From an uncultured Candidatus Saccharibacteria bacterium (GTDB lineage Bacteria > Patescibacteriota > Saccharimonadia > Saccharimonadales > Saccharimonadaceae), in NCBI GenBank assembly GCA_938018005.1, contig CALIJG010000020.1, forward strand, positions 81,063-145,062: a DNA stretch of 64,000 nucleotides. The letters run 5' to 3'. Both the position numbers and the translations under genes were made by a program. This document shows, piece by piece, positions 1-64,000 of this stretch. The number at the start of each line of letters is the position of its first letter. Within the stretch, counting starts at the first letter, position 1. The notes under the pieces are model-generated. The model worked only from the letters and a program-made list of their open reading frames with translations, searched no databases and was not told where the DNA came from.

Positions 1-165
1 GCTACTACTTGACCTCTGTAATCCCTTGCGAAAAGCCGCCTTTTTCGCCGCTATCTTCAATAAAGTCCCAACCTATGATGAAATAAAGTTTGGAACTCAC
101 AAAAACAGCTCGCTACCAGAGGTAAACGAGCTGTTCCGTATCCGAATGGATGATAAATCCCTTTA

Positions 166-240
166 TGGTGACCTCACCGGGAATCGAACCCGGATTGCCA
201 GGATGAAAACCTGGTGTCCTAACCGTTAGACGATGAGGCC
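166..240 (-). tRNA. tRNA-Glu (anticodon UUC)
   Basis: Reverse complement reads GGCCTCATCGTCTAACGGTTAGGACACCAGGTTTTCATCCTGGCAATCCGGGTTCGATTCCCGGTGAGGTCACCA. The 7-bp acceptor stem includes one G-U pair. D-stem is GTCT/GGAC. Anticodon stem is CCAGG/CCTGG with loop TTTTCAT, giving U33-TTC-A37. T-stem is CCGGG/CCCGG with a TTCGATT loop, then discriminator A and encoded CCA. Confidence 0.8.
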
Positions 241-400
241 GTGCAGGCACGTAGCTGTGCTGTGTGCCATTATACGAAAAACTCGCTGGTTTGTCCACCA
301 TAATACCGCTCTATTGCCGCGCGAGCCGAGAATCATGCTCTGGCTGCAGCGATATCTGCTATACTAATGACACGATATTGCGTTATACAACAAAGTTATT

Positions 401-1888
401 ATGGATATTTCGCCTGTTCCGACATCTGTGCTGGGAGAGCACCCACCCCAGCGTCCCGCCAAGCGGCGGCATAGCACACTCATGCTATGGGTGATGCTTG
501 CGGCGGCCATTACTGTGGTGCTCTCGGCTATTGCTGCAGCGGTGACTCTTCTCTCCTCGCCGCAGCGCATGCAGGCAGCGGCGGTATCGGCCGCACCATC
601 GCGCACCGATGTATTTCTGGCCAATGGCTATGGAGCAGGCCAGCACGCAGTGCGGTTTGCAGCGGGGCAGGGCGGCTTGAACTTCTTGGGTGGCACAGCC
701 GACCACTCGCGGCTCGCCATTGCAGGGCAGGGCGCGCAGGATGCCGCACCAGTGCTCCGCATTTGGGACACTAGGCACAAGCAGCCAGTCGCTACTTGGC
801 CAGCCAGTACCTGTAGCAGCGTCACACCGCGTGGAGTAGTGTATTGCGCCAGCCAGCAGCGAGGGCGCTCAGTCATTACCGCGGTAGACCTTGCCACCGC
901 TAAGGTTCTCTATGCTACCCCTGTAGCTGCCCAGCCAAGCACGCTCACATACTACGGCACAGATGGTCAGCAACAGGATATTATTGGCGAGAGCGCCGCC
1001 GCCACCTTCTACGCCGCCGCAGGGAGCCTGCACCCCATCACCAGTGGCGATTTTCAGAACCCCAACGCTACCTGCACGATAGCGAGCGGTAGCAAGCTTC
1101 TCTGTCGCCGTAATACCGAGAAAGACCACGGCGCTAAGCCATCCCAGAAGTCACCCAGCAAGCGCGCTACCTCACGTACCACCACCGGTGTCGTCATCAC
1201 AAATGAGCGCCAGGCGACCACTGCAGACCAACCGACGACCACCATCACCGTGTATGATATCACCAGCGGCACGCGCGAAGTGCAGCGCACAGCTAGCTCC
1301 AGCAACGTCACCTTGGCAAGCGATGGTTGGCTGGAGGGCACTGCTAGCAGTAATACCGTCCAATCCAGCGGGCAAGAGACCTTCGAGAGCTATGGCCTGG
1401 ACGGTAAGCCACGCGGCCGCAGCACTGTCAATAGCGCGTACAAGCTCAGCCCAGCCGCCAGCTCCTTCACTAACCCCGCTGGCACTACTGTGCCAACGTA
1501 CCCCCGAGAGGCTCTCACTACAGATATGCCGCGCGTCGTTGTGGATGGGCAGGGTAGAGAGTTCCTGCGTATTGCCAGCCAAAACACCCAAGACTTCGCC
1601 CTCAGCCAGGCTACCTACAGCCGCACCAGCGGTGGCACGCTCACCCTGGCTGACGGCGGCAACATTGTCTCCGCCAGCCTGGATGGCTCACTCCTCCTCA
1701 CCAGTAATCTCCACTCCGCCGGTATTCAAGCCAGCGGCAGTAAAGGTCTCAAGATCGTCAAAGTCGCCGATGGTACAACCCTCCTCACCATCAAAGGAAC
1801 CGACATGCGCAGCCTCACTATTCGTAGCAATCTCATCGCTAGCACCGGCAAGGACGGCACACTTGTGGTGTATGTGCCGGGCAAGTAG
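401..1888 (+). CDS. hypothetical membrane-anchored/secreted Thr/Ser/Gly-rich protein
   Basis: Long ORF. N-terminal basic stretch (KRR) is followed by a hydrophobic helix (MLWVMLAAAITVVLSAIAAAV). The rest is Thr/Ser/Ala/Gly-rich with no recognisable catalytic motif. Start is ambiguous (401 or 484) and no clear SD is present. Confidence 0.5.
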   Translation: MDISPVPTSVLGEHPPQRPAKRRHSTLMLWVMLAAAITVVLSAIAAAVTLLSSPQRMQAAAVSAAPSRTDVFLANGYGAGQHAVRFAAGQGGLNFLGGTADHSRLAIAGQGAQDAAPVLRIWDTRHKQPVATWPASTCSSVTPRGVVYCASQQRGRSVITAVDLATAKVLYATPVAAQPSTLTYYGTDGQQQDIIGESAAATFYAAAGSLHPITSGDFQNPNATCTIASGSKLLCRRNTEKDHGAKPSQKSPSKRATSRTTTGVVITNERQATTADQPTTTITVYDITSGTREVQRTASSSNVTLASDGWLEGTASSNTVQSSGQETFESYGLDGKPRGRSTVNSAYKLSPAASSFTNPAGTTVPTYPREALTTDMPRVVVDGQGREFLRIASQNTQDFALSQATYSRTSGGTLTLADGGNIVSASLDGSLLLTSNLHSAGIQASGSKGLKIVKVADGTTLLTIKGTDMRSLTIRSNLIASTGKDGTLVVYVPGK

Positions 1889-1956
1889 CGCTGCACCCTA
1901 CACCTCAGCACACAGCGCGCCCACTTTCTCTGCATAGCCGCAGCTTTATAGCAAAA

Positions 1957-1990
1957 ACAACCCGCCACTGCGAGCGGGTTATTTATTAAG
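1957..1990 (+). terminator. rho-independent terminator-like hairpin (possibly bidirectional)
   Basis: AACCCGCcactgcgaGCGGGTT stem-loop followed by a TTATTTATT tract, located between two convergent genes. Confidence 0.55.
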
Positions 1991-2008
1991 AGTAGCAGAG
2001 CAGGGGCT

Positions 2009-2274
2009 CTACCGGCTGGCTGCGTGGTTAAGCACATAGGCACTAAGGCAGGCCAGGCCAATGCTAAGCATAACGATGGCAGTGTGCGGGTCGATGCTGT
2101 GCGAGATACTCAGCACCACTACGATGACGCTGAGCACCAGGCAGGCTGCGATAAGCAGGATGTCGAGCATTTGCTTGGGCGTCTTTTTGCGGGTGGTCGA
2201 TACTGTGACCTTTGTTTTTGTTGTTGTTGCTGGCGCGGCTGCTTTGGCCGCTGCTTTGGTTGATTTTTTTGCCA
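2009..2274 (-). CDS. small membrane protein with Lys-rich N-terminus
   Basis: ATG is preceded by AGGAGG (revcomp of ...gccatatggcctcct). Sequence MAKKSTKAAAKAAAPATTTKTK is followed by two hydrophobic helices. Confidence 0.5.
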
Positions 2275-2453
2275 TATGGCCTCCTTTGTTTTCTGGCACT
2301 ATTGTAGCACATTGTAGAGAAAAATGGGCGAATAAATTACTCAAGGTCATAAGAAGTGGCGGGCAGCGAGCGCGGCTACCTCCTCGCCAACACTCCATTG
2401 CCATCGCCCACGCAATCCGCTATAATACACACAAAGCATAAGGGGGATAACCA

Positions 2454-4529
2454 ATGGGGGTGCAACAAATCAGCCGGTTTTGGCACCGGCGCTTGTGCGA
2501 GGCAAGTATGCTCTATGCCGTCATCATCGTGGCGCTGTGGGCATGGCGGCACTTTGGCGGGGTGGATCAATACAACCTCGTGCTTGGCATGCCACTCATT
2601 GCCGTCATCTTGGCCGGTATAACAGGGGTCGTGGCAGCGGTGCTTCACATCTGGCCACCGCAGCAGCGGCTTGGGCAGGCGAGCCTCGTGGTGTATCTCT
2701 GCGCCGTGGCCACAACGGGCGCGCTCATCGTTGGCACTGGCGGGCTGAGCTCACCCTTTATTGCAGCCTGGCTCTTGGTGGCAGTCTTTGCAATGTTTTT
2801 TGGCTGGGTGGGGCTAGCGCTCGTCTTGCTACTGGTCAATGCCTACCTCAGTTGGGGAGTATTGTCGGGGCATATTACAAGCATGATGATCCCCAGCGCT
2901 ATGCTGACGGGCGAGCTGCCCATCTTGGTAGGGTGCTTGCTCTGGGGGCCGGATGATCGCGCTGCCGAGGCCCGCACTACCTCATACCGCGAGCTTGCCG
3001 CCACACTAAGCCGGGTAGCAGGCAAGTCGGATATCGTGCTCAATGCGATTGGCGATGGCGTGATGGCACTGGACGCAGATGGGATGATAGAGCTCATCAA
3101 TCCAGCAGCTCAGCGCCTCGTGGGTTGGGGTGACGAAGATGCTCTGGGCCTCAGCTACCAATCCGTCCTCAAGCTTATCGACGCCAAGAATGACCCCATT
3201 ACTAATGATACCGACCCCATCGCCACCGTCCTGGCGGACAACCAGCCCCTCACCACCGACCGCCTGCGTCTCGTGACGAGCTCTGGCAAGACGCCGATCA
3301 TCTCGCTCGTTATTTCGCCTGTGAGCAGCGAGCCGGGCAGTGGGGTTATCGTCGTCTTTCGTGATGTGACAAAGGAAAAGGCCGAGGAACGCCAAAAAGC
3401 CGAGTTCATTAGCACAGCCAGCCACGAGATGCGTACCCCTGTGGCATCAATCGAGGGCTACCTTGGCCTCACCCTTAACCCCGCCACTGCCACTATCGAC
3501 AAGCGCGCCCGCGACTTCATTACCAAAGCCCACCGTTCGGCCGAGCACCTCGGCCGGCTCTTTCAAGACCTGCTGGACGTGAGCAAAGCCGATGATGGCC
3601 GCTTGCAGAGCAACCCCGAGGCGATCGATCTCATCCCCTTTGTCAGTGACATTGTGGAGGGGCTACGCCACAAGGCTGAGGACAAACAGCTCCAGCTTAT
3701 CTTCAAGCCACGCCCTGGCACAACTAGTACCGATCACAGCGCTACCTTTACCAGCCGGACGCTCAGCCCTGCCTTTTATGTCTATGTTGATCCAGACCAG
3801 CTGCGCGAGGTGCTCGATAATCTGGTGGAGAATGCCATCAAATACACCCCCAGCGGGCGTGTAACGGTGGATGTGACTGGTGGTAGTGGGCGCGTGACGA
3901 TCGCCATTGCCGATACTGGCATTGGCATACCAGTAGAAGATCAGTCACACCTCTTCCAAAAGTTCTATCGAGTAGATAATTCGGACACGCGTGAGATTGG
4001 CGGCACTGGCCTGGGGCTCTACCTCAGTCGCCGCCTTACAGAGGTGATGGGTGGCCGCTTGTGGGTGGAGAGTGCGTACCGGCAGGGAAGTACTTTCTTC
4101 CTTGAGCTCCCGCGCTTGAGCGAGCACGATGCTCAAACCGCCCTCGCTGCCAAAGCCAAGGCAGCAGCACAAGCCGCCAAGGCAGCTCCGCCTCGCCCAG
4201 TGCCAACTTTTGCCACGGCCGCACTCCAGAGCCAAGGCTTTTTGCCACAGCCCAGCCCAGCTGCTCGTGCCCAGCGCCCAGCACAAAAAAATAGCCACTC
4301 AGCCACCCCACCCAAGCCAAAAGATACCCAGTCTACCACTGTTGCCATCGCTCATCCTGCTCCTTCCACTCCCCCCAGCGCCACACCTTCCTCCACAGCA
4401 CAACCTACGCCAAGCACGTCGCCCACGGCGCATATCATTGCCACTAGTCAGCCTCGGCGTAGCCCCACTCGTGTCCGCGATGTCCTCACCACGCCGCGCT
4501 CTGCTGCGCCACCACGGGCGGTGCGGTAA
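2454..4529 (+). CDS. sensor histidine kinase (multi-TM N-terminus, PAS, HisKA, HATPase_c) with ~140-aa Pro/Ala/Thr-rich C-terminal tail
   Basis: RBS AAGGGGGA precedes the ATG. PAS-like segment: IVLNAIGDGVMALDADGMIELINPAAQRLVGW. H-box: FISTASHEMRTPV. N-box: LDNLVENAIKYTP. G-boxes: IADTGIGIP and GGTGLGLYLSRRL. Confidence 0.85.
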   Translation: MGVQQISRFWHRRLCEASMLYAVIIVALWAWRHFGGVDQYNLVLGMPLIAVILAGITGVVAAVLHIWPPQQRLGQASLVVYLCAVATTGALIVGTGGLSSPFIAAWLLVAVFAMFFGWVGLALVLLLVNAYLSWGVLSGHITSMMIPSAMLTGELPILVGCLLWGPDDRAAEARTTSYRELAATLSRVAGKSDIVLNAIGDGVMALDADGMIELINPAAQRLVGWGDEDALGLSYQSVLKLIDAKNDPITNDTDPIATVLADNQPLTTDRLRLVTSSGKTPIISLVISPVSSEPGSGVIVVFRDVTKEKAEERQKAEFISTASHEMRTPVASIEGYLGLTLNPATATIDKRARDFITKAHRSAEHLGRLFQDLLDVSKADDGRLQSNPEAIDLIPFVSDIVEGLRHKAEDKQLQLIFKPRPGTTSTDHSATFTSRTLSPAFYVYVDPDQLREVLDNLVENAIKYTPSGRVTVDVTGGSGRVTIAIADTGIGIPVEDQSHLFQKFYRVDNSDTREIGGTGLGLYLSRRLTEVMGGRLWVESAYRQGSTFFLELPRLSEHDAQTALAAKAKAAAQAAKAAPPRPVPTFATAALQSQGFLPQPSPAARAQRPAQKNSHSATPPKPKDTQSTTVAIAHPAPSTPPSATPSSTAQPTPSTSPTAHIIATSQPRRSPTRVRDVLTTPRSAAPPRAVR

Positions 4530-4689
4530 ATCTCACGCCTATCTCGAAATAATTATAGAGGCCGATGTTTTCCACAATACCGGCCTTTTTTATTCTAAAA
4601 CGTATCACCAGTGCCAGTGTCCTTCCTGTAGTAAAAAGCAAGAAGAGGAATGAACCCCAGCGAAGGTAAAGCGTCAGACTGCTACAGGC

Positions 4690-5130
4690 TTACGACTGAT
4701 CCTTCTTGCGCTTGCGCTCTAACTGCTCATTAAGTAGCTGAAGTGTGACAGCACTAATGCCTGTCGCATATGTACCACACGCTACCCCGTGCATCACCGC
4801 TTCTTCCATCTGGCGATGCTCGAGCCCATCGATGTTTGAGAACCCCTCGGCAGCAGCAATCTCCTCATCTGTCGTCATCACATGCTCAGCGACTGGATTA
4901 AGCAGGTTGCCCACTGGCTCCATATTGCCACTGTCATGATAGAGACTAATGCCTGTTGCGGCTGTTAGAGTCGCACCAATGGTGGCCAGCATCCCTAGTG
5001 CCCGCGCTGCTTTCTCACGCCGCGAGGATCGCTCGGGCGATTGTAATTTTTCTGCAAAACGCGTGACCCAGCTTGGCTTCTCGCTTGTGTGCCGTGCCCC
5101 AGCGTGTCGCATTTGTTGTGTTGTTGTCAT
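4690..5130 (-). CDS. hypothetical protein
   Basis: 146-aa ORF between the kinase and the response regulator. No motif I can assign with confidence. Several short antisense ORFs compete with it. Confidence 0.35.
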   Translation of the reverse strand: MTTTQQMRHAGARHTSEKPSWVTRFAEKLQSPERSSRREKAARALGMLATIGATLTAATGISLYHDSGNMEPVGNLLNPVAEHVMTTDEEIAAAEGFSNIDGLEHRQMEEAVMHGVACGTYATGISAVTLQLLNEQLERKRKKDQS

Positions 5131-5445
5131 AGTTCATCTTCCTCTGTTAGAGACAATATGATACCACGGTATGGATTTATAGTCAATGGTTACGTATCTG
5201 CGCCCAAAACCTCCAAATCTCTCATACTTATAGCTAGACTCACAGTACCCATGCCGAAGATATACACAGAGCGCTCCCGCCTTGCTTCATCGCTGGCCTT
5301 CAGATACGTTTTTCCAATCTCTCTATGCCAAATCCAATCGTGCGCCCACACCACCACTGAGGCGGCTCTTTCTATCACTTTCTCTCAAAAAAACCACAAG
5401 CACTATGGTATTTTTGCCGACAATTGCGTACAATAGAGGGTGATA

Positions 5446-7010
5446 TGACAAAGGTTAAGATTCTGCTTGTCGAAGACGACAAAAGCCTGCGCGAAATATA
5501 CGGAGTACGCCTGTTGGCCGAGGGGTATGACATCGTGTCGGCCGGCGATGGGGAAGAAGCACTCGCCATGGCTATCAAAGAACGTCCGCAGCTCATCATC
5601 AGTGATGTGATGATGCCTAAGATTAGTGGCTTCGACATGCTCGATATCTTGCGCAGCACCACCGAGACGCGCGGCATCAAGGTGATTATCATGACGGCAC
5701 TCTCGAGCCAAGACCAGCGCATGCGCGGCGAGGCACTGGGAGCAGATCGCTACCTCGTCAAATCGCAGGTTGGCATTGAAGATGTGGTGCGCGCCGTACA
5801 CGACGTCCTTGGCGATACAGGGGTAAGTCACCAGCCGGCAGCACAGACCACTCCTGAGCCTCAGCCAAGTGCACCAACCATACCAGTTCCATCGGCCGCT
5901 CAGCCCGCCACACTGCCACAGCCCACAGCGCCATTCTCCACGCCGCGACCAGCCAGCCTGGGCGAGCGAGTGATCCATCCACTACAGTCTTCTATGCCGA
6001 GGCCAGATTATGCCAGCCTGATAGATGACGAACTCGATGCCGCCAATGGTACTTCACAGCCCACAGCGCCGCAGCCGCCAGCCGAGCCCACCACGCCACA
6101 GCCATTCACCTTGCCGCCAGCCGAAGAGGCACCAGAGGCCGAGATCGTCACACATCACGATGAACACCCAGCCTCTACTAATAGCGCACCAAGCCCAGCA
6201 GAAGCTCCACATCTGCACACACCGCCAGCCAGCGATGCTCCCGCTACGCAGCCACCCATTAACGATATTATTGCGCCGCATAGCACAGCGCCATCAGGTA
6301 TTCCAGATGTGCACCACCACATTGTGGCGAGTCAGCCTGCTCACTACACCCACACTCCAGCCGACGACGAAGCCGAGCTAGCCGAAGCTCTGCGCATGAG
6401 CACGCAGCAAACCGATGACGAGACAGACACTGGTGAAGCCGCCTACCAGCCAAGCCAAAACCAGCTCGTATCAGACGCCGTGGCCAACCTTAATGAGCAG
6501 ATGGACACCATTCCGACTCCGACTCCGGTCGAACCACCAGTACCAACCGCCACAGCATACGACGCACCAGCGCCAAGCCACACTGCGCCAGTCGCCTCAG
6601 CTCAACCGCCAGCTGCTCACCACGAGCATCACGAGGATTCACCAGCTCATCCTGCTGCTGATAATGCAGCCATTACACCGCACAGCACACAAGCCATTGC
6701 TGCAGACCCGTCTGATGCACTAGCCGCGGCGTTGCTCCAGGGTAGTGCAGCCGCTCATCCGTCGGTCTCGCCAGTCGATCATCCACTCTACGATGCCATC
6801 CGTCCAGCTCCCGTTGCTGCAGCGCATTCTGCTCCAGCACAGCCCGTCAACGCCGTAGCAGGGCAACCATCAGTCACTCATCATGCAGTATCAGTGCCTC
6901 AGCCAGGAGCCGCACCTTCGCGCCCAGCACCAGCCATACAGCACAGCCACGACAACCTCAGTTTCGAAGAGACTGAGCGGGCAACACCATCATCGGCCGG
7001 GTCGCACTAA
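5446..7010 (+). CDS. response-regulator receiver (CheY-like) domain protein with ~400-aa Pro/Ala/Thr/His-rich low-complexity C-terminal extension
   Basis: MTKVKILLVEDDKSLREIYG...ISDVMMPKISGFDMLDIL...IIMTALS...YLVKS gives the phospho-acceptor Asp, the conserved T and the K of a receiver domain. AGAGGG lies 5 nt upstream of ATG 5446; an alternative in-frame start is at 5424. No recognisable output domain. Confidence 0.75.
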
Positions 7011-7405
7011 AAAGCGTATCCATATCGCTTCACACGTGCTATACTAGGTAATCATCATGCATGGAGCCTGTTATGCCCGATCGATCACCATTCGACTACC
7101 CATTCCATGAACAACCTACCGATGACCCTGTCACTGGCCCTGCTACGCGATGCAATGATCCACTACAAGCCGATAGCCGCCAGCATCCATCGCTTGAGTA
7201 CCCACTGGTTGTGCCAGAAGTCAAACATAGCCCACTTTTCACATGCATTCGTGCCATTGGCAAGGCTGCTCTCCGCGGCACGCGGAGCATTGTTTCAGCG
7301 GTTACTCGGCCGTGGTCGCGTCATACCCATCAGCATTAAGCCGAGCGAGTTATGAGCGCAGAGCCGAGCCTTCGGCCAGCACGTCCTGGGTGATATAATA
7401 GGGGC

Positions 7406-8089
7406 ATGTCGACTACTCGCCTTAACAAACACATTGCTCTTGTGCTGGGCCTGTCGCGCCGCCAAGCGGATGACCTGATCGCCGCTGGAGATGTCGTAGT
7501 TGATGGCGAGGTAGCTGTGCTCGGTGCCCGCCTCCAGCCAGGCAGCTTGGCAACGGTACAGGGCGCGCCACTACCCGAGCAGGTTACTTACCACACTATT
7601 ATGCTCAACAAGCCAGTGGGCTACGTTTGCTCGCGCAAACAACAGGGGTCGCAGCCCACTATTTATAGCCTTTTACCAACAGAGTTGCACGCTCTTAAGC
7701 CCGTTGGCCGGCTCGATGCTGATAGCTCAGGCCTGCTTTTGCTCAGCAACAACGGCGACTTTGCCTACCGCATGACCCACCCACAGTTTGCGAAAGTCAA
7801 AGAATACCACGTCCGGCTCGACCACCCACTCGAACCCCTCCACCAGCAGATGATCAGCGACTACGGCATACAGCTTGCCGATGGTACCAGCCGGCTCATC
7901 CTCACGCGTCTTCGACCCGATAGTCGCACCGAGTGGCACATTAGCATGAGTGAGGGCCGCAACCGCCAGATCCGCCGCACCTTTGCCGCCCTAGGCTACA
8001 CCGTCACGCGCCTGCATCGCACACACTTTGGCAGCTATAGCCTGGGCAAACTACCGCGAGGTGAGTGGCAAGACGTCGCTGCGCAATAG
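7406..8089 (+). CDS. rRNA pseudouridine synthase, RsuA/RluB family
   Basis: N-terminal S4-like domain (TRLNKHIALVLGLSRRQADDLIAAGDVVVDG) plus catalytic motif GRLDADSSGLLLLSNNGDF. Confidence 0.85.
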   Translation: MSTTRLNKHIALVLGLSRRQADDLIAAGDVVVDGEVAVLGARLQPGSLATVQGAPLPEQVTYHTIMLNKPVGYVCSRKQQGSQPTIYSLLPTELHALKPVGRLDADSSGLLLLSNNGDFAYRMTHPQFAKVKEYHVRLDHPLEPLHQQMISDYGIQLADGTSRLILTRLRPDSRTEWHISMSEGRNRQIRRTFAALGYTVTRLHRTHFGSYSLGKLPRGEWQDVAAQ

Positions 8090-8139
8090 GGCAGCACCTT
8101 CTTGCACTCTCAGCAAAAAATAATATACAATAGCAATAT

Positions 8140-8574
8140 ATGTGTATGCCTATTCTTAAAGACCCAACCCCACGGTACAGGCTCCGTTATGTAACGGATG
8201 ACACCGTCACCTGGCTGCTTAGTCCACTCCACGAGCGCACGCTCTGTTTCGACCCCAAGGATGACCACTTCTGGAGCGAGACACCCACTCCGCCGCGCAT
8301 GATACCTTTTGGCGATCACGCCCGCTATGGTCTCGACCTTTATGCCTTAGCTATCGAGATTATCATTATCGCTGCCTGTGGTGGCGCGTGGTGGCTAGTC
8401 TGGCAGCCATGGCACAAGAAAAAAGACAAAGATGCTCAAAACGCCACAGAGAAAAAACGGCCTCTCCCGCTGTGGCTCTATGCTGTGAGCTTAGCTATTC
8501 TCGTCATTGGCATTGCATTCTTGCTCACCGTTATTATCTTTACTGTGCGTCGCTATATTATCCTCAATAGTTAA
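8140..8574 (+). CDS. hypothetical membrane protein
   Basis: 144-aa ORF with two C-terminal hydrophobic helices (IIIAACGGAWWLVW; LWLYAVSLAILVIGIAFLLTVIIF). Confidence 0.4.
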   Translation: MCMPILKDPTPRYRLRYVTDDTVTWLLSPLHERTLCFDPKDDHFWSETPTPPRMIPFGDHARYGLDLYALAIEIIIIAACGGAWWLVWQPWHKKKDKDAQNATEKKRPLPLWLYAVSLAILVIGIAFLLTVIIFTVRRYIILNS

Positions 8575-8587
8575 CTAACTAACTCGC

Positions 8588-9487
8588 TCATCGTGGCCCC
8601 ATCCGCCAGAGGACGCCAGCCGCGCCAAGAGCCTGGATGATAGTAGGGTTTTTGTCAAAGGGCCGCTCTGGGTGGTTGATGCGTGCCCGAATCGTCTCGA
8701 TCTGCTGCACAGCCGATAAGTCACGGTGCAGCGGCATATCATGCTGGCGAAGGAACCGTGCTTGTAATGTGTACGCCTTGAGCTCAGAAGAGAACAGTGC
8801 ATATGGTGGCTCACCCCAGGGTGTACAAGGAGCGGTGATGGCGTCATCGGCGTGACTTAACTCGTGGAGGAGTACACCGGCTGTGATGATACGCGCCCTC
8901 TCGCTATCATCATGGAGAGGTAGTCTAGTCTGATTCATCACAATATTCGGCCGAGCATGCATGGGAGTGCGCCCAACCCGCCCCATATCAACAATACATG
9001 CAGCATACGTGCCACGTATTCTGACTGGCACCGCCTGGGCCGACATGTGTGGTGCGGCAAGAATTCGGCTTGGCGCATAGTACCATTTGGCCGCGCCGAG
9101 CTGCCACGGGGTATCGTGCACTACGCCAGCCTGCTGCCGCTGCAGCGGCATAGGGTCGGTCATATCCGTCCAGACGTCGCGCGTCTCTGGCGCAATTGCA
9201 AGAGGAATAATGTCGCGCCGATGCCAACCATCAAGCGATTGCACCTGGTGATCACGCTGGAAGAGGCGCGGCTCCGCACCATCATGGTTATCGAGTTCTC
9301 GCTGTGTGACACCTGTGCGGACATCGGCAACCGTCAGCATCGCCGCCCGCTGCTGAAGCGCTACTGCCGAGACGCCCAGCGCACCCAGGCTGTCAATCAG
9401 CTGCGGCTGACCTAAGCTCTCATCCAAATATTCTATCAACTGGTGCAATAGCGTGGTATAGGCTGGCTGTAGTATCTCATTGGTCAT
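8588..9487 (-). CDS. hypothetical protein with HExxH motif (possible zinc-metallopeptidase-like)
   Basis: 299-aa ORF containing LLHELSHADDA (HExxH). No other assignable domain. Confidence 0.45.
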   Translation of the reverse strand: MTNEILQPAYTTLLHQLIEYLDESLGQPQLIDSLGALGVSAVALQQRAAMLTVADVRTGVTQRELDNHDGAEPRLFQRDHQVQSLDGWHRRDIIPLAIAPETRDVWTDMTDPMPLQRQQAGVVHDTPWQLGAAKWYYAPSRILAAPHMSAQAVPVRIRGTYAACIVDMGRVGRTPMHARPNIVMNQTRLPLHDDSERARIITAGVLLHELSHADDAITAPCTPWGEPPYALFSSELKAYTLQARFLRQHDMPLHRDLSAVQQIETIRARINHPERPFDKNPTIIQALGAAGVLWRMGPR

Positions 9488-9618
9488 TACGCACTTCCTT
9501 ATATTTCAGTCTTTATCAATGAGAGTGAGCCTGTTGCCGCACTCGTTCTTTTATTGTACAAGAGGGGAGAGGGCGCTGCAAATCCGCTCACGCGCTTTCA
9601 TGATATAATGAGATCATT

Positions 9619-11049
9619 ATGGCTACCAAACTTCCTACCGTTGCAATCATCGGGCGTGCCAATGCTGGCAAGAGCTCGCTGTTTAATCGTATGATGCGCT
9701 CGCAGCAGGCCATCGTGGCACGCGAGGCCGGTACGACGCGCGATCGGGTGGTGGGCAAGGCAGCCTACCATGGGCATGAGTTTTGGCTTGTCGATACAGC
9801 CGGCCTCAAGCCAGCAGAAGATGAGTTCGAGGCAAGTATTCAAGAGCAAATTACCGATGCATCCGATGCGGCCGACGTCATCCTCGTGGTCGTAGATAGC
9901 ACCGAATACCCCAGCGATGAAGACCGGCGCGTCGCCAAGACTGCCCTCAAGAGTCGCAAACCCGTCATTCTCATCGCCAACAAAACCGACCTGCGGGGCA
10001 GCTTGCCCACTAGTGAATTCCTCCGCCTTGGCATCAAGAGCATCATCCGCACCAGTGCCGAGCACAACAGTGGCATTAGCAATGCGCTGGATGAGATCTG
10101 TCAGCACATCCCAGAGAAGCGTCAAGCCGAGCCAAACGATGTACTCAAGATCGCTTTGATCGGCCGGCCAAACGTAGGCAAATCCAGCCTCTTCAACACA
10201 CTAGCGGGCAAGCAGCAAGCCATTGTGGCTGGAGTAGCGGGTACCACACGCGATGTCAATCGCATCCGCCTGCGCTACCAGGGGCAAGCCATCGAGCTGC
10301 TCGACACCGCCGGTATTCGCCGCCAAGGCAAGCAGGAGGTGGGCATCGAGAAGTTTAGCGTCTTGCGCACCCTGGCTGCCATTGAGGAGGCCGATATTTG
10401 CTTCCTCCTGATGGACGTGAATGAGCTCAACACCGCCCTGGACCAACGGCTTGCTGGCATCATTGCCGAGGCAGGCAAGGGCATGGCCATCGTCGTGAAC
10501 AAGTGGGACGCCGTGGAGGGCAAAGATGCCTACACGCGCGATGCACTCGCCCCGCAGATCTCCGCCCAGTTCGACTTCACGCCGTGGGCACCGCTCATCT
10601 TCACCAGTGCCGTTACGGGCCAGAATGTGACAAAATTATTCGACCTTGCCCTTGGCATCGCTGCCCATCGCCAGCAAAAGACCACCACGCGCACCCTCAA
10701 CGACCTCCTGCAGCGCTCTGTGCAGAAGCACCCACCAGCTGGTCTCAAGAATACCCACCCCAAGCTACGCTACATCGTCCAGACAGACACCAACCCGCCA
10801 TGGTTTGTCATCTATGGCAGCAACCTCAAGTTCGTCCACTGGAGCTATAAGCGCTACCTCGAGCGGCGCATCCGCGACACCTACGACTACACTGGTACTC
10901 CCATCAAACTCTCCTTCCGCGACGAGAAGCAACTCAAAGCCAACCGCGAGCGCGTCAAGCGTGGCCTCGAGCCTGTGACGAAAGCATATAAGCAGCGCAA
11001 GAACGCCGAAGGGCAAGGCACACAGGGCCCAGGCAAGAGCCGCTTGTAG
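9619..11049 (+). CDS. der: ribosome-biogenesis GTPase Der (EngA), tandem GTPase domains plus KH-like C-terminus
   Basis: Two P-loops (GRANAGKSSLFN and GRPNVGKSSLFN), DTAG motifs and NKxD motifs (ANKTD, VNKWD). A TATAAT lies just upstream. Confidence 0.9.
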   Translation: MATKLPTVAIIGRANAGKSSLFNRMMRSQQAIVAREAGTTRDRVVGKAAYHGHEFWLVDTAGLKPAEDEFEASIQEQITDASDAADVILVVVDSTEYPSDEDRRVAKTALKSRKPVILIANKTDLRGSLPTSEFLRLGIKSIIRTSAEHNSGISNALDEICQHIPEKRQAEPNDVLKIALIGRPNVGKSSLFNTLAGKQQAIVAGVAGTTRDVNRIRLRYQGQAIELLDTAGIRRQGKQEVGIEKFSVLRTLAAIEEADICFLLMDVNELNTALDQRLAGIIAEAGKGMAIVVNKWDAVEGKDAYTRDALAPQISAQFDFTPWAPLIFTSAVTGQNVTKLFDLALGIAAHRQQKTTTRTLNDLLQRSVQKHPPAGLKNTHPKLRYIVQTDTNPPWFVIYGSNLKFVHWSYKRYLERRIRDTYDYTGTPIKLSFRDEKQLKANRERVKRGLEPVTKAYKQRKNAEGQGTQGPGKSRL

Positions 11050-11242
11050 GTGCTTTGCTGACGCTTGCAGGACAACTATCTCAGATTATTTTATGGCATA
11101 ATTAGTAGAATATATCTCGTTCTCTTCCTGTTGGTGCATAGCCCTGACCATGTTCGCCTATTTTCGAACAAAATCGTTGTAGAATAGACAGCACTTACCA
11201 CTGTTATTTTACCGTATTATTGCAATATATCATAACAAGTAT

Positions 11243-11266
11243 TGATATATATATATATATATATAT
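11243..11266. repeat. (TA)12 dinucleotide microsatellite in an AT-rich promoter region
   Basis: tatatatatatatatatatatata tract about 75 bp upstream of the 11339 gene. Confidence 0.8.
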
Positions 11267-11338
11267 CAGCTACAATCAAATCGTCATGTTGGTTGAGCCC
11301 AAAAATCTTGGGCTCCCGGAATCCTAGAGGAGGATAAC

Positions 11339-11677
11339 ATGAAGTTCCGGAAGATCGCGTCCTTGGGTGCTACCGCTGCGTTGGCGGTGGGCGGGTTCGT
11401 TTTGAGCTCGCCGGCGAACGCCGCTGACGGCGAGTGGCCGGCGGATATTGAGGAGGCTTGCCGCCTGCAGGGGCACTCCGGTGTCTACAACTTCTTCGGC
11501 GAGCCGTACACATGGACGTGTTACGACATGTCGTACACGTTCCCGTTCGGTGTGTCGTTTGGGTCGGCTGGTAGTGTCGACATCCAGGGCTACTGCAACC
11601 GATTCTACCCCGGTTCCAAGGCCGAGGTAACGAACGCCGCGCTCGCTGAGGGCTGGTCCTGCCTGAAGCTGGACTAG
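11339..11677 (+). CDS. small secreted Cys-containing protein (signal peptide)
   Basis: Strong RBS GGAGGATAAC precedes the ATG. Signal peptide MKFRKIASLGATAALAVGGFVLSSPANA is followed by a mature domain with 6 Cys. Confidence 0.6.
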   Translation: MKFRKIASLGATAALAVGGFVLSSPANAADGEWPADIEEACRLQGHSGVYNFFGEPYTWTCYDMSYTFPFGVSFGSAGSVDIQGYCNRFYPGSKAEVTNAALAEGWSCLKLD

Positions 11678-11686
11678 CCACCGGAA

Positions 11687-11728
11687 CGCCCACCCAGCCT
11701 TATGTTACACAATAAGGCTGGGTGGGCA
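11687..11728 (+). terminator. long perfect stem-loop immediately 3' of the secreted-protein gene
   Basis: CCCACCCAGCCTTA-tgttacacaa-TAAGGCTGGGTGGG, a 14-bp perfect stem. No clean U-tract, so it may be a terminator or an mRNA stabiliser. Confidence 0.45.
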
Positions 11729-11769
11729 AACAACATTCAGTAATAACTAATAACATAAGGAGTTGTACC

Positions 11770-11976
11770 ATGACTCATATACCAGCTTATTTTGCTTTGT
11801 TGATTCGCGCGCCCGAGGCAAATACGCTTTTTTGGTCGGCCATCGCCTTTCATGTTGTGCTATTTGTGGTGGCTATTTGGCTACTTGTTTGGTTCGTCCG
11901 GCGAGTCAATCAGATGAGCCAATCGCTCACATCGATCGATGAGAAGCTAAGCGAATTCCTTGATAAGAGTCGGTAG
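11770..11976 (+). CDS. small membrane protein
   Basis: RBS AAGGAG lies 7 nt before the ATG. One long hydrophobic helix (AIAFHVVLFVVAIWLLVWFV). Confidence 0.45.
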   Translation: MTHIPAYFALLIRAPEANTLFWSAIAFHVVLFVVAIWLLVWFVRRVNQMSQSLTSIDEKLSEFLDKSR

Positions 11977-12350
11977 TGTGGCTTCTAGCGGCCTATGCGT
12001 CCAAGCAATCCAGGTCGACGAATACTCCTCGCTTAAGGAAAGGCTAAGAAATTGCAAGACCCATAATATCACACCCATCTACCTCTGTTTTTGCGTACAA
12101 CAAAGTAGGGGTAGGTGGGTTTTATTATGACATAGATCTATCTTTCGATACTGCTTCTTGCCATATCACCCTCCTCTGATGTATATAAGACTCAATACCA
12201 ACCTCTCGTACTGGCGCTACAGAGAAGGGAGAATGACGCAAAAGAGAAAAAATTTTTATATCCAAGCCAATAATAATCAACCCTCATTCTCTGCAATAGA
12301 TCCTACCAGTGGAGTTAGTGGATAAGCCCAAGAGACTCCTCAGACCTACC

Positions 12351-13319
12351 TTACCCAAACATCATCAGCTGCGCCACCAGCCCATCGCGGGTGATGCTGC
12401 TAGCGTGGGTGCCAATGCAAACCAGCTTGGGCGCTTCGCCAGGCTGGCCAGTGGTGATCTGAATTTGTTCGGGCGTAGCCTCAACGTGCCGGCGCGTACC
12501 ATGCTCATCAATAAAGCACCCCTTGAGCCGACGTAGCCCATACGTCGCAAAGAGCTCAAGCCACAGCGTCTCAAAGGCTGCCTCGGTAGCAGTGAGCTGC
12601 GACATATCGATGACGCTATAGGTCGGGTTATCTGGCACGGCAAGCTCGCCATCATAGGTGTCGAAGAAGGTGAGCAGGCTCGATGGCGTTGTGATCTTAC
12701 TGAGGTCAAAGCGCCCATGCGGCGCAGACAACACCCGCGCGTAGGGCAGGGCGCGGCGCTTGGCATCATAAATGGTGCGATCATCGCCGCGCAGGAGATC
12801 TTCTTTGGTAATAAGGATTGTATCGGCGGCTTGCAGCTCCACCTCGTGGGCTGGCTCAATACCGTGCAAAATCTCGTGCGCCGTGATGACATAATAGCTC
12901 TGCAGCAGCTCGTATTTGTCGAAGATCCGGGCATTGATAAGCTTCTCTACCAAGTTCATCGTCCGTGCTACCCCTGTTGCCTCGATAAAAACTGGGGCAG
13001 GGGACGACTGGCAAAAATCCAGCAGCATGCGCGTCAAGGCATGCTTGGACGAGCAGCACACGCAGTCGCCCGCCAGCGTCGTTACAAGTTCCGCCAGGCC
13101 TTCTAGCCGGTAGCCATCGACATTCTCGTTGGCATATTCATTCTCAATCACGCGCGAGCCAGCAAACTCCGGCTGGCGCAAAAGATACTCCAGCACGCTT
13201 GTCTTGCCTGCCCCGAGCGAGCCATTGATGAGGTAGAGCGGCACCAAGCCAGGCTGAGTGCGCTGCTCATCGAAGGCGGCATTGAGGCTAAATTCAAGAT
13301 CATTATCGCGCTGGGCCAT
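12351..13319 (-). CDS. CobW/COG0523-family (G3E) metallochaperone GTPase
   Basis: P-loop GSLGAGKTS, the family CxCC motif (GDCVCCS) and a CobW-like C-terminal domain. Start assigned at MAQRDND (13319); the longer ORF reaches 13394. Confidence 0.7.
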   Translation of the reverse strand: MAQRDNDLEFSLNAAFDEQRTQPGLVPLYLINGSLGAGKTSVLEYLLRQPEFAGSRVIENEYANENVDGYRLEGLAELVTTLAGDCVCCSSKHALTRMLLDFCQSSPAPVFIEATGVARTMNLVEKLINARIFDKYELLQSYYVITAHEILHGIEPAHEVELQAADTILITKEDLLRGDDRTIYDAKRRALPYARVLSAPHGRFDLSKITTPSSLLTFFDTYDGELAVPDNPTYSVIDMSQLTATEAAFETLWLELFATYGLRRLKGCFIDEHGTRRHVEATPEQIQITTGQPGEAPKLVCIGTHASSITRDGLVAQLMMFG

Positions 13320-13368
13320 GAGTTTAGTATAGCATGGCTCAGTATCCATCCATGTTATACTAATACGT

Positions 13369-13941
13369 ATGAAATTACTCTTCGCTCTCGGCAACCCTGG
13401 CCCGCGCTATGCCGCCACCCGGCACAACGCTGGTTTCATCATCCTCGACGCTTATGCAGCAGAGCAGGGAGTGCAGTTTGCCCCGAAGAGTCGATTTAAT
13501 GCTGAGCTGGCCGAGTTTTCGCGAGGCGGTGAGAAGGTCATCCTCGCCAAACCGACCACATTTTATAACGAAACAGGGGTCGCAGCGCGGGCAATTATGG
13601 ATTTTTATAAATTATCACTCGACGATGTGCTCGTTATTCACGATGATGTGGCCCTCGATTTTGGCAAAATTCGCGTTAGGCGAGGCGGCGAGAGCGCAGG
13701 CAACAATGGGCTTAAATCGCTCCACCGGCATATTGGGCAGAACTTTTGGCACATTCGCCTTGGCACAGACAATAAAATGCGGCAGCAAGTCGGTGATGTT
13801 GACTTCGTCTTGAGTAACTTCACCTCAGATGAGCGAGCCATTTTGCAACAGTGGGCAGCCGAGCAGTCAGCCTCTCTTATTGCGCAATTCCTTGCGGGGG
13901 ACATAACAGCGACGAGTGTGACGTACCAGCCGTCGGTATAG
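13369..13941 (+). CDS. pth: peptidyl-tRNA hydrolase
   Basis: MKLLFALGNPGPRYAATRHNAGF...VIHDD matches the Pth signature. Confidence 0.9.
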   Translation: MKLLFALGNPGPRYAATRHNAGFIILDAYAAEQGVQFAPKSRFNAELAEFSRGGEKVILAKPTTFYNETGVAARAIMDFYKLSLDDVLVIHDDVALDFGKIRVRRGGESAGNNGLKSLHRHIGQNFWHIRLGTDNKMRQQVGDVDFVLSNFTSDERAILQQWAAEQSASLIAQFLAGDITATSVTYQPSV

Positions 13942-14133
13942 TACATTATTTCGAGCGTATTTTATCTCTCGACGATATGTCTCAGTGGTGAGTTTGTTGC
14001 TTTTGTTTATAGCAACATCTCGTACTTTATCTACCCAAAACATGCGAACTAGCAACTCATTTCAATCCTTGCAAGAAAATTGACAACAGAGAAGAAGAGG
14101 TTAGTACCAAGAAGGTAGAATTTTTATTTTTAG

Positions 14134-15252
14134 CTATTCTACCCGCTTCACAATCTTCTTCACTTCACGCTTGAGGCGCTGCTCGGCGTGGTAGACGGTG
14201 TTTGTGGTTGCAGCCTGGAGGTTAATGGCGCGGGCCTCGAGGATGCTACTGCCGACTGCCAAGCTAATAAAAACAAGGCCCAGCCCACCAGTCGCCCATT
14301 CAGGCAGCTCCACGTGGAAGAGTTTAGCGATCATCATCACACCCAGCGCCATAATGGCCCAGTGCGCACCATTCTCAAGATACTTATATTTACCCAGTGC
14401 ACCAGTCCGTAGTAGATAGACCGTGAGTGAGCGCACCCAGATGGCACCCGCCCCGAGGCCTGCCACAATCAAGACAATACTACTGGTGATAGCAAATGCA
14501 CCAATCACCCCATCAAAACTAAAGCTCGCGTCCAACACCTCCAGGTACATCAGGCTAGCAAAGGCCGCCCAGCCTGTTTTTGCCTTGAGAGACTGCGCCG
14601 TATCGTCATGAAAGAACGAGCCAAAGAGCTCAAGCCCTATATGCAACAAAATCCCCAGAATAGACGAGATCAGCACTACCGACTCATACTGCCGCTCCAC
14701 CGTGAAGTACAGCACCGCTGCCACCGCCAGCATCACACATATTTTGAGGTTCTCGAAGCGCCCCGCCTTGGCTAGCCATGGCTCAACGTGCCGCATCCAG
14801 TGCACCCGCTTGTTGTAGTCCATAAAGTAACTTAGGCCAATCATAATCAAAAACGCCCCACCAAAGGCATCGATCATTGGCGACGCAGCGTGGAGAATGT
14901 GCCCATACTCTGCTGGCTTATGGAGCGCGAGATCGACTACTGTTGAGAAATCGTGCCCGCTTGCCACCATCACAATGACGATCGGCAAGATAAACCGCAC
15001 CACAAACACTGCAATAAAGATCCCCACCGTCAGGAAAATCTTTTGCCACAGTGGGCTCAGGCTCGCCAAGACGCGGCTATTAATGACGGCATTATCGAAG
15101 CTAAAGGTCACCTCTAGCAGTACCAGGATGGTAAACAGCCACAAGCCGCTCACCCCCAAATGGCCAAAAATCGCCCCGCCCAGCAGCACCGTCAGCAGCG
15201 CCGAAAACCAAAAAATACGAAAAGGGTGATGAGAATGCCAGAGATGTTTCAT
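14134..15252 (-). CDS. TerC/DUF475-family integral membrane protein
   Basis: Many TM helices and a duplicated ExxFSFDN-type motif (LEVTFSFDNAV and LEVLDASFSFDGV). Confidence 0.55.
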   Translation of the reverse strand: MKHLWHSHHPFRIFWFSALLTVLLGGAIFGHLGVSGLWLFTILVLLEVTFSFDNAVINSRVLASLSPLWQKIFLTVGIFIAVFVVRFILPIVIVMVASGHDFSTVVDLALHKPAEYGHILHAASPMIDAFGGAFLIMIGLSYFMDYNKRVHWMRHVEPWLAKAGRFENLKICVMLAVAAVLYFTVERQYESVVLISSILGILLHIGLELFGSFFHDDTAQSLKAKTGWAAFASLMYLEVLDASFSFDGVIGAFAITSSIVLIVAGLGAGAIWVRSLTVYLLRTGALGKYKYLENGAHWAIMALGVMMIAKLFHVELPEWATGGLGLVFISLAVGSSILEARAINLQAATTNTVYHAEQRLKREVKKIVKRVE

Positions 15253-15283
15253 AGTGATTTAGTATAGCACATGCATCAATGTA

Positions 15284-16492
15284 TCAGGAAGGCTGTACCA
15301 TGTCTGCGGCGAATGTCACAGCTCGCCACAGTGGTTGCTGCTTATCCATTGCAGCAAGTGGCCCCATCATCTCACTCACACTCCCAAGATATGTCAGACG
15401 CGGCTTGTATGTCGCTGTCTCTTTCTCATCAGCAATAATACCATAGCTCTTCAGGGTATCTGTATCAGCCACGACTGTATTACTTGCCTGCGTCACGCCA
15501 ACGATCTTAACCTCAATCCCTGTTGCTGTCTCGACTTGTGCCACGACAATACCACCAGACATACCAGGCAAGACAGAATCCTCGCGCGCAGGATCATACG
15601 GTTCGTTCTCATCCACTGCTTCCTCTATTCCCGCCATCACAGTTATTTTGCCCTCAAGGCCATCTTGCGCTACTGGGAGGAGGACGTTGAGGTGTGGCTG
15701 ATTAGCTGGCCAGCGTGTAACCTGCGCTGGGCTGCTATTATTGCTATTGACAGGGAAGCCAAGCGCATACATTGGTTGGCCTTGTTGTATAATTGCCTTT
15801 GTTTCATCGGGAGTAGCAAATTGCAGGACAGGAGCAGGCGTATAATTCTGGTGACGCAATGTTAATGCCGCAACATCGGGCACTGTTGGTCTGTGGGGCC
15901 CGTCTGCTTTGCCAGTATAGCAACCACTCTGGACGGCATAGCGATGGCCATTGGTCGTTTCTACTGCGATATTACCTCTCTGGCGCTCAGACGACACAAC
16001 ATGCCCAGCCGTCAGCACCGCAGACCAACCACCCGGCGTTTCAACAATAAACCCACTTCCACCATAGTCTCCACCAGAGTCTGTCGCTTCACTGCCATAG
16101 ACATTAATCTTAACGACCGAAGGCTGCACCGCCTGCAACACTTCTTGCTTATGCCGCTCGAGGGCTGTACGATCACCAAGCGCCTCAGCAATCGCGATTG
16201 AGGGGCGGCGTGCAATCTCTGTTGGCTGCCCCAGATGCGGCTTCAGCATTGACTCATCCAGTGTCGTACAGGCTGGCAATGGCTCCTTCGCCTGAAGTGC
16301 CTCGAGTCGAGCACCTACGAATGACCACGTTCCCGCAAGCGTAGCGCCAAGCATCGCACACGATGCTCGCCAACCAATCGCTCGCCACAATCGCTGACGT
16401 CGCTCTGCCCGCTCTTGTTGTTGCCGCTCCATCCGCGTTTTTGGCTGAGAATGCGAACCAAAACTATGTTCTCGAACTGCCATTTCTGTCAT
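15284..16492 (-). CDS. membrane-anchored trypsin-like (S1 family) serine peptidase
   Basis: N-terminal TM (AMLGATLAGTW). His motif GGSGFIV...LTAGHVV. Ser motif GMSGGIVV. Confidence 0.65.
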   Translation of the reverse strand: MTEMAVREHSFGSHSQPKTRMERQQQERAERRQRLWRAIGWRASCAMLGATLAGTWSFVGARLEALQAKEPLPACTTLDESMLKPHLGQPTEIARRPSIAIAEALGDRTALERHKQEVLQAVQPSVVKINVYGSEATDSGGDYGGSGFIVETPGGWSAVLTAGHVVSSERQRGNIAVETTNGHRYAVQSGCYTGKADGPHRPTVPDVAALTLRHQNYTPAPVLQFATPDETKAIIQQGQPMYALGFPVNSNNSSPAQVTRWPANQPHLNVLLPVAQDGLEGKITVMAGIEEAVDENEPYDPAREDSVLPGMSGGIVVAQVETATGIEVKIVGVTQASNTVVADTDTLKSYGIIADEKETATYKPRLTYLGSVSEMMGPLAAMDKQQPLWRAVTFAADMVQPS

Positions 16493-16595
16493 GGTTTGGC
16501 CATTATAGCGCTTTGCGGGGCTAAATACAAATTTATAATAGTAGTTGACAGAGAAGAAACAGAGAACGCATTACCTCTGCACGTAGTATGGATAT

Positions 16596-17939
16596 TTGTC
16601 ATACAATACAAAATGTACTACTATAATAATTATTATGGTCAAGAAGAATTGCGAACCACTACCAGCCCCAGAAGAACAACCATCGCCAGATGAACAGCAG
16701 TCTCGTCGCCTAAAACGCGGGGCTGTAATTGCTAGTGTTGCACTGACAACTCCTCTGGTGTTATACGGTGCCTACAATAGTCTCCCAGATTTCTACCCAG
16801 GCAACGACCCACTACCGGCCTGCAGCGACACCGAGCTAGACGACAGCGTCGACCTTGGCCACGACAAACCAGCCGTCGACCATACACGCACACTGAGCGA
16901 CCTTCCGTTCAGTTCTCAAGATGAGGCGTGGGAGCATGCCTTCCGTGATAGTGGCATTGATGTAAATGGCTATTCTGAGGGCGCACCGGCTCTTACTGCT
17001 ACTAAGGTGAAGATATCAGGAGGGGAGACAGATGTACTCTATTCTGGCGTTATAACCTACTCTGCAAACGATCGTGAGCAGGGCCACCCCATTATTCTCA
17101 CCGTCGTCAATACAGAGGATCTCGAGAATCTCACCCCGGATAATATTGGCATTATTACGATAGGCTCCAATGAGTCAGAATTTCATCCCAATGGTGGCTG
17201 CACCATGCCGATGCCTGGCCCTTATGATACCTCTCACAAGCATATTGTCGCTCTGACTCTTGCTGAAAAAAATGAGAACCACGCCTATCGCCGAACCAGC
17301 CGCCAGATGTCGCTCGAAGTGAAAAATGGCGTCATTACGACAATTGCTCAAGACGACCTCCTCGAGCAGCCACTCACTGTTGTAAATTATGGTAGCCAAG
17401 GTAATGAGCGCAAGATTGGCAAACCAGTCGTTGCATCTGGTTTTGTCGTTGGGTATAACGATGCTGCCCATACTAAGACACTACTCGTCTCATCAGAAGA
17501 CGGCTTTGATGACCGCACAGGGCAGGGCTCGCCACTCTTTGTGCAGAGTAACCCAGATAACCCATATGAATTCCAGCTAGGCGGTCTCGTCGTGGAAGGT
17601 AGTGTAGCCAGCCCATCGTCGCAACAGCTAAAGCATTACAACCTTGATATTACTGATGAAGAGATTGAAGAGTATGGTCTCCAGCTCATCACTGTCACTG
17701 ACTCAGCAATCACTAAAGACCTTGTTACCAACCCAGATGTCACAGAGAAGGCCGCTCAAGACGAAGCACAGCAGAGCACAGCCTCAAACACCAGTAGAAG
17801 CAATCTATATGCATCTGACAAGCCACGCCCATACTGGGAAGAGCCAGAAAACCAGGCTCATAGCATCCCCAAGTACTATGTTGATCCAAACGCTACTTCA
17901 GACAAGCAGCCAACACGTAGCGACACAGCTCAGCTCTAG
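16596..17939 (+). CDS. hypothetical secreted/membrane-anchored protein
   Basis: 447-aa ORF with an N-terminal hydrophobic anchor (AVIASVALTTPLVLYGAY), divergent from the S1 peptidase gene. It carries a degenerate GxSGSPLF-like segment (TGQGSPLFV) but no clear catalytic triad. Confidence 0.5.
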   Translation: MSYNTKCTTIIIIMVKKNCEPLPAPEEQPSPDEQQSRRLKRGAVIASVALTTPLVLYGAYNSLPDFYPGNDPLPACSDTELDDSVDLGHDKPAVDHTRTLSDLPFSSQDEAWEHAFRDSGIDVNGYSEGAPALTATKVKISGGETDVLYSGVITYSANDREQGHPIILTVVNTEDLENLTPDNIGIITIGSNESEFHPNGGCTMPMPGPYDTSHKHIVALTLAEKNENHAYRRTSRQMSLEVKNGVITTIAQDDLLEQPLTVVNYGSQGNERKIGKPVVASGFVVGYNDAAHTKTLLVSSEDGFDDRTGQGSPLFVQSNPDNPYEFQLGGLVVEGSVASPSSQQLKHYNLDITDEEIEEYGLQLITVTDSAITKDLVTNPDVTEKAAQDEAQQSTASNTSRSNLYASDKPRPYWEEPENQAHSIPKYYVDPNATSDKQPTRSDTAQL

Positions 17940-18514
17940 TACTCACTAGCGTATAACAGTGATTTCTTGCATATCTCTCACTTGAATAAATAATAAGTTC
18001 ACTGCTTCATAACAGAGGAAAACATGGTGAAAAGTATTGTTCAGCCATAGGTTTTATGCGTGCTGGGCTATATAGGTATGCCTGGTGTAAGCGTGTGTCA
18101 ATCACATAGCGTTTCAGCTTGCACCTCTACTTGTGTGTGCCGCGCACACACGTGCGCCCATCGCAAGCCACGATGTTGCTATAGCAACTATACTTCTCGA
18201 TGCTCGTTTTTCTCATTGAGAAGTATGTAGTTGAGGGTGAAAAATTATCAACACACAAGGTATTGTATACTGCGCCAGAGAGCGTAGCAGCGCGGAGAAA
18301 GCCTTTTTATCAAACCTTACATGCAAGCCTCTCAGTCCCTATAGTAAGTTCTACAAGCAGGGCAAATCCGCCAGGATCGTGGCTACTACCAGAGATAATA
18401 GCTATCTTTGCCTTGGTAGCGCATGTCACAAACCAGAGCAATTCACAGCACCTTCGCGCACCAAAGTAAATCAGCTCAGAATAATTTCTAAGCAAGACTC
18501 TCACTGTTAGCTAC

Positions 18515-18800
18515 TCCAACAAAAAAGCGCTCATAGTAAGGGTGGGCATCACTATGAGCGCTTGGTTTGCCCTTCGTCCCACCCAATCAGGGTATACGTG
18601 ATCTACTCACACATACGAGATCCGCTGGACAAAGGGGTTAGTAAGCACACAACCCTGTCTAACGGTGCTGCAGTGGAGGGTAGATAACTACAGCACAGAT
18701 TGTGTGCAACCTAACACGTTACCTTCGTGAAAACACTGGGGTAACTATGTTAAAATAGGGGGTATAAGGTACTTGAACGAGCTTGCGCTCAATCAATCAC
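18515..18800 (-). ncRNA. candidate small RNA ending at a strong intrinsic terminator (function unknown)
   Basis: On the minus strand an 11-bp perfect stem (GCGCTCATAGT...ACTATGAGCGC) is followed by TTTTTTGTTGG at 18515-18562. Upstream lie several further hairpins in an ORF-free 900-bp tract. No match to tmRNA, RNase P or SRP signatures that I can see. Confidence 0.25.
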
Positions 18801-18852
18801 TTATGATACTAGCACCCGCTTGACAAAATGTCAACACTTTTCAGCACAAATC

Positions 18853-19731
18853 ATGCAACAGATCAATCACACCACACCACAAGCTCACCAATACCTCAAT
18901 CCACTCTGCCATATTGCCAAGCCACCGCAGCAGATTCACTACCTCGGTACACTACCCGAGGAACGCCGCCCGAGCGTGGCGATCGTTGGGTCGCGCCGGC
19001 CCACGCGCTATGGCCGGGAAGTGACGGAGCAATTTGCCCGCGAGCTAACCCGCCAAGGGGTGATCATCATCAGTGGGCTCGCCCTTGGGATTGACAGCAT
19101 TGCACACCAGGCCTGCGTGGCAGTGGGTGGCACGACGATCGCTGTGCTGGGCAATGGCCTGCCACGGATCTATCCGGCCAATCATACTGCACTTGCAGGT
19201 GATATCGTTGCCAAGGGTGGGGCAGTGGTCTCGGAGCACTTGGCAGGGGATGGCTACCGCTTTGGCAGCTGGAGCTTCCTCGAGCGCAACCGCCTCGTCG
19301 CTGGCCTGGCCGATGTCGTTGTTATTACCGAGGCGGCCGAGCGCAGCGGCACGCTCAACACTGCTGCCCATGCACTCGAGCAAGGCAAGGACGTCTTTGC
19401 GGTGCCAGGCAACATCACCAGCCCACTCTCGCAGGGCTGCAATAACCTCCTCAAGCAAGGCGCTTTGCCCGCCACCAGCCCAGCCGACATCCTCGCTGTT
19501 ATGACCATCACACCACCCCAGCGCCAGCAGAGCGAGAATGCCACCCTACCACTGGGTAGTACACCGCTCGAGGCTGCCATCATCAAGCTGCTGCGCCAAG
19601 GCCTGCGCGACGGCGAAGAAATGCAGCGCCGCCTAGGCACACCCATCAGTGAGTTTACTATTGCACTGACAATGCTAGAGATCAATGGCGTTATCCGCTC
19701 ACTCGGTGCCAACCAGTGGACATTGGCTTAG
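18853..19731 (+). CDS. dprA: DNA-processing protein DprA (Smf)
   Basis: VAIVGSRRPTRYGREVTEQFAREL...GVIIISGLALGIDSIAHQACV...TIAVLGNGLPRIYPANH is a DprA Rossmann-fold signature. The upstream in-frame ATG 18820 sits inside a TTGACA-containing palindrome. Confidence 0.8.
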   Translation: MQQINHTTPQAHQYLNPLCHIAKPPQQIHYLGTLPEERRPSVAIVGSRRPTRYGREVTEQFARELTRQGVIIISGLALGIDSIAHQACVAVGGTTIAVLGNGLPRIYPANHTALAGDIVAKGGAVVSEHLAGDGYRFGSWSFLERNRLVAGLADVVVITEAAERSGTLNTAAHALEQGKDVFAVPGNITSPLSQGCNNLLKQGALPATSPADILAVMTITPPQRQQSENATLPLGSTPLEAAIIKLLRQGLRDGEEMQRRLGTPISEFTIALTMLEINGVIRSLGANQWTLA

Positions 19732-19755
19732 TATTATGGTACAGTACCATATACT

Positions 19756-20472
19756 ATGGCGACAGCAGAGCAAACCTCAAGACAACGCAAGCGCGAATAT
19801 CACATGAGAGATATTCCTACTGTACCGAATGCAATCTCGGCTACTGGGCTTGGGCTAGTAGCTGCTGGTGCTAAGAAATTTGACACTGCAACAAAGGAGA
19901 ATGACAAAGCTGGCCAGATCATTGGCGCACTCATGATACTTGGTGGTCGTACATGTGACTTAGCAGATGGCCTAGCAGCGCGAAGTCTTGGCCAAGAGAA
20001 TGACCTTGGTGCGGGGTTTGATGCTTTTTGCGACAAATTCGGTATGGTAGTGATTGGTGTAATAGCAGGCAAAACCCATGTTGTGCCCAAATCAGTTCTA
20101 ACAACAATTGCTGCTAAGAATGCCGTCAATACTGGCGCGACCGTCTATCATGGCCTCACAAATGATGAAGCCTTCCGTACGCCAAAATCAGGCAAGTTCA
20201 GTATGGCAGCAGATAATATAGCAATTGCTGCCTATTTTCTCAAGTCGCTCGCTCCTGAGGGGAGTAAGCTTGAGCGTTGTGCTGGTGTAGCAGCACTAGG
20301 GTCGTTTGCTGCAGGTGCTGTCCTTGGTGTCGCCGCTGCGAAAGACTATCTCACTGGCCACTATGCCAAAGCTAAAGACTACAGTAAATCTACCGAGTCC
20401 ACCTCAGCAGCAAACACCCCACCACGGCAACCTCGCACCCGTATGCGTCGCACACGCCGCGTGCGTGGGTGA
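19756..20472 (+). CDS. CDP-alcohol phosphatidyltransferase family protein
   Basis: Exact match to the family pattern DG-x2-AR-x8-G-x3-D-x3-D in DLADGLAARSLGQENDLGAGFDAFCD. Several hydrophobic segments. Possible later start at 19804. Confidence 0.55.
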   Translation: MATAEQTSRQRKREYHMRDIPTVPNAISATGLGLVAAGAKKFDTATKENDKAGQIIGALMILGGRTCDLADGLAARSLGQENDLGAGFDAFCDKFGMVVIGVIAGKTHVVPKSVLTTIAAKNAVNTGATVYHGLTNDEAFRTPKSGKFSMAADNIAIAAYFLKSLAPEGSKLERCAGVAALGSFAAGAVLGVAAAKDYLTGHYAKAKDYSKSTESTSAANTPPRQPRTRMRRTRRVRG

Positions 20473-20687
20473 TGCGATTGATGATTCGTGTAGCATTCTT
20501 TATCGACAGCCAGACTTCTTATATATTTTCCGCACTATCAGCAATGCCCCTGCCTATAGACCAGGGAGGGGGAGAGGGTATTCTTAATGTATCCAATTTG
20601 CATTCCATTCTACTTTGCGGTATCATAGGCGCTTGATTAGATAGATTAACAGCAAGCATATAACTATAACAAGCGAGTAGATAATCA

Positions 20688-23063
20688 ATGAGCAAACACA
20701 CACAACTAGTCATCGTCGAGAGCCCAGCCAAGGCCAAGACAATCGAGCGCTACCTGGGCGGGGAATATCAGGTGCTCTCGAGCGTAGGGCACATTCGTGC
20801 CATCCCCAAAAAGACCAAGGATGGACAACCGCCGATCGATATCAAAAACGACTTCAAGACCGTCTACGAGATCGATCCAGACAAGAAGAAGGTCATCACC
20901 GAGCTCAAAAAGGCTGTAAAGGCAGTTGGAGCAGATCATGTGTGGCTTGCAACCGATGAAGACCGCGAGGGGGAGGCGATTGCCTGGCACCTGTGCGAAG
21001 TCCTTGGCCTAGACCCGCAGCGCACCAAGCGCATCACGTTCCATGAGATTACCAAGCCCGCCATCGAGGCAGCCATCAAACAACCTCGCACCGTAGATAT
21101 GCAGCTCGTGGAGGCGCAGCAGGCACGGCAGATCCTCGACCGCATCGTAGGCTTCGAGCTAAGCCCTGTGGTGTGGCGCAAGGTGCCGGGTGGCAAATCA
21201 GCTGGCCGTGTGCAAAGCCCAGCGGTCCGCCTGCTTGTGGAGCGTGAGCGTGAGATTCGTGACTTTGCGAGTAGTGCACAGTTCCGCGTAACAGCGCATT
21301 TTGCCGTAGATGGCGAGGAGCTCAAGGCCGAGCTCAAGCAGCGCTTCGACAGCGAGCAAACCGCCCACGATTTCTTAACGGGGCTGAGTGGCGCTCGTTT
21401 CACCGTCAGCAGCATTACCAAGACGCCCAGTACGCGCAACCCCGCTGCACCATTTACCACCAGTACCCTCCAACAGGAGGCCAATAGTAAGCTTGGCATG
21501 GGCAGCCGCGCTACCATGGCGAGTGCTCAGAAACTCTACCAAGAGGGGCTCATTACCTATATGCGTACCGATAGCGTCAATCTCAGCCGTCAGGCCATTG
21601 CCGCAAGCCGTACATACATTACTCAGCACTTTGGTGCCGACTATTCACACAGTCGCACCTTCACCACGAAGTCAGCTGGTGCCCAAGAGGCTCACGAAGC
21701 CATCCGCCCGACCGATATCGCCCGCGAATCCGTCGCTGGCAGCAGTTACGACCAAAAGCTCTACGACCTCATCCGCCGGCGCACCCTAGCCAGCCAAATG
21801 GCCGCTGCGAAGCTAGAGAACACCACCATTACCATCAGCATCGACAGCACACAGCTGAGGCTAGAGAAAACACTCGTCTTTGAGGCAAAGGGTCAGACAG
21901 TGCTGTTTGACGGCTTTTTGCGCGTCTATGGCGGTAAGGATTCGACCATCCTGCCATCAGTCAGCCAGCACACAATTCTTGAACTTACACAGGCCGAGGC
22001 GCGGCAGGTCTTTGCTCGCCCACCAGCGCGCTATACCGAGGGGACGCTCGTCAAGAAGCTTGAAGAGCTTGGTATTGGTCGGCCCAGCACATACGCCACC
22101 ATCATGAACACCATCCAGACTCGTGGCTATGCTGAGCGAGGCGAGAGCGAGGGTGAACCACGTGATGTCATCGTCCTGGAGCGTACGGGCGAGATCCCAA
22201 GCGATGATACCCCTGTCGTCACTCGTCGCATCGTCCAAGAAAAAACTGGTGCTACCCGTGGCAAACTACTGCCAACCCCAGCGGGAGAGCTAATCGCTGG
22301 CTTCTTGACGAACCATTTCGACCCCATCATTGACTATGGCTTCACCGCCCGCGTCGAGACCGATTTCGATGACATCGCTGCCAGCAAGCTTGCGCGCAAT
22401 GCCATGCTGCGCCAATTTTACGAGCCCTTCCACGAGCTCATCGAAAAATCCGGCGACATCGACCGCAGCACTGTTGGCGCTCACCGCGAGGTTGGCACTC
22501 ACCCCAAGACTGGCAAGCCGATCTTCGCCCGCTTTGGGCGCTTTGGGCCAATGCTACAGCTAGGCAGTAGCGATGATAAGACAACTAAGCCACAGTTTGC
22601 GCCACTCCCCAAGGGTGAGCGCATCGAGACCGTCACGCTCGAGCAAGCTCTCAAGGCCTTCGAACTACCACGCACTGTTGGCACCACCGAGGATGGTCAG
22701 ACCATCAAGGCAAACGTCGGGCGTTTTGGGCCGTATATTCAGGTAGGCAAGCTCTACGTGAGCCTCAAGGAGCACGACCCGCGCGAAATTACCGAGGCCG
22801 AGGCTCGCGTGCTCTACGCCGCCAAGCTCAAGGCCGAGGCAGAGAAGCACATCGCCGATTTTGGCGCTATCAAAATCCTCAAGGGACGCTGGGGGCCATA
22901 TGTGACTGACGGCAAGACCAACGCACGTATACCCAAGGATACTGATCCAACAACTCTGGATGAGGCGCAAGCCCGCGAAATCTTGGCCGCCGCACCACCC
23001 AAACGCGGCCGGCGCAAGACCGCAGCCCGCACCACCACCACGCGTAAGAAGCGCACCGCCTAG
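20688..23063 (+). CDS. topA: DNA topoisomerase I
   Basis: N-terminal Toprim (LVIVESPAKAKTIERYLG), core domains, and a C-terminal Lys/Arg-rich tail. Confidence 0.9.
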   Translation: MSKHTQLVIVESPAKAKTIERYLGGEYQVLSSVGHIRAIPKKTKDGQPPIDIKNDFKTVYEIDPDKKKVITELKKAVKAVGADHVWLATDEDREGEAIAWHLCEVLGLDPQRTKRITFHEITKPAIEAAIKQPRTVDMQLVEAQQARQILDRIVGFELSPVVWRKVPGGKSAGRVQSPAVRLLVEREREIRDFASSAQFRVTAHFAVDGEELKAELKQRFDSEQTAHDFLTGLSGARFTVSSITKTPSTRNPAAPFTTSTLQQEANSKLGMGSRATMASAQKLYQEGLITYMRTDSVNLSRQAIAASRTYITQHFGADYSHSRTFTTKSAGAQEAHEAIRPTDIARESVAGSSYDQKLYDLIRRRTLASQMAAAKLENTTITISIDSTQLRLEKTLVFEAKGQTVLFDGFLRVYGGKDSTILPSVSQHTILELTQAEARQVFARPPARYTEGTLVKKLEELGIGRPSTYATIMNTIQTRGYAERGESEGEPRDVIVLERTGEIPSDDTPVVTRRIVQEKTGATRGKLLPTPAGELIAGFLTNHFDPIIDYGFTARVETDFDDIAASKLARNAMLRQFYEPFHELIEKSGDIDRSTVGAHREVGTHPKTGKPIFARFGRFGPMLQLGSSDDKTTKPQFAPLPKGERIETVTLEQALKAFELPRTVGTTEDGQTIKANVGRFGPYIQVGKLYVSLKEHDPREITEAEARVLYAAKLKAEAEKHIADFGAIKILKGRWGPYVTDGKTNARIPKDTDPTTLDEAQAREILAAAPPKRGRRKTAARTTTTRKKRTA

Positions 23064-23198
23064 CCTGGCGACCTCTCATATACCAGCGGCTCCTCTGTAC
23101 TGGCCGCTGGTTTTTCTATGCCAGCCCGCATTGCTGCGAACCCGTCAACTGCCCCGTCATGCTCGCCACATCACTTGCAAATGAAAAGCCTCAAAAAA

Positions 23199-23232
23199 TT
23201 GTTTACCATAAGCGTAAAGTGTGTGCTATAAT
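23199..23232 (+). promoter_or_regulatory. sigma70-like promoter with extended -10 (TGcTATAAT)
   Basis: gtgtgcTATAAT at 23221-23232 with a TTACCA-like -35 18 bp upstream. Lies about 95 bp before the 23327 start. Confidence 0.4.
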
Positions 23233-23326
23233 AGTTCTATGATGAAACGATTGACTTATATCACCTATTATTCTATAATCAAATGTAAGAAGTGCGAGTG
23301 GGCATTCGCAAGCAACTGAGAAGGAA

Positions 23327-24427
23327 ATGGAGAACCGAATCATGAACCAATCAACCAAACAACCAACCGAAATTTTTGCCGCGTCGATCGCTACCATCCT
23401 TGATGCAGTCGGCGAAGAACACGACCGCGAGCGCGAGATCATCGTGCGCCGCTTTGGCCTCAAAGAGCGCCGCGAAACGCTCGAGCAGATCGGCGAGCTG
23501 CTCGGTATTACGCGCGAGCGTGTCCGCCAGCTCGAGAAAGCCATCGTGGTGCGCCTCAAGCTTGCCGCCGAAGCAGGTGAGCTAGAGGGCCTACACGACG
23601 CCGAGCGTCTCATCATCCGCGACCTCTCCGAGAATGGCCGTGTGGGGCGCGTCTCAGACATCACACAGCGCCTGCTAGACGTTGAGACACCCACAGTGCA
23701 GCAGCGCGCCCACATTGCCTTCATCGGCGAAGTGTCGGCCCGCCTCACCCCCATCAACGAGACCGACAAATACCACCAAGGCCTGGCCATTGCCGAATAC
23801 GGCGATGAGAAGGCGGTGCGAAGCCGTGTAGATGAGATCGTTGCTGCCATCAAGCAGCATGGCGCGCCCATCAGCCTCGAAGCCCTGCATGACCAACTCA
23901 CCTACGAGAACCCTAACCAAGTGCGCGGCCTCGCCAGCCTCTCTACCCAGTTGGCCCACCTCAAAGATATGTGGGGCCTGAGCAAGTGGCCAACCGTTAA
24001 TCCCAAGAATATCCGCGACAAGATCTACGTCGTCCTGCTAGACGAAGGCAAGCCACTACACTTTAGCGAGATTGCTCAGCGCATCAAGGAGAGCACCTTC
24101 AAGCGCCGTAACGTCACCAAGCAAGCCATCCACAACGAGCTCATCAAAGACAAGCGCTTCATCCTCATCGGCCGTGGCATTTATGCGCTCGACATCTGGG
24201 GCTATAGCCAAGGCACCGTGGCTGATATCATTGCTGGTATCTTGCGCGACGAGGGTGGCCCATTGCACCGCGACGAGATCGTCAAGCGCGTCCTCAAGAG
24301 CCGCCAGGTCAAGGAGACCACCATCCTCCTCAACCTCCAAAGCAAACCACTCTTCAAGCGCGTCGCCAAAGCCACCTACGCCCTCGAACCACCCAAGGAG
24401 CAAGCAGAGGCGGTCGCAGCAGCGTAG
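23327..24427 (+). CDS. sigma-70 region-4-like HTH plus repeated HARE-HTH-like winged-helix modules; putative transcription factor
   Basis: LEQIGELLGITRERVRQLEKAIVVRL resembles sigma70 region 4.2. The C-terminal half has two to three modules of the form GKPLHFSEIAQRI...RFILIGRGIYALDIW and GGPLHRDEIVKRV...ATYAL, like the HARE-HTH of the RNAP delta subunit and its relatives. Confidence 0.55.
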   Translation: MENRIMNQSTKQPTEIFAASIATILDAVGEEHDREREIIVRRFGLKERRETLEQIGELLGITRERVRQLEKAIVVRLKLAAEAGELEGLHDAERLIIRDLSENGRVGRVSDITQRLLDVETPTVQQRAHIAFIGEVSARLTPINETDKYHQGLAIAEYGDEKAVRSRVDEIVAAIKQHGAPISLEALHDQLTYENPNQVRGLASLSTQLAHLKDMWGLSKWPTVNPKNIRDKIYVVLLDEGKPLHFSEIAQRIKESTFKRRNVTKQAIHNELIKDKRFILIGRGIYALDIWGYSQGTVADIIAGILRDEGGPLHRDEIVKRVLKSRQVKETTILLNLQSKPLFKRVAKATYALEPPKEQAEAVAAA

Positions 24428-24663
24428 CTCTAGACAAACAATACACCAATAAGAGACGGAGCGATGAGAGCTTCGTCTCTTTTGGTTATAATAGGTATGG
24501 CTACAATAATGGTACGAGGTCTATCCAGGATAATTCATCTCGATAGATGAAGCGCCTGGCAGGGTATTGGCTATTGGTTTTGGTCATAGCAAACGCAGTT
24601 TCTTATTCAATTTTGATATAACAGGTGGAATATATATATATATCATGCTAGAATACTGCCATT

Positions 24664-25401
24664 ATGACAATCTATTCATCTCACACCTACACCGTCACCG
24701 ACCAAGCAGCCCGCTGGAACGCTAATTCCGCAGCACGTCTGCACGAATTAGGATCAAACGACGACCCATCGTATCGGGCGCTCTCGCATCTTATCCTGCA
24801 GAAACTGACCGGATTATTACCGGACGGTCATGGTAGCGTACTTGATGTTGGCTGTGGCATTGGGTTTTTGTCCAGCCATATTGCATCACTTGGTTTTACG
24901 GTAGTTGGAATTGATCCAGCTGATCAAGGTATTGAGATTGCTTCCACAACGCATACACAGCCTCATCTTCAATTTGAAGCCACGTCTCTTGAAGACTATG
25001 CCTACAACCATCCCAACGCTTCCTTTGATGCACTCGTGGCAAATATGGTGTTGCATTGTGTGCCTAACCATTATTCATTCTTTGCTGCAGCAGCTCGGCT
25101 TCTTGCGGCTGACGGTGCGTTTATAGCAACATTGCCCAACCCAGATACCTATCTGCCAGGAAGAAGCGATGTAGATGTATCTGACTATAACATGCAAACA
25201 TCTTACGTCTTTGAAATCCCGTTTCGGATTCATGGCAAGGACGCGCATCCAGAGCGAGTTCTTTTCTTTCATCGGCCAATGAAGGAATATATTGCTGCGG
25301 CTACGGAGGCAGGATTAGCGGTGTCGGATTTCTCGGTGCCTGAGCAAATTGGTGTTGGGCGAGCCAAACGCATCTCAGTGCTCATCCTCACAAAAGCATA
25401 A
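24664..25401 (+). CDS. class I SAM-dependent methyltransferase
   Basis: Motif I VLDVGCGIGFLS and a Rossmann-like core. An (AT)n tract is embedded in its promoter (24628-24645). Confidence 0.75.
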   Translation: MTIYSSHTYTVTDQAARWNANSAARLHELGSNDDPSYRALSHLILQKLTGLLPDGHGSVLDVGCGIGFLSSHIASLGFTVVGIDPADQGIEIASTTHTQPHLQFEATSLEDYAYNHPNASFDALVANMVLHCVPNHYSFFAAAARLLAADGAFIATLPNPDTYLPGRSDVDVSDYNMQTSYVFEIPFRIHGKDAHPERVLFFHRPMKEYIAAATEAGLAVSDFSVPEQIGVGRAKRISVLILTKA

Positions 25402-27254
25402 GTCTTTATTTTAGTGGATCACAAACAGCCTGAAAATAAGTGAGAGCTCAAGTCTACAGGTTAAGAGAAATAACGATAGGGAAGTGTAGCCTCCCCTCCC
25501 GCCCCGAACACTACATATACTCAGCTATAACAGAGGTAATTTGCCGCCTGGACAACTATCGTATACACATGATGGCTGCGAATATTTGCGTGTGATTTTG
25601 CGCTCATAGGCTTATGTATCGGCCGTTTGTATGCAAGATAATTCCACCACAGGCTACAATTTGCTCATATATACCTCTTGTATCTATTCCTTTGCAGAGT
25701 AAAGTACACAGCAAAAGCGCAACAGTCAGCAACCAAAAAGGGCAGGGCAAGGCAGGGGAGTCTGCCACCCTTTCGCCAAAAATTCCCGGCAACCGCCCTA
25801 CCCCTGTTTCTGCATCATTGCACCAGCCTCTACCACTGATAATTTCGTATCTAAGGTACGTTCTCGTGGTATGCTTCGCCTTAGCTGTAGCTCTCTGCTC
25901 ACCTTCGGTTTCTTCTGTACTTATACTTATTATCCCTCAGGTTAGCCAAAGAGGTCATACTTGCCCTTGCAGATGCATAACCACTGCTTATAGCAGTAAC
26001 AGCCAAACAGCATCACACTGCAAGCAAATATACCGAGACATTCACAAGCCTACAGCACCAAGTTAGCATACTACACAATATAGCAAGCGATCACGCACAG
26101 CAAAGTAGCAGCCAGCAGCAAAGCATAAGCATAAACATCAGCGTTAATAGACAAGGGGATGATAAGCTGCAACGTGCTGTAATCTATGCGTGCATAATAA
26201 TTCACACCCACGCAGCAGTGGGGTAGATGCAAAAGATGTATCATTAATCATCTTTAGGAGTGTAATATAACTTCGCACAATAATCCTTTTACGATGCATA
26301 TATAGATCTGACCCCAGATACGGCCCAAATTAAGCTGGGTTTGGCGGTTATGGGCTTTATGAGCATAAGACGCATATCCGGTATAGATCTTCGATTATTG
26401 ATCGATCTTGCTTCTTGTTCAGCAGGTTCACTTAAGATATCTGCGCCATCCAATGGGGAGAGTAAGGATAGAGCCGTGGACTTATATGTCCTGCAAAGGT
26501 AAAAGTACACGCTTGTTCTATTGGAGGGAACACACGGCGCATATATTCATGAACATTCGCGTGTGCAAAGTTATGTACATTTGTACGTGTGAGTGTGTCT
26601 GATTGCCGCGCAAGGTTTGCAACTTGTCTGTGCAATGGCTCGATATCAAACAAATGAGCGCGGCTGCAGATCTAGGTATGCGCGCTCTGGTCTCGTATTT
26701 GCCTGGCGTCATGCCAGTGCTTGCCCAGACTCCACAGGCTGTCTGCCGTGTTGCTTTGTTTGACATTTTGTTTGCTTAGTATTTTTGCTATGTTTTCTAC
26801 CCTGCTTGGATTGACCGAAATTAAAATACTATACAATATCATGATTTGACTTTTCTGCAAAAAACATCTCCCCTACTATTTTTTGCATTTTGTTGATTTT
26901 GTAGTATAGATATAGTATTTGCATTTTTTATGTTTTGTTATGTAAAGTGTTGTAAATTTGTTCTTGTTTTGCAGAACAGCTCCCCTGCCCTTTGCTGAGA
27001 TACGCTGTAGGTATTGACCGCGATCAATTACATACCTTCAGTAGTTCTTGCACTGTTTCTTTTGTCACGCCGCTCTATTCTCTGGAATATTAATGGAATG
27101 GTCTCTAGTATCTTTCTTACACAGCCGTTCCTGGTGCGGCGCTTGTGATGGATTTAGCCTCACTACAACACCGTGTTCAGTGGAGCAGCTACTTGTTAGA
27201 GATATCAAAAATTCTTAACATTAAAAACATAAATGCTCTATTGTCAATACCCCA
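25402..27254. other. ~1.85-kb ORF-poor tract with an AT-rich 3' part
   Basis: No ORF with credible composition or RBS; the largest (25614..26066) has odd composition. Local hairpins are present, and 26760-27000 is AT-rich with repeated TGCARAACA-CTCCCCT motifs. Confidence 0.4.
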
Positions 27255-28182
27255 CTACCGATACGCCGCTCGGCCACTGACGCGGACATCGAGATATTTG
27301 GGAGTGATGTGGTGCTGCGCCAGATAGCGAATGGCCCGGGCGGCATCCTCGCTCTGCAGGCCAGCCGAGCGATCGACCGAGAACTTAACAGGATACTCCA
27401 CCCCTGTAAACCAAACGTAGATTTGACGAGTTGTGCCAGCAGGCAGCGTGATTTTTTGGACGGTGAGCTGGTGGCGACGGACTGCGCCAACGACTTTGCC
27501 GATGAAGCCGAGAAATTGGTTGCTGGCAACGACTTGGTTGTTGCGCGTGCCGATACCACTGTCGTCTACTACTTCAATGCTTGGCCGTGGCCCATAAGCG
27601 CGGCGAAAGGCGTGGCCCTCAGTATCAACAAAGAGTTGCTGGCGATTAACCGTCCAGACCACCGCTGCTTGGCGCATAGCAAGAGTGATAGTGCTGCGCC
27701 CCAGGCCAGCTTGCTGCGTGGCTGGGAGTACTGCAGCAACCTCGGGGCAATCATGCGTCTGGAGATAGGCCGCCAGCCGACTAGTATTGAGCGCAAAGCG
27801 AAAACGCTCCAGCGGATGGGCAGTGAGATAGTCGTTGATCTTGGCTTGGTAGAGCTGATGATTGCTAGTGAGATTGCCTGCAACAACTGGTGTCGCAATG
27901 ACGTTATCAAGCGCAAACCACACTGCAGCCAGCAGCCCCACTACCACTCCAAGCGACAATGCCACATGGCGACGCGTCCGGCGCAAATCATGCGCATGCA
28001 TACGCGGCGACCGCAGCTGCGCCTTGGGCTCGCCCGCGCTGGGCACGCGGCTCACTAAGCTACCAGTCAGTGTACGGTTACGCCGGTAGGTGTAGGCGGT
28101 GCGTTGGAGCTGCTCTTCCCTCTTGTTTTTGGCAGCTCGGCGGCGCGCTGGTGGTGGTGTTTGTTTTGTGCGAAAGCCCATG
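27255..28182 (-). CDS. FtsQ/DivIB-like cell-division protein (POTRA-type)
   Basis: Positioned directly downstream of murG in the dcw cluster. Basic cytoplasmic N-terminus, single TM (VALSLGVVVGLLAAVWFAL), and periplasmic domain. Start at MGFRTKQ; a longer alternative is possible. Confidence 0.6.
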
Positions 28183-28336
28183 ATGCTACAGGCCATTATA
28201 CCGTAGATGGTTGGTTGTTGGCAAAGGCTACTGACCATCAAACCAGCCAGCCAAATTAATTGATCACTGAGCTCTCAAGTGGTGAAGAACCCCGTCATTT
28301 TGACGGAGTGAGACGTGCGTTCTGGTCTTACCTATC

Positions 28337-29488
28337 CTACTTCTGACGCCGAGCCGTCTCTACCACCATTTGCGCTACATCGCGGGCAGCGTAGGGACGT
28401 GCATAGGTGTGAAGGCGCTGAGCAAGCTGCTGGCGCTGCGCAGGGTCGCGCATGAGGGTAAGAATGGCTTGGCCAAGGGCATCACTCTGCTCTAGGGCGT
28501 CGTCTTGCAAGACCAGCGCAGCCTTGGCTTCGGCATAGATGGCAGCATTTTTGCGTTGGTCGCCCAGGTGATGGGCCGGCACCAAGATAGCCGCCTGAGC
28601 GAGGCCAGCGAGCTCCTGCGTGAAGGTGGCACTGGCGCGTGATACTACCACATCGGCTGCACCGAGCAATTGCGCCATATGCTCGAAAACGAAGGGTACG
28701 CAGTGAAAATCGGGGTGCTGCGGCGCTTTGGCCTGGGCGGCATCGTAATTGCCCTTGCCCGCCACCAGATAGACCTGCATGCCAGCAGCCAGTAGGTCAT
28801 CGGCAGCGCGCAGCACCGCGTGATTGATAATAGCCGAGCCAAGACCACCACCGGTAGCAACGACTAATGGCTTATGCGGATCAAGCGAGAAGGTCTGCCG
28901 TGCCTGCTGCCGCTGAGCCGGAGTGAGCGGACGAAAATCAGCGCCAATCGGCACCCCCACATAGCGGCTACGCGATGCTGGATAGTGGTAATGCTTGAGT
29001 GGCCAGCCTGTAGCAATCGCTGCTGCCCAGCGTGCCATCACGCGGTTAGTCAGGCCAGGGCGAGCATCGGAGTCGTGAATCACTACTGGTACGCGTAGGC
29101 AGCGCGCCGCAATGCCAACCGGCAAGCACACAAACCCCCCCTTGGCAAAGATCACATCTGGCCGCCAGCGCAGCACCAGCCAGAGACTCTGACATACGCC
29201 AGCCAGGATCTTAAAGATATCTAGTATATTAGCCAGGACGATACTTGGCATAAGCAACTGGCGCACCACACTGAGGTGCTGGTAGCGCCGGAACTTGCCC
29301 GCAGCGATTGTCCGCACCCGCACTGGCACTGCAGCGTGCTGCATAAGCCCGCGCGATTGGCTAGCGAAGGCCTTATCGCAGACGAAGGTCACCTGCACAT
29401 CGGGCTGGAGGGCTGCGATTTCATTAATGACGGCGACGACCGGCGTAACGTGCCCGCCCGATCCACCGCCGACTGCCAGTAGCTTCAT
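28337..29488 (-). CDS. murG: undecaprenyldiphospho-muramoylpentapeptide beta-N-acetylglucosaminyltransferase MurG
   Basis: MKLLAVGGGSGGHVTPVVAV N-terminal glycine-rich motif, GT-B fold, and dcw context. RBS AGGAGA precedes the ATG. Confidence 0.85.
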   Translation of the reverse strand: MKLLAVGGGSGGHVTPVVAVINEIAALQPDVQVTFVCDKAFASQSRGLMQHAAVPVRVRTIAAGKFRRYQHLSVVRQLLMPSIVLANILDIFKILAGVCQSLWLVLRWRPDVIFAKGGFVCLPVGIAARCLRVPVVIHDSDARPGLTNRVMARWAAAIATGWPLKHYHYPASRSRYVGVPIGADFRPLTPAQRQQARQTFSLDPHKPLVVATGGGLGSAIINHAVLRAADDLLAAGMQVYLVAGKGNYDAAQAKAPQHPDFHCVPFVFEHMAQLLGAADVVVSRASATFTQELAGLAQAAILVPAHHLGDQRKNAAIYAEAKAALVLQDDALEQSDALGQAILTLMRDPAQRQQLAQRLHTYARPYAARDVAQMVVETARRQK

Positions 29489-30800
29489 GAGAGGTCTCCT
29501 TTTCGTTGATTGGTTGGTAAGCTGCCTGGCGTGATAATTGGAAGGCCAGACCAAGCGCACCAGCAATAAATACCATACTGGTGCCACCAAAGCTCAGCAA
29601 TGGCAGCGTAATACCCGTCAGCGGGAAGACTCCAATCATCGACGCTACATTTAGCATAACATGTGCGCCCAGCCAGCCAAAGACTCCAGCTACCACCAGG
29701 CGCATTGTCATATCAGGCAAACGCTCGGCAATCCTCAGCAGGCGCAGTAGCAGCGCTGCAAACAGCGCTAGCACGACCACCGCCCCCACAAAGCCAAACG
29801 TTTCACCAATAATAGCAAAGACTGAATCATTAATCGCCTCGGGGAGATAGCCCGTCGCTTGGATACTGTTACCAATGCCCAGGCCAAATAGCCCGCCTGT
29901 ACCCAGTGCAATCTTCGCATTCTTGATGTGGTAGCCATCATCATTACTACTAGTGGCATGGTCATCCCCCTGGAAGAAGGTCGCCACCCGCTCCATGCGG
30001 TGCGGCGCAATGACGATAAGCAGCAGCACCAGCGCCACGCAGCCCGCCGCTAGGTAAGCCAGCCAGCGCCAGCTCATACCACTCATCACTACCATACATG
30101 CCACCATGGCAGTGAGGGCCAGGCCTGTGCCCATATCCTTTTGCAAAAATATCACGAAAAAGAGCGCTGCACACATCATAATTACCATGGGGATGATCGT
30201 CTGATGGAGGTCGTTTATTACCCCCTGACGCATTCGTGTGCCAAGGAAGAGTGCCATATAGATAAGCATGCCAAACTTCAGCATCTCGGCTGGCTGGAAG
30301 CTCCCCAGTGGCCCTAGCGAGAACCAGCGGCACGCCCCAAGGCTACACTGAGCAATCGCCGAGACATGCAGCATATTGCCAAGGACAAACAGCAGTGCAC
30401 ACAGCACGAAGCCGCTCGCTAGCAGCGTACCCGCCTTCTGGCGCAGCCACGCAAAGGGTACGAGCGACAACCCCACAAAAGCGCTAATTGACAGCAGCAA
30501 GCTCACCGTCTGCTTGATGGCAAAGTAGCCATCGGTGTAGTAGTTGGTGTTGTGCGCAGAGTTGAGTACATTGGCACGCTGCGGGCCAATGGCATACATT
30601 ACCACCAAACCCAGCAGCATGAGCAGCCCCACCCAGAGGATGATCTGATAGTCCGGCCGGTGCAAACGCGGCACAGCGACAGATGGAGCGGAGGTAGTAC
30701 TACGTTGCTCACGGCGCACTGGCTGAGCCGACCGAGCCGAAGCCGATCGGTGTGCAGCACGAGTGCGGCGAGCAGCAACCATTCTAGATGTGTCCCCCAC
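29424..30800 (-). CDS. ftsW: SEDS-family peptidoglycan glycosyltransferase FtsW
   Basis: About 10 TM helices with SEDS-like topology. Sits between mraY and murG. Its 3' end overlaps the murG start by about 65 nt. Confidence 0.8.
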   Translation of the reverse strand: MGDTSRMVAARRTRAAHRSASARSAQPVRREQRSTTSAPSVAVPRLHRPDYQIILWVGLLMLLGLVVMYAIGPQRANVLNSAHNTNYYTDGYFAIKQTVSLLLSISAFVGLSLVPFAWLRQKAGTLLASGFVLCALLFVLGNMLHVSAIAQCSLGACRWFSLGPLGSFQPAEMLKFGMLIYMALFLGTRMRQGVINDLHQTIIPMVIMMCAALFFVIFLQKDMGTGLALTAMVACMVVMSGMSWRWLAYLAAGCVALVLLLIVIAPHRMERVATFFQGDDHATSSNDDGYHIKNAKIALGTGGLFGLGIGNSIQATGYLPEAINDSVFAIIGETFGFVGAVVVLALFAALLLRLLRIAERLPDMTMRLVVAGVFGWLGAHVMLNVASMIGVFPLTGITLPLLSFGGTSMVFIAGALGLAFQLSRQAAYQPINEKETSHEATGSRRWIGRARYAGRRRH

Positions 30801-31812
30801 CCAGCGCCATCATCAGACCAATAAAGCCTGTCACGCAAGAGATTACCCAGAAACGCATCGTCACCTTCACCTCTGGCCAACCGACTGCTTGGAAGTGCTG
30901 ATGAATTGGTGCCGAGATAAACACTTTACGGTGAAAGAACTTCTTACTGAGGATTTGAATAAGGCTCGAGCCCGCCTCTACCACAAACAGCACACCAATG
31001 ACCGGCAGCAAAAACAGCGTATTCGTCAGCATCGCCACGACGCCTAGGCTCGTCCCAAAGGCAAAGCTCCCCACATCGCCCATAAAGAACCGTGCTGGAT
31101 AGATATTAAACCACAGGTAGCTTAGCAGCGCCCCCACTACGGTGAAGCAAAAGCCCGCCAGCTGCAAATGCCCCTGCAGCAAAGCAATCACCCCAAAGAT
31201 GCAATAGCTCACTGCCAGCAGTCCACCAGCCAGGCCATCCAGGCCATCACTAATGTTCACCGCATTGCCAGTTGCCACCACCGCAAAGATAAAGAGCGGG
31301 ACAATCCACGGGCCGAGCTGCCAGTCGCCAAGGTATGGCACATGCACTGTTGTATAGCCTAGCTTGACGTAGAAGAACCACGCTAGCACCGCCGCCATCA
31401 CCGCGATCATCGAGAACTTTAGCCAGGCGCGCAAGCCCGCCGAGCCCGAGCCATCACTGTTGATATTGATCACATCGTCCAGCAGCCCCACTGCCCCACC
31501 ACCAAGCAGTGCCGCCAGTGGAAGCCAGGTCTGGGCTCGGTCGAGATTAAACCCCAGCGTCACCACGGCAATGGCCACAATGCCAATCATCCCGGCCATA
31601 GTGGGGATATTGCGCGTAAATTTATCGGCATGCAGCTTGGTAAAGACCGTCAATTCCTCGCCCGTTGTGCTCGCGGCCCGCTGTTTTTTCCAAAACTTAT
31701 AGCGGTAGGCAAAGTAGGTATAGAGCGGCGTGAGGGCCATCGCCAGCAAAAAGGCCGCGACGCTGAGAAGAAATGTCGCGTTGAGCTCGCGAACGAGTGT
31801 GGTGAGGTTCAT
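30784..31812 (-). CDS. mraY: phospho-N-acetylmuramoyl-pentapeptide transferase MraY
   Basis: MNLTTLVRELNATFLLSVAAFLLAMALTPL... matches MraY topology and motifs. Its start codon overlaps the ftsI stop. Confidence 0.9.
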   Translation of the reverse strand: MNLTTLVRELNATFLLSVAAFLLAMALTPLYTYFAYRYKFWKKQRAASTTGEELTVFTKLHADKFTRNIPTMAGMIGIVAIAVVTLGFNLDRAQTWLPLAALLGGGAVGLLDDVININSDGSGSAGLRAWLKFSMIAVMAAVLAWFFYVKLGYTTVHVPYLGDWQLGPWIVPLFIFAVVATGNAVNISDGLDGLAGGLLAVSYCIFGVIALLQGHLQLAGFCFTVVGALLSYLWFNIYPARFFMGDVGSFAFGTSLGVVAMLTNTLFLLPVIGVLFVVEAGSSLIQILSKKFFHRKVFISAPIHQHFQAVGWPEVKVTMRFWVISCVTGFIGLMMALGGGHI

Positions 31813-33566
31813 TATGGTGTGTTTCCTTTCGGCTCGAGCTTCATATAGTCGAGCAACCAATTAGATATATCCGTGAAAATCGGGTGAGCGTCTCGACCCC
31901 CCTGCATATTCAGCCCTTTGCCCGAAACCTCCACCATAATAACATACGCTGGTGTTTTGCCAACCTCCCCACCAAAACCGAGGTAGGTACCGATGGTTTG
32001 ATTCGAAATATACTTGCCGTCTTTGATGGTTTGCGATGTACCCGTCTTGCCGCCAATGTAGAACCCCGCGCGGTCGCCACCCGCATAAAAGGCCTGGCGC
32101 GCTTGGTGTACCATTTCGCGCACGGTGGTAGATGATTGCGGCTTGATGACATGAGCATACGAAACTTTGCGCGCAGCCTTGGCAAAGGTGCCGTTGTCGT
32201 CAATCGTCCCCGCGATGACGGTGGGGCTATAGTACGTCCCACCATTGATAATCGCGCTAAAGCCGGCCGAGACCTGCAGCATCGTCGCATCCATCCCCTG
32301 GCCAAAGGACATATTAGAGTAGCGCACTGCATTGCCCTGCTGCTGGGTGGGCGATACGATATTACCCTTAGCCTCACCAGCGAGTTCCACTCCCGTCAGC
32401 TGCCCAAGGCGAAAGCGCTTGTGAAAGTAATCATACATTGTGTCGCGCGCCTGGCGAGTGATGTAGCTGCCATTGCCCAGGCGCTGCGCCACCGTGACCA
32501 TACCAGTGTTGAGCGACCAATTGAGAGCGTGCTGCATGGTAATATTGCCCGTCTGGCCCTTGCTAGCATTGCCAATGGTGATATCGTCTACCTTGATGCT
32601 GTCGGTGTTGTTGTACGTCGTTTGCGGCGTGATAACCCCTTTGTCAATGCCTGTTGCCACTGTGAATGTCTTGATGTCGGAGCCCGGTTCGTATGGCGTG
32701 GTGATGGTGTTGTTATTGAGTGCGGCGACGCTTTTGATCGTCTTGAGGTTGGACGGGTCATAGGTGGGGAGGTTGGCCATGGCTAAGACTTGGCCATTCT
32801 GTGGGTTCATCACGACGGCACTGACATCGGTAGCGCCACTGCGCTTAGCCCCATCGACAAGCGCTTGCTCGACCCTCGTCTGGATGTTGCGATCGATCGT
32901 CAGCACCATGTTGGTCCCATTCTTGGCAGGCTGGTTGATGTTTGTCCGGCCAATCGTCAGCGGCACCGAGCGGATATCTGTTACCGTCTTGAGCACGCCG
33001 TCCGTGCCACGTAGTTTGTCGTCATTCGCCTGCTCAAAGCCGTACTTCCCCTTGCCCTCGGCATCAACAAAGCCCAGCACTTGGCTGGCCAGCTGCCCTT
33101 CTGGGTAGACGCGCTGGCTCATCGCATCGAAGCCCACCCCAGCGAGGTTCTCTTTCTTAATAAGTTCAGCCTGCTTGCGGTTCACCTTGGTGGCAAGCAC
33201 TTGGTAGCGGCTTGGCTTGCGCGTAATGTACTGGCGAAAGTTCTCACGCACATTGCCACCAGCCACCTGGTTGAGGACCGCTACGATCTTATCTGTATCC
33301 GTCACAGCCATCGGGTCGGCCCACACAGTATAGACCGTCTCGTTCATGACGAGCTTGGCGGGGGTGGTGCCGTCCATAGTGTATATCTCACCGCGCTGGG
33401 CGCGCAGACGAAATTGCTTGACTTGCTCGCTATCAGCCTGCGACACATAGTAGTCATGCTGCAGCACCTGCACATACCCTAGGCGCAACACAAACACCAC
33501 AAGTAGCCCGCCGAGCACAGTGGCGAGCGCCTGAGCGCGTGGCGTAGCAAGATGGCGCTGCAGCAT
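31812..33566 (-). CDS. ftsI: penicillin-binding protein (FtsI-like class B transpeptidase)
   Basis: N-terminal TM anchor; SxxK (SDIK) and KTG (GKTGTS) motifs; dcw context. Confidence 0.85.
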   Translation of the reverse strand: MLQRHLATPRAQALATVLGGLLVVFVLRLGYVQVLQHDYYVSQADSEQVKQFRLRAQRGEIYTMDGTTPAKLVMNETVYTVWADPMAVTDTDKIVAVLNQVAGGNVRENFRQYITRKPSRYQVLATKVNRKQAELIKKENLAGVGFDAMSQRVYPEGQLASQVLGFVDAEGKGKYGFEQANDDKLRGTDGVLKTVTDIRSVPLTIGRTNINQPAKNGTNMVLTIDRNIQTRVEQALVDGAKRSGATDVSAVVMNPQNGQVLAMANLPTYDPSNLKTIKSVAALNNNTITTPYEPGSDIKTFTVATGIDKGVITPQTTYNNTDSIKVDDITIGNASKGQTGNITMQHALNWSLNTGMVTVAQRLGNGSYITRQARDTMYDYFHKRFRLGQLTGVELAGEAKGNIVSPTQQQGNAVRYSNMSFGQGMDATMLQVSAGFSAIINGGTYYSPTVIAGTIDDNGTFAKAARKVSYAHVIKPQSSTTVREMVHQARQAFYAGGDRAGFYIGGKTGTSQTIKDGKYISNQTIGTYLGFGGEVGKTPAYVIMVEVSGKGLNMQGGRDAHPIFTDISNWLLDYMKLEPKGNTP

Positions 33567-33569
33567 GGG

Positions 33570-33933
33570 CTACTCGCTGGCGTACGCTGTATTGGCTGGT
33601 GTTGTCATTGTTTTGGCCACACTACTACCCTGCACTTCCTTAAGGGCAGTCAGGCGGGCATTATCGACCTCCAGGTCTTTCTTTTGCTCGCTGAGAGCAG
33701 AGATCTTGTCGTCGATCTTGCTGGCCTCGTAGCCATAGCTGACTGTATGCGTTGCCTGCGCCAGATATATCAAGCCAAGGATGGTGATAAGGAGGGCAAT
33801 CAGCACTGTGTGGGTGATTGGCCCAAGTTTGATAGCCGAAGCAAAAGCAACGGTGTTACGGTTGCGCTTCCAGGTGCTCTGGCGTCGACTATTAAATTGC
33901 ATTGTCCGTGTGTAGGTTGTCATTGTGGTGGTG
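33570..33933 (-). CDS. FtsL/DivIC-like septum-formation protein (start uncertain)
   Basis: Short basic N-terminus, one TM (ITHTVLIALLITILGLIYLAQ) and a coiled-coil-like C-terminus (KIDDKISALSEQKKDLEVDNARLTALKE). No SD at either candidate start (33933 or 33912). Confidence 0.4.
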
Positions 33934-34116
33934 TTTGTGTTGTTTAGCGTTGGTATGGGGTCGTTTCTAGGTCTAAGTGGGGCGGATAGCGCGCCGCCCC
34001 AGCGCGAGGTCTTAGGCCAAGGGCTATTTGCCGTGGCGGACCAATACGGTTGTCGTGATTGATTGATTTTGTACGGGGATACGAACTGGCATGTCCCTAC
34101 TCCTTTTTTTGTTTTT

Positions 34117-35007
34117 TTATATTTTTGCGGCGGCTCGCAGCTTGGCGCTGCGGGCACGCGGATTGTAAGCATCGTCATGGCTGCCCGCGATAGGCTTCTT
34201 GGTGAGGATGCGCAGCTCGGCCTCGTAGCCTGCCTGGCGCTGCTCCGCGAAGAAGCGCTTGACGAGCCGATCCTCGAGGCTATGGAAGCTAATCACTCCC
34301 ACCCGTCCACCAGTGCGCAGCAAGGCTGGCACCAGCTGGAGCGTCTGCTCTACCTGCGTCAATTCATCATTGACGGCAATGCGGACTGCCTGAAAGGTAC
34401 GCGTGGCTGGATGGGTCTTGCCCCGCTTGCCACGGGTAGCGTGCTCGATGACGCTAGCGAGTTCTCCAGTATTCGACAGTGGCCGGGCCGCGCAAATAGC
34501 AGCAGCATAGCGCCGTGCTATCGCCGGCGGTTCTTCGCCGTAGCGGGCGATCAGTCGGGCAAGCTCTGCCTCTGCCATGTGGTTGACAATCTGCTCGGCA
34601 GTCATCGCCTGGCGTTGATCCATCCGCATATCAAGCGGGCCAGTGTGTGTAAAGGAAAACCCTCGGTCAGCTCGATCGAGCTGCGGTGACGACACCCCCA
34701 AATCCAGTAGCAATAAATCAAATTGCTCGCCCTCGCGAACCAACTGCTGTGCTGCCTGCAAAAAATCACAATGCATCAGTCGTGCGCCCTGCCCTGCCAA
34801 GCTACCAAGCTGCGACAAAGCATACTGGTCGCGATCGACCAAACACGCCGTGGTATACGTCTGGGTCTGCTCGAGAATCGCTGTGGCATGGCCGCCATAC
34901 CCCGCCGTCAGGTCGAGATAGCGCTCACCTGGGCGTGGCTGGAGCTGGGCCAACACTGCCTCCAGCAATACCGGAACATGAAGTGGTGGATGTGCTTTGA
35001 TACTCAT
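34117..35007 (-). CDS. rsmH: 16S rRNA (cytosine1402-N4)-methyltransferase RsmH (MraW)
   Basis: MSIKAHPPLHVPVLLEAVLAQL...YLDLTAGYGGHA signature. Confidence 0.9.
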   Translation of the reverse strand: MSIKAHPPLHVPVLLEAVLAQLQPRPGERYLDLTAGYGGHATAILEQTQTYTTACLVDRDQYALSQLGSLAGQGARLMHCDFLQAAQQLVREGEQFDLLLLDLGVSSPQLDRADRGFSFTHTGPLDMRMDQRQAMTAEQIVNHMAEAELARLIARYGEEPPAIARRYAAAICAARPLSNTGELASVIEHATRGKRGKTHPATRTFQAVRIAVNDELTQVEQTLQLVPALLRTGGRVGVISFHSLEDRLVKRFFAEQRQAGYEAELRILTKKPIAGSHDDAYNPRARSAKLRAAAKI

Positions 35008-35144
35008 ACGTTTCTTATGGTAGCATAATATTGCTTTCCTCCCCTACTGGTCGTGGCCTATTTAGCCAAAGAACAACAGAGAAACCGATACTAAGCTCGC
35101 TAGCTATACGCCGTCTCACGCCTTGCCTCACCACCTCCTGCGCT

Positions 35145-35225
35145 CGGGATCGCTATAAGGGTCAACATCTCCCAGATGTTGACCTCTTGCGCTGGGCTGA
35201 TAATCCGTTATTGCAACGGATTATC
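35145..35225 (+). repeat. copy 1 of a ~75-bp two-hairpin repeat element
   Basis: ATAAGGGTCAACATctcccagATGTTGACCTCTTGCGCTGGGCTGataatccgttATTGCAAcggattatc has two perfect palindromic stems. See copy 2 at 41508-41590 (inverted). Confidence 0.6.
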
Positions 35226-35634
35226 ACACTCCCTCGGCAGGAGGATGGCACGGCAATGCTACCGATAGGTATAGCCATGCTTTTCCATAAAGATACGCTC
35301 CGCTCAGGCTACTGCGAGATAGTCCGATGCGGGTTCGAGATCACCCACCTGGTAGCGAAACCTGTTTGTTTTCGCATAAAATGTGTTTGTTTTTGTTGAC
35401 GATCTTTGCTTATACCAGGCCGAGAGAGCCCGTCAAAGATCGTTTGAGAGACTTATGTGTATAATTGCCGCAGCAATTATGTGAGGTGGAGTTTTTTTGG
35501 GAGGTGTTTGTGAGGAAGGTGCGCCCGACAAGGTTTTGCGTGGGTCGGGTGCCCACATGGCTCACTACCAGATGGTCGATCTCGAGGATATCAGTTACAC
35601 GTACTTGTTAAAGAGCGTCACAAAAACAGCCTTG

Positions 35635-35997
35635 CTACTCGGCCTGCTCCGGTGCCATGAGGCGCCAATACTGGCCGGCGCGCACCGCCACAACCTCGCG
35701 CGATATCCCAGCATAATCCAGCAGATGCTGCTCTACCGTTACCCTGCCCTGCTTCTGGTCCAGAGTGGCAGCAGTCTTGCCGCGCCGGAACTTGACGTTG
35801 AGGTCGGCGACATGTTCATCCAGAATACTGCCTGTCAGCGCTGGCTCTACTTGGCTATCCCACACATCCTGCGCATACAGGTGGAGGTAGCTGCCAAAGC
35901 CGCGCGTCAGGACCACGCCACTGGCGAACTCCGCCCGAAGCTCCGTCGGTATGGTGAGCCGACGCTTGTCATCCAGCTTGCGTTCGAAGTAATCCAT
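35635..35997 (-). CDS. mraZ: transcriptional regulator MraZ
   Basis: MDYFERKLDDKRRLTIPTELRAEF...LDQKQGRVTVEQHL are the duplicated MraZ motifs. Lies at the head of the dcw cluster. Confidence 0.8.
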   Translation of the reverse strand: MDYFERKLDDKRRLTIPTELRAEFASGVVLTRGFGSYLHLYAQDVWDSQVEPALTGSILDEHVADLNVKFRRGKTAATLDQKQGRVTVEQHLLDYAGISREVVAVRAGQYWRLMAPEQAE

Positions 35998-36066
35998 GGG
36001 GTGTGGCGATCCTTACAGATGAATTATTTTGTTTTTGTGCAGTGGTGTTTGTTTTTCTCGTGGTTA

Positions 36067-36132
36067 CCCACTTTCTTCCACTACTCCCACTATACTACCC
36101 ACTCTCACCCACACGCAACCCTTTTTACCCAC
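36067..36132 (-). promoter_or_regulatory. predicted MraZ operator: six GTGGG-type direct repeats with ~10-bp phasing upstream of mraZ
   Basis: Plus-strand CCCAC/TCCAC at 36067, 36077, 36086, 36098, 36108 and 36128, i.e. GTGGG on the mraZ sense strand. The array sits 70-135 bp upstream of the mraZ ATG. Confidence 0.5.
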
Positions 36133-36346
36133 GGCATTCCCCGCCGCGCTGGTGCTTATCCACAAATCTGTGGAAAAGCTCAACCAGTATCAGGGGTCAG
36201 TAGTTTTCCCCACTCTGCACAATATGGATAAGAATAAGCGATATTGTTGAGTGTTTTGATCTGATCTAAGCGCATCTATAGTAGATATATCTTGCCATTT
36301 TATACGCACAAAAGTAGAAAATACGCTGATTTTATGGCATTATAAG

Positions 36347-36375
36347 CAAAATAGCTTGACGCCGCTCTCATATAT
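36347..36375 (+). promoter_or_regulatory. sigma70-like promoter (TTGACG-17-TATATA) embedded in a (TA)n tract
   Basis: Lies about 95 bp upstream of the 36469 small gene. Confidence 0.35.
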
Positions 36376-36468
36376 TGATATATATATTAGCTTTTGAGCT
36401 CAGAGGTTTCCTCTAAAGAGCAAAAAGCAGCTCTTTGGCCTCTGTTGATCTCATGAAAGGGGATCGTC

Positions 36469-36666
36469 ATGGAACCGTACATGATCGAAGTCACACTAGT
36501 GAATGGACAGGTGTCTACTCTGGTCTCAACATTTAAAAGTTCTGGGCACTTTATTGAATTCTTGCGAAAAACAATAGACCACAAGAACTACATACCTGTC
36601 AGGGGTGACGCATATATCAACCCCAAGACAGTAGCATCATTTAGGTGCTATGAGGACAGAGGCTAA
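36469..36666 (+). CDS. small hypothetical protein (65 aa)
   Basis: RBS AAAGGGGA lies 7 nt before the ATG. No homolog recognised. Confidence 0.45.
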   Translation: MEPYMIEVTLVNGQVSTLVSTFKSSGHFIEFLRKTIDHKNYIPVRGDAYINPKTVASFRCYEDRG

Positions 36667-36839
36667 ATAAAGCCCACCACACAACCCGCCAATCGCCACG
36701 CCTGATTGAGTACTCTATACGAGTATTCTCGGGCCTGGAAACCCGATTTGGCTGTGGCAGTTGGTGGGCTGTGTTTTTTGTATAACGTTTTAACAAGCTA
36801 TGATCTCATACCCAGGCATGTATGCTACGAGCTCTCCAC

Positions 36840-37268
36840 CTACTTCTGTAGAGAATCGATCAATAACGTAACAAGAAAAAGGGCTATCATTACAATAAGG
36901 AATAAAAGCCATAGTACGATCCACCCAACCACAACAGCGCTGCACACAATACTCGCTATACCCCACGCACGCGATGCACCTGCTTCGCGTAGCTTGTCGT
37001 AAGAGTTGATACCAAGGACAATACCAGCAATACTTGCAACAACAGCAGCAGAAAAAGCAGCACGATTCATATTAGTAGATTCATCCAAAGTAGTGTTCGC
37101 AATTAACATGAGAATGCTAATGATGCCGCTGCACACACCACCTACACCAAGCGCCGTACCCAGGGCTGCGTACTGACGAGCCGAGGCGGGTGATGCTGTG
37201 GGCTGCCGTGGGTGCGCTTGCTGGGGTGGCTGTGGTTGAGACTGGGGTGGAATCGGCTGTTGCGACAT
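36840..37268 (-). CDS. membrane protein with Pro/Gln-rich N-terminus and several TM helices
   Basis: MSQQPIPPQSQPQPPQQAHP... followed by three or four hydrophobic helices. Confidence 0.5.
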   Translation of the reverse strand: MSQQPIPPQSQPQPPQQAHPRQPTASPASARQYAALGTALGVGGVCSGIISILMLIANTTLDESTNMNRAAFSAAVVASIAGIVLGINSYDKLREAGASRAWGIASIVCSAVVVGWIVLWLLFLIVMIALFLVTLLIDSLQK

Positions 37269-37307
37269 AGAAGGTGTGTTCTTAAGAATGTTACTGGCAT
37301 TAAGCCC

Positions 37308-38129
37308 CTACCCCTGATGATTGAGTAGCCAGTTGTTGGCCGCTACCCAGGTCTCGAGCGTGCCAGTGTCGAGGTAGTGGCCCTTGGTAGGGACGACGGC
37401 CATGTGGCCACCAGCGGCGAGGTAGTCGTTGAAGGGGTCGGTGATGTAGTATTCGCCCGCGACGTCGTCACGGTCGGCGTGGGCGGCAATGCGCTGCAAG
37501 AGGTCGTAGCTGAGGACGTATTTGCTGACATTAATCATCTCGCTTGGTGCCTTACCTGGCGCTGGCTTCTCTACCACACCGCGCAGGCGGCCATCATCGG
37601 CAACATCCAGCACGCCGTAGCGGCTGAGCTGGTCGGGCGGCATGTGCACACCCAGGATAGCCGAGCGATCCTCCCCCGCTGCCTCAATGAGGCGCGCCAC
37701 CTCTGATGTGCCATCGGCATTATACACACAGTCATCACCCATCAGCACGACCACTGGCTCACCCGGGTCGAGCTGCGGCACCACGAGGCTGACCGGGATG
37801 GCTGTACCATACTTACCATAGCTCGATTGCACCATGTAGTGCAAATTAACCTTCGGTGGAGCGATGAGAGGCAAGAGATCTGCCTTACCATTGCGGCGCA
37901 GATAGTTGTTGAGATCGACGTTGGAGCGGTAGAAGTCGCGAATCTGCGTGCTTTGCTCGCTCACCACGAAGTAGATATCGCGGATGCCCGCCGCGATGCA
38001 GTCTTGCACGGCGTAGTCTACCACCGGGCGGTTACCCAGCGGCAGCATGCATTTTTCGATCGTCTTGGTGACGGGCAGGCGCCGTGTCCCCCAGCCTGCT
38101 ACGGGGATGATTGCTTTGGTGCATTGCAT
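37308..38129 (-). CDS. galU: UTP--glucose-1-phosphate uridylyltransferase (GalU-like sugar nucleotidyltransferase)
   Basis: KAIIPVAGWGTRRLPVTKTIEKCMLP is the nucleotidyltransferase G-rich loop, typical of GalU. Confidence 0.75.
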   Translation of the reverse strand: MQCTKAIIPVAGWGTRRLPVTKTIEKCMLPLGNRPVVDYAVQDCIAAGIRDIYFVVSEQSTQIRDFYRSNVDLNNYLRRNGKADLLPLIAPPKVNLHYMVQSSYGKYGTAIPVSLVVPQLDPGEPVVVLMGDDCVYNADGTSEVARLIEAAGEDRSAILGVHMPPDQLSRYGVLDVADDGRLRGVVEKPAPGKAPSEMINVSKYVLSYDLLQRIAAHADRDDVAGEYYITDPFNDYLAAGGHMAVVPTKGHYLDTGTLETWVAANNWLLNHQG

Positions 38130-38820
38130 ACTCTATGTCTCCTTGTATGATATTAGTTGCTTGAGCTAACGTATGACAAATGGGCCAATCTCCCGAGCGC
38201 CAATTGATGGAGCGCGGTGTAAGCTGGCCAGTGTGGTCGATCTGCACGCAGCGAATGGGCGGATCTGGCTCGGGCGCAAAGGCGACGGCAACGGGCTTAT
38301 CGTCGATCAGGTAGATTGTTTGGCCGGGGTTTGCAGCGGCGGCACGGCGCAGCCACTGGGCTTTATCTTGCAAGGTAGTAATAATCACCTGCCCACCCTG
38401 CTGAGCCACGAGCGCACGCACTGCTGGGCACAGACGGGCTTTGCAGTGCGGCGTGATGGGATCACCATAGGTCAGTATCTGCACCGTGCCATAGTGGCTC
38501 AGCGTGCGCAGCATCGATGCCACGCCTGGGTATTGGAGGTGGCCATCGGCGAGCGTCGTTTGCTCGAGCTGCTCAATAACAGACGCCGCATCTAGGCCCA
38601 GTGCCGCAAGCTGTGCCGCCAAGACGTAGGTCGGTGCGGTGGGGTTCGTCTTGGGCCGGAGCATATAGCGAGGCTGCGCCGCCAAGAATTCCCTGGCAGT
38701 CACCTGCGCTGGGTAGAGTTGAGCTAGTGTTTCCGCTATCTCACGCAACCACTGCGTGGTATTGATGATCGTCCGGTCGAGATCAACGTAGATGTGATAG
38801 TGGCCCGTCATATACTCCAT
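38032..38820 (-). CDS. HAD-superfamily hydrolase
   Basis: Motif I YVDLDRTI (DxDxT). The C-terminal ~98 nt overlaps the galU start in another frame. Confidence 0.5.
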   Translation of the reverse strand: MEYMTGHYHIYVDLDRTIINTTQWLREIAETLAQLYPAQVTAREFLAAQPRYMLRPKTNPTAPTYVLAAQLAALGLDAASVIEQLEQTTLADGHLQYPGVASMLRTLSHYGTVQILTYGDPITPHCKARLCPAVRALVAQQGGQVIITTLQDKAQWLRRAAAANPGQTIYLIDDKPVAVAFAPEPDPPIRCVQIDHTGQLTPRSINWRSGDWPICHTLAQATNIIQGDIEYAMHQSNHPRSRLGDTAPARHQDDRKMHAAAG

Positions 38821-38850
38821 GATCTTTACAGTATAGCCAGTCCTTGATAT

Positions 38851-39849
38851 TTATGCAAAGTATATCCGCATCAGCTGGCGCGCCACGACGTCGGGGTCGT
38901 GCCGGATGAAGCTGCGCGTGCTAGCCAATGGATCGCTAGCCTGAGCACCATCCCACGCGTCTTGTGCGAGGACTGGTGCGGCGCGGTAGCGGTAGTGCTG
39001 GCGATGCATCTCGTCCATGTCGTACTCGACCATCAGCTCGCCATCGTGGGCATACTTATCCATCAGCTCAGGGCTGGGGCGCGTGTTGTTGAAGACGACA
39101 TAGTCGAGGAACTGGCTGCCTGCTAGGCGTTCGATTTCACTCGCAAAGTCGCTCACCGAGAAGCCGTCCGTCGGGCCAGGTTTGGTGACGAGGTTGCAGA
39201 CAAAGACGCAGCGTGCCGTGGTGGCAGCAAGCGCCTCTTGGATCTCGCGAATGACCAAGACAGGTGCCAAGCTACCATAGAGGTTGCCGGGAGCCACGAC
39301 GACCATATCGGCGGTGCGAATTGCCTCCACCGCGGCAGGGTTAGCCTGGGCTTCTGGCTCGAGCCAAATCTTGGGCCGACGCGCCAGCGCCTGCTGTGAG
39401 ATGACATATTCTCCTTTGATAGGCTGGCCGTCCTCGCCTTCTGCGCAGAGCGTCACATTGCTCAGCGTAGCAGGCACAACGCACCCATCGATATTAAGCA
39501 CCTGGCTGGCTAGTGCCACCGCCTCGGCAAAGCTGCCGGTCATTTTCTCAAGGGCTGTAAGGAAGAGATTACCAAAGGCATGCCCCTTAAAACTCCCCTC
39601 ATCGAAGCGATAATTAAAGAGGTCGCGCACCTTGGGGCTATTGCTCAGCGCCACGAGGCACTGACGCACATCACCAGGCGGCAAGACGCCGAGCTCGTCG
39701 CGCAATTGGCCCGTCGAGCCGCCATCATCTGCCATATTGACGAGCGCCGTGACCTGCGACGCATACTGCCTCAGGCCTGTCAGGAGCGTAAAGCTCCCCG
39801 TCCCGCCGCCGATGACGACGACGCGTGCTCCACCATTGCTCTGTGCCAT
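38851..39849 (-). CDS. YvcK/CofD-family (UPF0052, gluconeogenesis factor-like) protein
   Basis: VVVIGGGTGSFTLLTGLR...LVNMADDGGSTGQLRDELGVLPPGDVRQCLVAL signature. Confidence 0.8.
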   Translation of the reverse strand: MAQSNGGARVVVIGGGTGSFTLLTGLRQYASQVTALVNMADDGGSTGQLRDELGVLPPGDVRQCLVALSNSPKVRDLFNYRFDEGSFKGHAFGNLFLTALEKMTGSFAEAVALASQVLNIDGCVVPATLSNVTLCAEGEDGQPIKGEYVISQQALARRPKIWLEPEAQANPAAVEAIRTADMVVVAPGNLYGSLAPVLVIREIQEALAATTARCVFVCNLVTKPGPTDGFSVSDFASEIERLAGSQFLDYVVFNNTRPSPELMDKYAHDGELMVEYDMDEMHRQHYRYRAAPVLAQDAWDGAQASDPLASTRSFIRHDPDVVARQLMRIYFA

Positions 39850-39852
39850 GTA

Positions 39853-41397
39853 TTATTCCTCCCGATTATTATGACTACGTGAACGACTGCGTGATGCGAC
39901 TGCTGGTCGGCGTGGCGGTGTAATCACCCCGCTAGAGCGTGCCGCTGACCCTGGTGTAGATGGTGGCATTTGGGGTGTTTGGGGTGGCGTTGGCGGCGTC
40001 GGTTTGGGTGGTACTGCTGGCGTAGAGCGCGCAGAGCGCGGCGATGATGATGTAGCTTGCGCCTGCGCGGTAGCTGGCTTAGCACTCGGCTTCTTGCGCG
40101 CTGGTACAGACGGCAGTGGCTCGATAGGCCGCTCTGCCTGTTTCTTCTGCTGCTGCAATACGCGAGCAAACCATAGCGCACTGGGGCGCGGTGTCCGCTT
40201 GTACGTCTTGTAGTCGACCGCAAAGAGGCCAAAGCGCGGCCAAAACCCTTTATCCCACTCGAAGTTATCAAGGAAGCTCCAGTGCATATATCCCAGCAGC
40301 TCTACCCCACTACCAAGAGCGCGCTGCATAGCCAGGATAGACTGAGTGAGCCATTGCTTGCGGAACTGGTCGCGCTCGTCAGCCACACCGTTCTCTGTCA
40401 CGAGCAGCGGTAGCTTATAGCGGCCCCAGAGACGCCCTAGTGCAAGCTCGAGATGATCGGGCTGCATTGTCCAGCCGAGATCGTTTGGCGTGGTCTCGGG
40501 GTTGTGGATGCGGTAGCCATAGATACGATTGCTAAAGTAATAATTGACGGCGATGTAATCACTCTGCCGCACCACCTTGCGCAGGAAATAATCATCCTGG
40601 AAGAACTGCACCACCCGCGCTGTCGCTCGGCTCAGCCAGGCGTCATCACCCGGGTAGGTGTAGGCCGAGTTTTTGGCCACCGCCACCTTGAAGCGCCGGC
40701 TCTTGGCGTGGAGGACCTTAGCCACTTGGTTGTGTGCATAGGCAAGATTGCTCAGCACGCGGTAGGTTTGCCACTTGCTGCGGACGTTGGGTGGCCAGGT
40801 GCCATTGTAGTAGCTCTCGGTCACGTAGACGCAGGGCTCATTGACGGTAATGACATAGCGCACCGTTGCACCAATCTCATCCATCAGTTTATCGACAAAG
40901 CGCACAAAATACTTCACATTATCGCGCTTCGCAAAGCCCCCCTGGGCAGCAAACCATACCGGCAGCGTGAAGTGAAACAGTGTCACGACTGGCTCCAGCC
41001 CAGCATCGGCCAGCGCGGCCAAGTATGCCTTGTAGTATTTGATCGCCTCGGCATTCCACGCGCCCTCTTCTGGCTCGATGCGCGACCACTCCACACTAAA
41101 GCGCCACGAGGTGAGGCCCATCTTCTTGGCCAGGGCGAAGTCTTGTGCGTAAAGCTCGGCGTGGTTGGCAGCTTTGCCCGAGATATAATTGTTTGGATCT
41201 TTGGCGGCACTGGCAATGTGCGGCCAGTTGGGCAAGTCGCCATATTGATATTGGCTCTGAGCAGCGAGGGTCTTGGCCTGAGCTTTTTCCCACTCCGACC
41301 ACTGGTTGTGCATACCACCCTCGACCTGATGCGCGCTCGTCGCAGCGCCCCAGAGGAAATGTTTTGGAAATTGCACCGTAGATTGTTGCTTAGCCAT
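39853..41397 (-). CDS. glycoside hydrolase family 1 beta-glucosidase with ~100-aa Pro/Ala/Ser-rich C-terminal tail
   Basis: GH1 N-terminal signature FLWGAATSAHQVEGG and nucleophile motif LLVTENGVAD. Confidence 0.85.
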   Translation of the reverse strand: MAKQQSTVQFPKHFLWGAATSAHQVEGGMHNQWSEWEKAQAKTLAAQSQYQYGDLPNWPHIASAAKDPNNYISGKAANHAELYAQDFALAKKMGLTSWRFSVEWSRIEPEEGAWNAEAIKYYKAYLAALADAGLEPVVTLFHFTLPVWFAAQGGFAKRDNVKYFVRFVDKLMDEIGATVRYVITVNEPCVYVTESYYNGTWPPNVRSKWQTYRVLSNLAYAHNQVAKVLHAKSRRFKVAVAKNSAYTYPGDDAWLSRATARVVQFFQDDYFLRKVVRQSDYIAVNYYFSNRIYGYRIHNPETTPNDLGWTMQPDHLELALGRLWGRYKLPLLVTENGVADERDQFRKQWLTQSILAMQRALGSGVELLGYMHWSFLDNFEWDKGFWPRFGLFAVDYKTYKRTPRPSALWFARVLQQQKKQAERPIEPLPSVPARKKPSAKPATAQAQATSSSPRSARSTPAVPPKPTPPTPPQTPQMPPSTPGSAARSSGVITPPRRPAVASRSRSRSHNNREE

Positions 41398-41507
41398 AAT
41401 GCTTATTGTACCATCAGTAGAGGATTAAGAAAAATAGAATTATTGGGTGGAAGTATGATCTCTCTTTGTTTGCGCTCGCTCCACCTTCCCATCACTTCAT
41501 CCGATGG

Positions 41508-41590
41508 AGTGTGGAAACAGATTGCAATAATCTGTTTGCAGCCCAGCGCAAGAGGTCGACATCCAGCGAATGTCGACCCTTATCTCCAGA
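41508..41590 (-). repeat. copy 2 (inverted) of the ~75-bp two-hairpin repeat element
   Basis: The reverse complement reads ATAAGGGTCGACATtcgctggATGTCGACCTCTTGCGCTGGGCTGcaaacagattATTGCAAtctgtttcc. Hairpin-A stems differ from copy 1 by a compensatory pair. Hairpin-B stems are entirely different but still palindromic around a conserved ATTGC loop. Confidence 0.6.
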
Positions 41591-41643
41591 TATTTTCTTG
41601 TCCAATAGCATGATACTAGCTAGACACAGAAAATATCTCTTCC

Positions 41644-42759
41644 CTACTCCGGCAGTTGCTCATTCTCGCGCAGGATTTTCTTGCCGCGCATTTCGTATTT
41701 GACACCGGTCAGGTCGCTCGTGACGTAGTCATCGTTGAGGAGATTAACAAAAACGGCTGCATCCTTGGCATCCATGATAATGATACTCCCTGCCGCGTCG
41801 TCCGTCATCAGGCCCAGGCCCATTTCATCAGCGTGGTCAATGAGTTGGTCTTGTGTCACTTGGGCAGGATCGAGCTTTTGCAGTTTAGTCACCAGCGCTG
41901 GTGTGTCGCGCACCAGGCGGTCGAGCGTGAGTCCCTCAGGCAAGGTAAGTTTGAACTGCTGAGTGATGGCAGCGATCTTTTCCTCTGCCACAGCATGCTT
42001 TTTGGCATCGTAGCCAAAAAGCCGGACAAATTTGCTCTCGCTAAAGGCAAAGATATCGTTGCCGACGATTAATACTTGATTATCCGGCGTGATGCGCAGA
42101 CCAGCATCAGCCACAAATGGCTGGAATGACCCACCGCTGTACATCCAGGCGGTTGCTCCCTTGAGCACCTGCGACTGGGGCAGCAGCTTGGCCACAAAGA
42201 ATGGCTCGCCATCTGTGCCCATCCGGAAGCGCGCAATGATACCCTTAACCTTCTTAAACTCATGGTCACCCTCGTTGAAGGTCTCAAGATCTGCCTCGCT
42301 GTAAGTGATCTGCTCGATGACTTCTTGAGCGTGCACTACCCGGTCGAGTGTGGTGCGCTCGAGAACATTCTCCTCAGCCTTGGCCGCCTCAAAGTCGCGC
42401 ACCATCAGGCCAGTCGCTGCACCCGTCTGCACCGCTGTGATCATATCGTAGAGGAAGAGCACCTTGAGCTGCGCCTTGAGCTCAGCTGCATAGTTGGTGG
42501 CATACACTGTATAGCCCTTGGTGAAGAGAAAGAGATCCACCTCTAACTGGTCTTTGTCGCGATCGGCTTGATTGGCCCAGAGGAAGATGTCGGTAGCATC
42601 GGTAGATGTGCCAGCCGTAGACTGTGCGGTAGTATCTGTTGGCTGAGCCTCGGCATAAGCAGCTACATCTGCGTCACTCTGCGGCACAGCAGCTGACTCT
42701 GGTGACGTTACTGGGGTGATATCGGTGGTGGGGGTTTGTGTGTTTGGTTCGTTATGCAT
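41644..42759 (-). CDS. hypothetical protein, third gene of the AAA+ operon (N-terminal Thr/Ala-rich region plus ~300-aa globular part)
   Basis: 371-aa ORF lying 54 nt after the preceding gene. No confidently recognisable domain; mixed alpha/beta composition. Confidence 0.5.
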   Translation of the reverse strand: MHNEPNTQTPTTDITPVTSPESAAVPQSDADVAAYAEAQPTDTTAQSTAGTSTDATDIFLWANQADRDKDQLEVDLFLFTKGYTVYATNYAAELKAQLKVLFLYDMITAVQTGAATGLMVRDFEAAKAEENVLERTTLDRVVHAQEVIEQITYSEADLETFNEGDHEFKKVKGIIARFRMGTDGEPFFVAKLLPQSQVLKGATAWMYSGGSFQPFVADAGLRITPDNQVLIVGNDIFAFSESKFVRLFGYDAKKHAVAEEKIAAITQQFKLTLPEGLTLDRLVRDTPALVTKLQKLDPAQVTQDQLIDHADEMGLGLMTDDAAGSIIIMDAKDAAVFVNLLNDDYVTSDLTGVKYEMRGKKILRENEQLPE

Positions 42760-42813
42760 GGTTTCTAGTGTACTATATTTAGGGTGTAAAGCCTATTGCT
42801 ACATCCAGTAGTG

Positions 42814-43713
42814 TTACCGCTCGTCGCTTGCTGGCCCATGCCCCAGCGTCTCCAGTGTGCGGTCAACCACCTTTTGGGCAAAGCGCTGCACATCACTATC
42901 ACTGTGTAGGTCGAGCCCCTCACCTTGGTCGATGAGAAAGCTGTGTGGCGGGAGATCTGAAACCATGCAGATTGGCCAACCATAGCTTCGCCCCCTCATA
43001 AACCCCATAGCGTGGCGTATGTTATTTGGCTCATGTTCCTTGAGGGCAAATACCCCGCGGCGCAAGAATGCTGGGTGTGCCAAGCAAAATGCCGCTGTGT
43101 CGATATCCAGATATTCCCCGGGCTGCACCACTGGTATCTGATATTCGACGCCACGGATATATCTATCATCTTCTTCTGTAGACTCAACCATCGTGAGGCC
43201 AAGCGAGTACCCCTCAGTACGCAATGCCTCGATCGCCGCATACAGTGCCCCACCACGCTGCATAATTCGCTCGGACGAAACTCTGCTAGACATCGATGCA
43301 TTAACATACATCATTGCCTGCTTCCCATGAGTATCCTGGCGCACTTGATAATCTACCATATGCTCGGGCTCACCGTGTAGGTAAGCGCCAATATCTACCT
43401 CATCACCAGCGAAATCTAGCCGAGACTCTACAATTGGTCGCCGCCCCACTAGCTGATCTATAGCCACACGTCCCACTACTTGGCGCAAGCGCTGGCGGCC
43501 CTCTTCCCAGCCATAGCGCGCTAACTCGAGCGCCTCATCCATCGTCCTTGTGCCCGACCACCGCTCCTCATCTGTCCTCAGGCTCGCTGCTCCGAGGTCA
43601 GACTGCTCTTGCTGCTCGGGCGCATGCTGCATCGCATCAATCATTTCGCCAATGCTATCGAGCTGACGAAAGTGCATCGTACGACCGTCATACTCTTGCT
43701 CAGAGCGACGCAT
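42814..43713 (-). CDS. hypothetical protein, second gene of the AAA+ operon (possible degenerate vWA-like fold)
   Basis: Start is immediately adjacent to the ATPase stop, suggesting translational coupling. The segment MMYVNASMSS...GGALYAAIEALRTEGYSLGLTMV weakly resembles the vWA beta1-MIDAS/alpha1/beta2 region. This is inference only. Confidence 0.5.
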   Translation of the reverse strand: MRRSEQEYDGRTMHFRQLDSIGEMIDAMQHAPEQQEQSDLGAASLRTDEERWSGTRTMDEALELARYGWEEGRQRLRQVVGRVAIDQLVGRRPIVESRLDFAGDEVDIGAYLHGEPEHMVDYQVRQDTHGKQAMMYVNASMSSRVSSERIMQRGGALYAAIEALRTEGYSLGLTMVESTEEDDRYIRGVEYQIPVVQPGEYLDIDTAAFCLAHPAFLRRGVFALKEHEPNNIRHAMGFMRGRSYGWPICMVSDLPPHSFLIDQGEGLDLHSDSDVQRFAQKVVDRTLETLGHGPASDER

Positions 43714-45393
43714 CTAGTGACTCCTCGGCCGCTTACCACCCACGTCGGGGTGCTGCCTCAGCCAATTACACAGGGTAAATCGCCCAGGAACAAAACCGTG
43801 GCAGGCTTCAAATTGCTTGGCGTAATCCTGGACGTCATGGTCGTTCAATTGCGAAAAGTGGTCTTTCACAAACTCTATTCGGTCATGTACTTCCGTCTTG
43901 ATGTGGTCATTATCATTATCCTCTGTTTCCCATTGTGTGATGTCCCCACGGTCGCGCTGCCAACGCCGATCCTCTACATTGACTGCAGCAACTATATCTG
44001 AGACAAGGACCTTTTTTGTCGTCCAAATTTCGGGGTCTCCAAAGACCCGCCCTACTGCCCTGGATATTGTTGGCGTTTGCGATATGTCCGTTAGCTCACG
44101 CGAATGCATCGATTCCAAGTCCCAACACACTCGGACAAATATACTAGTCTCGTAGTTGCTCGTGTCTAATTTATTGATATTATAACAGTCTGGTAAGAAA
44201 CGACGTATAGAACTATCAAGAGATCTCTCAAGCCATCGTGTATTCGTTCTATCGATAGTAATTTCTTTATCCTCCGGTGGTGTAAACCACTCACTATCGT
44301 CTTTCTTTTCAGTATCTTTTGGCTGAGTTTCTTGAGATGACTTACTGTGAGATTCATCAAGCTCTTTGCCTTTCGTAGCTTCGCGAGTCTTGTAGTCAAG
44401 CGCCTCCTGCACCCTCGGCATCAACCGCTTGGCATTCTCAGCTAGCTTCTCGCGGTCATGCTCCTTCATACCCTTATAGAGGAGCATCTCGCCCAGCCAG
44501 TCCTTACCGACGCCTAACTCAGCTAGGCGTACACCATACAGGCTAGCACGCTGGCTAATGATAGCGCGGATACCAAGCTCGCCCAGTGCCTGGCGGTGCG
44601 CTCGCACCGTAGCCAGCCACTCTTTGGGGCTAGGTACCTCACCAGCCGAGATGTCGAGTGGCGAGCGGTTTATCTCCGTGCCAAGTATCAGCGCGTCCTC
44701 CAAATATTCATCAGTGTCCATTGGGATGAAGGCAAAGCGGTCGATGGTGGCTGCATCGATCGGTGCCCGGCCCACATACTCACTCGTTGCTCCGCGGCCA
44801 ATCGTGTTGGCACTGGCGATGAAGCGCGCCGTCTCGTGGCGTGGCACTCTGCTATCCGGGAACTCACCATGGCCATTGGCAAGCGCACTGTTGAGGATAG
44901 TCAAAATACTTGCGCTACCATTATCGATCTCATCAAACATAAAGACACCACCATTCTCATACACCTCACGGTAGGCTGTGTTATGGTAGTTACCCGTTGC
45001 ATCGCGATAGCCCATAAGGTCGGACTTGGATGTCGTTGGCCCGAGCGATATAGAGCGAAATGGCAAGCCAAGGCTATCTGCCGCTTGCTCACCAGCAGTC
45101 GACTTGCCACTCCCTGCCTCACCATGCAGCCAGATAGGTACATCTGCCTGCAAGGCTGCGCGCACGAGGGGCGTGTGGTAATGCGACGGTTTGGCTCTGT
45201 TAACAAACTGCTGCAATGCAGGGTATTCCTGCTGCCGTGTTGTATGATCCAGCGCGAGGATCGTCCGCAGTGCGTTCACAACCTCCTCGCTCGTCCCTTG
45301 GTGTAGTTGCTCCACAACCTGGCGCGCTTCGCTCAAGTCTGCAGCCACCCCCCGGTGTGCTGCTTCGATATCGTGCAGCGTTTTGCCGCTCAT
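43714..45393 (-). CDS. MoxR-like (AAA_5-type) AAA+ ATPase with long acidic C-terminal extension
   Basis: Walker A LHGEAGSGKST, Walker B VFMFDEID, sensor-1 FIASANT, Arg near IDRFAF. A C-terminal ~250 aa is acidic and of unknown function. The annotated ATG 45393 has no SD, whereas the RBS-equipped ATG 45502 is out of frame. See the SSR feature. Confidence 0.7.
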   Translation of the reverse strand: MSGKTLHDIEAAHRGVAADLSEARQVVEQLHQGTSEEVVNALRTILALDHTTRQQEYPALQQFVNRAKPSHYHTPLVRAALQADVPIWLHGEAGSGKSTAGEQAADSLGLPFRSISLGPTTSKSDLMGYRDATGNYHNTAYREVYENGGVFMFDEIDNGSASILTILNSALANGHGEFPDSRVPRHETARFIASANTIGRGATSEYVGRAPIDAATIDRFAFIPMDTDEYLEDALILGTEINRSPLDISAGEVPSPKEWLATVRAHRQALGELGIRAIISQRASLYGVRLAELGVGKDWLGEMLLYKGMKEHDREKLAENAKRLMPRVQEALDYKTREATKGKELDESHSKSSQETQPKDTEKKDDSEWFTPPEDKEITIDRTNTRWLERSLDSSIRRFLPDCYNINKLDTSNYETSIFVRVCWDLESMHSRELTDISQTPTISRAVGRVFGDPEIWTTKKVLVSDIVAAVNVEDRRWQRDRGDITQWETEDNDNDHIKTEVHDRIEFVKDHFSQLNDHDVQDYAKQFEACHGFVPGRFTLCNWLRQHPDVGGKRPRSH

Positions 45394-45454
45394 CAGGTTA
45401 CTCAGCGACTGGAGCGAAATCTCACCACTCCCTGCAGTATCTGCAGTGGCTTGC

Positions 45455-45502
45455 TCAGCGCTGCCTGTTAAGGCTCTCTCTCTCTCTCTCTGAATTTGCC
45501 AT
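45455..45502 (-). other. 15-codon uORF (MANSERERESLNRQR*) starting at an RBS-equipped ATG and running through the (GA)8 tract
   Basis: RBS AAGGAG lies 5 nt before ATG 45502. The frame terminates at TGA with 8 GA units. With 9 units the frame continues into the AAA+ ORF. Confidence 0.5.
45475..45490. repeat. (TC)8/(GA)8 dinucleotide SSR between promoter/RBS/ATG and the AAA+ ATPase ORF (candidate phase-variation switch)
   Basis: tctctctctctctctc. The repeat count sets the reading frame between ATG 45502 and the ATPase ORF; they are currently out of frame by one nucleotide. Confidence 0.8.
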
Positions 45503-45530
45503 ATTTTCTCCTTATTGTCTAGATTACTTT

Positions 45531-45560
45531 ATTGTAAGAGATATAGAGGAGATTTGTCAA
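45531..45560 (-). promoter_or_regulatory. sigma70-like promoter TTGACA-N18-TACAAT driving the AAA+ operon
   Basis: Minus-strand sense reads TTGACAAATCTCCTCTATATCTCTTACAAT, about 25-30 bp upstream of the RBS/ATG. Confidence 0.5.
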
Positions 45561-45599
45561 TTAGTAAACTATGGGAACTACTGAGAGGTTTGCAACGCT

Positions 45600-45638
45600 A
45601 GTATAAAAAATGAACGTATTATAAGAACATTCATTTTT
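45600..45638 (-). terminator. intrinsic terminator after the helicase gene (possibly bidirectional)
   Basis: AAAAATGAA-cgtattataagaaca-TTCATTTTT hairpin whose 3' half runs into a U-tract on the minus strand. Lies 58 bp after the helicase stop. Confidence 0.5.
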
Positions 45639-45695
45639 GTTTACTATAATCATTGAGAAGCATGAAACGACCCCAGACTTTGGGATAGCAATGCG

Positions 45696-47221
45696 CTACT
45701 GCACTGCATCCTCGCCAAAATGCTTTTGCAGTCGCATTTTTATCGAGCCTTCGTGCCGGCCGAGGGTGCGGCTGAGCTGGTGGATACTTACGCCTTGGAC
45801 GAAGGCCTGCTTGAGCGTCTCATCGTCGACTTTTGTCCATGGTTTGTAGGCGTTGGGGTGGGTCTGGCGCATTGTGGCAATCTTGGCCGCCCAGCTAGTG
45901 CTACCAGTTTTACTCGTCGGCTTCTTCTGCGGCATCGCAGCACGCTGAGCAGCCTGTTCGCGCAGATGTGCAAAGCGCTCGGCATCTTGGGCGGCACGAG
46001 TGCGCAGCTGCGTGTCAATGATATACGCTTCATCGCTCATGGTAAGTGCCATCCGATTGATACCAGTGAGATATATATTATCTAGACTTTTGACGCGGCT
46101 CAGTGCTACATAGCCCATACCCGGAACAAAGGCTTTGCGTAGGTCGATGCGTGCGCTATCGAGCGTCATCCCCTGACTCTTGTGCACAGTAATCGCCCAA
46201 GCCAGGCGCAGTGGCAGCTGCGAGATACTGGCCCGCTTGCGCGTACCATCGCGCAGCTCCCAGGTATCGGGCTGCATTGTCACCACATGGCCATTACGAA
46301 ACTCCACCACAGGATAGTCTGTGCCTGGCTCGAAGTCTGCTACCAGGCCAATACTCCCATTGGCAAAGCGCCGTGCTTGGTCGTTCTTGATGGCCATCAC
46401 CAGTGCACTCCGCTTGAGCACTAGCACTTCTGGTGCAAGAATGCTCCGCTGGAGCGTGTCAACATAATTTTGCCCACCAGTGCTGCTGCGCTGGTACAAC
46501 ACTTCATCGCCAGGCAGCTCAGCGAGGCGGGCTTGGTTGATCCGATCGACGTCGATATTGACGGTGTGGAGCTCAGTCAGGTCGCTCTCGTGAGGTGGCT
46601 CTACCTCTGTGCGAGCTAGTAATTGCTCGGCGTGGCGTCGGCGCAGATCACCAGCTCGCATGGCAGTCAGGATATCGAGCAGAGCGTCGCCCTCTTGCTG
46701 GCGGTATTGCTGGTCGAGGTAGAGGATGGCTGGGTCGAGCTCACGCCAGGCTTGCGACTGCACTACAAAGCTCCCCTGCCGCCCACCATTGCGATTAATT
46801 GGCGGTAGCTGAAAGAAATCCCCACTCATCACTACCTGCAATCCGCCAAAAGGCTGATTCGGCATCTCGCGCACGCGGCGGCACACTTCGTCGATCATAT
46901 CCAGACGGTAGTCGTGCAGCATACTAATCTCATCGATGATGAGTACATCTGTTTTGGCAATGATATCGCGCCGCGTCTTCGACAGGTGATCAAAAAAATT
47001 GTTCGGCAAGCTATCGTGGATGCCAATCCCCGCCCATGCGTGAATCGTGCTGCCGCCCAGGTGCGTCGCCGCAAGCCCCGTCGTGGCGGTGACGGACACA
47101 TACTTGCCGTCCGCCTTGCACTGGCGGATGAACTGCCCCAGCACATGCGTCTTGCCCGTGCCCGCCGGGCCTGTCAGCAGCGCACTCTGGCCACTGCGCA
47201 AAATCTCCTGTGCAAGTGTCT
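45696..47221 (-). CDS. SF1 PIF1/RecD-like ATP-dependent DNA helicase with C-terminal HTH-like tail
   Basis: Walker A LLTGPAGTGKTHVL, Walker B VLIIDEISML, SF1 C-terminal domain motif VHKSQGMTLD, and a C-terminal ~90 aa basic helix-rich tail. Start at MDQTLAQ; the longer ORF reaches 47309. Confidence 0.8.
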
Positions 47222-47383
47222 GATCCATAGGTTCTAGTATACAAGGTTGTGGGGTGAGAGGCAAAGTATGCGTATACCCTCTATAGAGGCAGCTCTTAGA
47301 GAGGCGCAACGAAGTGAAAGTAGAAAAAATAGTATAAAATGTATATGCTCACATTCTACCAGTGAGAGCTCAGCCTCGCCACT

Positions 47384-48394
47384 CTACCGATCCCATACAA
47401 ACCCCTCGCCAAAGTGCCCCCAGCGGGCGGTTGGCTCGTAGATGGGCTGGGCGAGCTGGAGCGAGATGATGATACCATGCGGGCTGAGATCATAGCCTGT
47501 GATGGGCTGCTCTACCCCATCGATGATGGCAGTCGCCTCGACGGGCTGGTCGTGGCCGATTGCATACGCCAGGCGCACCAGCACCTCCTGCGCGTGGTAT
47601 TGTCGCAGATAATCCACTGCAATGCGCCGCGCCATATACGCTGCCGAGCGATCCACCTTGGTGGCGTCCTTGCCGCTAAAGGCACCACCACCAATCGGCA
47701 CGCGTGGCCCATAATTATCGACGATGAGCTTGCGTCCCGTCAGGCCAGCATCAGCTGCAAAGCCTCCAATCTGCCAGTCCCCTGCTGGGTTACAGTGTAG
47801 CACTGGCGCATCATATTGCTTATCCTTAAAAAATGTGTTCACATACGTCTGCTGCTGAAGCCACTTCTTGACTACCTCTGTTAAGTCGTCTTTTGGCGCG
47901 TGTTGGAAGCTTGCAACAATTGCCGTTATCTGCCCACCACGCAGTGTTACTTGCGTTTTGCCATCGTAGGGCCAACGTTGATACAAAAATTGGTTCAATC
48001 GCCGCGCCAGCACTGTTTCGAGTGGGAGCAGCTCAGGCGTTTCGTTGCAAGCGTAGCCGATCATCACGCCTTGGTCACCTGCCCCGCCATCATTCACACC
48101 ACGAGCAATCTCTGGGCTCTGCTGAGCAATATGCTCAATTATCTCTACCTCATTCCCCGCCAAACGCTGCACAATCGGTGCCACTGCCACCGTCGCCTGC
48201 GACGTCACTTCGCCTGTCACAAACACCGTGCCATGGCCGCCGCACACCTCCACCGCCACGCGTGCCTGTGGGTCGCGGGCTAAGTAAGCATCAAGGATGG
48301 CGTCGCTCATTTGGTCGCACAGCTTGTCGGGGTGGCCTGGGCTCACGCTCTCGGCGGTGCGGAATTGTGCTGATGCTATAGTGGTTGCTGTCAT
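47384..48394 (-). CDS. metK: S-adenosylmethionine synthetase
   Basis: FRTAESVSPGHPDKLCDQMSDAILDAYL and GGGAFSGKDATKVDRSAAYMAR signatures. RBS GAAGGGAG precedes the ATG. Confidence 0.9.
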   Translation of the reverse strand: MTATTIASAQFRTAESVSPGHPDKLCDQMSDAILDAYLARDPQARVAVEVCGGHGTVFVTGEVTSQATVAVAPIVQRLAGNEVEIIEHIAQQSPEIARGVNDGGAGDQGVMIGYACNETPELLPLETVLARRLNQFLYQRWPYDGKTQVTLRGGQITAIVASFQHAPKDDLTEVVKKWLQQQTYVNTFFKDKQYDAPVLHCNPAGDWQIGGFAADAGLTGRKLIVDNYGPRVPIGGGAFSGKDATKVDRSAAYMARRIAVDYLRQYHAQEVLVRLAYAIGHDQPVEATAIIDGVEQPITGYDLSPHGIIISLQLAQPIYEPTARWGHFGEGFVWDR

Positions 48395-48716
48395 AAAAAA
48401 CTCCCTTCTCTTATCCTGCACTGCCAGGCGAGAAAGGAACTGCTCTCTTATGCGTCTCATATCTTCCCTGCGCACAGGCTGGAATTAGCACCTTACTCGC
48501 TTCCCGAGCAGGTTGCTGGCGAGTCATCGGGCCAGTCCCTCGTCGCACTCTGGATATTAGTGATATTGGTAATAGTATAGCATATATTTATGCTAGGAAT
48601 ACCTACCCTATCGATGTAGCACAACGCGATAAGAAAGATACAACTACACTCAAGTTATCTCGCAGCCAGATTTTCCATAACTAAAAAACCGGCCGCTATG
48701 ACCGGTTTCTTGCTAC

Positions 48717-49157
48717 TTATTTTTCCTCTAGCCGCTCCCCGGCTCGTGCTCGGTTAGCCCATTGGTCGGCGAGTTCGTTTTGCTCATGGCCGTTGTGACC
48801 GCGTACCCAGATGAGCTTCGGCTGAACAGTGGTATAAAGCGCATAGGCTTCTTGCACGAGCTCGAGATTCTTGATGGGCCCGCTGCTCTTGCGCCAGCCC
48901 TTGGCTGCCCAGCCAGGCGCCCACTTGGTGAGGGCATTAACCCAAAACTCGCTATCGGTATGGATCTCACACTCCTCAGCCCCAGCCAACTGCATGGCTG
49001 CGATGAGGGCCATCCCTTCCATGCGAATGTTCGTCGTGTTGCCTGGCTCGCTGCCCAGCGCTACGGGCTTGCCCTGCTCAATAACGGCATAGCCGCCCGG
49101 GCCAGGGTTGGGGCTGGCACTACCATCAGTATAGAAGATGCGTGGAGTGGCTGCCAT
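48717..49157 (-). CDS. rnhA: ribonuclease HI
   Basis: IFYTDGSASPNPGPGGYAVI...TNIRMEGMALIAAM...IHTDSEFWVNAL...VRGHNGHEQNELADQWA supplies the DEDD residues. The start lies immediately after the stop of the upstream gene. Confidence 0.85.
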   Translation of the reverse strand: MAATPRIFYTDGSASPNPGPGGYAVIEQGKPVALGSEPGNTTNIRMEGMALIAAMQLAGAEECEIHTDSEFWVNALTKWAPGWAAKGWRKSSGPIKNLELVQEAYALYTTVQPKLIWVRGHNGHEQNELADQWANRARAGERLEEK

Positions 49158-49158
49158 G

Positions 49159-49536
49159 CTAGTTACCGCGGTCCACGCGCTGGAACTCCATCCAATCTGA
49201 TGGCCGATACCACTTGGTGTCATTGTTATAGCGTTCGTCAAACTTCGCCTGGTGCCGCGCCAAGAAGTAATGCCTACCACCATCGTGCTCGGCTTCGTAG
49301 CGAATATACATTTGGTCTGGATAATTCTTGGGTGCGCCGCTGTAGAGCATCACATCCACTGTGTTGCCCGGGTTAAGCGTGTGCGACTCGTTGCGCATAC
49401 TCCCTAGATATTCCCAGCTCACAACCTTCACCTGCCGATCCGAATCATTCTTGATGCGTGCCCATACATCTATTTTCGACACACTCTCATTCCGCACATC
49501 AACACGCTCTACGCGCACTACCGGAAAATTACTCAT
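49159..49536 (-). CDS. hypothetical protein co-transcribed with rnhA
   Basis: RBS AAGGAGA lies 7 nt before the ATG. The stop (TAG) sits 1 nt before the rnhA ATG. 125 aa with no recognised domain. Confidence 0.55.
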   Translation of the reverse strand: MSNFPVVRVERVDVRNESVSKIDVWARIKNDSDRQVKVVSWEYLGSMRNESHTLNPGNTVDVMLYSGAPKNYPDQMYIRYEAEHDGGRHYFLARHQAKFDERYNNDTKWYRPSDWMEFQRVDRGN

Positions 49537-50110
49537 CTGCTTGTCTCCTTGTTTATGGGGTTATCGAGGTAATTATACCATATGGTGTGCGAAGTGCTTG
49601 CTAAATACAGCTATTGCGTTGATGCTGCGCACCATCACTACCTCTGTTATGATCAAAGGCTCTACCCTTACCTACGCTATATGTAGTGTGCCCATATCTA
49701 GTGTCTCGGATGGTGTGGAAAAGTCGTGGAGATTTTTCACCGACACTAGACCACTGTTGGGTGGGTATTTTTCGCTTTTACACTGCTATATAACTGTCCA
49801 ACCCACTATGTCTTTCACCTTGGATGATGATAGGAAGTGAAAAACACGGTAGCACTCTCATCATGCGAAGCAAATGCCTATAGGCCTCACGACACGTAAT
49901 TTAGATACCGAGTCACCACTTATCTTATTGAGTAGCCGCACAGCACGCCGAGCTGAATATTCTATCAATGATACCTATACCCCTACTATCTATATACCAC
50001 TAACCTATTTATGATCTGTTCTTATAGATATCTTTCTTTGCCATGACGAGCCATACGTTGCTACAATAGTGGTATATAATTGCTATACGAATTATCTGGT
50101 AAGGTTATTA

Positions 50111-50248
50111 TGAAACTCCAGCGTCTACTCGCCATTCTGTCGCTCCTCTGCGAGCGAGACAGAGCCACCGCTCAGGAACTAGCCGGTCGCTTTGAGGTGT
50201 CGAAATGCAGGGTGATCCAAAAGACACAAAAAAACATTCAATACTGAC
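50111..50248 (+). pseudogene. truncated YafY/DeoR-like HTH regulator fragment (WYL-regulator N-terminus only)
   Basis: Encodes MKLQRLLAILSLLCERDRATAQELAGRFEVSKCRVIQKTQKNIQY*. The first ~30 aa resemble YafY-type HTH_11 N-termini (RLLxILxLLxxRxxxTAxELAxxxEVS), then similarity is lost near an A7 homopolymer, with a stop at codon 46. Confidence 0.35.
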
Positions 50249-50321
50249 ACACTGCTGTCATCATTTGTGGCGTATACTTGAGAGACAATACACTAATTGG
50301 TATATCGCAAGGAGGTACCTC

Positions 50322-50696
50322 ATGATCGATCATTTCGGCATCATCGTTAAAGATATTGAAGCAAGCAAAGCCTTTTATGAGGCGGTATTGGCACCCCTGG
50401 GGTATGCCAAGACAATTGACGAATCATATGGCGTAGGCTTTAGCAGTCCAGACCGGACGCAGCATACCGGGATATTTTGGCTTGGGCAAGGCGAGCCATC
50501 ATCGCCACTACACTTTGCTTTTGCTGCACCGTCGCGGGCAGCAGTTGATGCATTCTATGCAGCCGGCCTAGCAGTAGGAGCGCAGGACAATGGCGCACCT
50601 GGCGTGCGGGCGATCTATCATCCAGACTATTATGGTGCCTTCCTCATCGACCCAAACGGGCATAATATTGAGGCAGTGTGCCACGCTGATGCATAG
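50322..50696 (+). CDS. VOC-family (glyoxalase/bleomycin-resistance/dioxygenase-like) protein
   Basis: RBS AGGAGG precedes the ATG. MIDHFGIIVKDIEASKAFYEAVL is the typical VOC betaalphabetabetabeta opening. The track ORF starts earlier (50205), but the RBS supports 50322. Confidence 0.65.
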   Translation: MIDHFGIIVKDIEASKAFYEAVLAPLGYAKTIDESYGVGFSSPDRTQHTGIFWLGQGEPSSPLHFAFAAPSRAAVDAFYAAGLAVGAQDNGAPGVRAIYHPDYYGAFLIDPNGHNIEAVCHADA

Positions 50697-51143
50697 GGGT
50701 AGACCTACCCTATCAGTGGGTGGTGGGGTATCTATGTGAAGGTCATTTTCTCAATCAATAGTAGCTAAGCACGGCAGTTTGGTCTCTCCGCGAGGAGCAA
50801 TGCTTCGGCCACCGCCAAAAGCAAAGAAGCTCGTATATAAATACCGAGCTTCTTACATTTCACTGCCAGTATCGCATAGAGATATGTGCTATAGCCTACT
50901 GCCTATATAGGCCAAGGGGTATGTTTTTACACATGAAGTAGACAAATGATACACGTTCTTACATCAAAACCATTTTTGCCTATGCGAGCCTATTCCCTAC
51001 CATCTCATTTGGTAAATAATAAGTGCGCCACATGAGCTAACTTTCCTCCAACTCTTAGCGGTCGATATAACGAATATGTCGGCCATTCATAGCTTGATGG
51101 AAGCATAGCAAGCGGAAGATGAGTAAAATCGAGCCTAGAGCTC

Positions 51144-51875
51144 TTATCGCTGATAATGCTGCACAAACTGGCGCAGGATCTTGACTGGCTCGGTGACGGT
51201 TTGCCGGCGGGCATTGGCGATGAGAGTATCGGCTTCGTCTGGAGCACAGTAGCCAGCGTGACGATAGATATCAATGCGCAAGGCAAGACTCTCCGGGTCG
51301 AGCTCGGGATGGAACTGCGTGGCATACACGTTGCGCCCCACGCGCAGCATCTGCACGCAACTGCGCGAGCGTGCTAAGACAGTACAGGCAGCTGGTGGCT
51401 CAAGCACCCCTTCTTTGTGCCCAACGAAGCCGTCGAAGGTAGTGGGCAAGTCAGCGAGGAGTGGATCATCCCCAGCTGCTGGCGTGAGGGTGATCGGCAC
51501 AGCACCAATTGCCTCACCATAAGCAAAGCTAGGCGTACCACCCAGCGCCGACACCAGCGCGCCAACCCCCAGGCAGGCGCCAAGAAATGGGATGTCGCGA
51601 GCAATAATCTCGCGCAGGAGCGGCATCATCGCGGCTTCAAACTCGCGCTGCTCGGCTGATTTCTCCTCTGGCCGGTAGGCAAAGTTGGCTGGGCCACCAC
51701 CCATTAGTACGCCACTATAGGTGCTGAGCGGCTGCGTGGGGCGCTGCCCTGCCTCGATGCGCACTCGCTCAAGGTCACCTGATGCAAGGCCACCAAAGTG
51801 CAAGAATGCCTGATATTCATTATCCGACGCCTCATCCTCAGGGCGCGACTGCAGTAGTACAAATGGTTTCGTCAT
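51144..51875 (-). CDS. class I glutamine amidotransferase-like protein
   Basis: Nucleophile elbow LGACLGVG (Cys) and QFHPE (His/Glu). No fused synthase domain. Confidence 0.7.
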   Translation of the reverse strand: MTKPFVLLQSRPEDEASDNEYQAFLHFGGLASGDLERVRIEAGQRPTQPLSTYSGVLMGGGPANFAYRPEEKSAEQREFEAAMMPLLREIIARDIPFLGACLGVGALVSALGGTPSFAYGEAIGAVPITLTPAAGDDPLLADLPTTFDGFVGHKEGVLEPPAACTVLARSRSCVQMLRVGRNVYATQFHPELDPESLALRIDIYRHAGYCAPDEADTLIANARRQTVTEPVKILRQFVQHYQR

Positions 51876-51945
51876 ACCCCTTAGTGTAGCATGGCATGGC
51901 GGTAGCTAATACCCCCTGCAGACGTGTGCTATGGGGTATGGGGTA

Positions 51946-52518
51946 TTACTCTGCACTATTGCCCGGATAGACATAATCCTTGAAGAAGTCTGCATCAAAG
52001 TCGCTATCGACCCACAGCTCCAGCCAGCCAAGGAAGTCCTGGCGCTCACAGCATGGGCCAGCCCCTACGTCGCAGAAGTTCCACACTTCACCAGCCCATT
52101 TGCCGCTGGTAATAAGCTGGTAGGTATCGCCGCAGCCTTGGTCGAGTATCAGCACACCTTCGTTACCCAGCCGCTCCTCAAATGCTTTGTTCGTAAGCAG
52201 TGCCTCATCCTCTTCTTCCTCCCAGAGCCAGTAGTCGTCGATCGTCACACTGCGCGAGAGGTCCTTTACCTCGGTATCAGCCAGTCGTTTGAGGCCATAG
52301 ATAGAGATGCCACTGGGTTGCCGAATATCTTGGCAGCCATCGCCCACCTGCTGGAGGAAGAGTCGATAGGCCTCGGGCAGGCGTGTGTTGCAGGCGGTCT
52401 CAAAGGCAGCGATGTCTGCTTCGCTCAGCGTTCGGCCCATCACGACACCCTTTTCGGCCAGCTTGGCTTTGAGGCGCGCGATGATGGCGGGATAGTCGGT
52501 GGGGTTATGGATGGGCAT
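51946..52518 (-). CDS. SMI1/KNR4 (SUKH-1) family protein, immunity-protein-like
   Basis: LSEADIAAFETACNTRLPEAYRLFLQQVGDG matches the SMI1/KNR4 core. No adjacent toxin gene, so it appears to be an orphan immunity gene. Confidence 0.65.
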   Translation of the reverse strand: MPIHNPTDYPAIIARLKAKLAEKGVVMGRTLSEADIAAFETACNTRLPEAYRLFLQQVGDGCQDIRQPSGISIYGLKRLADTEVKDLSRSVTIDDYWLWEEEEDEALLTNKAFEERLGNEGVLILDQGCGDTYQLITSGKWAGEVWNFCDVGAGPCCERQDFLGWLELWVDSDFDADFFKDYVYPGNSAE

Positions 52519-52640
52519 AATTTCTCCTTATATTTTTTCTCATCGTACCATGTATATTACTGCCCCGCAAACGCGCACTCACACCAAAAGAGCTGCTCCT
52601 ATATATGGAGCAGCTCTGGTGGCTATAAAAAGCGCAGGAT

Positions 52641-52835
52641 TTATTGATCCATCTTGCCCTTTACGTAGCCCTCGGTTTCGTGAGCTTTGTTCTTGGCGTC
52701 GTTCGCCTTTTCCTTTACGGTATCGACGGCGTTTTCTGCAGCGTCTTTAGCCTTCTCAGCTACTTCTTCGGCTTTGTCTTGTACGTCATCAGCTACTTTT
52801 TGAGCTTTGGCTTTGATGTCGTCAGTAAGTCCCAT
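52641..52835 (-). CDS. CsbD-family general stress protein
   Basis: 64 aa; MGLTDDIKAKAQKVADDVQDKAEE...KAHETEGYVKGK is Lys/Ala/Asp-rich and CsbD-like. RBS GGAGGA precedes the ATG. Confidence 0.6.
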   Translation of the reverse strand: MGLTDDIKAKAQKVADDVQDKAEEVAEKAKDAAENAVDTVKEKANDAKNKAHETEGYVKGKMDQ

Positions 52836-53146
52836 GTGATATCCTCCATGGTTAGTGTTAGTACAGTTCTATTATAGCAATGTTGGGCGATAATAGCTAT
52901 ATACCCAATAAGCAAAAAGGGTAACCGTTATAGCTTCAAGCTTCTGTTCTACAGGTTGCATATCTGTTGCTGACGGTGACTCTTGGTAACACAGTGATTC
53001 ATAGACGCCACAAATTCTCATATTTTACTGGCGTGTAACACCTGGTACATAGTAGCCTCTATGCCACTCCAGCAAGAAGCATAATGGCCGAGATTATCAC
53101 GAGAAATATCGCGCTTCTCATACCCCTATTGATACACCGAGCTCGG

Positions 53147-53950
53147 CTATTTACTTGCCGTATCGCTCGGGCCGCTCAGATATTCCTCCGCGTCGTGGAT
53201 AAGGAAGAGGCTCACGTCGTCGCGCGTTTTGCCGGCCTTGTGGAAGGGTGTGCCGATGACATGAATGAGGATGATCATATACACCAAGATGAAGCTAATC
53301 AGCCCCACCACCGTCAGGCTGGCGACAAATGGGTCGATATTAGTAATGAGCAAGAGGCCAAGCAACGCCACCACAATAGAGCGCGCCAAGATAGATGCCG
53401 AGGGGATAAAGCGGATCCGCTGGATGTAGTCTACCCGGTGGCGGTGACGGAGCAGTACCGTCTGCTGCTGCTTGAGCTTGACGATGAAGTTGGGCGGCAC
53501 ATTGCCCTGCTCCATCGTGGCAAAATACGGCGTTAAGCCCCGGATATCCTGCCGAGCATCGTAGGCCGAGTGGCGCACATCGCTCGAAAACCCTTGAGCC
53601 ACAGCATGCAGCTGGTGCCGAAAGCCATCGATATCAAACACCGGATAGCTCTGATGAATCGCCGCGGCATCATCATACATATCCTCTAGCAGCGCTGCAA
53701 ACTCCGCTGGGATCCGCTCCGACTCTTTGTAGTCTGCGATCGTGGCCGAGAGCAAAAAACCAATCACAAAGGTCACACTGGATATGACGCTATTGTGCAG
53801 CGAGCTCTGCTCGATCGGCTCCCATCCCAGGCGGTGCAGGACGAACTTCACACTCACCACCACCGTCGCTACTGCCAGCGCCTGCCAAAAAATCTGCAGA
53901 AGCTTACCCTGCTGCTTGATCTGTTTTATCTGTTTGATAGGTCGATTCAT
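53147..53950 (-). CDS. hypothetical membrane protein (two N-terminal TM helices, soluble middle, two C-terminal TM helices)
   Basis: Topology resembles bestrophin/UPF0187-like proteins, but there is no motif-level support. Start at MNRPIKQ; a TATAAT lies 9 nt upstream, so the mRNA may be leaderless. Confidence 0.4.
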   Translation of the reverse strand: MNRPIKQIKQIKQQGKLLQIFWQALAVATVVVSVKFVLHRLGWEPIEQSSLHNSVISSVTFVIGFLLSATIADYKESERIPAEFAALLEDMYDDAAAIHQSYPVFDIDGFRHQLHAVAQGFSSDVRHSAYDARQDIRGLTPYFATMEQGNVPPNFIVKLKQQQTVLLRHRHRVDYIQRIRFIPSASILARSIVVALLGLLLITNIDPFVASLTVVGLISFILVYMIILIHVIGTPFHKAGKTRDDVSLFLIHDAEEYLSGPSDTASK

Positions 53951-54215
53951 AATTTCTTTATTATACCGTATCTGGCGGGGAGAGCAATTGTCTTGCCCAG
54001 CAATGTGACTCAACCTGATGCGGCAGTCATTAATTCATTGTGTGAGATAAAACCAAGCACGCTCCATGCTGACTTATGCTATACCCACACCCCTACTCCC
54101 CCTATAGGTCGCCCCTATGGCGCGGAGCAAGCTCCTCCACCGAAGCAACATCGTGCAGCCACGGGAAGTGCCGCAGTAGCACCGCTGATTGCACAAGCTC
54201 CTGCCAGGAGATCGC

Positions 54216-54671
54216 TCAAGTGATTATCCGCTCGCCTGCATCACAGCACGGTGGCATGTGGCGCACTGGTTGCCGGGCCAGCACCAGGTGGACGAACCAC
54301 TCCATCTTTGGCTCGGGCTGCACCACTTCCAGCAGCTGCCAGTCGGCAAATTCCCAGCCTGTCTCCTCGCGCAGTTCGCGCTGGGCTGCTGCAATGATGG
54401 TCGCATCCTCGGGGTCAACCCGCCCGGCTGGCAAATGGCCATGCCGCACGATGCCGCCTGGCTGCTCTTCATCATTCACAAGCACCTTACCTGCATCATC
54501 CACTGCAATAACGAACACTGTATCGGGCCGGCGCACCATCTCGAAGGTCGCCACCGAGCCATCATACAGTTGCTGTGGCCACTGATAAACACTAAATATC
54601 TCGCCCGCAAAGACACACTGCGCCTCGGGCGGAATCAGCCGAGCATGGGGTGGAATGGTACGCTGTGTCAT
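54216..54671 (-). CDS. NUDIX hydrolase
   Basis: Nudix box [26 protein letters not shown]. Confidence 0.75.
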
Positions 54672-54770
54672 GGTGGTATTGTAGCATTGTTCACGTTTTC
54701 ACACATTTCTCGCTGCACATCATCTTCCAAAAATTCGCCCCCGCACCCTATATCTGCTACAATAATCCTT

Positions 54771-55307
54771 ATGCATAATGATATCGAAACAATCCTCTTT
54801 ACCAACGATGACATTGCGCGGGCGGTGGCGCGCCTGGGCCAGCAGCTGAGCCAGGAATATGCCAGTAAAAACCCGCTGGTGGTGGGGATTCTGCGCGGGG
54901 CGGCACCCTTTATGATCGACCTGGTGCGGGCGATGGATTGCATGCTGGAAATCGACTTTATGGATGTCTCGAGCTATGGCGACGAGCTAACCTCCACTGG
55001 CAATGTGCGTATCCTCAAAGACCTCGATACGGACGTGGCTGGCCGACATGTGCTACTGGTAGAAGACATCGTGGATACAGGCCACACTGCCCAGGCGCTG
55101 TTTGAGCTCTTTGCCGGGCGCCACACCGCCAGCACCAAGCTCTGCACCCTGCTGGATAAACCCGAGCGCCGCACGGTGGATGTGCAGGCAGATTACATTG
55201 GCATCCCCACCCCCAATGAATTCGTGGTGGGCTACGGCCTCGACTACCGCCAGCACTACCGCAACCTACCGTATATTGGTGTGCTGAAGCCTGAGGTGTA
55301 TCAGTAA
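54771..55307 (+). CDS. hpt: hypoxanthine-guanine phosphoribosyltransferase
   Basis: PRPP-binding motif [13 protein letters not shown] and the Hpt core. The start MHNDIET is in-frame inside the longer track ORF. Confidence 0.85.
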
Positions 55308-55620
55308 GAGTGCTCTACGCTATATTGGGCGACCACTACGGTCGATACCTGTCGTGTCGACTTTACCTTGCCAGTCTTGGATATAAGTGGTGTATTAAGC
55401 TCTTCGAGTAATGAGTATGCCAATACTTGAAACTTCTCTGGCATGGAAATAAATGAGATAATCTATAGGAACATGACATCAAAAAATGGCGCGTTCAGCA
55501 AACGCGCCATGGATGCTTATGTCTCGGTGACGATACACGTGATACACGTCACTTACTACACTGAGCAAGGCATAAGACTGACTCCACAGACACCACACGT
55601 GGTGCCCACTTAGTATATCA

Positions 55621-56301
55621 TCAAGTAAGCTGATTGATCAACCAGTCGGTATGGCTCTCGTGAATGAATTCACCTTTTGCAATGCGAAGCCGCGCCAATG
55701 GGAGATTGTGCAACACCCGACCAAGATACACTGGCCGCATATATGTCGTAAAAACAAGATGAGTGATGAAATGTGCCATGCGTAATCCATAATGTGCTTG
55801 TGGCTCAACTGTGTCAATCACAAGTGTATGCTGGTACCCGTGCTCACGCGCCTGCTGCTGCATGTAGCGCTGCATCTGGCGCGCCGTTGCCGCCTTAATC
55901 GTCTTATTGCTCACAACGATACGCACATCCTCATGACACCGCACCAGTGTATCGAGCAGCAGCCGACGCAGCAGCACCTGCCGCATATGGATACGTGCTG
56001 CTTTATTGCGCATTCGCGTCTCTTTTTTGTCACGCTTCATCACAACATACGTGATAGAGTGATCATCCCGAGCTGGTAGGCTTTTCGTAATATACTGCTC
56101 AATATGTTCTTTGGCATACCAATCGACAAGAAATGACCCTGGTTTGTATCGTCGCAAAACGTGGCCGTTTACCCGCCGGATAAGATTCGTCATTCGTTTG
56201 AGCGCTTTCTCGTCGTCGATCATCAGCGCTGCCATGACAAAGTAGGGCTTATGGCAGCCCAAGTCCAACGTGCCAGATTCGTGGATATAGATTGTTTTCA
56301 T
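55621..56301 (-). CDS. DUF3800-family protein
   Basis: N-terminus MKTIYIHESGTLDLG matches the DUF3800 signature (xxYIDESG). Confidence 0.5.
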   Translation of the reverse strand: MKTIYIHESGTLDLGCHKPYFVMAALMIDDEKALKRMTNLIRRVNGHVLRRYKPGSFLVDWYAKEHIEQYITKSLPARDDHSITYVVMKRDKKETRMRNKAARIHMRQVLLRRLLLDTLVRCHEDVRIVVSNKTIKAATARQMQRYMQQQAREHGYQHTLVIDTVEPQAHYGLRMAHFITHLVFTTYMRPVYLGRVLHNLPLARLRIAKGEFIHESHTDWLINQLT

Positions 56302-56355
56302 CTATTTCAAATTCCTTCCCCGTTATATAGCCTAGCAAGGCAGGTGAGATTATTT

Positions 56356-56883
56356 TTACTTATCGTGTGATGGTTTCTTTTGTTCGTATCGATCCAGATG
56401 CACAGCAAGCCCACTCTGCTCCACCGTGCGTATTGTCACTTCGGTACCAGTGCTGTCGCTTTCTGTCGTCAGGACTGGGTCGTCACGATTTGTTTCTTTG
56501 ACAATATACGAGACACTCTCGCCCTTCATCTGATCCCATCGTGCATGATTGAGCTGCGTGGGGTCAGTTGGGTCAAATAATGTATAGCTCACGCTGTGCT
56601 CCGGCGTAACGGTCGACCCCTTTGGGCAATGAAGCGTTGCCTTATCGGCTTCATACCCGGTAAAGGAAGGTGGGTTATCTTTATACGAAACATTCTCCCA
56701 GCCAACGAGACCACCGTCGTGTGTTGTGCATTGCCTTTCTATCGTCACACCCACATCTTTTTCCAAGCTTGCACAGCCAGCCACACCTCCTGTGGTAACC
56801 GCTAGCGCTGCCACCGAGCCAACAATCTTCGCTGATCGGTCGTACCAGTTGGTTTCTGTCTGTAGTCCTTCTTTTTTGCTCAT
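56356..56883 (-). CDS. putative lipoprotein
   Basis: Signal peptide with lipobox-like VAGCAS, followed by a Thr/Asp-rich mature region. Confidence 0.5.
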   Translation of the reverse strand: MSKKEGLQTETNWYDRSAKIVGSVAALAVTTGGVAGCASLEKDVGVTIERQCTTHDGGLVGWENVSYKDNPPSFTGYEADKATLHCPKGSTVTPEHSVSYTLFDPTDPTQLNHARWDQMKGESVSYIVKETNRDDPVLTTESDSTGTEVTIRTVEQSGLAVHLDRYEQKKPSHDK

Positions 56884-57004
56884 AAGTTGATCCTTACTTA
56901 CCTTGTGATACTAGATATAATAGTATAACCCTGCTCTATGGGCAAGCATAGCGACAATAGGTGCTATCTTAGGTCAAGGCATTTTAAAACGGCTTTTACA
57001 CTGC

Positions 57005-57045
57005 TCCACAGAAAACCAAACACCCCGCATCAGTATGATGCGGGG
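57005..57045 (-). terminator. intrinsic terminator downstream of the lectin gene
   Basis: CCCCGCATCA-gtat-TGATGCGGGG 10-bp stem, followed on the minus strand by GTGTTTGGTTTTCTG. Confidence 0.5.
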
Positions 57046-57083
57046 CATAGTGAGCAGAACGTGATATAGGCTACATATGCGGC

Positions 57084-57944
57084 TTAGTTATCAAACGTCC
57101 CAACGATGTTGACGTGGTTTCGTATGCCATCGCCTTGTGCTTCGTTGGTGACTGTGAACGAGCCATAGGTTGCACTGTGTGGGTATTGTGGTGAGGCCCA
57201 GTTGGTCTCGGGGATACCCTCGATGGTGCGGTCGGTGGCGCGCAGGGTGAGCACGCCAGTGTCTTGTGGCTTGGTTGTGGTGCGACGCGACGCATGAAAC
57301 CACTCTGGTGTTTGCTGCGCCTTGCCATAGCCGTACCACCAGCGCTGGCCAGGCTGAGCAATCTTGGCACCGCGGCGTGGCGTGCTCCACTGCCAGCTCG
57401 ATGCCCAGATGGCTTTGTTGTTCTTGTCGTACACAACGATATTGCGATCGCCCTGGAAGGCCAGGCGTGCACCCTTACCTTGAGTATTCGATGCCCACTG
57501 GGCCGTGCCAGTGTGGCTATAGAGTACGAGGTTGCCATCCTTTTGGAAGGTAAGAAGGAGCTCGCGGCCACCCGTCGTCTTGCCACTACTCAGGCAGAAA
57601 TTCCCTGGCGCAAAGTTGACCGTCTTGCTACCCCAGACAAAGCGCCCGCTGTTGGCAAATGATTCGTTGGAGGCCCAGTCGTACACCTCTGTGCCGGCTA
57701 CCACCCAGCCGTGCTGCTGGCGAAAGCTGTTGGTCGCATCGGCGCTGTGGTCTTCTGGGTAGCCCTCCGGCATCTTCCAGTAGGCATATGCATTGGCCGC
57801 TTTGACCTGCCCTACCACTGTACTACACGCCGCACGCGCTGCACTGAGCTCTTGCTCGGTAGCATGAGCTGGCGCACCACTCAGGCACACCATGGCTGCG
57901 GCCACTGCCACACCTGCCAGCGAATAGTTAATTAACTTCGTCAT
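57084..57944 (-). CDS. secreted bulb-type (B-) lectin domain protein, LlpA-like lectin bacteriocin candidate
   Basis: Signal peptide MTKLINYSLAGVAVAAAMVCLSGAPAHA. Two QxDxNxVxY mannose-binding motifs (FQKDGNLVLY, FQGDRNIVVY). Trp-rich C-terminal part. Confidence 0.6.
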   Translation of the reverse strand: MTKLINYSLAGVAVAAAMVCLSGAPAHATEQELSAARAACSTVVGQVKAANAYAYWKMPEGYPEDHSADATNSFRQQHGWVVAGTEVYDWASNESFANSGRFVWGSKTVNFAPGNFCLSSGKTTGGRELLLTFQKDGNLVLYSHTGTAQWASNTQGKGARLAFQGDRNIVVYDKNNKAIWASSWQWSTPRRGAKIAQPGQRWWYGYGKAQQTPEWFHASRRTTTKPQDTGVLTLRATDRTIEGIPETNWASPQYPHSATYGSFTVTNEAQGDGIRNHVNIVGTFDN

Positions 57945-58249
57945 ACACCCTCCTTTGTGTTAGGTTGTTGTGCCTCTAGTATACCCCACTATCCTCTGTT
58001 GTAATAGCCCAAAAGACCACCCCTTATTACCCCATCTCTGTAGCAGTGTAAAAACCACATCGTACTGTGGAAATCGCGTGGATAACTGCCCACACTGCGA
58101 GAATATACAGTGCTCTCTCGCCCTGGCAAAAATATGCATTATGCAGCGAGTCTTGCAAGATTATGGGCCTAACCCCTTGCAAAAAACTAACCATAAGCGT
58201 TATAATCATGCTCATAACGTTTTTAGACAAAAACAGGGGGGACAAAACG

Positions 58250-60937
58250 GTGGTAAAAAAAGCAATTATAGTGCTTGTGGTGCTGAGTGGTGCTGCGCTG
58301 CTTGCACTTCTCTATCACAGCACAACGCATGCCGACCAATGGGGTATGGTGTGGCACGACGAGTTTACTGGCTCGGCTGTGTCTGGCGAGTGGGACATAC
58401 TGAAGCAAAATACTGACAACTTACGCAATACCCACCTCGCCTACAGCCCAAATAATCTTAAGGTTGCCAACAGCCATCTCGAGATCACCACGCAGCGCCA
58501 CTGCGTGAGCAATTTGAACGAGCCGCTCACCAGTGCCAACATGAGTGAGCAGCCCTGCCCCAGCGGCACCACAACGCGCTACCTTAGTGGACGGGTCAAA
58601 AACAAGGGCAAGGTTGTGGACGGCACCAAGCCATTCCGAGCCGAGATTCGGGCGAAGTTTAATTGGAATGGCAAGCGTGGTACACGGCCATCGCTGTGGA
58701 TGGTGAGTGGCAATACGCTCCAAAACTGCAACGACAACCCCAAGGCCAACGACCCATACGGCGAGCTAGACATCATCGAGTGGTACTCATCCACACCAAA
58801 TTACGCGTGGTCCACCACACACATGTCGTGCTACCACCACGGTGTCGATGCCAAATGGAAGACTGGCTGGCGAACGCGTGCCCTATCGCACAGTGGCGAG
58901 CACTATGCTGGTGCGCGGCCAGGCTCGTTTGCCTACGAGTGGCACACCTGGGCAGTTGAGTATGATGGTACGACGGTCAAGTACTTTGTAGACGACCAAC
59001 CCATCAAGGTATATCGCTACCATGTGAGCCCTACCGACGATGGCAACATCTTCCCTAGAAAGGATGCCGAACCACTGACGAAGGTCGCCAGCCAGGAGAA
59101 TATTAATGGTGCATTTCACCGCGGCTGGCAATTCATCCTCAACGACTACGTCGAGATTAGCAAAAATCTCAGCCCTATTGACCCATCTGAGCCATTCCCC
59201 ACACAGACGATGCTGATCGACTATGTGCGCGTCTTCCAAAAGGGTGCGGGTACGCAGCCACCCGAGACGCCAGTGCCAGCAACCGGCACGAAATGGGCTA
59301 AGCATGATGCTGCAGGCGACCGCAAATGGTCGGCCCTTGCCAGCTCGGCTGATGGGAGCAAGCTTGCTGCCGCTGCCTGGGGTGGCACAATCCACACCTC
59401 GCAAGACGGCGGTGCGACGTGGACGGAGCAGCCAAAGTCGGAAGTGCGCAACTGGGTAAGCATTGCGAGCTCGGCTGATGGGAGCAAGCTTGCGGCACTC
59501 TACGATTGGGGTGGCTACATCATGACATCGCAAGACGGTGGTGCAACGTGGCACAAGCATGCGATGAGCGGGACGATCAACTGGATGTCGATCGCGAGCT
59601 CGGCTGATGGGAGCAAGCTCGTAGCCGTCGCCAAGGATCACACTATCTACACCTCGCGCGATGGCGGTGCGACGTGGACGGAGCAACCAAAGTCGGGCAG
59701 CCGCAAATGGCGCGCCGTCACAAGCTCGGCCGATGGCAATAAACTAGCTGCAGTCGTCGAAGACGGTGGCATCTACACCTCTTCGAACGGTGGTGTGACG
59801 TGGACGGAACGCGCCCAAGCTGGCAACCGCACCTGGACATCAATTGCCAGCTCGCCCGACGGCACAAAGCTGGTCGCAACAGCCGCTGGTGGCTATATCT
59901 ATACTTCAGCCGACGGTGGCGTGACGTGGACGGAGCGCAGCGTGGACGGCCGGCACAACTGGACAGCAGCAACCATCTCGGCCGATGGCAACACCCTCGC
60001 CGCAACAGCCGGTGGCGGTGGCTATATCTACGTATCGACCGACGGCGGTGCAACGTGGATAGCTCAGACGTCGCCTGGCATGCCCAACTGGTCGGCTCTT
60101 GCCAGCTCGGCTGATGGGAGCAAGCTGATAGCTGCTGCCTACGGTGGCATGATATATACCACCACTCCACCGGTAGATGATCGCACACTGGCCGCTGCCG
60201 AAGCTGCTGTGGCCCGAGCCGAAGCCAGCAAGAGCCCTGCAGATATTGCTGCTGCTCAAGCCCGCATTGCCGCCGTCAAGGATGCACGCAAACAAGCCGC
60301 TCTCCAGGCTCGGCTAAACGCCATCACATCAGCTCCATCCATAACAACACCCAAGCAGCCCACACAACCGACCAACTCAACTACAATCCCTCAGCCACAC
60401 GGCGGTGCGGTATCGCTCGCTACGGCCGGCAAACCGTGCAGCCACATTGCCTCAGCCGAGCCAGCAACCGCCCCCGCGCAGTACCAAGGCCGGGTTCTGC
60501 GCAACAGCGTACGCTTCACCATCACCTGTGCTGGGCAGACCGCTCACACTGGCTACACCACCCATGTAGCACTCACACTCAGCAAGCACTACCGCGACCC
60601 AAGCCGCCTCACCGTGCTCAAACTTGCCAAAGGTGGCTCGGTCATCGAAGATATCACAGGCCGGATCAACTTTGGCACAAACCCCAGTGGTACACGCACA
60701 ACCATCGCTTACGACGTAACTGACGGTGGCTTTGGCGACGAAGACGGCGCTGCCAATGGCACAATCCTCGACCCCATCGCCATCTACGAAGACACGTCGC
60801 ACACCGACTCTACCAGCAACTCATCGCGCCCTAGTGGCCTCCTTGCCAACACTGGCGACAGCCTCCTCCCCACCGCCCTCGGCGCAATTGCCCTAGGTGG
60901 TGGCGGGGTGTGGATGCTCCGCAGGCGGCGCTCGTAG
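58250..60937 (+). CDS. LAxTG-anchored surface protein: GH16 glycoside hydrolase domain plus ~8 BNR/Asp-box (Ycf48-like) repeats plus C-terminal sorting signal
   Basis: GTG start follows RBS AGGGGGGA, with signal peptide VKKAIIVLVVLSGAALLALLYHSTTHA. GH16 catalytic motif ELDIIEW. Repeated SxDGGxTW motifs. C-terminus is LANTGDS, then a hydrophobic stretch, then RRRRS (class E sortase-type LAxTG signal). Confidence 0.75.
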   Translation: MVKKAIIVLVVLSGAALLALLYHSTTHADQWGMVWHDEFTGSAVSGEWDILKQNTDNLRNTHLAYSPNNLKVANSHLEITTQRHCVSNLNEPLTSANMSEQPCPSGTTTRYLSGRVKNKGKVVDGTKPFRAEIRAKFNWNGKRGTRPSLWMVSGNTLQNCNDNPKANDPYGELDIIEWYSSTPNYAWSTTHMSCYHHGVDAKWKTGWRTRALSHSGEHYAGARPGSFAYEWHTWAVEYDGTTVKYFVDDQPIKVYRYHVSPTDDGNIFPRKDAEPLTKVASQENINGAFHRGWQFILNDYVEISKNLSPIDPSEPFPTQTMLIDYVRVFQKGAGTQPPETPVPATGTKWAKHDAAGDRKWSALASSADGSKLAAAAWGGTIHTSQDGGATWTEQPKSEVRNWVSIASSADGSKLAALYDWGGYIMTSQDGGATWHKHAMSGTINWMSIASSADGSKLVAVAKDHTIYTSRDGGATWTEQPKSGSRKWRAVTSSADGNKLAAVVEDGGIYTSSNGGVTWTERAQAGNRTWTSIASSPDGTKLVATAAGGYIYTSADGGVTWTERSVDGRHNWTAATISADGNTLAATAGGGGYIYVSTDGGATWIAQTSPGMPNWSALASSADGSKLIAAAYGGMIYTTTPPVDDRTLAAAEAAVARAEASKSPADIAAAQARIAAVKDARKQAALQARLNAITSAPSITTPKQPTQPTNSTTIPQPHGGAVSLATAGKPCSHIASAEPATAPAQYQGRVLRNSVRFTITCAGQTAHTGYTTHVALTLSKHYRDPSRLTVLKLAKGGSVIEDITGRINFGTNPSGTRTTIAYDVTDGGFGDEDGAANGTILDPIAIYEDTSHTDSTSNSSRPSGLLANTGDSLLPTALGAIALGGGGVWMLRRRRS

Positions 60938-61601
60938 CGCACTGCTACCCCACGCAGGTGCACCTCGGCTTGGATACTATGCTATCCAAGCCGATTTCTT
61001 TTGCCTCCTCGCGTGTATTAGTCTGTGTATACAAGCTTGCTGGTATGAGCGAAATTCGCATTGGTTGGCCGTGTACGGCTAGCACTCTAGCCACCCCAAC
61101 GCTGCTTTGGGTAAGAATAAGAGCACGCTATACGGTGTCTCTCCAAAAAGTACAAGCTGCCCTCATCGGCGGAGGGCTAGCGGAAGGCCATTTGTTGACT
61201 CAATACAATCACTCTTGCTGCCGTTGATGTAGCCTACATGCCGATACACTAGTGATCGGCACCGAGACACGCCACACAGGAGGTAAGCTCTATCGGCAGC
61301 CACCATCTCTAGCATCATAACTGCGCACAGCCAAAGGCCGCACCAACACGGTCGTGGCCCACCTATTCTCACCCAAGAGCCCCTAGCAGCGCGCTAGTGC
61401 TGGCATTCTACCTATATAAGGTGTTTCCTTGCTGCTTATGCTCAAGCACAGCTATGCCATATCACTGCTACGTTAGTACCCAAGCCGCTCAATATAATAT
61501 AATTACTCTAATACAGGCCACACTCTACCCTGCCAACCAAAAAAGAGAAAGGCATACGGTATGCCTTTCTCTTGGGTATAGAGACGCTGCAGTGCAGTGC
61601 T

Positions 61602-63050
61602 CTAGTTCTTGCGGCTCTTGACGAACCAGAAGCTCCCGGCGCCAAGACCGCTGGCTGCGAGGGCAGCGACGAGCCATACGCTGTCACCGGTGTCGGCGAG
61701 AGCTGGACCTTCGTGCTTAGCAGGAGCGGCAGCCTCTGCTGCTGGTTTAGCTGCAGGTGCTGGGTTGGCTGCTGGTGCTTGCTCTGCAGCTGGAGCCGGC
61801 TCTTCTGCTGGTGCAGGTTCTACAGCTGGCTCAGCTGGGGCTGGATTTGCCGGAGCTGGGGTTGCGGGCGCAGGTGTGGCCGGAGCGGGTGTAGCAGGCG
61901 CAGGATTGGCAGGCGCTGGATTAGCGGGAGCCGGGTTGGCTGGGGCAGGATTTGCTGGAGCTGGGTTGGCTGGTGCAGGATTTGCAGGGGCCGGGTTAGC
62001 CGGAGCTGGCTGCACAACTGGCTTGTCTTTAGCTGTTGCTGTGTTGATGTTGCCGCCGTTGAGTGCTGCAGCGAGGTTAGCACCGTCGTTCGACATAACA
62101 ACAGCCGACCACGCACCGGTAGCAGCGCTGTCATTCTCCATCCAGGTTGCACCACCGTCATCTGAAGTGTAGATCTTGCCACCATTGACGGTTGCAGCAA
62201 GCTTCATACCATCAGCCGAGCTAGCGATTGATGTCCACTTCTGTGGGGTTGATGCAGCTTGCTCTTTCCAAGTAACACCGCCATCTGTCGAGGTGTGAAT
62301 CTTGCCACCATTGACGGTTGCAGCAAGCTTCATACCATCGGCCGAGCTAGCGATCGATGTCCACTTCTGAGTGCCAGCAGCGGCTTGCTCTGTCCAGGTG
62401 ACACCACTGTCTGTCGAGGTGTAGACAACGCCGTCGGCAACAGTCGCGGCAAGCTTGGTGCCATCAGCCGAGCCGGCGATCGATGTCCACTTCTTCGCAC
62501 CTGGGTTGGCTTGCTCTTTCCAGCTTGCGCCAGAGTTGGTAGAGGTAAATACCCCACGGTTGGTTGCCACAGCAGCGAGCTTGGTGCCATCGGCCGAGCT
62601 CGTCACAGACACCCAGTCACCAGCAGCTCCTGGGAGACCATTTTTCGTCCAGGTAGCACCTGAGTCATTCGAGGTGTACATGTAGCCGCCCCATTGGTAA
62701 AAGGCAGCGATCTTACTACCATCGGCTGAACTGGCAAGAGCCGTCCACTTTTGCGGCGCAGGAAGGCCGGTTATTGGTCGTTCCATCCAGGTGACACCAC
62801 TGTCTGTCGAGGTGTAGACATTCCCGACATTCACTGCTGCAACGAGCTTGGTGCCGTCTGTTGAGCCAGCCATTGCCGACCAGTTCTTTACACCAGAGCC
62901 AGCTTGCTCCTTCCAAGCTACCTCTTGGGCAGCCCGTGTAGGCTGGCCAAACAATGCCACCATAGCAGCTACCGCCACCAGGCACCCAGCCTGAGACACG
63001 CGAGCGAGCGTTCTCCATTTATTATGTTTTGCTTGCCTGAGTTCCCTCAT
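61602..63050 (-). CDS. LAxTG-anchored surface protein with BNR/Asp-box repeats and (PANPA)n tandem repeat
   Basis: RBS AAGGAGGG precedes the ATG. Signal peptide. Seven SxDxGxTW repeats. (PAPAN)n then PAPAT repeats. C-terminus is LADTGDS, hydrophobic stretch, then KSRKN. Confidence 0.7.
   Translation of the reverse strand: MRELRQAKHNKWRTLARVSQAGCLVAVAAMVALFGQPTRAAQEVAWKEQAGSGVKNWSAMAGSTDGTKLVAAVNVGNVYTSTDSGVTWMERPITGLPAPQKWTALASSADGSKIAAFYQWGGYMYTSNDSGATWTKNGLPGAAGDWVSVTSSADGTKLAAVATNRGVFTSTNSGASWKEQANPGAKKWTSIAGSADGTKLAATVADGVVYTSTDSGVTWTEQAAAGTQKWTSIASSADGMKLAATVNGGKIHTSTDGGVTWKEQAASTPQKWTSIASSADGMKLAATVNGGKIYTSDDGGATWMENDSAATGAWSAVVMSNDGANLAAALNGGNINTATAKDKPVVQPAPANPAPANPAPANPAPANPAPANPAPANPAPANPAPATPAPATPAPATPAPANPAPAEPAVEPAPAEEPAPAAEQAPAANPAPAAKPAAEAAAPAKHEGPALADTGDSVWLVAALAASGLGAGSFWFVKSRKN
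61841..62010. repeat. 15-bp-period tandem DNA repeat encoding the PANPA pentapeptide array
   Basis: About 11 units of GC(A/C)GG(A/G)TT(G/A)GC(A/C)GG-like sequence. Confidence 0.7.
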
Positions 63051-63174
63051 GCAATAACCCTCCTTTTCTGTTGTGAAACACAACACCTTAATATAACGTT
63101 CGCATTATAACACTATTGTGCTTATGGTAACAAGGGGTAATCAAGCGGTGATCGGCAGTATATTTCGCTACGTG

Positions 63175-63768
63175 CTACGAGTGGTGGCGTTCGTCGTCGT
63201 TACTGGAGCTGTATTGGGTAGAAATCCACCGCATCATATGATGTATTGCAAGACCCAGCACAAGCAGCAGCGATAGATACACGAGTACGAATTTTGCCAT
63301 AGTCGCTACTGTTGCACTAGCCACAAGTGCTGGGTTCGCAAGTGCCGGAAATTGGCTCAGCATGAACGCAAAAGCTATATTTTCCCACCAGTCGCAAGCA
63401 GCAGCCACCACAGGCAGCACAACTATCCACCGGGCCCAGCCCAGCTTCCACCGCTGCAACGGGAGGCGCCGGAGAAAAAATGCCAAAGTATAGGTATAAA
63501 ACACCGCATAGATGACTGCATAGCAGGTATCGATTGGCAAAAAGACATGCAAATAGGCACTTCTACCAGCCTCACCCAGAGCGGCCAATGTATGGTTCAT
63601 GTGGGCGGCACTATTGCCAAAGTTAAGGTCGAGAATTGCCACACCACCAGACACCTGCGACACATACCAAGCCGCCTGTCGCATCGCAGCCATACCAAGG
63701 AGAAAAATTACCAGCAGTCCCCCAATATGGCGAAGCTTTACCGCTTGAATACGACGAGTTATACGCAT
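63175..63768 (-). CDS. hypothetical polytopic membrane protein
   Basis: 197 aa with about five hydrophobic helices and no recognised motif. Confidence 0.45.
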   Translation of the reverse strand: MRITRRIQAVKLRHIGGLLVIFLLGMAAMRQAAWYVSQVSGGVAILDLNFGNSAAHMNHTLAALGEAGRSAYLHVFLPIDTCYAVIYAVFYTYTLAFFLRRLPLQRWKLGWARWIVVLPVVAAACDWWENIAFAFMLSQFPALANPALVASATVATMAKFVLVYLSLLLVLGLAIHHMMRWISTQYSSSNDDERHHS

Positions 63769-64000
63769 GATTTTATTATACCTCTATAGTAGTTTAGCGA
63801 AATCGACCCTCCTAAATGAGACAGTCCGCTTATGCTCGCTCCGTGACAGATGCAAAAGTAGTGCGTATATAACAACCCACAAATACTACCAGCCACGCCA
63901 CAAGCGAGACAACGCCTACTGCTGAGCTAGCCAACAGCGAACTCCCACCAACAACCAGAAGTAGCATAACTTGCGAGAAGCCATTAAACGTCCCATGCAG

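Follow-up and report, generated by a model that had tools for sequence, protein, structure and literature searches.

Two inverted hairpin-forming sequences in a Candidatus Saccharibacteria contig belong to a dispersed family of intergenic sequences with maintained pairing

The 64-kb stretch of DNA analysed here (the window) carries two related intergenic sequences in mutually inverted orientation, each with two hairpins whose stems differ between the copies while the linker that joins them is the same. What kind of element is this: an RNA, a leader of the neighbouring genes, the two ends of a mobile segment, a site at the level of DNA, or a repeat whose structure is maintained wherever it happens to lie? 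The first-pass annotation had proposed a conserved element of about 75 bp under structural selection, being either a structured RNA or a repeated mobile/REP-like element, and had set aside a protein operator.

Two copies of one element in the window

Direct comparison confirmed that both copies read ATAAGGGTC[A/G]ACAT, 7 nt, ATGT[T/C]GACC, then TCTTGCGCTGGGCTG, and then a hairpin with an ATTGC loop. The compensatory A:T to G:C change reported for the stem of hairpin A is seen between the copies, the stems of hairpin B are unrelated in sequence yet self-complementary in each copy (GATAATCCGTT/AACGGATTATC versus AAACAGATT/AATCTGTTT) around the same ATTGC loop, and the alignment shows the same linker in both. 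The proposed extent of about 75 bp stood only in part: the two inner hairpins are real, but the conserved unit is three-armed and about 150 nt long. On the 3' side the copies stay similar through CACACTCC[C/A]TCGG, and copy 1 resembles the family on its 5' side as well, into a long closing stem. The 19-mer GACCTCTTGCGCTGGGCTG has exactly two matches in the 64-kb window, on opposite strands, and two matches were obtained in none of 100 shuffled sequences. A profile search of the 64-kb window returned no third copy. The features are as follows.

34117-35007, minus strand: rsmH, the gene context of copy 1.
35115-35264, plus strand: copy 1, a full-length element (positions 1-151 of 151 of the covariance model R1, 122.6 bits, E ~1e-27).
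35120-35147, plus strand: 5' arm of the closing stem P1/P2 of copy 1 (GCCTTGCCTCACCACCTCCTGCGCTCGG), from the P1/P2 columns of R1.
35156-35189, plus strand: hairpin A of copy 1 (TAAGGGTCAACAT-CTCCCAG-ATGTTGACCTCTTG), from sequence and fold.
35190-35198, plus strand: linker between the hairpins of copy 1 (CGCTGGGCT, part of CCTCTTGCGCTGGGCTG), identical in both window copies.
35199-35225, plus strand: hairpin B of copy 1 (GATAATCCGTT-ATTGC-AACGGATTATC), from sequence and fold.
35225-35259, plus strand: CACACTCC box of copy 1, followed by the P2/P1 3' arm (…CTCGGCAGGAGGATGGCACGGCAATGC), from alignment, R1 and fold.
35635-35997, minus strand: mraZ, an ORF identified via contigs encoding an identical GH1 protein.
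39853-41397, minus strand: GH1 gene, with copy 2 on the same strand 106 nt upstream of its start codon.
41473-41502, minus strand: remnant of the P2/P1 3' arm of copy 2 (GGATGAAGTGATGGGAAGGTGGAGCGAGCG), whose 5' partner is gone, read from the sequence.
41503-41583, minus strand: copy 2, a truncated element with hairpin A, linker, hairpin B and CACACTCC box (R1 positions 41-121 only, 78.3 bits).
41584-41603, minus strand: 20-nt stub of a second repeat family (GGACAAGAAAATATCTGGAG), abutting copy 2 where 111 bp are missing.

In the minimum free energy folds of copy 1, both as RNA and as DNA, the arm at 35120-35147 pairs with 35236-35259, and the fold reaches -71.9 kcal/mol (z = -8.5). Both strands of the 150-nt unit fold to a similar degree, and far better than shuffled sequences (z ~-8), again as RNA or as DNA. 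Within the family, copy 1 belongs to a diverged 'dcw-spacer' subtype. Copy 2 has a different history, which can be read from its orthologues: its remnant GGATGAAGTGATGGGAAGGTGGAGCGAGCG matches the 3' arm of full-length orthologues in the alignment, and the copy at the GH1 site in locus L003, which is from a strain of the same organism, and in other loci is full-length, with 111 bp extra where copy 2 stops. The 5' arm of copy 2 was thus lost in a 111-bp deletion, which is common to several assemblies.

The gene context given for the two copies also held, with copy 1 upstream of rsmH and antisense to it, and copy 2 upstream of the GH1 gene and in the sense orientation. Since the minus-strand ORF at 35635-35997 is mraZ, copy 1 lies in the mraZ-rsmH spacer, which is unusually long (627 bp), and is antisense to both of these dcw genes. 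A plus-strand ORF at 35497-36231 had been considered as a gene downstream of copy 1; with no match in Pfam, and with mraZ overlapping it on the other strand, it is taken as spurious. Downstream of the GH1 gene are genes for a CofD-family protein, an unknown protein and a nucleotidyl transferase, and the contigs with an identical GH1 protein derive from human oral metagenomes. Consensus scans for sigma-70 promoters and intrinsic terminators found none at either window copy. A TATAAG sequence is conserved at the foot of hairpin A, with no -35 partner visible by eye. In the whole window, only a SAM riboswitch and a tRNA pass the Rfam gathering threshold.

Distribution, architecture and maintenance of pairing

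One genome per bacterial species was scanned in 8-kb tiles with the pattern TAAGGGTC-N15-19-GACCTCTTG-N3-10-GGGCTG, which gave at least 117 tiles; among the matches listed, all are from Candidatus Saccharibacteria, in at least 37 assemblies and often with several tiles per genome. Because this pattern partly forces the conservation of its own motifs (TAAGGGTC, GACCTCTTG and GGGCTG) in the genome set, an independently anchored scan of metagenomes was run with the 21-mer CACACTCCATCGGATGAAGTG, by which this effect could be corrected. It gave at least 117 further stretches, from oral metagenomes, and among the matches listed the first pattern is also present in 71 of 97 distinct copies; most of the others depart from it by one or two bases, or have the foot of hairpin A altered in a compensatory way (GGGTGAATAT…ATATTCACC). 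With the covariance model R1 (52 pairs in 151 positions), 110 full-length copies were detected in the genome loci, which total 0.84 Mb, and 96 in the metagenome loci, which total 0.82 Mb. The pair in the window therefore does not stand alone, as the first-pass annotation had allowed that it might: many copies exist, and they covary in other genomes.

The Rfam search that had been suggested for identifying a known RNA gave no meaningful match to either copy; with E values up to 10, the best matches of both window copies and of one canonical copy were far below threshold. Scans of viral contigs, phage genomes and plasmids gave zero matches to the family, and a full-text literature search found no description of such an element in Saccharibacteria. 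The family, undescribed before, has so far been found only in Candidatus Saccharibacteria assemblies and metagenome contigs. Its members are small (about 150 nt), non-coding (no ORF), multi-copy and dispersed at about 20 sites.

Many copies aligned with their flanks define a unit that measures about 150 nt; weakly conserved ends extend it to about 190 nt. Its consensus begins with 5'-(TCT)CACGCTCACCCTCCCCACA, CTCCCTCCtccGG, AACACTA and hairpin A (TAAGGGTCGAyayy-loop-rrtrTCGACCTCTTG), continues with CGCTGGGCT, hairpin B (GAAAAC…ATTAC…GTTTTC), ACAC and TCCATCGGATGAAGTG, and ends with (A)TGGGGAGGGTGAGC and TAACGCAGAGA-3'. The closing stem, P1 plus P2, is long and imperfect (about 22 modelled pairs), with a C/U-rich 5' arm and a G/A-rich 3' arm, and encloses hairpin A, the conserved linker (CCUCUUGCGCUGGGCUG), hairpin B and a conserved CACACUCCAUCGGAUGAAGUG segment. 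As the 5' arm pairs with the 3' arm, the whole unit has the shape of a Y, with two hairpins on a long stem. The P1/P2 arms, roughly 30-40 nt each, are complementary in nearly all copies, and their sequence is variable and covarying. In the independently anchored set, the positions conserved at 95% or more are internal (CTATAAGGGT, ACCTCTTG, GCTG and CACACTCCATC), and the closing stem and the distal stems of the hairpins are variable; the linker CGCTGGGCT reaches at least 95% in this metagenome set, as does CACACTCCATC, for which the set was not selected. No conserved sequence was found outside the unit across the copies, either upstream or downstream. Conserved extensions past the unit had been suggested by k-mer enrichment in the flanks, which reflected orthology and not sequence of the element.

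The pairing itself is strongly maintained. In the model-fitted alignment of 100 distinct copies, 95.3% of cells are paired, against 84.4% in shuffles (none of 500 reached the observed value) and 38–46% when the partners were slid, and both-sided changes occur at 33 of the 52 pairs, including 20 of the 22 closing-stem pairs. Since this alignment had been fitted to the model, the pairing was recounted on a seed alignment made by MAFFT only, which gave 95.0% paired cells against 90.1% in shuffles and 41–48% when slid. Moreover, RNAalifold recovered hairpins A and B unaided on the unfitted alignment. In the family alignment, the upper stem of hairpin A covaries, and both-sided changes occur at 7 of the 15 pairs of the hairpin B helix. 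When orthologous copies from the same site in different genomes were compared two at a time (176 comparisons), a base pair had changed on both sides in 480 instances, where independent change would predict 74; in 433 of the 480, the two new bases could still pair. Stepwise series through G.U intermediates were also seen, for example in P1 at the site represented by loci L008, L027 and L122. The fold has clearly been preserved in evolution, and the earlier proposal of structural selection is strongly backed both by the pairing across the family and by the compensatory changes between orthologues. Such covariation would also be expected for single-stranded DNA hairpins or for palindromes corrected at the DNA level, and it is therefore no proof of an RNA function.

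The question of which strand might be transcribed was approached through the asymmetry of G.U versus A.C pairs, which picked out neither strand: G.U pairs occur on either strand in different stems, and the counts of G.U versus A.C are ambiguous. The reverse strand folds better in 98 of 109 copies, mostly via one inherited asymmetry in P2.

A second, unrelated family of hairpin-forming repeats came to light in the same loci. Like the first, it has a variable closing stem around a conserved core (AAGAAAATATCTGGAGGCCAGC … CTGGCCGGAACATTTTCGG); it gave 116 matches in 96 of the 241 fetched loci, and adjoins many copies of the first family. It has no Rfam match, and no complete copy of it is present in the 64-kb window. 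The presence of this second family indicates that hairpin-forming repeats are a general feature of these genomes.

Genomic behaviour and competing explanations

Copies of the first family are mostly intergenic, and their orientation with respect to the neighbouring genes is essentially random: according to crude ORF calls, 24 are co-directional and sense, 14 co-directional and antisense, 22 lie between divergent genes and 20 between convergent genes. The distances to downstream genes vary widely. The flanking genes include those for DNA ligase, glutamyl- and threonyl-tRNA synthetases, a type II secretion protein F homologue, a formyltransferase, nucleoside diphosphate kinase, argininosuccinate synthase, a response regulator and an Xer-type recombinase. 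No transposase was found among the flanking genes examined, which are unrelated housekeeping genes; no Y1/HUH transposase gene is present near any copy among these neighbours, and the 1.9 Mb of fetched loci contain no longer element with the same arms.

By matching of the flanks, the genome copies fall into about 20 orthologous sites, and at most of these every genome has the element. Identity is about 90% between orthologous copies, 88% between their flanks and about 74% between non-orthologous copies, which shows that the family is old and mostly vertically inherited. In 10 of the 16 site groups with several members, both orientations occur between the same flanks; this was checked by eye for the dcw spacer and for the site upstream of the threonyl-tRNA synthetase gene. 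Opposite orientations at the same site were found even in strains with an identical GH1 protein, and the dcw spacer of locus L001, from a strain of the same organism, has a diverged element in the opposite orientation. The orientation variants at one site have diverged in sequence and so are not the product of simple flips in the recent past. It was also considered whether the core might, as a general rule, flip often between arms that stay in place; this was discarded, since the arms nearly always travel with the core: the canonical arrangement of arms and core was found in 87 copies, and a flipped core in about 2–5 (for example L007 and L035). Neither an internal promoter that could be switched by flipping nor a dedicated invertase was recognised.

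Mobility of the family is weakly documented. The only clean case of an empty site is locus L086, compared with the filled loci L111, L077 and L100 (about 258 bp including the element), and no consistent target-site duplication was found with the element. In the L086 comparison there is an 11-bp flanking direct repeat (CTTGACACyAC), which overlaps a TTGACA box, and a systematic search for target-site duplications found direct repeats to be no commoner than in mismatched controls. Derivatives of the unit include truncated copies, degenerate copies and core-less solo hairpins, which arise by deletion between the two internal CACACTCC direct repeats.

These observations bear unequally on the possible explanations. 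That the sequences are cis-regulatory leaders of the GH1 operon and of rsmH and the dcw genes, that is, riboswitches or protein-binding 5' untranslated regions, is an idea drawn from copy 2, which lies on the same strand as the GH1 gene 106 nt upstream of its start codon, and from an anti-SD-like CACACUCC box and an SD-like GGGGAGGUGGAG in the arms. It is highly improbable, because copy 1 is antisense to rsmH, another strain has the opposite orientation in the same spacer, the orientation is random family-wide (with 20 copies between convergent genes) at variable distances, and the neighbouring genes have no function in common. With orientations so distributed and neighbours so varied, a leader or riboswitch of the GH1 gene or rsmH is excluded, and so is a mobile block of 6.4 kb. 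In the latter case the two copies, which are mutually inverted and face inward across 35.3–41.5 kb, would serve as terminal inverted repeats for an invertible segment or composite transposon with mraZ through the GH1 operon inside it. We give this the smallest chance of all and reject it, since each copy has its own orthologous site in many genomes independently of the other and all strains recovered have the same order of genes from one copy to the other; furthermore, the family is dispersed at about 20 sites, and the dcw-spacer copy changes its orientation alone. A site acting as DNA, whether as a recombination or invertible module or by offering a DNA-binding protein, for example a tyrosine recombinase or nucleoid protein, a place to bind, fits better with the data but is still rather improbable in our judgement. 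Hairpin A would then be an 11-(5-7)-11 inverted-repeat core site and the long arms would drive the flipping. Such a site would agree with the occurrence of either orientation at the same site in 10 of 16 site groups, with the rare core-flipped copies L007 and L035, with a function, if any, that appears to be independent of orientation, with the folding of both DNA strands (z ~-8), and with one site that lies 38–91 nt downstream of an Xer-type tyrosine recombinase gene. On the other side, changes that preserve complementarity and not sequence are unexpected for a double-stranded protein-binding site, the orientation variants differ substantially in sequence, no switchable promoter was recognised in the core, and the Xer-like gene, next to only one of about 20 sites, looks like a housekeeping XerC/D type.

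A further alternative is that each copy is a structured non-coding RNA gene in its own right, or that the unit is a self-contained module of RNA, for instance a ribozyme or an RNA bound by a protein. It would form a three-way junction in which the conserved junction nucleotides do the work and the stems have only to stay paired, and with every copy using transcription signals of its own, the orientation towards neighbouring genes would be irrelevant. The contrast between a variable, covarying closing stem and junction, linker and loop nucleotides that are at least 95% conserved speaks for it, as do the G.U intermediates in the compensatory series of P1 at the L008/L027/L122 site, the retention of copies at syntenic sites in at least 37 genomes, and the fact that at orientation-variant sites the arms nearly always travel with the core, as a self-contained unit would. 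The pattern of conservation is the reverse of that in a classical MITE, with the termini (P1) being the most variable part and the interior conserved at 95% or more, and a conserved interior with variable termini is what functional structured RNAs typically show, or else elements whose interior a protein recognises. In addition, retention at syntenic sites in at least 37 species-level genomes, with a divergence similar to that of the partly coding flanks, suggests constraint and not junk. The conserved interior, the covarying variable termini and the long syntenic retention keep a structured RNA, or a structure recognised by a protein, as the main rival. Nevertheless, independent RNA genes seem unlikely to us: no promoter- or terminator-like signal is present in or beside the window copies, the sequences on either side of the unit are not conserved across copies, neither strand stands out, Rfam holds no relative, and about 20 copies per genome of about 1 Mb, together with truncated, core-deleted and degenerate copies, fit a repeat better.

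We therefore favour, with somewhat more confidence than doubt, the explanation that both sequences in the window are members of a new family of non-coding, structured, palindromic intergenic repeats, which would exert any effect through their structure and not as dedicated regulators. Between the two readings offered at the outset, the dispersal to about 20 syntenic sites, the near-random orientation, the occurrence of both orientations at one site, the empty site and the deletion derivatives favour a REP-like repeat, while an RNA function is without support. According to this repeat model, the family would have spread to about 20 intergenic sites in an ancestor of the clade and then been inherited mainly vertically, with the units keeping their pairing by compensatory change, and also being inverted, losing the core between the CACACTCC repeats, or decaying. 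The units would have no strand-specific role tied to their neighbours, and any effect would come from the structure of the nucleic acid itself. A read-through transcript from either side would form a long duplex and two hairpins, and such a duplex could act as a processing or stability element, either through RNase III or as a barrier to exonucleases, by analogy with what has been reported for Correia, ERIC and BOX; this effect on RNA processing is proposed from that analogy. In DNA, the same unit would be a cruciform-capable and recombination-prone palindrome. Copy 1 would then be an intact unit in the mraZ-rsmH spacer, and copy 2 a 5'-truncated unit in front of the GH1 operon.

A bolder possibility, which we regard as unlikely but worth stating, is a new class of autonomous structured nucleic acid in Patescibacteria: an RNA of about 150 nt folded as a three-way junction, or else a structure of single-stranded DNA that is specific to one strand. 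A dedicated protein would recognise its invariant junction core, and a cellular role, such as RNA processing, recombination control or defence, would be the reason why about 20 syntenic sites are retained per 1-Mb genome. Such a class may form a wider system together with the second family of variable stem and conserved core.

Significance and comparison with known systems

Saccharibacteria are ultra-small epibionts with genomes of about 1 Mb, and in so little DNA one would not expect two abundant families of structured repeats that keep to conserved intergenic sites. If they are selfish or neutral palindromes, they are still useful markers of rearrangement and recombination in a group that is hard to culture, and also account for oddities like the 627 bp between mraZ and rsmH. 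Should the conserved core have a protein partner or function as RNA, the candidate phyla radiation would contain a new class of structured nucleic acid. Annotation should mask or label the family, lest copies upstream of genes pass for riboswitches.

Among known systems, the three-way-junction non-coding RNAs of Rfam, including riboswitch- and ribozyme-like ones, resemble the new family in having covarying stems around conserved junction nucleotides; unlike them, it matches no model, is randomly oriented, includes decayed and truncated copies, and has no transcription signals that we could find. With MITEs, it shares complementary ends, a small, dispersed, non-coding and multi-copy character, and a pair of filled and empty sites; the arms vary, unlike those of typical MITEs, and no cognate IS or transposase was found in the 1.9 Mb of fetched loci or in the flanking genes. 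REP/BIME and REPIN sequences are extragenic palindromes with compensatory stems, in which REPs of 20–40 nt carry the conserved tetranucleotide GTAG at the 5' end and have a RAYT transposase gene associated with them. The new family is likewise multi-copy, occurs in both orientations and keeps its stems by compensatory change, but it forms a three-way structure of 150 nt, and no Y1 transposase is present among the neighbours examined.

The closest in behaviour are BOX, ERIC/Correia and the Rickettsia palindromic elements (RPE). The BOX repeats of Streptococcus pneumoniae (boxA-boxB-boxC) are short and non-coding and lie between genes in many copies. Their complementary outer modules close a stable stem around the inner ones; they occur in either orientation and, to our knowledge, have no known transposase. 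The new family is similarly multi-copy and intergenic, with complementary arms around an inner part, either orientation and no known transposase, but differs in lacking any sequence similarity, in having two defined hairpins and a conserved linker instead of a variable number of boxB units, and in the largely syntenic position of its copies across species. ERIC/IRU and the Correia elements (CREE) of Neisseria are intergenic imperfect palindromes of about 100–160 bp that form long hairpins when transcribed, as the new family would, and the effects on mRNA processing and stability through RNase III reported for ERIC and Correia are the model for the mechanism proposed here. Correia elements end in conserved repeats of 26 bp and duplicate a TA at the target, whereas the new family varies most at its termini and no duplication of a regular kind was seen with it. 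RPE are elements of about 100–150 bp in a reduced genome, which appear to have spread anciently and then to have been kept at orthologous positions, and which often sit in frame inside genes; we know of no recognisable transposase, terminal repeat or target duplication for them. Apart from its mostly intergenic copies, the new family resembles RPE in having no recognisable transposase, in residing in a reduced genome, and in an apparent ancient spread that was followed by retention at orthologous sites.

Empty site, mraZ-rsmH spacer and start regions

The only clean case found of an empty site for the element is positions 2215-2232 of L086, one of the loci fetched from other Saccharibacteria assemblies and metagenome contigs, when it is compared with the filled loci L111, L077 and L100. 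The insertion has an 11-bp repeat (CTTGACACyAC) on both sides, and this repeat and the TTGACA box of a promoter-like sequence (TTGACA-N19-TATAAT) overlap. Where the element precedes the threonyl-tRNA synthetase gene, its right flank is similar, being C-rich and promoter-like (TTGCAC-CCACCCCCAC…TACAAT). The unusually long mraZ-rsmH spacer (627 bp, window 35008-35634) occurs in two forms among strains with an identical GH1 protein: the element lies in one orientation in the window, L002 and L003, and a diverged element lies in the other orientation in L001 (spacer at 15764-16523, also containing an assembly gap of Ns).

Upstream of the start codons of GH1 (window 41398-41425, minus strand) and rsmH (35008-35035, minus strand), TACAAT/TACCAT followed by AAG was seen by eye, with only about 6-9 nt between AAG and the start codon in both genes, and no Shine-Dalgarno sequence was seen before either. 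Since these motifs stand so close to the start codons and a Shine-Dalgarno sequence is lacking, the mRNAs of this organism may have very short leaders or be leaderless.

Core-less derivatives and a second repeat family

Derivatives of the element without the core, in which the two arms of the closing stem are directly joined ('solo hairpins'), were found at four loci:
L030 5921-5976, solo hairpin
L060 6416-6471, solo hairpin
L104 about 5116-5238, solo hairpin
L132 around 5860, solo hairpin

They apparently arose by deletion between the pair of CACACTCC (or GGAGTG) direct repeats inside the element. A second hairpin repeat family is abundant (116 matches in 96 of the 241 fetched loci, both orientations), and its conserved core, AAGAAAATATCTGGAGGCCAGC…GCGG…CTGGCCGGAACATTTTCGG, is enclosed by a variable, covarying closing stem. 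It had no match in Rfam.
Window 41584-41603, minus strand, 20-nt stub adjoining copy 2 (the truncated element upstream of GH1), the family's sole trace in the window
L007 1725-1839, plus strand, complete unit (example)
L009 around 5035, minus strand, complete unit (example)

A short ORF (MFRPEY…GRRPPDIFL…; L142 about 1200-1333, plus strand, also L180 and L213) begins within a repeat of the second family and continues into a solo hairpin belonging to the first; this ORF is probably fortuitous.

Other features of the window

A defence-island-like block (window 41644-45393 and beyond, minus strand), encoding a KwaB-like protein (Kiwa), DUF7192, an AAA_5 ATPase and a PIF1-type helicase, lies between the S-adenosylmethionine synthetase and GH1 genes and ends immediately upstream of copy 2. 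Two RNA features were also present:
169-240, minus strand, tRNA gene (Rfam, 63 bits)
48456-48560, minus strand, full-length SAM-I riboswitch (76 bits)

Because an S-adenosylmethionine synthetase gene occupies the corresponding region in orthologous contigs, the riboswitch is probably the leader of this gene.

Follow-up and report, generated by a model that had tools for sequence, protein, structure and literature searches.

Gene content of the locus

Three minus-strand open reading frames of 559, 299 and 371 amino acids were present, as predicted, in the window (the whole stretch of 64,000 nucleotides analysed, from an oral Saccharibacteria genome). Their coordinates and those of the associated features are summarized in Table 1.

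Table 1. Features of the locus (window positions).
Feature	Position	Strand	Detail
Sigma-70-type promoter-like site TTGACA-N18-TACAAT, 5' of the AAA gene	45531-45560	minus	11/12 consensus positions
AAGGAG ribosome-binding site	45508-45513	minus	read from sequence
Probable native ATG of the AAA gene	45500-45502	minus	read from sequence
(AG)9 dinucleotide repeat, 5' coding region	45474-45491	minus	TRF, 9.0 copies, 100% match
AAA+ ATPase ORF, window reading	43714-45393	minus	559 aa
CobS-like MoxR-class core, aa 36-327	~44413-45288	minus	phrog_249 match
ATPase C-terminal domain, aa 336-559	43717-44388	minus	mostly helical
DUF7192 protein ORF	42814-43713	minus	299 aa
vWA-like part of the DUF7192 protein, aa ~130-290	42844-43326	minus	
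TAGTACACT motif, ~8 nt 5' of the KwaB-like start codon	42767-42775	minus	conservation
KwaB-like (DUF4868) gene	41644-42759	minus	371 aa

The first gene encoded a AAA+ ATPase of the AAA_5/MoxR type (Pfam AAA_5, 4e-12), in agreement with the original prediction, and was CobS-like within the MoxR class: its core matched phrog_249 (1e-45), the nearest solved relative was CobS (9ujv, 8e-9), and Walker A (GEAGSGKS) and Walker B (FMFDEID) motifs were found in the translation. The C-terminal extension expected after this core was also present, although with a length of about 225 amino acids instead of the ~250 claimed. This domain is lineage-specific, ends with the conserved motif YAxQFExxHGFxPGxxTLxNWLxQHPxV, and is in some strains additionally encoded as a free copy, in a separate adjacent ORF.

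The TAG stop codon of the ATPase abuts the ATG of the 299-amino acid ORF, with GAGGAG 7 nt upstream, so that the adjacent stop/start reported for these two genes was confirmed. The second protein belonged to the DUF7192 family (Pfam, 3e-40) and matched phrog_1909. Its best structural matches were the MIDAS domain of Midasin/Rea1 and the vWA domain of NorD, and the next structural neighbours after its own family were viral CobT/VWFA models; the MIDAS position reads N138-A-S-M-S142, i.e. NxSxS and not DxSxS. The degenerate vWA/MIDAS-like fold suggested for this protein was thus supported at the level of structural models, which point to a vWA-like partner of the ATPase that is short and divergent. 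Neither the VWA nor the CobT model of Pfam matched the protein, and no effector domain was found on it.

The third protein, previously described as having no recognisable domain, matched KwaB in three collections: Pfam (PF16162, 6e-11, 43 bits against a cutoff of 26.3), PADLOC (2e-12, amino acids 67-367 against profile positions 15-318 of 320) and NCBIfam (1e-13, 51 bits, below the equivalog cutoff of 200 bits). A phmmer comparison with the solved KwaB gave only E = 0.08. The families assigned by the searches (Pfam, PHROGs, PADLOC, NCBIfam) were AAA_5/phrog_249, DUF7192 and KwaB.

Promoter and dinucleotide repeat of the ATPase gene

The strong promoter proposed for the locus corresponded to a real site, TTGACA-N18-TACAAT, the only one of this strength between 41300 and 45800 in a consensus scan, and unchanged in nine related strains, including those in which the sequence before it has diverged. 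Its role as the single promoter of all three genes was not established, as the KwaB-like gene keeps its own upstream element, also in genomes lacking the first two genes. This element (TAGTACACT) precedes the KwaB-like gene without change in Saccharibacteria, whether or not the AAA/DUF7192 insertion is there and whatever gene comes before it; judging from this conservation, it belongs to the KwaB-like gene and not to the AAA/DUF7192 module, and is a putative promoter or regulatory element of that gene.

The 559-amino acid ORF is probably not the native ATPase, as the conserved frame extends upstream to the ATG at 45502. The residues SLQSLSNL, encoded upstream of the annotated ATG, aligned with the N-termini of two homologues (P0225 and P0226), and the ATG at 45502 opens an ORF of 594-597 amino acids in strains with (AG)7 or (AG)10. 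Across 22 loci, the AG copy number was 6 (2 loci), 7 (8 loci), 8 (9 loci), 9 (3 loci) or 10 (1 locus); the full-length frame existed only with 7 or 10 units (9 of the 22 loci), and the ATPase was out of frame in the other 13. With nine AG units in the window, the ATG at 45502 is therefore out of frame. Slippage of the tract just past the true start codon would switch the full-length ATPase on and off. The predicted gating of expression by this repeat was borne out as regards tract polymorphism and its effects on the frame, the lengths being those of consensus assemblies, which reflect variation between loci and not within a population. The arrangement resembles the SSR contingency loci of host-associated bacteria (a dinucleotide tract in the 5' coding region, strain-variable in length and frame-dependent); unlike those loci, no phase-variable MoxR-vWA pair, nor SSR phase variation in Saccharibacteria genes, was found in limited literature searches.

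Distribution and selection

The combination of AAA and DUF7192 genes recurred in at least five groups of phages. The two genes lie next to, or close to, each other in Staphylococcus Kayvirus, Listeria P100 (gp90/gp91), Mycobacterium phage DuncansLeg (gp133/gp131) and Rhizobium phage P106B (gp25/gp22), and side by side on two uncultured phage contigs. Phage records for the two families agreed in number host by host, with 236/236 for Staphylococcus, 6/6 for Gordonia, 3/3 for Rhizobium and 80/86 for Mycobacterium. All the relatives of the pair recovered outside Saccharibacteria were phage genes. One DUF7192 homologue is called “probable phage protein” in a JGI record. In other Saccharibacteria the pair occupied different sites, with unrelated housekeeping genes as neighbours and no KwaB-like gene. 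The distribution was patchy: a scan limited by its search patterns gave 17 GTDB species loci, and DUF7192 formed 62 clusters at 90% identity, versus 2254 for the KwaB-like gene.

The KwaB-like gene behaved differently from the pair. The AAA/DUF7192 module occupies a variable chromosomal slot between a PIF1-type helicase gene and the KwaB-like gene, and the order PIF1 - variable slot - KwaB-like - GH1 - CofD was kept without the pair in other genera (L017-L022), with KwaB-like homologues 74-83% identical in selected Saccharibacteria. The comparison of gene neighbourhoods across related genomes thus identified the third gene as a conserved, syntenic gene of the lineage, contrary to the novel system that had been proposed. 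Five congeneric species have an additional ORF between these two genes, DUF7192 and KwaB-like, and the 40 nt before the KwaB-like gene are still conserved. KwaA was absent beside the KwaB-like gene in all contexts examined, and tblastn gave no KwaB-like match in phage records.

Within the genus, dN/dS was 0.09 for the ATPase core, 0.45 for the ATPase C-terminal domain and 0.26 for DUF7192, with values of 0.02-0.09 for the KwaB-like gene (0.05), PIF1, GH1, CofD and MetK; dS was alike across the compared genes (0.18-0.36). The value of the core (at dS 0.2, ten congeneric species) indicates purifying selection. The raised values of the other parts could reflect relaxed constraint on an often-off gene instead of diversifying selection. 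Two loci of another lineage (L010 and L011) carried an in-frame TAA just past Walker A, a nonsense mutation counted as dispensability of the ATPase in that lineage.

Relation to known systems and proposed function

The pair resembles viral cobST-like clusters and CobS-CobT in its ATPase and in the adjoining vWA-fold partner; viral pairs of CobS and a CobT-type vWA protein are widespread in tailed viruses (PMC8651126). There are also differences: DUF7192 has ~300 amino acids, versus 600-800 in the viral CobT/VWFA proteins listed, lacks a Pfam VWA/CobT match and shows NxSxS in place of DxSxS, while the ATPase bears a novel C-terminal domain and scores 33 bits against TIGR01650 (cutoff 558), and no CobN gene was visible at the locus. 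Saccharibacteria are not expected to have a cobalamin pathway.

The pairing of an AAA_5 ATPase with a vWA-like protein from the neighbouring gene is also the arrangement of the MoxR-vWA pairs (NorQ-NorD, RavA-ViaA, CbbQ-CbbO; Rea1/Midasin), with which a mechanism, the ATP-driven remodelling of a vWA-docked client, is likely shared by analogy. Unlike them, the pair described here has a degenerate MIDAS motif, phage relatives, phase-variable expression and a fast-evolving adaptor. The vWA-MoxR ternary conflict systems, to which the locus had been likened, include VMAP, iSTAND, FtsH and beta-propeller types (Kaur et al. 2020, PMC7159879). The likeness lies in the MoxR and vWA core, in the fast-evolving non-motor parts, as expected of conflict systems, and in a core-fused domain which is duplicated as a separate ORF in some strains, recalling effector-associated domain logic. 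A ternary system was nevertheless rejected, since no third component (VMAP or VMAP-C, iSTAND, FtsH or beta-propeller) and no effector domain fused to the vWA protein was found, and the adjacent third gene is unlinked; the host, moreover, is a reduced-genome epibiont and not a multicellular bacterium. Kiwa, in which KwaB is a DNA binder, was rejected as well: the third gene encodes a full-length KwaB/DUF4868 homologue, above the Pfam cutoff and aligned end to end with the PADLOC profile, but the four-transmembrane KwaA is not adjacent in the contexts examined, the NCBIfam score stays below the equivalog cutoff, the phmmer match is weak (E = 0.08), and the gene is backbone-like (conserved, syntenic, dN/dS 0.05) rather than a mobile defence gene.

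The explanation that we consider probable, taken as a whole, is that the locus is a composite of two independent parts: a phage-type, two-gene accessory module (43714-45560) formed by the CobS-like MoxR-class AAA+ ATPase and the vWA-like DUF7192 protein translationally coupled to it, and a KwaB/DUF4868 homologue of the conserved backbone of the lineage (41644-42775), which is only a neighbour of the module in this genus. The accessory and conflict-like traits anticipated for the locus were those of the pair, which is phase-variable and patchily distributed, has relatives in phages and shows raised dN/dS. If the ATPase works like its counterparts in CobS-CobT, NorQ-NorD, RavA-ViaA and Rea1/Midasin, its ring would spend ATP on remodelling, loading or dismantling a target, either a protein or a nucleoprotein complex; the vWA-like partner, and perhaps also the C-terminal domain, would dock this target. 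DUF7192 and the C-terminal domain, whose rate of evolution is several times that of the motor and the flanking genes, are likely the target-facing parts. Their fast evolution, the patchy occurrence of the pair and its phage relatives suggest a conflict role rather than housekeeping, and the pair may act in genetic or host-parasite conflict, e.g. phage exclusion or epibiont-host interaction. Against such a role, DUF7192 had no match in PADLOC and the ATPase matched only IetA, below threshold (14 bits), and in other Saccharibacteria the pair lies with housekeeping genes and outside defence islands.

A housekeeping chaperone pair which, in the manner of NorQ-NorD, CbbQ-CbbO or RavA-ViaA, matures a specific enzyme or envelope complex of Saccharibacteria or inserts a cofactor into it, with no role in conflict, is unlikely: no neighbouring substrate gene was conserved across contexts, and the patchy distribution described above, the phase-off state of 13 of the 22 loci, the nonsense mutation, the fast evolution of adaptor and C-terminal domain and the fact that the relatives recovered outside Saccharibacteria are phage genes all stand against it.

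Rather improbable is a single three-gene conflict operon in which the ATPase and the vWA-like protein regulate or deploy the KwaB-like protein, replacing the membrane sensor KwaA. KwaB is an antiphage effector which requires an activating partner (10.1101/2023.02.26.530102), and KwaA is absent here; all the genes share one strand, with a 54-nt gap between the second and third and no terminator-like site between them in a sequence scan, so that read-through co-transcription may occur in this genus, and the arrangement was kept in each congeneric locus long enough to show the third gene. The claim of one system was not supported, however, as the KwaB-like gene is kept in the same position in genera without the pair and the pair is found without a KwaB-like neighbour in other Saccharibacteria and in phages. 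The housekeeping-like dN/dS of the KwaB-like gene, the extra ORF intervening before its conserved upstream sequence and the lack of phage matches by tblastn weigh in the same direction.

Finally, it is very improbable that the pair is what is left of a phage insertion, decaying and without present function, with AG variation and high dN/dS as signs of lost constraint: the copy in the window does not read in frame, L010 and L011 carry the in-frame stop, the closest families are PHROGs and the JGI name is suggestive, but no other phage genes or integrase flanked the pair, no close relative was found in IMG/VR, the ATPase core is under purifying selection, both ORFs were unbroken downstream of the tract in 22 of 22 loci, and promoter, ribosome-binding site and AG tract were all kept across species-level divergence.

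The ATPase and DUF7192 pair

The locus appears to combine a phage-type MoxR/CobS-like ATPase with a short vWA-like protein, DUF7192, gated in Saccharibacteria by a dinucleotide repeat; any standing as a novel defence system would be putative. The source was a human oral Candidatus Saccharibacteria (TM7), uncultured, with a genome of about 1 Mb. The DUF7192 protein of the window was 100% identical to one in the MAG CAURIH010000001.1 (993 kb), and the locus recurred on oral and other metagenomic contigs 0.2-1.0 Mb long. A promoter-like site preceded the ATPase gene, was the sole near-consensus match within 41300-45800 and was unchanged in 9 of 9 related strains compared. The ATPase stop codon (TAG) directly adjoined the DUF7192 ATG, with GAGGAG 7 nt upstream of that ATG, and the scan found no coding-strand terminator-like site between the three ORFs. 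The original prediction of three minus-strand ORFs with a strong promoter-like site and an adjacent stop/start was thus confirmed, and the earlier observation was largely real.

Coordinates of the features discussed (window positions unless a related locus, L, is named)
Feature	Position	Strand	Remarks
ATPase ORF	43714-45393	minus	559 aa
DUF7192 ORF	42814-43713	minus	299 aa
KwaB-like ORF	41644-42759	minus	371 aa
Promoter-like TTGACA-N18-TACAAT	45560-45531	minus	11/12 positions of consensus
(AG)9 tract	45474-45491		between ATG 45502 and the rest of the ATPase gene
KwaB-like gene with upstream motif	41644-42775; L017-L022 ~7001-7999		L017-L022, Saccharibacteria loci without the pair
Variable slot, PIF1-type helicase to KwaB-like gene	45394-47309		compared with L017-L022
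In-frame TAA in ATPase	L010 6541-6543; L011 6556-6558		other Saccharibacteria lineage
Truncated ATPase of phage 812	L016 2738-3857		
Extra ORF	L027 7074-7967; L028, L029, L031, L035 ~7300-7950		~297 aa; five congeneric species
GH1	39853-41397		
AT-rich hairpin and T-run	45600-45695		aaaaatgaatgttcttataatacgttcatttttt
PIF1-type helicase	45696-47309		537 aa
HTH-WYL regulator	L006 1196-2101		301 aa; related strain

The first gene encodes a MoxR-class AAA+ ATPase (AAA_5) of the phage CobS-like type, in agreement with the class first proposed: the AAA_5 domain scored 46.6 bits against a Pfam cutoff of 22 (4e-12), the Walker A (GEAGSGKS) and Walker B (FMFDEID) motifs were both intact in the translation, and residues 36-327 matched the phage “CobS/porphyrin biosynthesis” family phrog_249 (1e-45). 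The nearest PDB relative was the cobaltochelatase CobS 9ujv (8e-9), and PADLOC returned only a 14-bit match to IetA. A true CobS exceeds the equivalog cutoff and acts in the aerobic cobalamin pathway alongside CobN and CobT. TIGR01650, the CobS equivalog, gave 33 bits against a cutoff of 558.55, so the protein is not a cobaltochelatase subunit; with no CobN gene in the window locus or the other Saccharibacteria contexts examined, a true CobS/CobT was ruled out.

The second product belonged to Pfam DUF7192 (3e-40) and phrog_1909 (3e-39), a family for which a full-text literature search returned zero papers. No PADLOC model matched it, phmmer against PDB sequences gave only noise, and an IMG/VR scan with the Saccharibacteria profile found no relative. 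Aligning 34 varied homologues, some of them phage-type sequences recovered by a profile search, gave an AlphaFold2 model with a mean pLDDT of 81.7 and a pTM of 0.80. Its structural matches included the MIDAS domains of human MDN1 and Rea1 (6.7 and 6.3 respectively), the vWA domain of NorD in the NorQ-NorD complex (5.7), BatB (5.4) and BchD (4.1), and likewise the vWA domains of Ku70, TFIIH p44 and collagen. Among viral models, Foldseek ranked twelve phage DUF7192 proteins first (E 1e-9 to 1e-15), followed by viral “CobT”, “VWFA” and “cobalamin biosynthesis” proteins (E 1e-3 to 1e-1). A canonical MIDAS motif combines DxSxS with a distal Thr and Asp. DxSxS was absent: strand 132-138 was followed by N138-A-S-M-S142. 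The Asn at this position was nearly invariant in Saccharibacteria homologues; phage homologues read NISYS or NSSIS, and the motif was lost in two homologues. Judging from the model, DUF7192 is probably a short vWA-like protein, formerly unrecognised, that partners the phage “CobS” ATPase.

The two genes form a conserved pair. Phages of several unrelated groups carried the two close to each other: Staphylococcus Kayvirus phage 812 (orf48/orf47), Listeria phage P100 (gp90/gp91), Mycobacterium phage DuncansLeg (gp133/gp131), Rhizobium phage P106B (gp25/gp22) and two uncultured phage contigs. Counts of phage records per host genus agreed between ATPase and DUF7192: 236 and 236 for Staphylococcus, 80 and 86 for Mycobacterium, 6 and 6 for Gordonia, and 3 and 3 for Rhizobium. 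Viral cobST-like and MoxR-vWA pairs are a known class (PMC8651126, PMC7824862) into which the window pair fits; DUF7192 is a much shorter and undescribed partner. A literature search on the Kayvirus AAA ATPase returned nothing relevant. The pair was also present in distant Saccharibacteria, with DUF7192 44-63% identical and an ATPase of only 369-482 aa, next to unrelated housekeeping genes (RNase J and FtsK, IleRS, or GH15 and GH57). A prophage was ruled out at the window locus, which had housekeeping genes on both flanks and no integrase or other phage genes.

Several signs pointed to a dispensable pair. In L010 and L011, from two independent samples, the ATPase carried an in-frame TAA directly after Walker A (GEAGSGKSTAA*QMADEL), which probably makes it a pseudogene or yields a truncated product; the homologous ATPase of phage 812 was also annotated as truncated by a premature stop. 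Searches of one type yielded 62 clusters for DUF7192 and 2254 for the KwaB-like gene, and at least 17 species-representative genomes were recovered, a lower bound because the scan patterns (alignment A3) reach close relatives only.

AG tract and evolutionary rates

The conserved ATPase frame extended 5' of the annotated ATG, where SLQSLSNL aligned with the N-termini of two ATPase homologues (P0225, P0226), and reached an upstream ATG preceded by AAGGAG; the annotated internal ATG had no ribosome-binding site. The AG tract lay within this extension. In consensus assemblies of 22 loci from strains and congeneric species, its length was (AG)6 in two loci, (AG)7 in eight, (AG)8 in nine, (AG)9, the length in the window, in three and (AG)10 in one. 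Only 7 or 10 units opened an ORF of 594-597 aa from the ATG with a ribosome-binding site (596 aa with 10 units); all other lengths were out of frame and terminated after 10-15 codons. The polymorphism and its frame consequences fitted the predicted gating by a dinucleotide repeat: the tract lay in the coding region, differed in length between strains and set the reading frame, as SSR contingency loci do. Because (AG)9 is out of frame, with early termination, the window copy would be off, or expressed at best at a low level from the internal ATG. The tract, promoter and ribosome-binding site were kept across species-level divergence, as would be expected of a maintained contingency locus. As far as sequence comparison goes, the pair in this CPR bacterium is probably a contingency locus and a candidate for reversible switching in clonal populations. 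A literature search on phase variation in Saccharibacteria found nothing relevant.

Between the window and ten congeneric species, dS was alike for all genes compared (0.18-0.36), so these genes share one history. Rates of dN/dS differed among genes and regions of the locus: 0.02 for CofD, 0.04 for GH1, 0.05 for both PIF1 and the KwaB-like gene, and 0.09 for both MetK and the ATPase core, versus 0.26 for DUF7192 and 0.45 for the ATPase C-terminal domain. The motor is under strong purifying selection and the module is therefore functional, with putative target-facing parts that change fast under either diversifying or relaxed selection.

The fastest part, ATPase residues 336-559, was a rare domain, with just 7 clusters among 1.84 billion representative proteins in an exhaustive search, in which it was either fused to the same type of ATPase or free-standing. 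The free-standing form was an extra ORF, which five congeneric species had between DUF7192 and the KwaB-like gene and which was absent from the window; its C-terminal 200 aa were a paralogue of the ATPase C-terminal domain (~30% identity), and the copy in L027 had no Pfam match. An 844-aa tandem-repeat protein (P0224) also returned by the domain search was a low-complexity artefact.

The KwaB-like gene and its backbone

The third protein, described at first as having no recognisable domain, matched KwaB in three collections: Pfam PF16162 (43.1 bits against a gathering cutoff of 26.3), PADLOC nearly end to end (residues 67-367 against profile positions 15-318 of 320, 2e-12) and NCBIfam (1e-13, under the equivalog cutoff). 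A word-indexed search gave its 2254 homologous clusters; selected Saccharibacteria homologues, including those of oral taxon 955 and the complete genome CP064995.1, were 74-83% identical over the core. A tblastn search against phage records found no match.

In other Saccharibacteria the backbone was that of the window minus the pair: RNase H ... PIF1 helicase, variable slot, KwaB-like gene, GH1, CofD ... MraZ, RsmH, PBP, with the KwaB-like gene always 3' of the PIF1-type helicase and 5' of GH1-CofD. The slot held the pair in this genus and was empty in CP064995.1. Oral taxon 955-like contigs had an ABC ATPase and an FtsX permease there, after which one of the two such contigs also had a 440-aa ORF without a Pfam match, and other Saccharibacteria had an unrelated reverse-strand gene of 222-228 aa. 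No KwaB-like gene was found near the pair in distant Saccharibacteria. The KwaB-like gene is thus independent of the pair, with which it co-occurred in one genus only, and the single three-gene system originally proposed is not supported. A motif, TAGTACACT, about 8-10 nt upstream of its start was invariant across these Saccharibacteria genomes and was retained also in congeners where the extra ORF parts DUF7192 from the KwaB-like gene, which suggests a promoter or regulatory element of the gene's own.

Kiwa is a two-gene system, with KwaB dimers bound to a tetramer of KwaA (10.1101/2023.02.26.530102). The third gene resembles it in matching KwaB (DUF4868) by Pfam and PADLOC but differs in having no adjacent KwaA, a four-transmembrane protein: no KwaA-like ORF lay next to it in the window (DUF7192 upstream, GH1 downstream) or in six other contexts, and no hidden ORF was found in the surrounding intergenic regions. 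The locus therefore lacks the two-gene architecture that defines Kiwa, which was ruled out; a literature search on Saccharibacteria and Kiwa gave nothing relevant. A conserved KwaB-like gene without KwaA suggests a non-Kiwa role, perhaps in DNA replication or repair, and KwaB matches alone should not be scored as Kiwa defence, this homologue being a conserved Saccharibacteria backbone gene.

Possible role and neighbouring genes

By analogy with CobS-CobT, NorQ-NorD, RavA-ViaA and Rea1-MIDAS, the ATPase may form a ring that, with DUF7192 as adaptor, would remodel, load or dismantle a client complex; its C-terminal domain and the free paralogue may contribute to the binding of targets or partners. 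Of these steps, the biological role is the least secure. A role in conflict is favoured by phase variation, by the rapid evolution of the adaptor parts, by patchy distribution and by relatives in phages; it might be phage exclusion or interaction with the epibiont's host bacterium. No defence-database model spoke for such a role, and the pair's contexts in other Saccharibacteria were not defence islands. A housekeeping chaperone role for the pair seems less likely than one in conflict. It is improbable, in our judgement, that the pair and its C-terminal domain constitute a new type of immune or exclusion system, phase-variable and derived from phage, in an ultrasmall epibiotic bacterium, maybe wired in this genus to the KwaB-like DNA binder in place of KwaA; if they did, the pair of Kayvirus, P100-like phages and mycobacteriophages would be a viral counterpart for superinfection exclusion or anti-defence. 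The likeness first drawn to vWA-MoxR ternary systems did not hold. These have a conserved third component and effector domains fused C-terminally to the vWA protein (PMC7159879), whereas DUF7192 proteins (280-340 aa) were spanned end to end by their profile, without such fusions, and Pfam found no VMAP-C, iSTAND, FtsH-type or beta-propeller domain in the three proteins or the L027 extra ORF. A pair with an unlinked KwaB-like gene therefore falls outside the three-component definition, and a ternary system was ruled out for want of a VMAP/iSTAND component and effector fusions.

An AG-switched pair with fast-evolving, putatively target-binding parts would count as an early case of such a locus in reduced-genome epibionts, and as a handle on what Saccharibacteria fight with, phages or bacterial hosts. 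Phage genome records that encode DUF7192 number in the hundreds, therapeutic-type Staphylococcus Kayvirus and Listeria P100-like phages among them, and reading the protein as a vWA-like partner would replace the misleading “porphyrin biosynthesis” label with a testable hypothesis of a MoxR-vWA remodelling machine. The insight gained is at the level of annotation, for a phage module that is widespread, alongside a probable CPR contingency locus.

Some features of the neighbouring genes were also observed. GH1 had a C-terminal tail of ~95 aa rich in Pro, Ser, Thr and Ala, missing from the 418-aa orthologues of other genera, and its start was called differently among strains (483, 486 or 514 aa). 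The PIF1-type helicase probably starts downstream of its listed TTG: relatives were called at 508-510 aa, and alignments to other genera start at about residue 23-28. Its last ~120 aa matched a D5-like transcriptional-regulator PHROG (phrog_323, 5e-6). The hairpin just past the helicase stop was missed by the consensus terminator scan and looks like the helicase terminator of the original prediction. An intact HTH-WYL (YafY/PafC-like) regulator near a glyoxalase gene in L006, absent at this position from strains L001-L005, fits the decayed YafY-like regulator noted earlier in the window.

Follow-up and report, generated by a model that had tools for sequence, protein, structure and literature searches.

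Genes of the locus

The window, that is, the whole 64,000-nt stretch of Saccharibacteria DNA analyzed here, carries an AAA+ ATPase operon that lies entirely on the minus strand together with its putative switch region. The order SAM synthetase, PIF1 helicase, ATPase, DUF7192, KwaB-like, and GH1 is that of a conserved chromosomal locus found in relatives with 90–97% DNA identity, and its close homologs were found in MAGs of uncultured Candidatus Saccharibacteria (TM7) and in human oral metagenomes, on contigs of ~0.9–1.0 Mb. The gene upstream of the ATPase operon encodes a PIF1/Dda-like helicase (45696–47309).

The ATPase open reading frame (43714–45393, minus strand; 559 aa when counted from the ATG at 45393, hereafter Met38) encodes an AAA_5 core with the Walker A motif GEAGSGKS, a disordered linker, and a helical C-terminal domain. 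The Pfam AAA_5 match (4.3e-12) exceeds the gathering score and the match to PHROG 249 reaches 1e-45; against the PDB the core matched CobS (8e-9), and its nearest structures by Foldseek were CbbQ (2e-10) and NorQ (1e-9), along with Rea1 and RavA. Both GEAGSGKS and the motif FMFDEID are invariant. With its AAA_5 domain, Walker A and Walker B motifs, and MoxR-type fold, the protein belongs to the MoxR/CobS class of AAA+ ATPases. CobS proper was rejected: the TIGR01650 score is 33 bits against a cut-off of 558.55, and the neighbors are DUF7192, KwaB-like, GH1, and PIF1 helicase genes. Selection differs along the protein, with a dN/dS of 0.06 for the AAA core and 0.47 for the fast-evolving C-terminal domain, for which a sequence search of the PDB gave no match up to E = 5. 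Some genomes carry a standalone paralog of this C-terminal domain between the DUF7192 and KwaB-like genes (e.g. at 6757–7650 in locus L004).

The ATG of the DUF7192 gene (42814–43713, minus strand; 299 aa) directly abuts the ATPase stop codon (TAGATG). Its product is predicted to adopt a divergent vWA/MIDAS-like fold, the structure model being nearest to the Midasin MIDAS and NorD vWA domains. NCBIfam gave no match for DUF7192, for the C-terminal-domain paralog, or for a 112-aa protein encoded elsewhere in the window, and no mention of DUF7192 was found in the literature searched.

A KwaB-like (DUF4868) gene follows 54 nt downstream (41644–42759, minus strand), without a Shine–Dalgarno (SD) sequence (Pfam KwaB 6e-11, PADLOC KwaB 2e-12). 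Distant loci that have the ATPase–DUF7192 pair (L051 and L052) do not carry it, so it probably lies outside the conserved module proposed to be switched. A Kiwa system was considered and rejected: the KwaB-like protein scored 51 bits against an NCBIfam cut-off of 200, the gene upstream of it encodes the soluble DUF7192 protein, and none of the neighbors matched KwaA. The module is also not a catalogued defense system in PADLOC-DB 2.0, where the ATPase had only a marginal match to IetA (E = 0.006, 14 bits) and DUF7192 had none. The “defense-like” label of the original prediction thus finds no significant PADLOC match for either protein, and a defense role for the switched module is speculative. 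The module looks like a MoxR-AAA+/vWA-type remodeling pair, and pairs of a CobS-like ATPase with DUF7192 are common in phages (Herelleviridae, mycobacteriophages, and others).

Architecture of the proposed switch region

The operon has a sigma-70-type promoter (45531–45560, minus strand) comprising TTGACA (45560–45555), an 18-nt spacer, and TACAAT (45536–45531). It matched 11 of 12 consensus positions in a promoter scan and is conserved in all related loci. An inverted-repeat search further upstream found a hairpin with a 12-bp stem, a 9-nt loop, and A/T-run flanks (45606–45638), likely the terminator of the PIF1-like helicase gene, which would make the ATPase operon a separate transcription unit. 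An Rfam E-value search of 45250–45750 returned only a sub-threshold mir-84 match to this same hairpin (19 bits versus 60), a chance match, and an RNA element at the site was rejected on this basis.

The SD sequence AAGGAG (45508–45513, minus strand) stands 5 nt before ATG 45502 and is identical in all related loci. In the window, the leader frame (45455–45502, minus strand) runs from this ATG (45502–45500) through 15 codons, MANSERERESLNRQR, to a TGA stop at 45457–45455, and the same peptide is encoded at the other loci with nine repeat units. Translation bore out this arrangement as originally predicted, and also the placing of the ATPase ORF at an SD-less ATG (45393) 109 nt downstream in a different frame. 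The claim that ATG 45502 is the only SD-equipped start of the operon did not hold, as the DUF7192 gene has its own GAGGAG (43726–43721) 7 nt before its ATG.

Leader codons 4–10 fall in a perfect 18-nt (AG)9 tract, the proposed switch (45474–45491, minus strand), which TRF reports as (CT)9 on the plus strand. The tract had been given as (GA)8; the dinucleotide repeat is real, but that count reads it one base out of phase and misses the full (AG)9. In 100 dinucleotide-preserving shuffles of the window, (AG)7 or longer was expected 0.00 times, and the tract is one of three dinucleotide repeats of at least six units in the 64 kb. Like the repeats of contingency loci, it is a perfect simple sequence repeat (SSR) within 5' coding sequence, downstream of an SD-equipped start.

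From just upstream of the tract to 45393 the ATPase frame is open, with no ATG, GTG, or TTG start in between. The 80-nt segment from the tract to Met38 (45394–45473, minus strand) codes for ALTGSAEQATADTAGSGEISLQSLSNL in this frame and would be translated from ON alleles only, that is, those in which the tract joins ATG 45502 to the ATPase frame. Adding one AG unit to the window's tract (n = 10, n being the number of AG units) gives MANSERERERALTG..., the beginning of a 596-aa protein with three ER pairs; the fusion had been correctly foreseen, with an extension of four ER pairs instead of three. Removing two units (n = 7) restores the frame as well, and this is the commonest natural ON allele.

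Start of the ATPase gene

Orthologs with 88–94% identity form two groups, one of 594–596 aa beginning MANPERER(ER)ALTGS... and one of 558–560 aa beginning at Met38 (MSGKT...). Gene callers place the start at Met38; for locus L051 they chose a GTG codon. In more distant orthologs, which start further upstream than the Met38 position, the residues preceding it are conserved and Leu or Val replaces Met38 itself, as seen when SLQSLSNLMSGKTL is compared with SLDSLAGLLTGKTL and AVIQLLNGETL of the distant proteins. The region from the tract to Met38 is conserved as protein in the distant orthologs P0023 and P0024. The leader codons before Met38 have a dN/dS of 0.19, and substitutions in the SLQSLSNL stretch are synonymous (TCG/TCA, CTG/CTT/TTG, AGT/AGC) apart from a Ser-to-Gly change in a few loci. 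Such protein-level selection on the stretch before Met38 requires translation from ATG 45502 with the tract in frame. By codon evolution and by the starts of the orthologs, the true start of the ATPase is ATG 45502, upstream of Met38.

Five loci (L011, L014, L025, L026, and L028) belong to a lineage with a 64-aa in-frame deletion that removed Met38, the next in-frame ATG lying after Walker A. This lineage retains the SD-ATG-tract start yet has out-of-frame members, namely L011 (n = 8) and L028 (an interrupted tract in which G4 has become G5).

These observations also bear on the possibility that the tract is hypermutable but neutral, the ATPase always being translated from Met38 and the SD-equipped start with its repeat providing a dispensable peptide or disordered tail, so that the number of units would hardly influence ATPase activity. 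Met38 is conserved throughout the window's clade wherever the segment is kept, but its place is taken by Leu or Val in the more distant orthologs and the deletion lineage keeps its SD-ATG-tract, with out-of-frame alleles, in the absence of Met38 or any other ATG before Walker A in the ATPase frame. The KwaB-like and GH1 genes also start without an SD, so the lack of one at Met38 has company in this locus, but Met38 is in addition 62–77 nt beyond the stop of the leader. In the AF2 model of the ON protein, residues 1–26 are disordered and a short helix (residues 29–36) precedes Met38, so that a product initiated at Met38 would keep all folded domains; against a dispensable tail, the 27 codons before Met38 evolve as protein, and orthologs with as little as 47% protein identity retain the tract, the ATG, and the SD. 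We consider a neutral leader improbable. Going by the same model, the OFF state of the switch may be leaky through initiation at Met38.

Variation in repeat number

The number of AG units was compared across ~40 related Saccharibacteria loci, of which an unbiased sample of 29 comprised 14 GTDB species representatives, 14 usable metagenome loci, and the window. Within the unbiased sample the commonest count was n = 8 (13 loci, out of frame with the ATPase), followed by n = 7 (nine loci, in frame); n = 6 and n = 9 were each found at two loci, all out of frame, and the three interrupted tracts comprised two in frame and one out. This gives totals of 11 loci in frame and 18 out of frame. Two further loci, P0003 and L040, have n = 10. 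The comparison of orthologous loci proposed with the original prediction thus yielded not one count but five (n = 6, 7, 8, 9, and 10). Alleles with n = 7 and n = 10 fuse ATG 45502 to the ATPase as proteins of 594 and 596 aa, respectively; with n = 8 the leader reads MANPEREREP and meets a TAA directly after the tract, and with n = 6 or n = 9 it gives peptides of 11–15 aa. Among the 24 loci that retain the Met38 segment, length variation near the start sits wholly in the tract, the 80 nt that follow having neither an indel nor a stop in any of them.

Repeat number is scattered over a neighbor-joining tree of 2.2 kb of flanking sequence, and three sister pairs with zero differences in this flank differ in count (window 9 and L001 8; L012 8 and L020 7; L017 8 and L018 7). 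Over 7,687 nt, L038 (n = 7, ON) differs from the window (n = 9, OFF) by one mismatch and the 4-nt gap in the tract, and L033 (n = 8) and the window share 99.8% identity; on this same background L040 has n = 10 and L032 has n = 6. Backgrounds this close with different repeat numbers imply that the tract both gains and loses units at a much higher rate than point substitutions build up. The repeat is therefore polymorphic within conserved flanks, with 0–1 mismatches in pairs spanning 2.2–7.7 kb. L001 and L032 are identical across 6,891 nt except that they have n = 8 and n = 6; their contigs measure 993,099 and 993,090 bp and are probably two assemblies of one population, a pair that is only suggestive of length heterogeneity within a population.

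The ON fusions of the window's exact protein were predicted beforehand and then looked up by exact sequence in public assemblies. The 594-aa fusion (n = 7) was found on six contigs and the 596-aa fusion (n = 10) on two, the DNA of these contigs confirming the repeat counts, and the OFF form from Met38 (559 aa) was found on 26. Fusions of 592 aa (n = 4) and 598 aa (n = 13) were absent from the public assemblies in the same exact look-up. Contigs with an exact copy of the window's 559-aa protein have n = 6, 8, or 9. With 11 of 29 loci, and 8 of the 34 contigs that carry the window's allele, the in-frame share is near the one-third expected if the frame is neutral, and this is the figure that a dispensable leader predicts.

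Because repeats are classic sites of indel errors, the out-of-frame count of the window could in principle be a sequencing or assembly miscount in a gene that is really always in frame, and the two-unit difference between L001 and L032, possibly from one population, would fit such an error. The original prediction had raised this caveat itself, but it is untenable in view of how often each count recurs in independent assemblies: n = 9 is found independently in L023, L034, and L035, n = 8 in 13 loci of the unbiased 29, which stem from different studies and assemblers, and the OFF 559-aa product on 26 contigs. Moreover, assembler k-mers are longer than the 18-nt tract, which fits well within one Illumina read, so the assembled lengths should exist in the reads. 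We give a miscount next to no credence.

The gene might alternatively be an eroding pseudogene in which the frameshift is an irreversible step of genome reduction, Saccharibacteria having reduced genomes and the related locus L053 having no DUF7192 gene. Erosion is however at odds with an ORF of 522–589 codons that persists after the tract without any other frameshift in 38 of 38 loci, and with ON and OFF states that alternate among sister genomes. Constraint is the same in both states (dN/dS 0.233 between OFF alleles, 0.218 between ON alleles, and 0.235 between ON and OFF), and it is strong in the AAA core (0.06). With intact ORFs and equal dN/dS, a pseudogene was rejected as very unlikely. 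The locus instead presents both frames together with a downstream ORF that is intact and under selection, as contingency loci do.

Proposed mechanism

Taken together, the (AG)n tract is likely a translational phase-variation switch of the AAA+ ATPase, that is, a contingency locus. The slipped-strand reading of the original prediction gains support from near-identical genomes that differ only at the tract and from in-frame alleles that encode the 594- and 596-aa proteins. Slipped-strand mispairing at replication would add or remove AG units. When n mod 3 = 1, as in alleles of 7 or 10 units, ribosomes starting at ATG 45502 would run on into the ATPase, and the two resulting ON proteins would differ by one Glu-Arg pair in the disordered N-terminal tail. 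At n = 8 they would halt at the TAA just after the tract, releasing a 10-aa peptide, and at n = 6 or 9 they would halt 11–15 codons in, in the window at its TGA. The window, with n = 9, would thus be OFF and one unit short of ON (n = 10).

Switching of this kind would be reversible and frequent within a clone. As Met38 lacks an SD, OFF alleles would produce scarcely any ATPase or none. With the ATPase OFF, the abutting DUF7192 gene may lose translational coupling across TAGATG or suffer polarity.

Full-length protein would be made from all alleles if those that are out of frame were decoded through programmed ribosomal frameshifting or transcriptional slippage. The site lacks a slippery heptamer and any stimulatory structure, Rfam gives no genuine match, and n = 8 alleles have a TAA directly after the tract; known transcriptional slippage needs long homopolymers. 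Decoding by either route is highly unlikely.

Conservation of the tract

The tract extends well beyond the close relatives of the window. Locus L053, whose ATPase is 63% identical and has the same genomic context, begins ATGTCAAATTC(AG)7, in frame. L052 and L051 represent a clade at ~47% identity in which the ATPase and DUF7192 genes have another genomic setting, between those for RNase J and FtsK; each of the two starts with ATGTCAAATTC(AG)6, L052 being in frame (MSNSERESSYQ...) and L051 out of frame (MSNSERERLLE, then a stop). Retention of a pure tract over such divergence suggests selection for mutability, because codons for Glu-Arg need not form a repeat. In other clades the tract is decayed or interrupted, with the forms MLNS[DG]RDINN and MANPEKGR, which look like locked alleles, and the interrupted tract of L014, AGAGAAGGGGAGAG, is taken as a locked-ON allele.

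Comparison with known systems

Phase-variable restriction-modification and Pgl/BREX genes, such as pglX of Streptomyces coelicolor with its G tract, undergo repeat-length frameshifts in coding sequence. The present locus is similar in that an intracellular, potentially costly system would be toggled. It differs in that restriction-modification and Pgl/BREX are established defense systems, mostly switched by homopolymers or tetra/pentanucleotide repeats, whereas here the repeat is an AG dinucleotide and the ATPase and DUF7192 have no significant PADLOC match. The Pgl context of the pglX comparison is described in PMC4365076.

The number of CT repeats in Helicobacter pylori oipA sets the open frame, and ON and OFF alleles occur among strains (PMC10564699). 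The Saccharibacteria locus resembles oipA as described there, and also sabA and hopZ, in having a CT/AG tract a few codons past the start whose repeat number sets the frame; in the H. pylori genes the tract is switched by slipped-strand mispairing. By analogy, the proposed mechanism matches that established for the 5' CT repeats of oipA, sabA, and hopZ and for contingency loci generally. The H. pylori targets are outer-membrane adhesins with the tract in the signal-peptide region, whereas the target here is a cytoplasmic MoxR/CobS-class AAA+ ATPase and, unlike in oipA, the tract of this epibiont encodes a disordered (Glu-Arg)n tail. Measured switching rates are a feature of H. pylori, whereas the variation at the present locus is known from assembled sequences.

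The placing of a MoxR-class ATPase beside a partner, here one with a predicted vWA-like fold, with the two genes translationally juxtaposed, is shared with CbbQ–CbbO, NorQ–NorD, RavA–ViaA, and CobS–CobT. Phages carry the same two families, PHROG 249 (annotated as “porphyrin biosynthesis”/CobS-like ATPase) and PHROG 1909, as in Listeria phage A511 (gp158–gp159) and Tunturiibacter phage Tunturi_4 (gp88–gp87), adjacent and in identical order. The phage copies differ in being shorter (~340–425 aa) and having no C-terminal domain, whereas the pair described here occupies a chromosomal locus that is conserved in one Saccharibacteria clade.

Probable phase variation in Saccharibacteria

Slippage at repeats is a characteristic route to phase variation in small-genome, host-adapted bacteria, among them Helicobacter, Neisseria, Haemophilus, and Mycoplasma. 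A full-text literature search found no paper tying Saccharibacteria or Patescibacteria/CPR to SSR or slipped-strand phase variation, in keeping with the earlier expectation that such a switch was undescribed for a defense-like AAA+ operon in organisms of this kind. The one CPR paper in the literature searched that brings up phase variation deals with a Gracilibacteria surface protein and its array of 9-mers, which stays in frame. What would be new here is the organism and the target module, the slippage mechanism itself being already established.

If ultrasmall epibionts switch genes in this manner, they may diversify their populations stochastically, which bears on how they coexist with their bacterial hosts and with phages in the oral cavity. 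Numerous genes called as “truncated” or “split” in TM7 MAGs would then be biological states as opposed to errors. The locus also offers a natural ON/OFF series for probing the function of the CobS-like ATPase and DUF7192 pair.

Other dinucleotide repeats in the window

Strains differ in repeat number at each of the window's three dinucleotide repeats of six or more units, and repeat-based switching may be a general habit of this clade. A broader reading, which we put forward tentatively and hold to be somewhat less probable than its converse, is that human-oral Saccharibacteria run a multi-locus SSR “phasome” and stochastically toggle the AAA+/vWA-like module under (AG)n control, which would be a costly system for conflict with phages or with the host bacterium. 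Were this so, the Candidate Phyla Radiation would gain its first described repertoire of contingency loci, and a widespread, uncharacterized phage gene pair would gain a functional handle.

One of the other two repeats, (AT)7 (24630–24643), lies before a small methyltransferase gene and has n = 5, 6, or 7 among strains. The 245-aa ORF at 24664–25401 gave no record in an exact look-up, its start probably being called differently elsewhere.

AT repeats can also act on promoters. In the Haemophilus influenzae hifA/hifB region a (TA)n tract lies between the −35 and −10 elements, and the number of repeats sets the spacer. The remaining repeat of the window, (AT)11 (11245–11266), is similarly placed, filling the spacer of a TTGATA–TACAAT promoter-like pair upstream of the gene for the 112-aa protein. 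Unlike hifA/hifB, this gene encodes a secreted-looking protein. Ten contigs that encode an identical 112-aa protein have n = 5–10 and spacers of 11–21 nt, and the n = 11 of the window corresponds to a spacer of 23 nt.

Repeat and gene content variation at the ATPase locus

The start region of the AAA+ ATPase gene has been remodeled in one lineage of related Saccharibacteria (loci L011, L014, L025, L026, and L028), which carries an in-frame deletion of 64 amino acids relative to the window (about 45245–45433). The N-terminal helical region, including Met38, was lost with this deletion, and the arrangement of Shine–Dalgarno (SD) site, ATG, and repeat was kept. Two members of the lineage, L014 and L028, have interrupted tracts, AGAGAAGGGGAGAG, that differ by G4 versus G5, placing one in frame and the other out of frame. 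Outside this change, the two loci differ by only 2 mismatches in 7.5 kb.

Gene content around the ATPase also varies among relatives. Some have an extra gene of 297 amino acids between the DUF7192 and KwaB-like genes (L004 6757–7650; also in L003, L006, L007, and L009) that encodes, as a separate protein, a paralog of the C-terminal domain found in the ATPase (DDSEWFTPP ... QFEQIHGFVP..NWLSQHPDVG). This gene is absent from the window, where the insertion point falls at approximately 42800–42831. In the 63%-identical ortholog locus (L053 2501–5365), the ATPase gene has an in-frame (AG)7 tract and is followed, after ~300 nt, by the KwaB-like gene; no DUF7192 gene was called in this interval. The position separating the PIF1-like helicase gene from the SAM synthetase gene (about 47266–47383 in the window) likewise differs between strains, some genomes having an ORF of 237 or 175 amino acids there (L032 414–1127 and L040 699–1226). 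Neither ORF is present in the window and neither has a Pfam match.

A CobS-like AAA_5 ATPase (PHROG 249) adjoins a DUF7192 protein (PHROG 1909) in Listeria phage A511 (L030 2980–4828) and Tunturiibacter phage Tunturi_4 (L031 2410–4635). As these phages are unrelated, the ATPase and DUF7192 genes make up a conserved two-gene module. PHROG 249 is annotated as “porphyrin biosynthesis,” which is probably wrong.

Translation starts lacking SD sites

On the reverse strand, neither the GH1 gene (start region 41397–41420) nor the KwaB-like gene (42759–42780) is preceded by an SD site. Based on the lack of an SD site and the presence of a TACAAT hexamer 7 nt 5′ of the GH1 ATG, the GH1 transcript may have little or no 5′ leader. 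Initiation that does not rely on an SD site may be widespread in this genome.

Other repeats in the window

An (AT)11 repeat on the forward strand (11245–11266) lies exactly between a −35-like hexamer, TTGATA (11242–11247), and a −10-like hexamer, TACAAT (11271–11276), upstream of a 112-amino-acid ORF (11339–11677, forward strand) with a strong SD site and a signal-peptide-like N-terminus. In ten contigs encoding an identical protein, the repeat has 5, 5, 6, 6, 7, 7, 7, 8, 9, and 10 units, giving −35/−10 spacers of 11–21 nt, compared with 23 nt in the window; only eight units give a 17-nt spacer. The repeat looks like a phase-variation or volume-control switch that would act via the promoter spacer.

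A second forward-strand repeat, (AT)7 (24630–24643), is directly 5′ of a −10-like TAGAAT hexamer and of ATG 24664, which begins the counterpart of a small class I methyltransferase found in related contigs. The matching tract has five units in L055 and six in L057, both related contigs. Gene content 3′ of the sigma-factor-like gene (23327–24427) varies from strain to strain.

Long imperfect tandem repeats occur within two large ORFs, at 59337–59696 in ORF 58067–60937 (forward strand) and at 61740–62494 in ORF 61602–63086 (reverse strand), with periods of 129 nt and of 15, 18, 30, 45, 75, and 126 nt. Both ORFs probably encode repetitive surface proteins.
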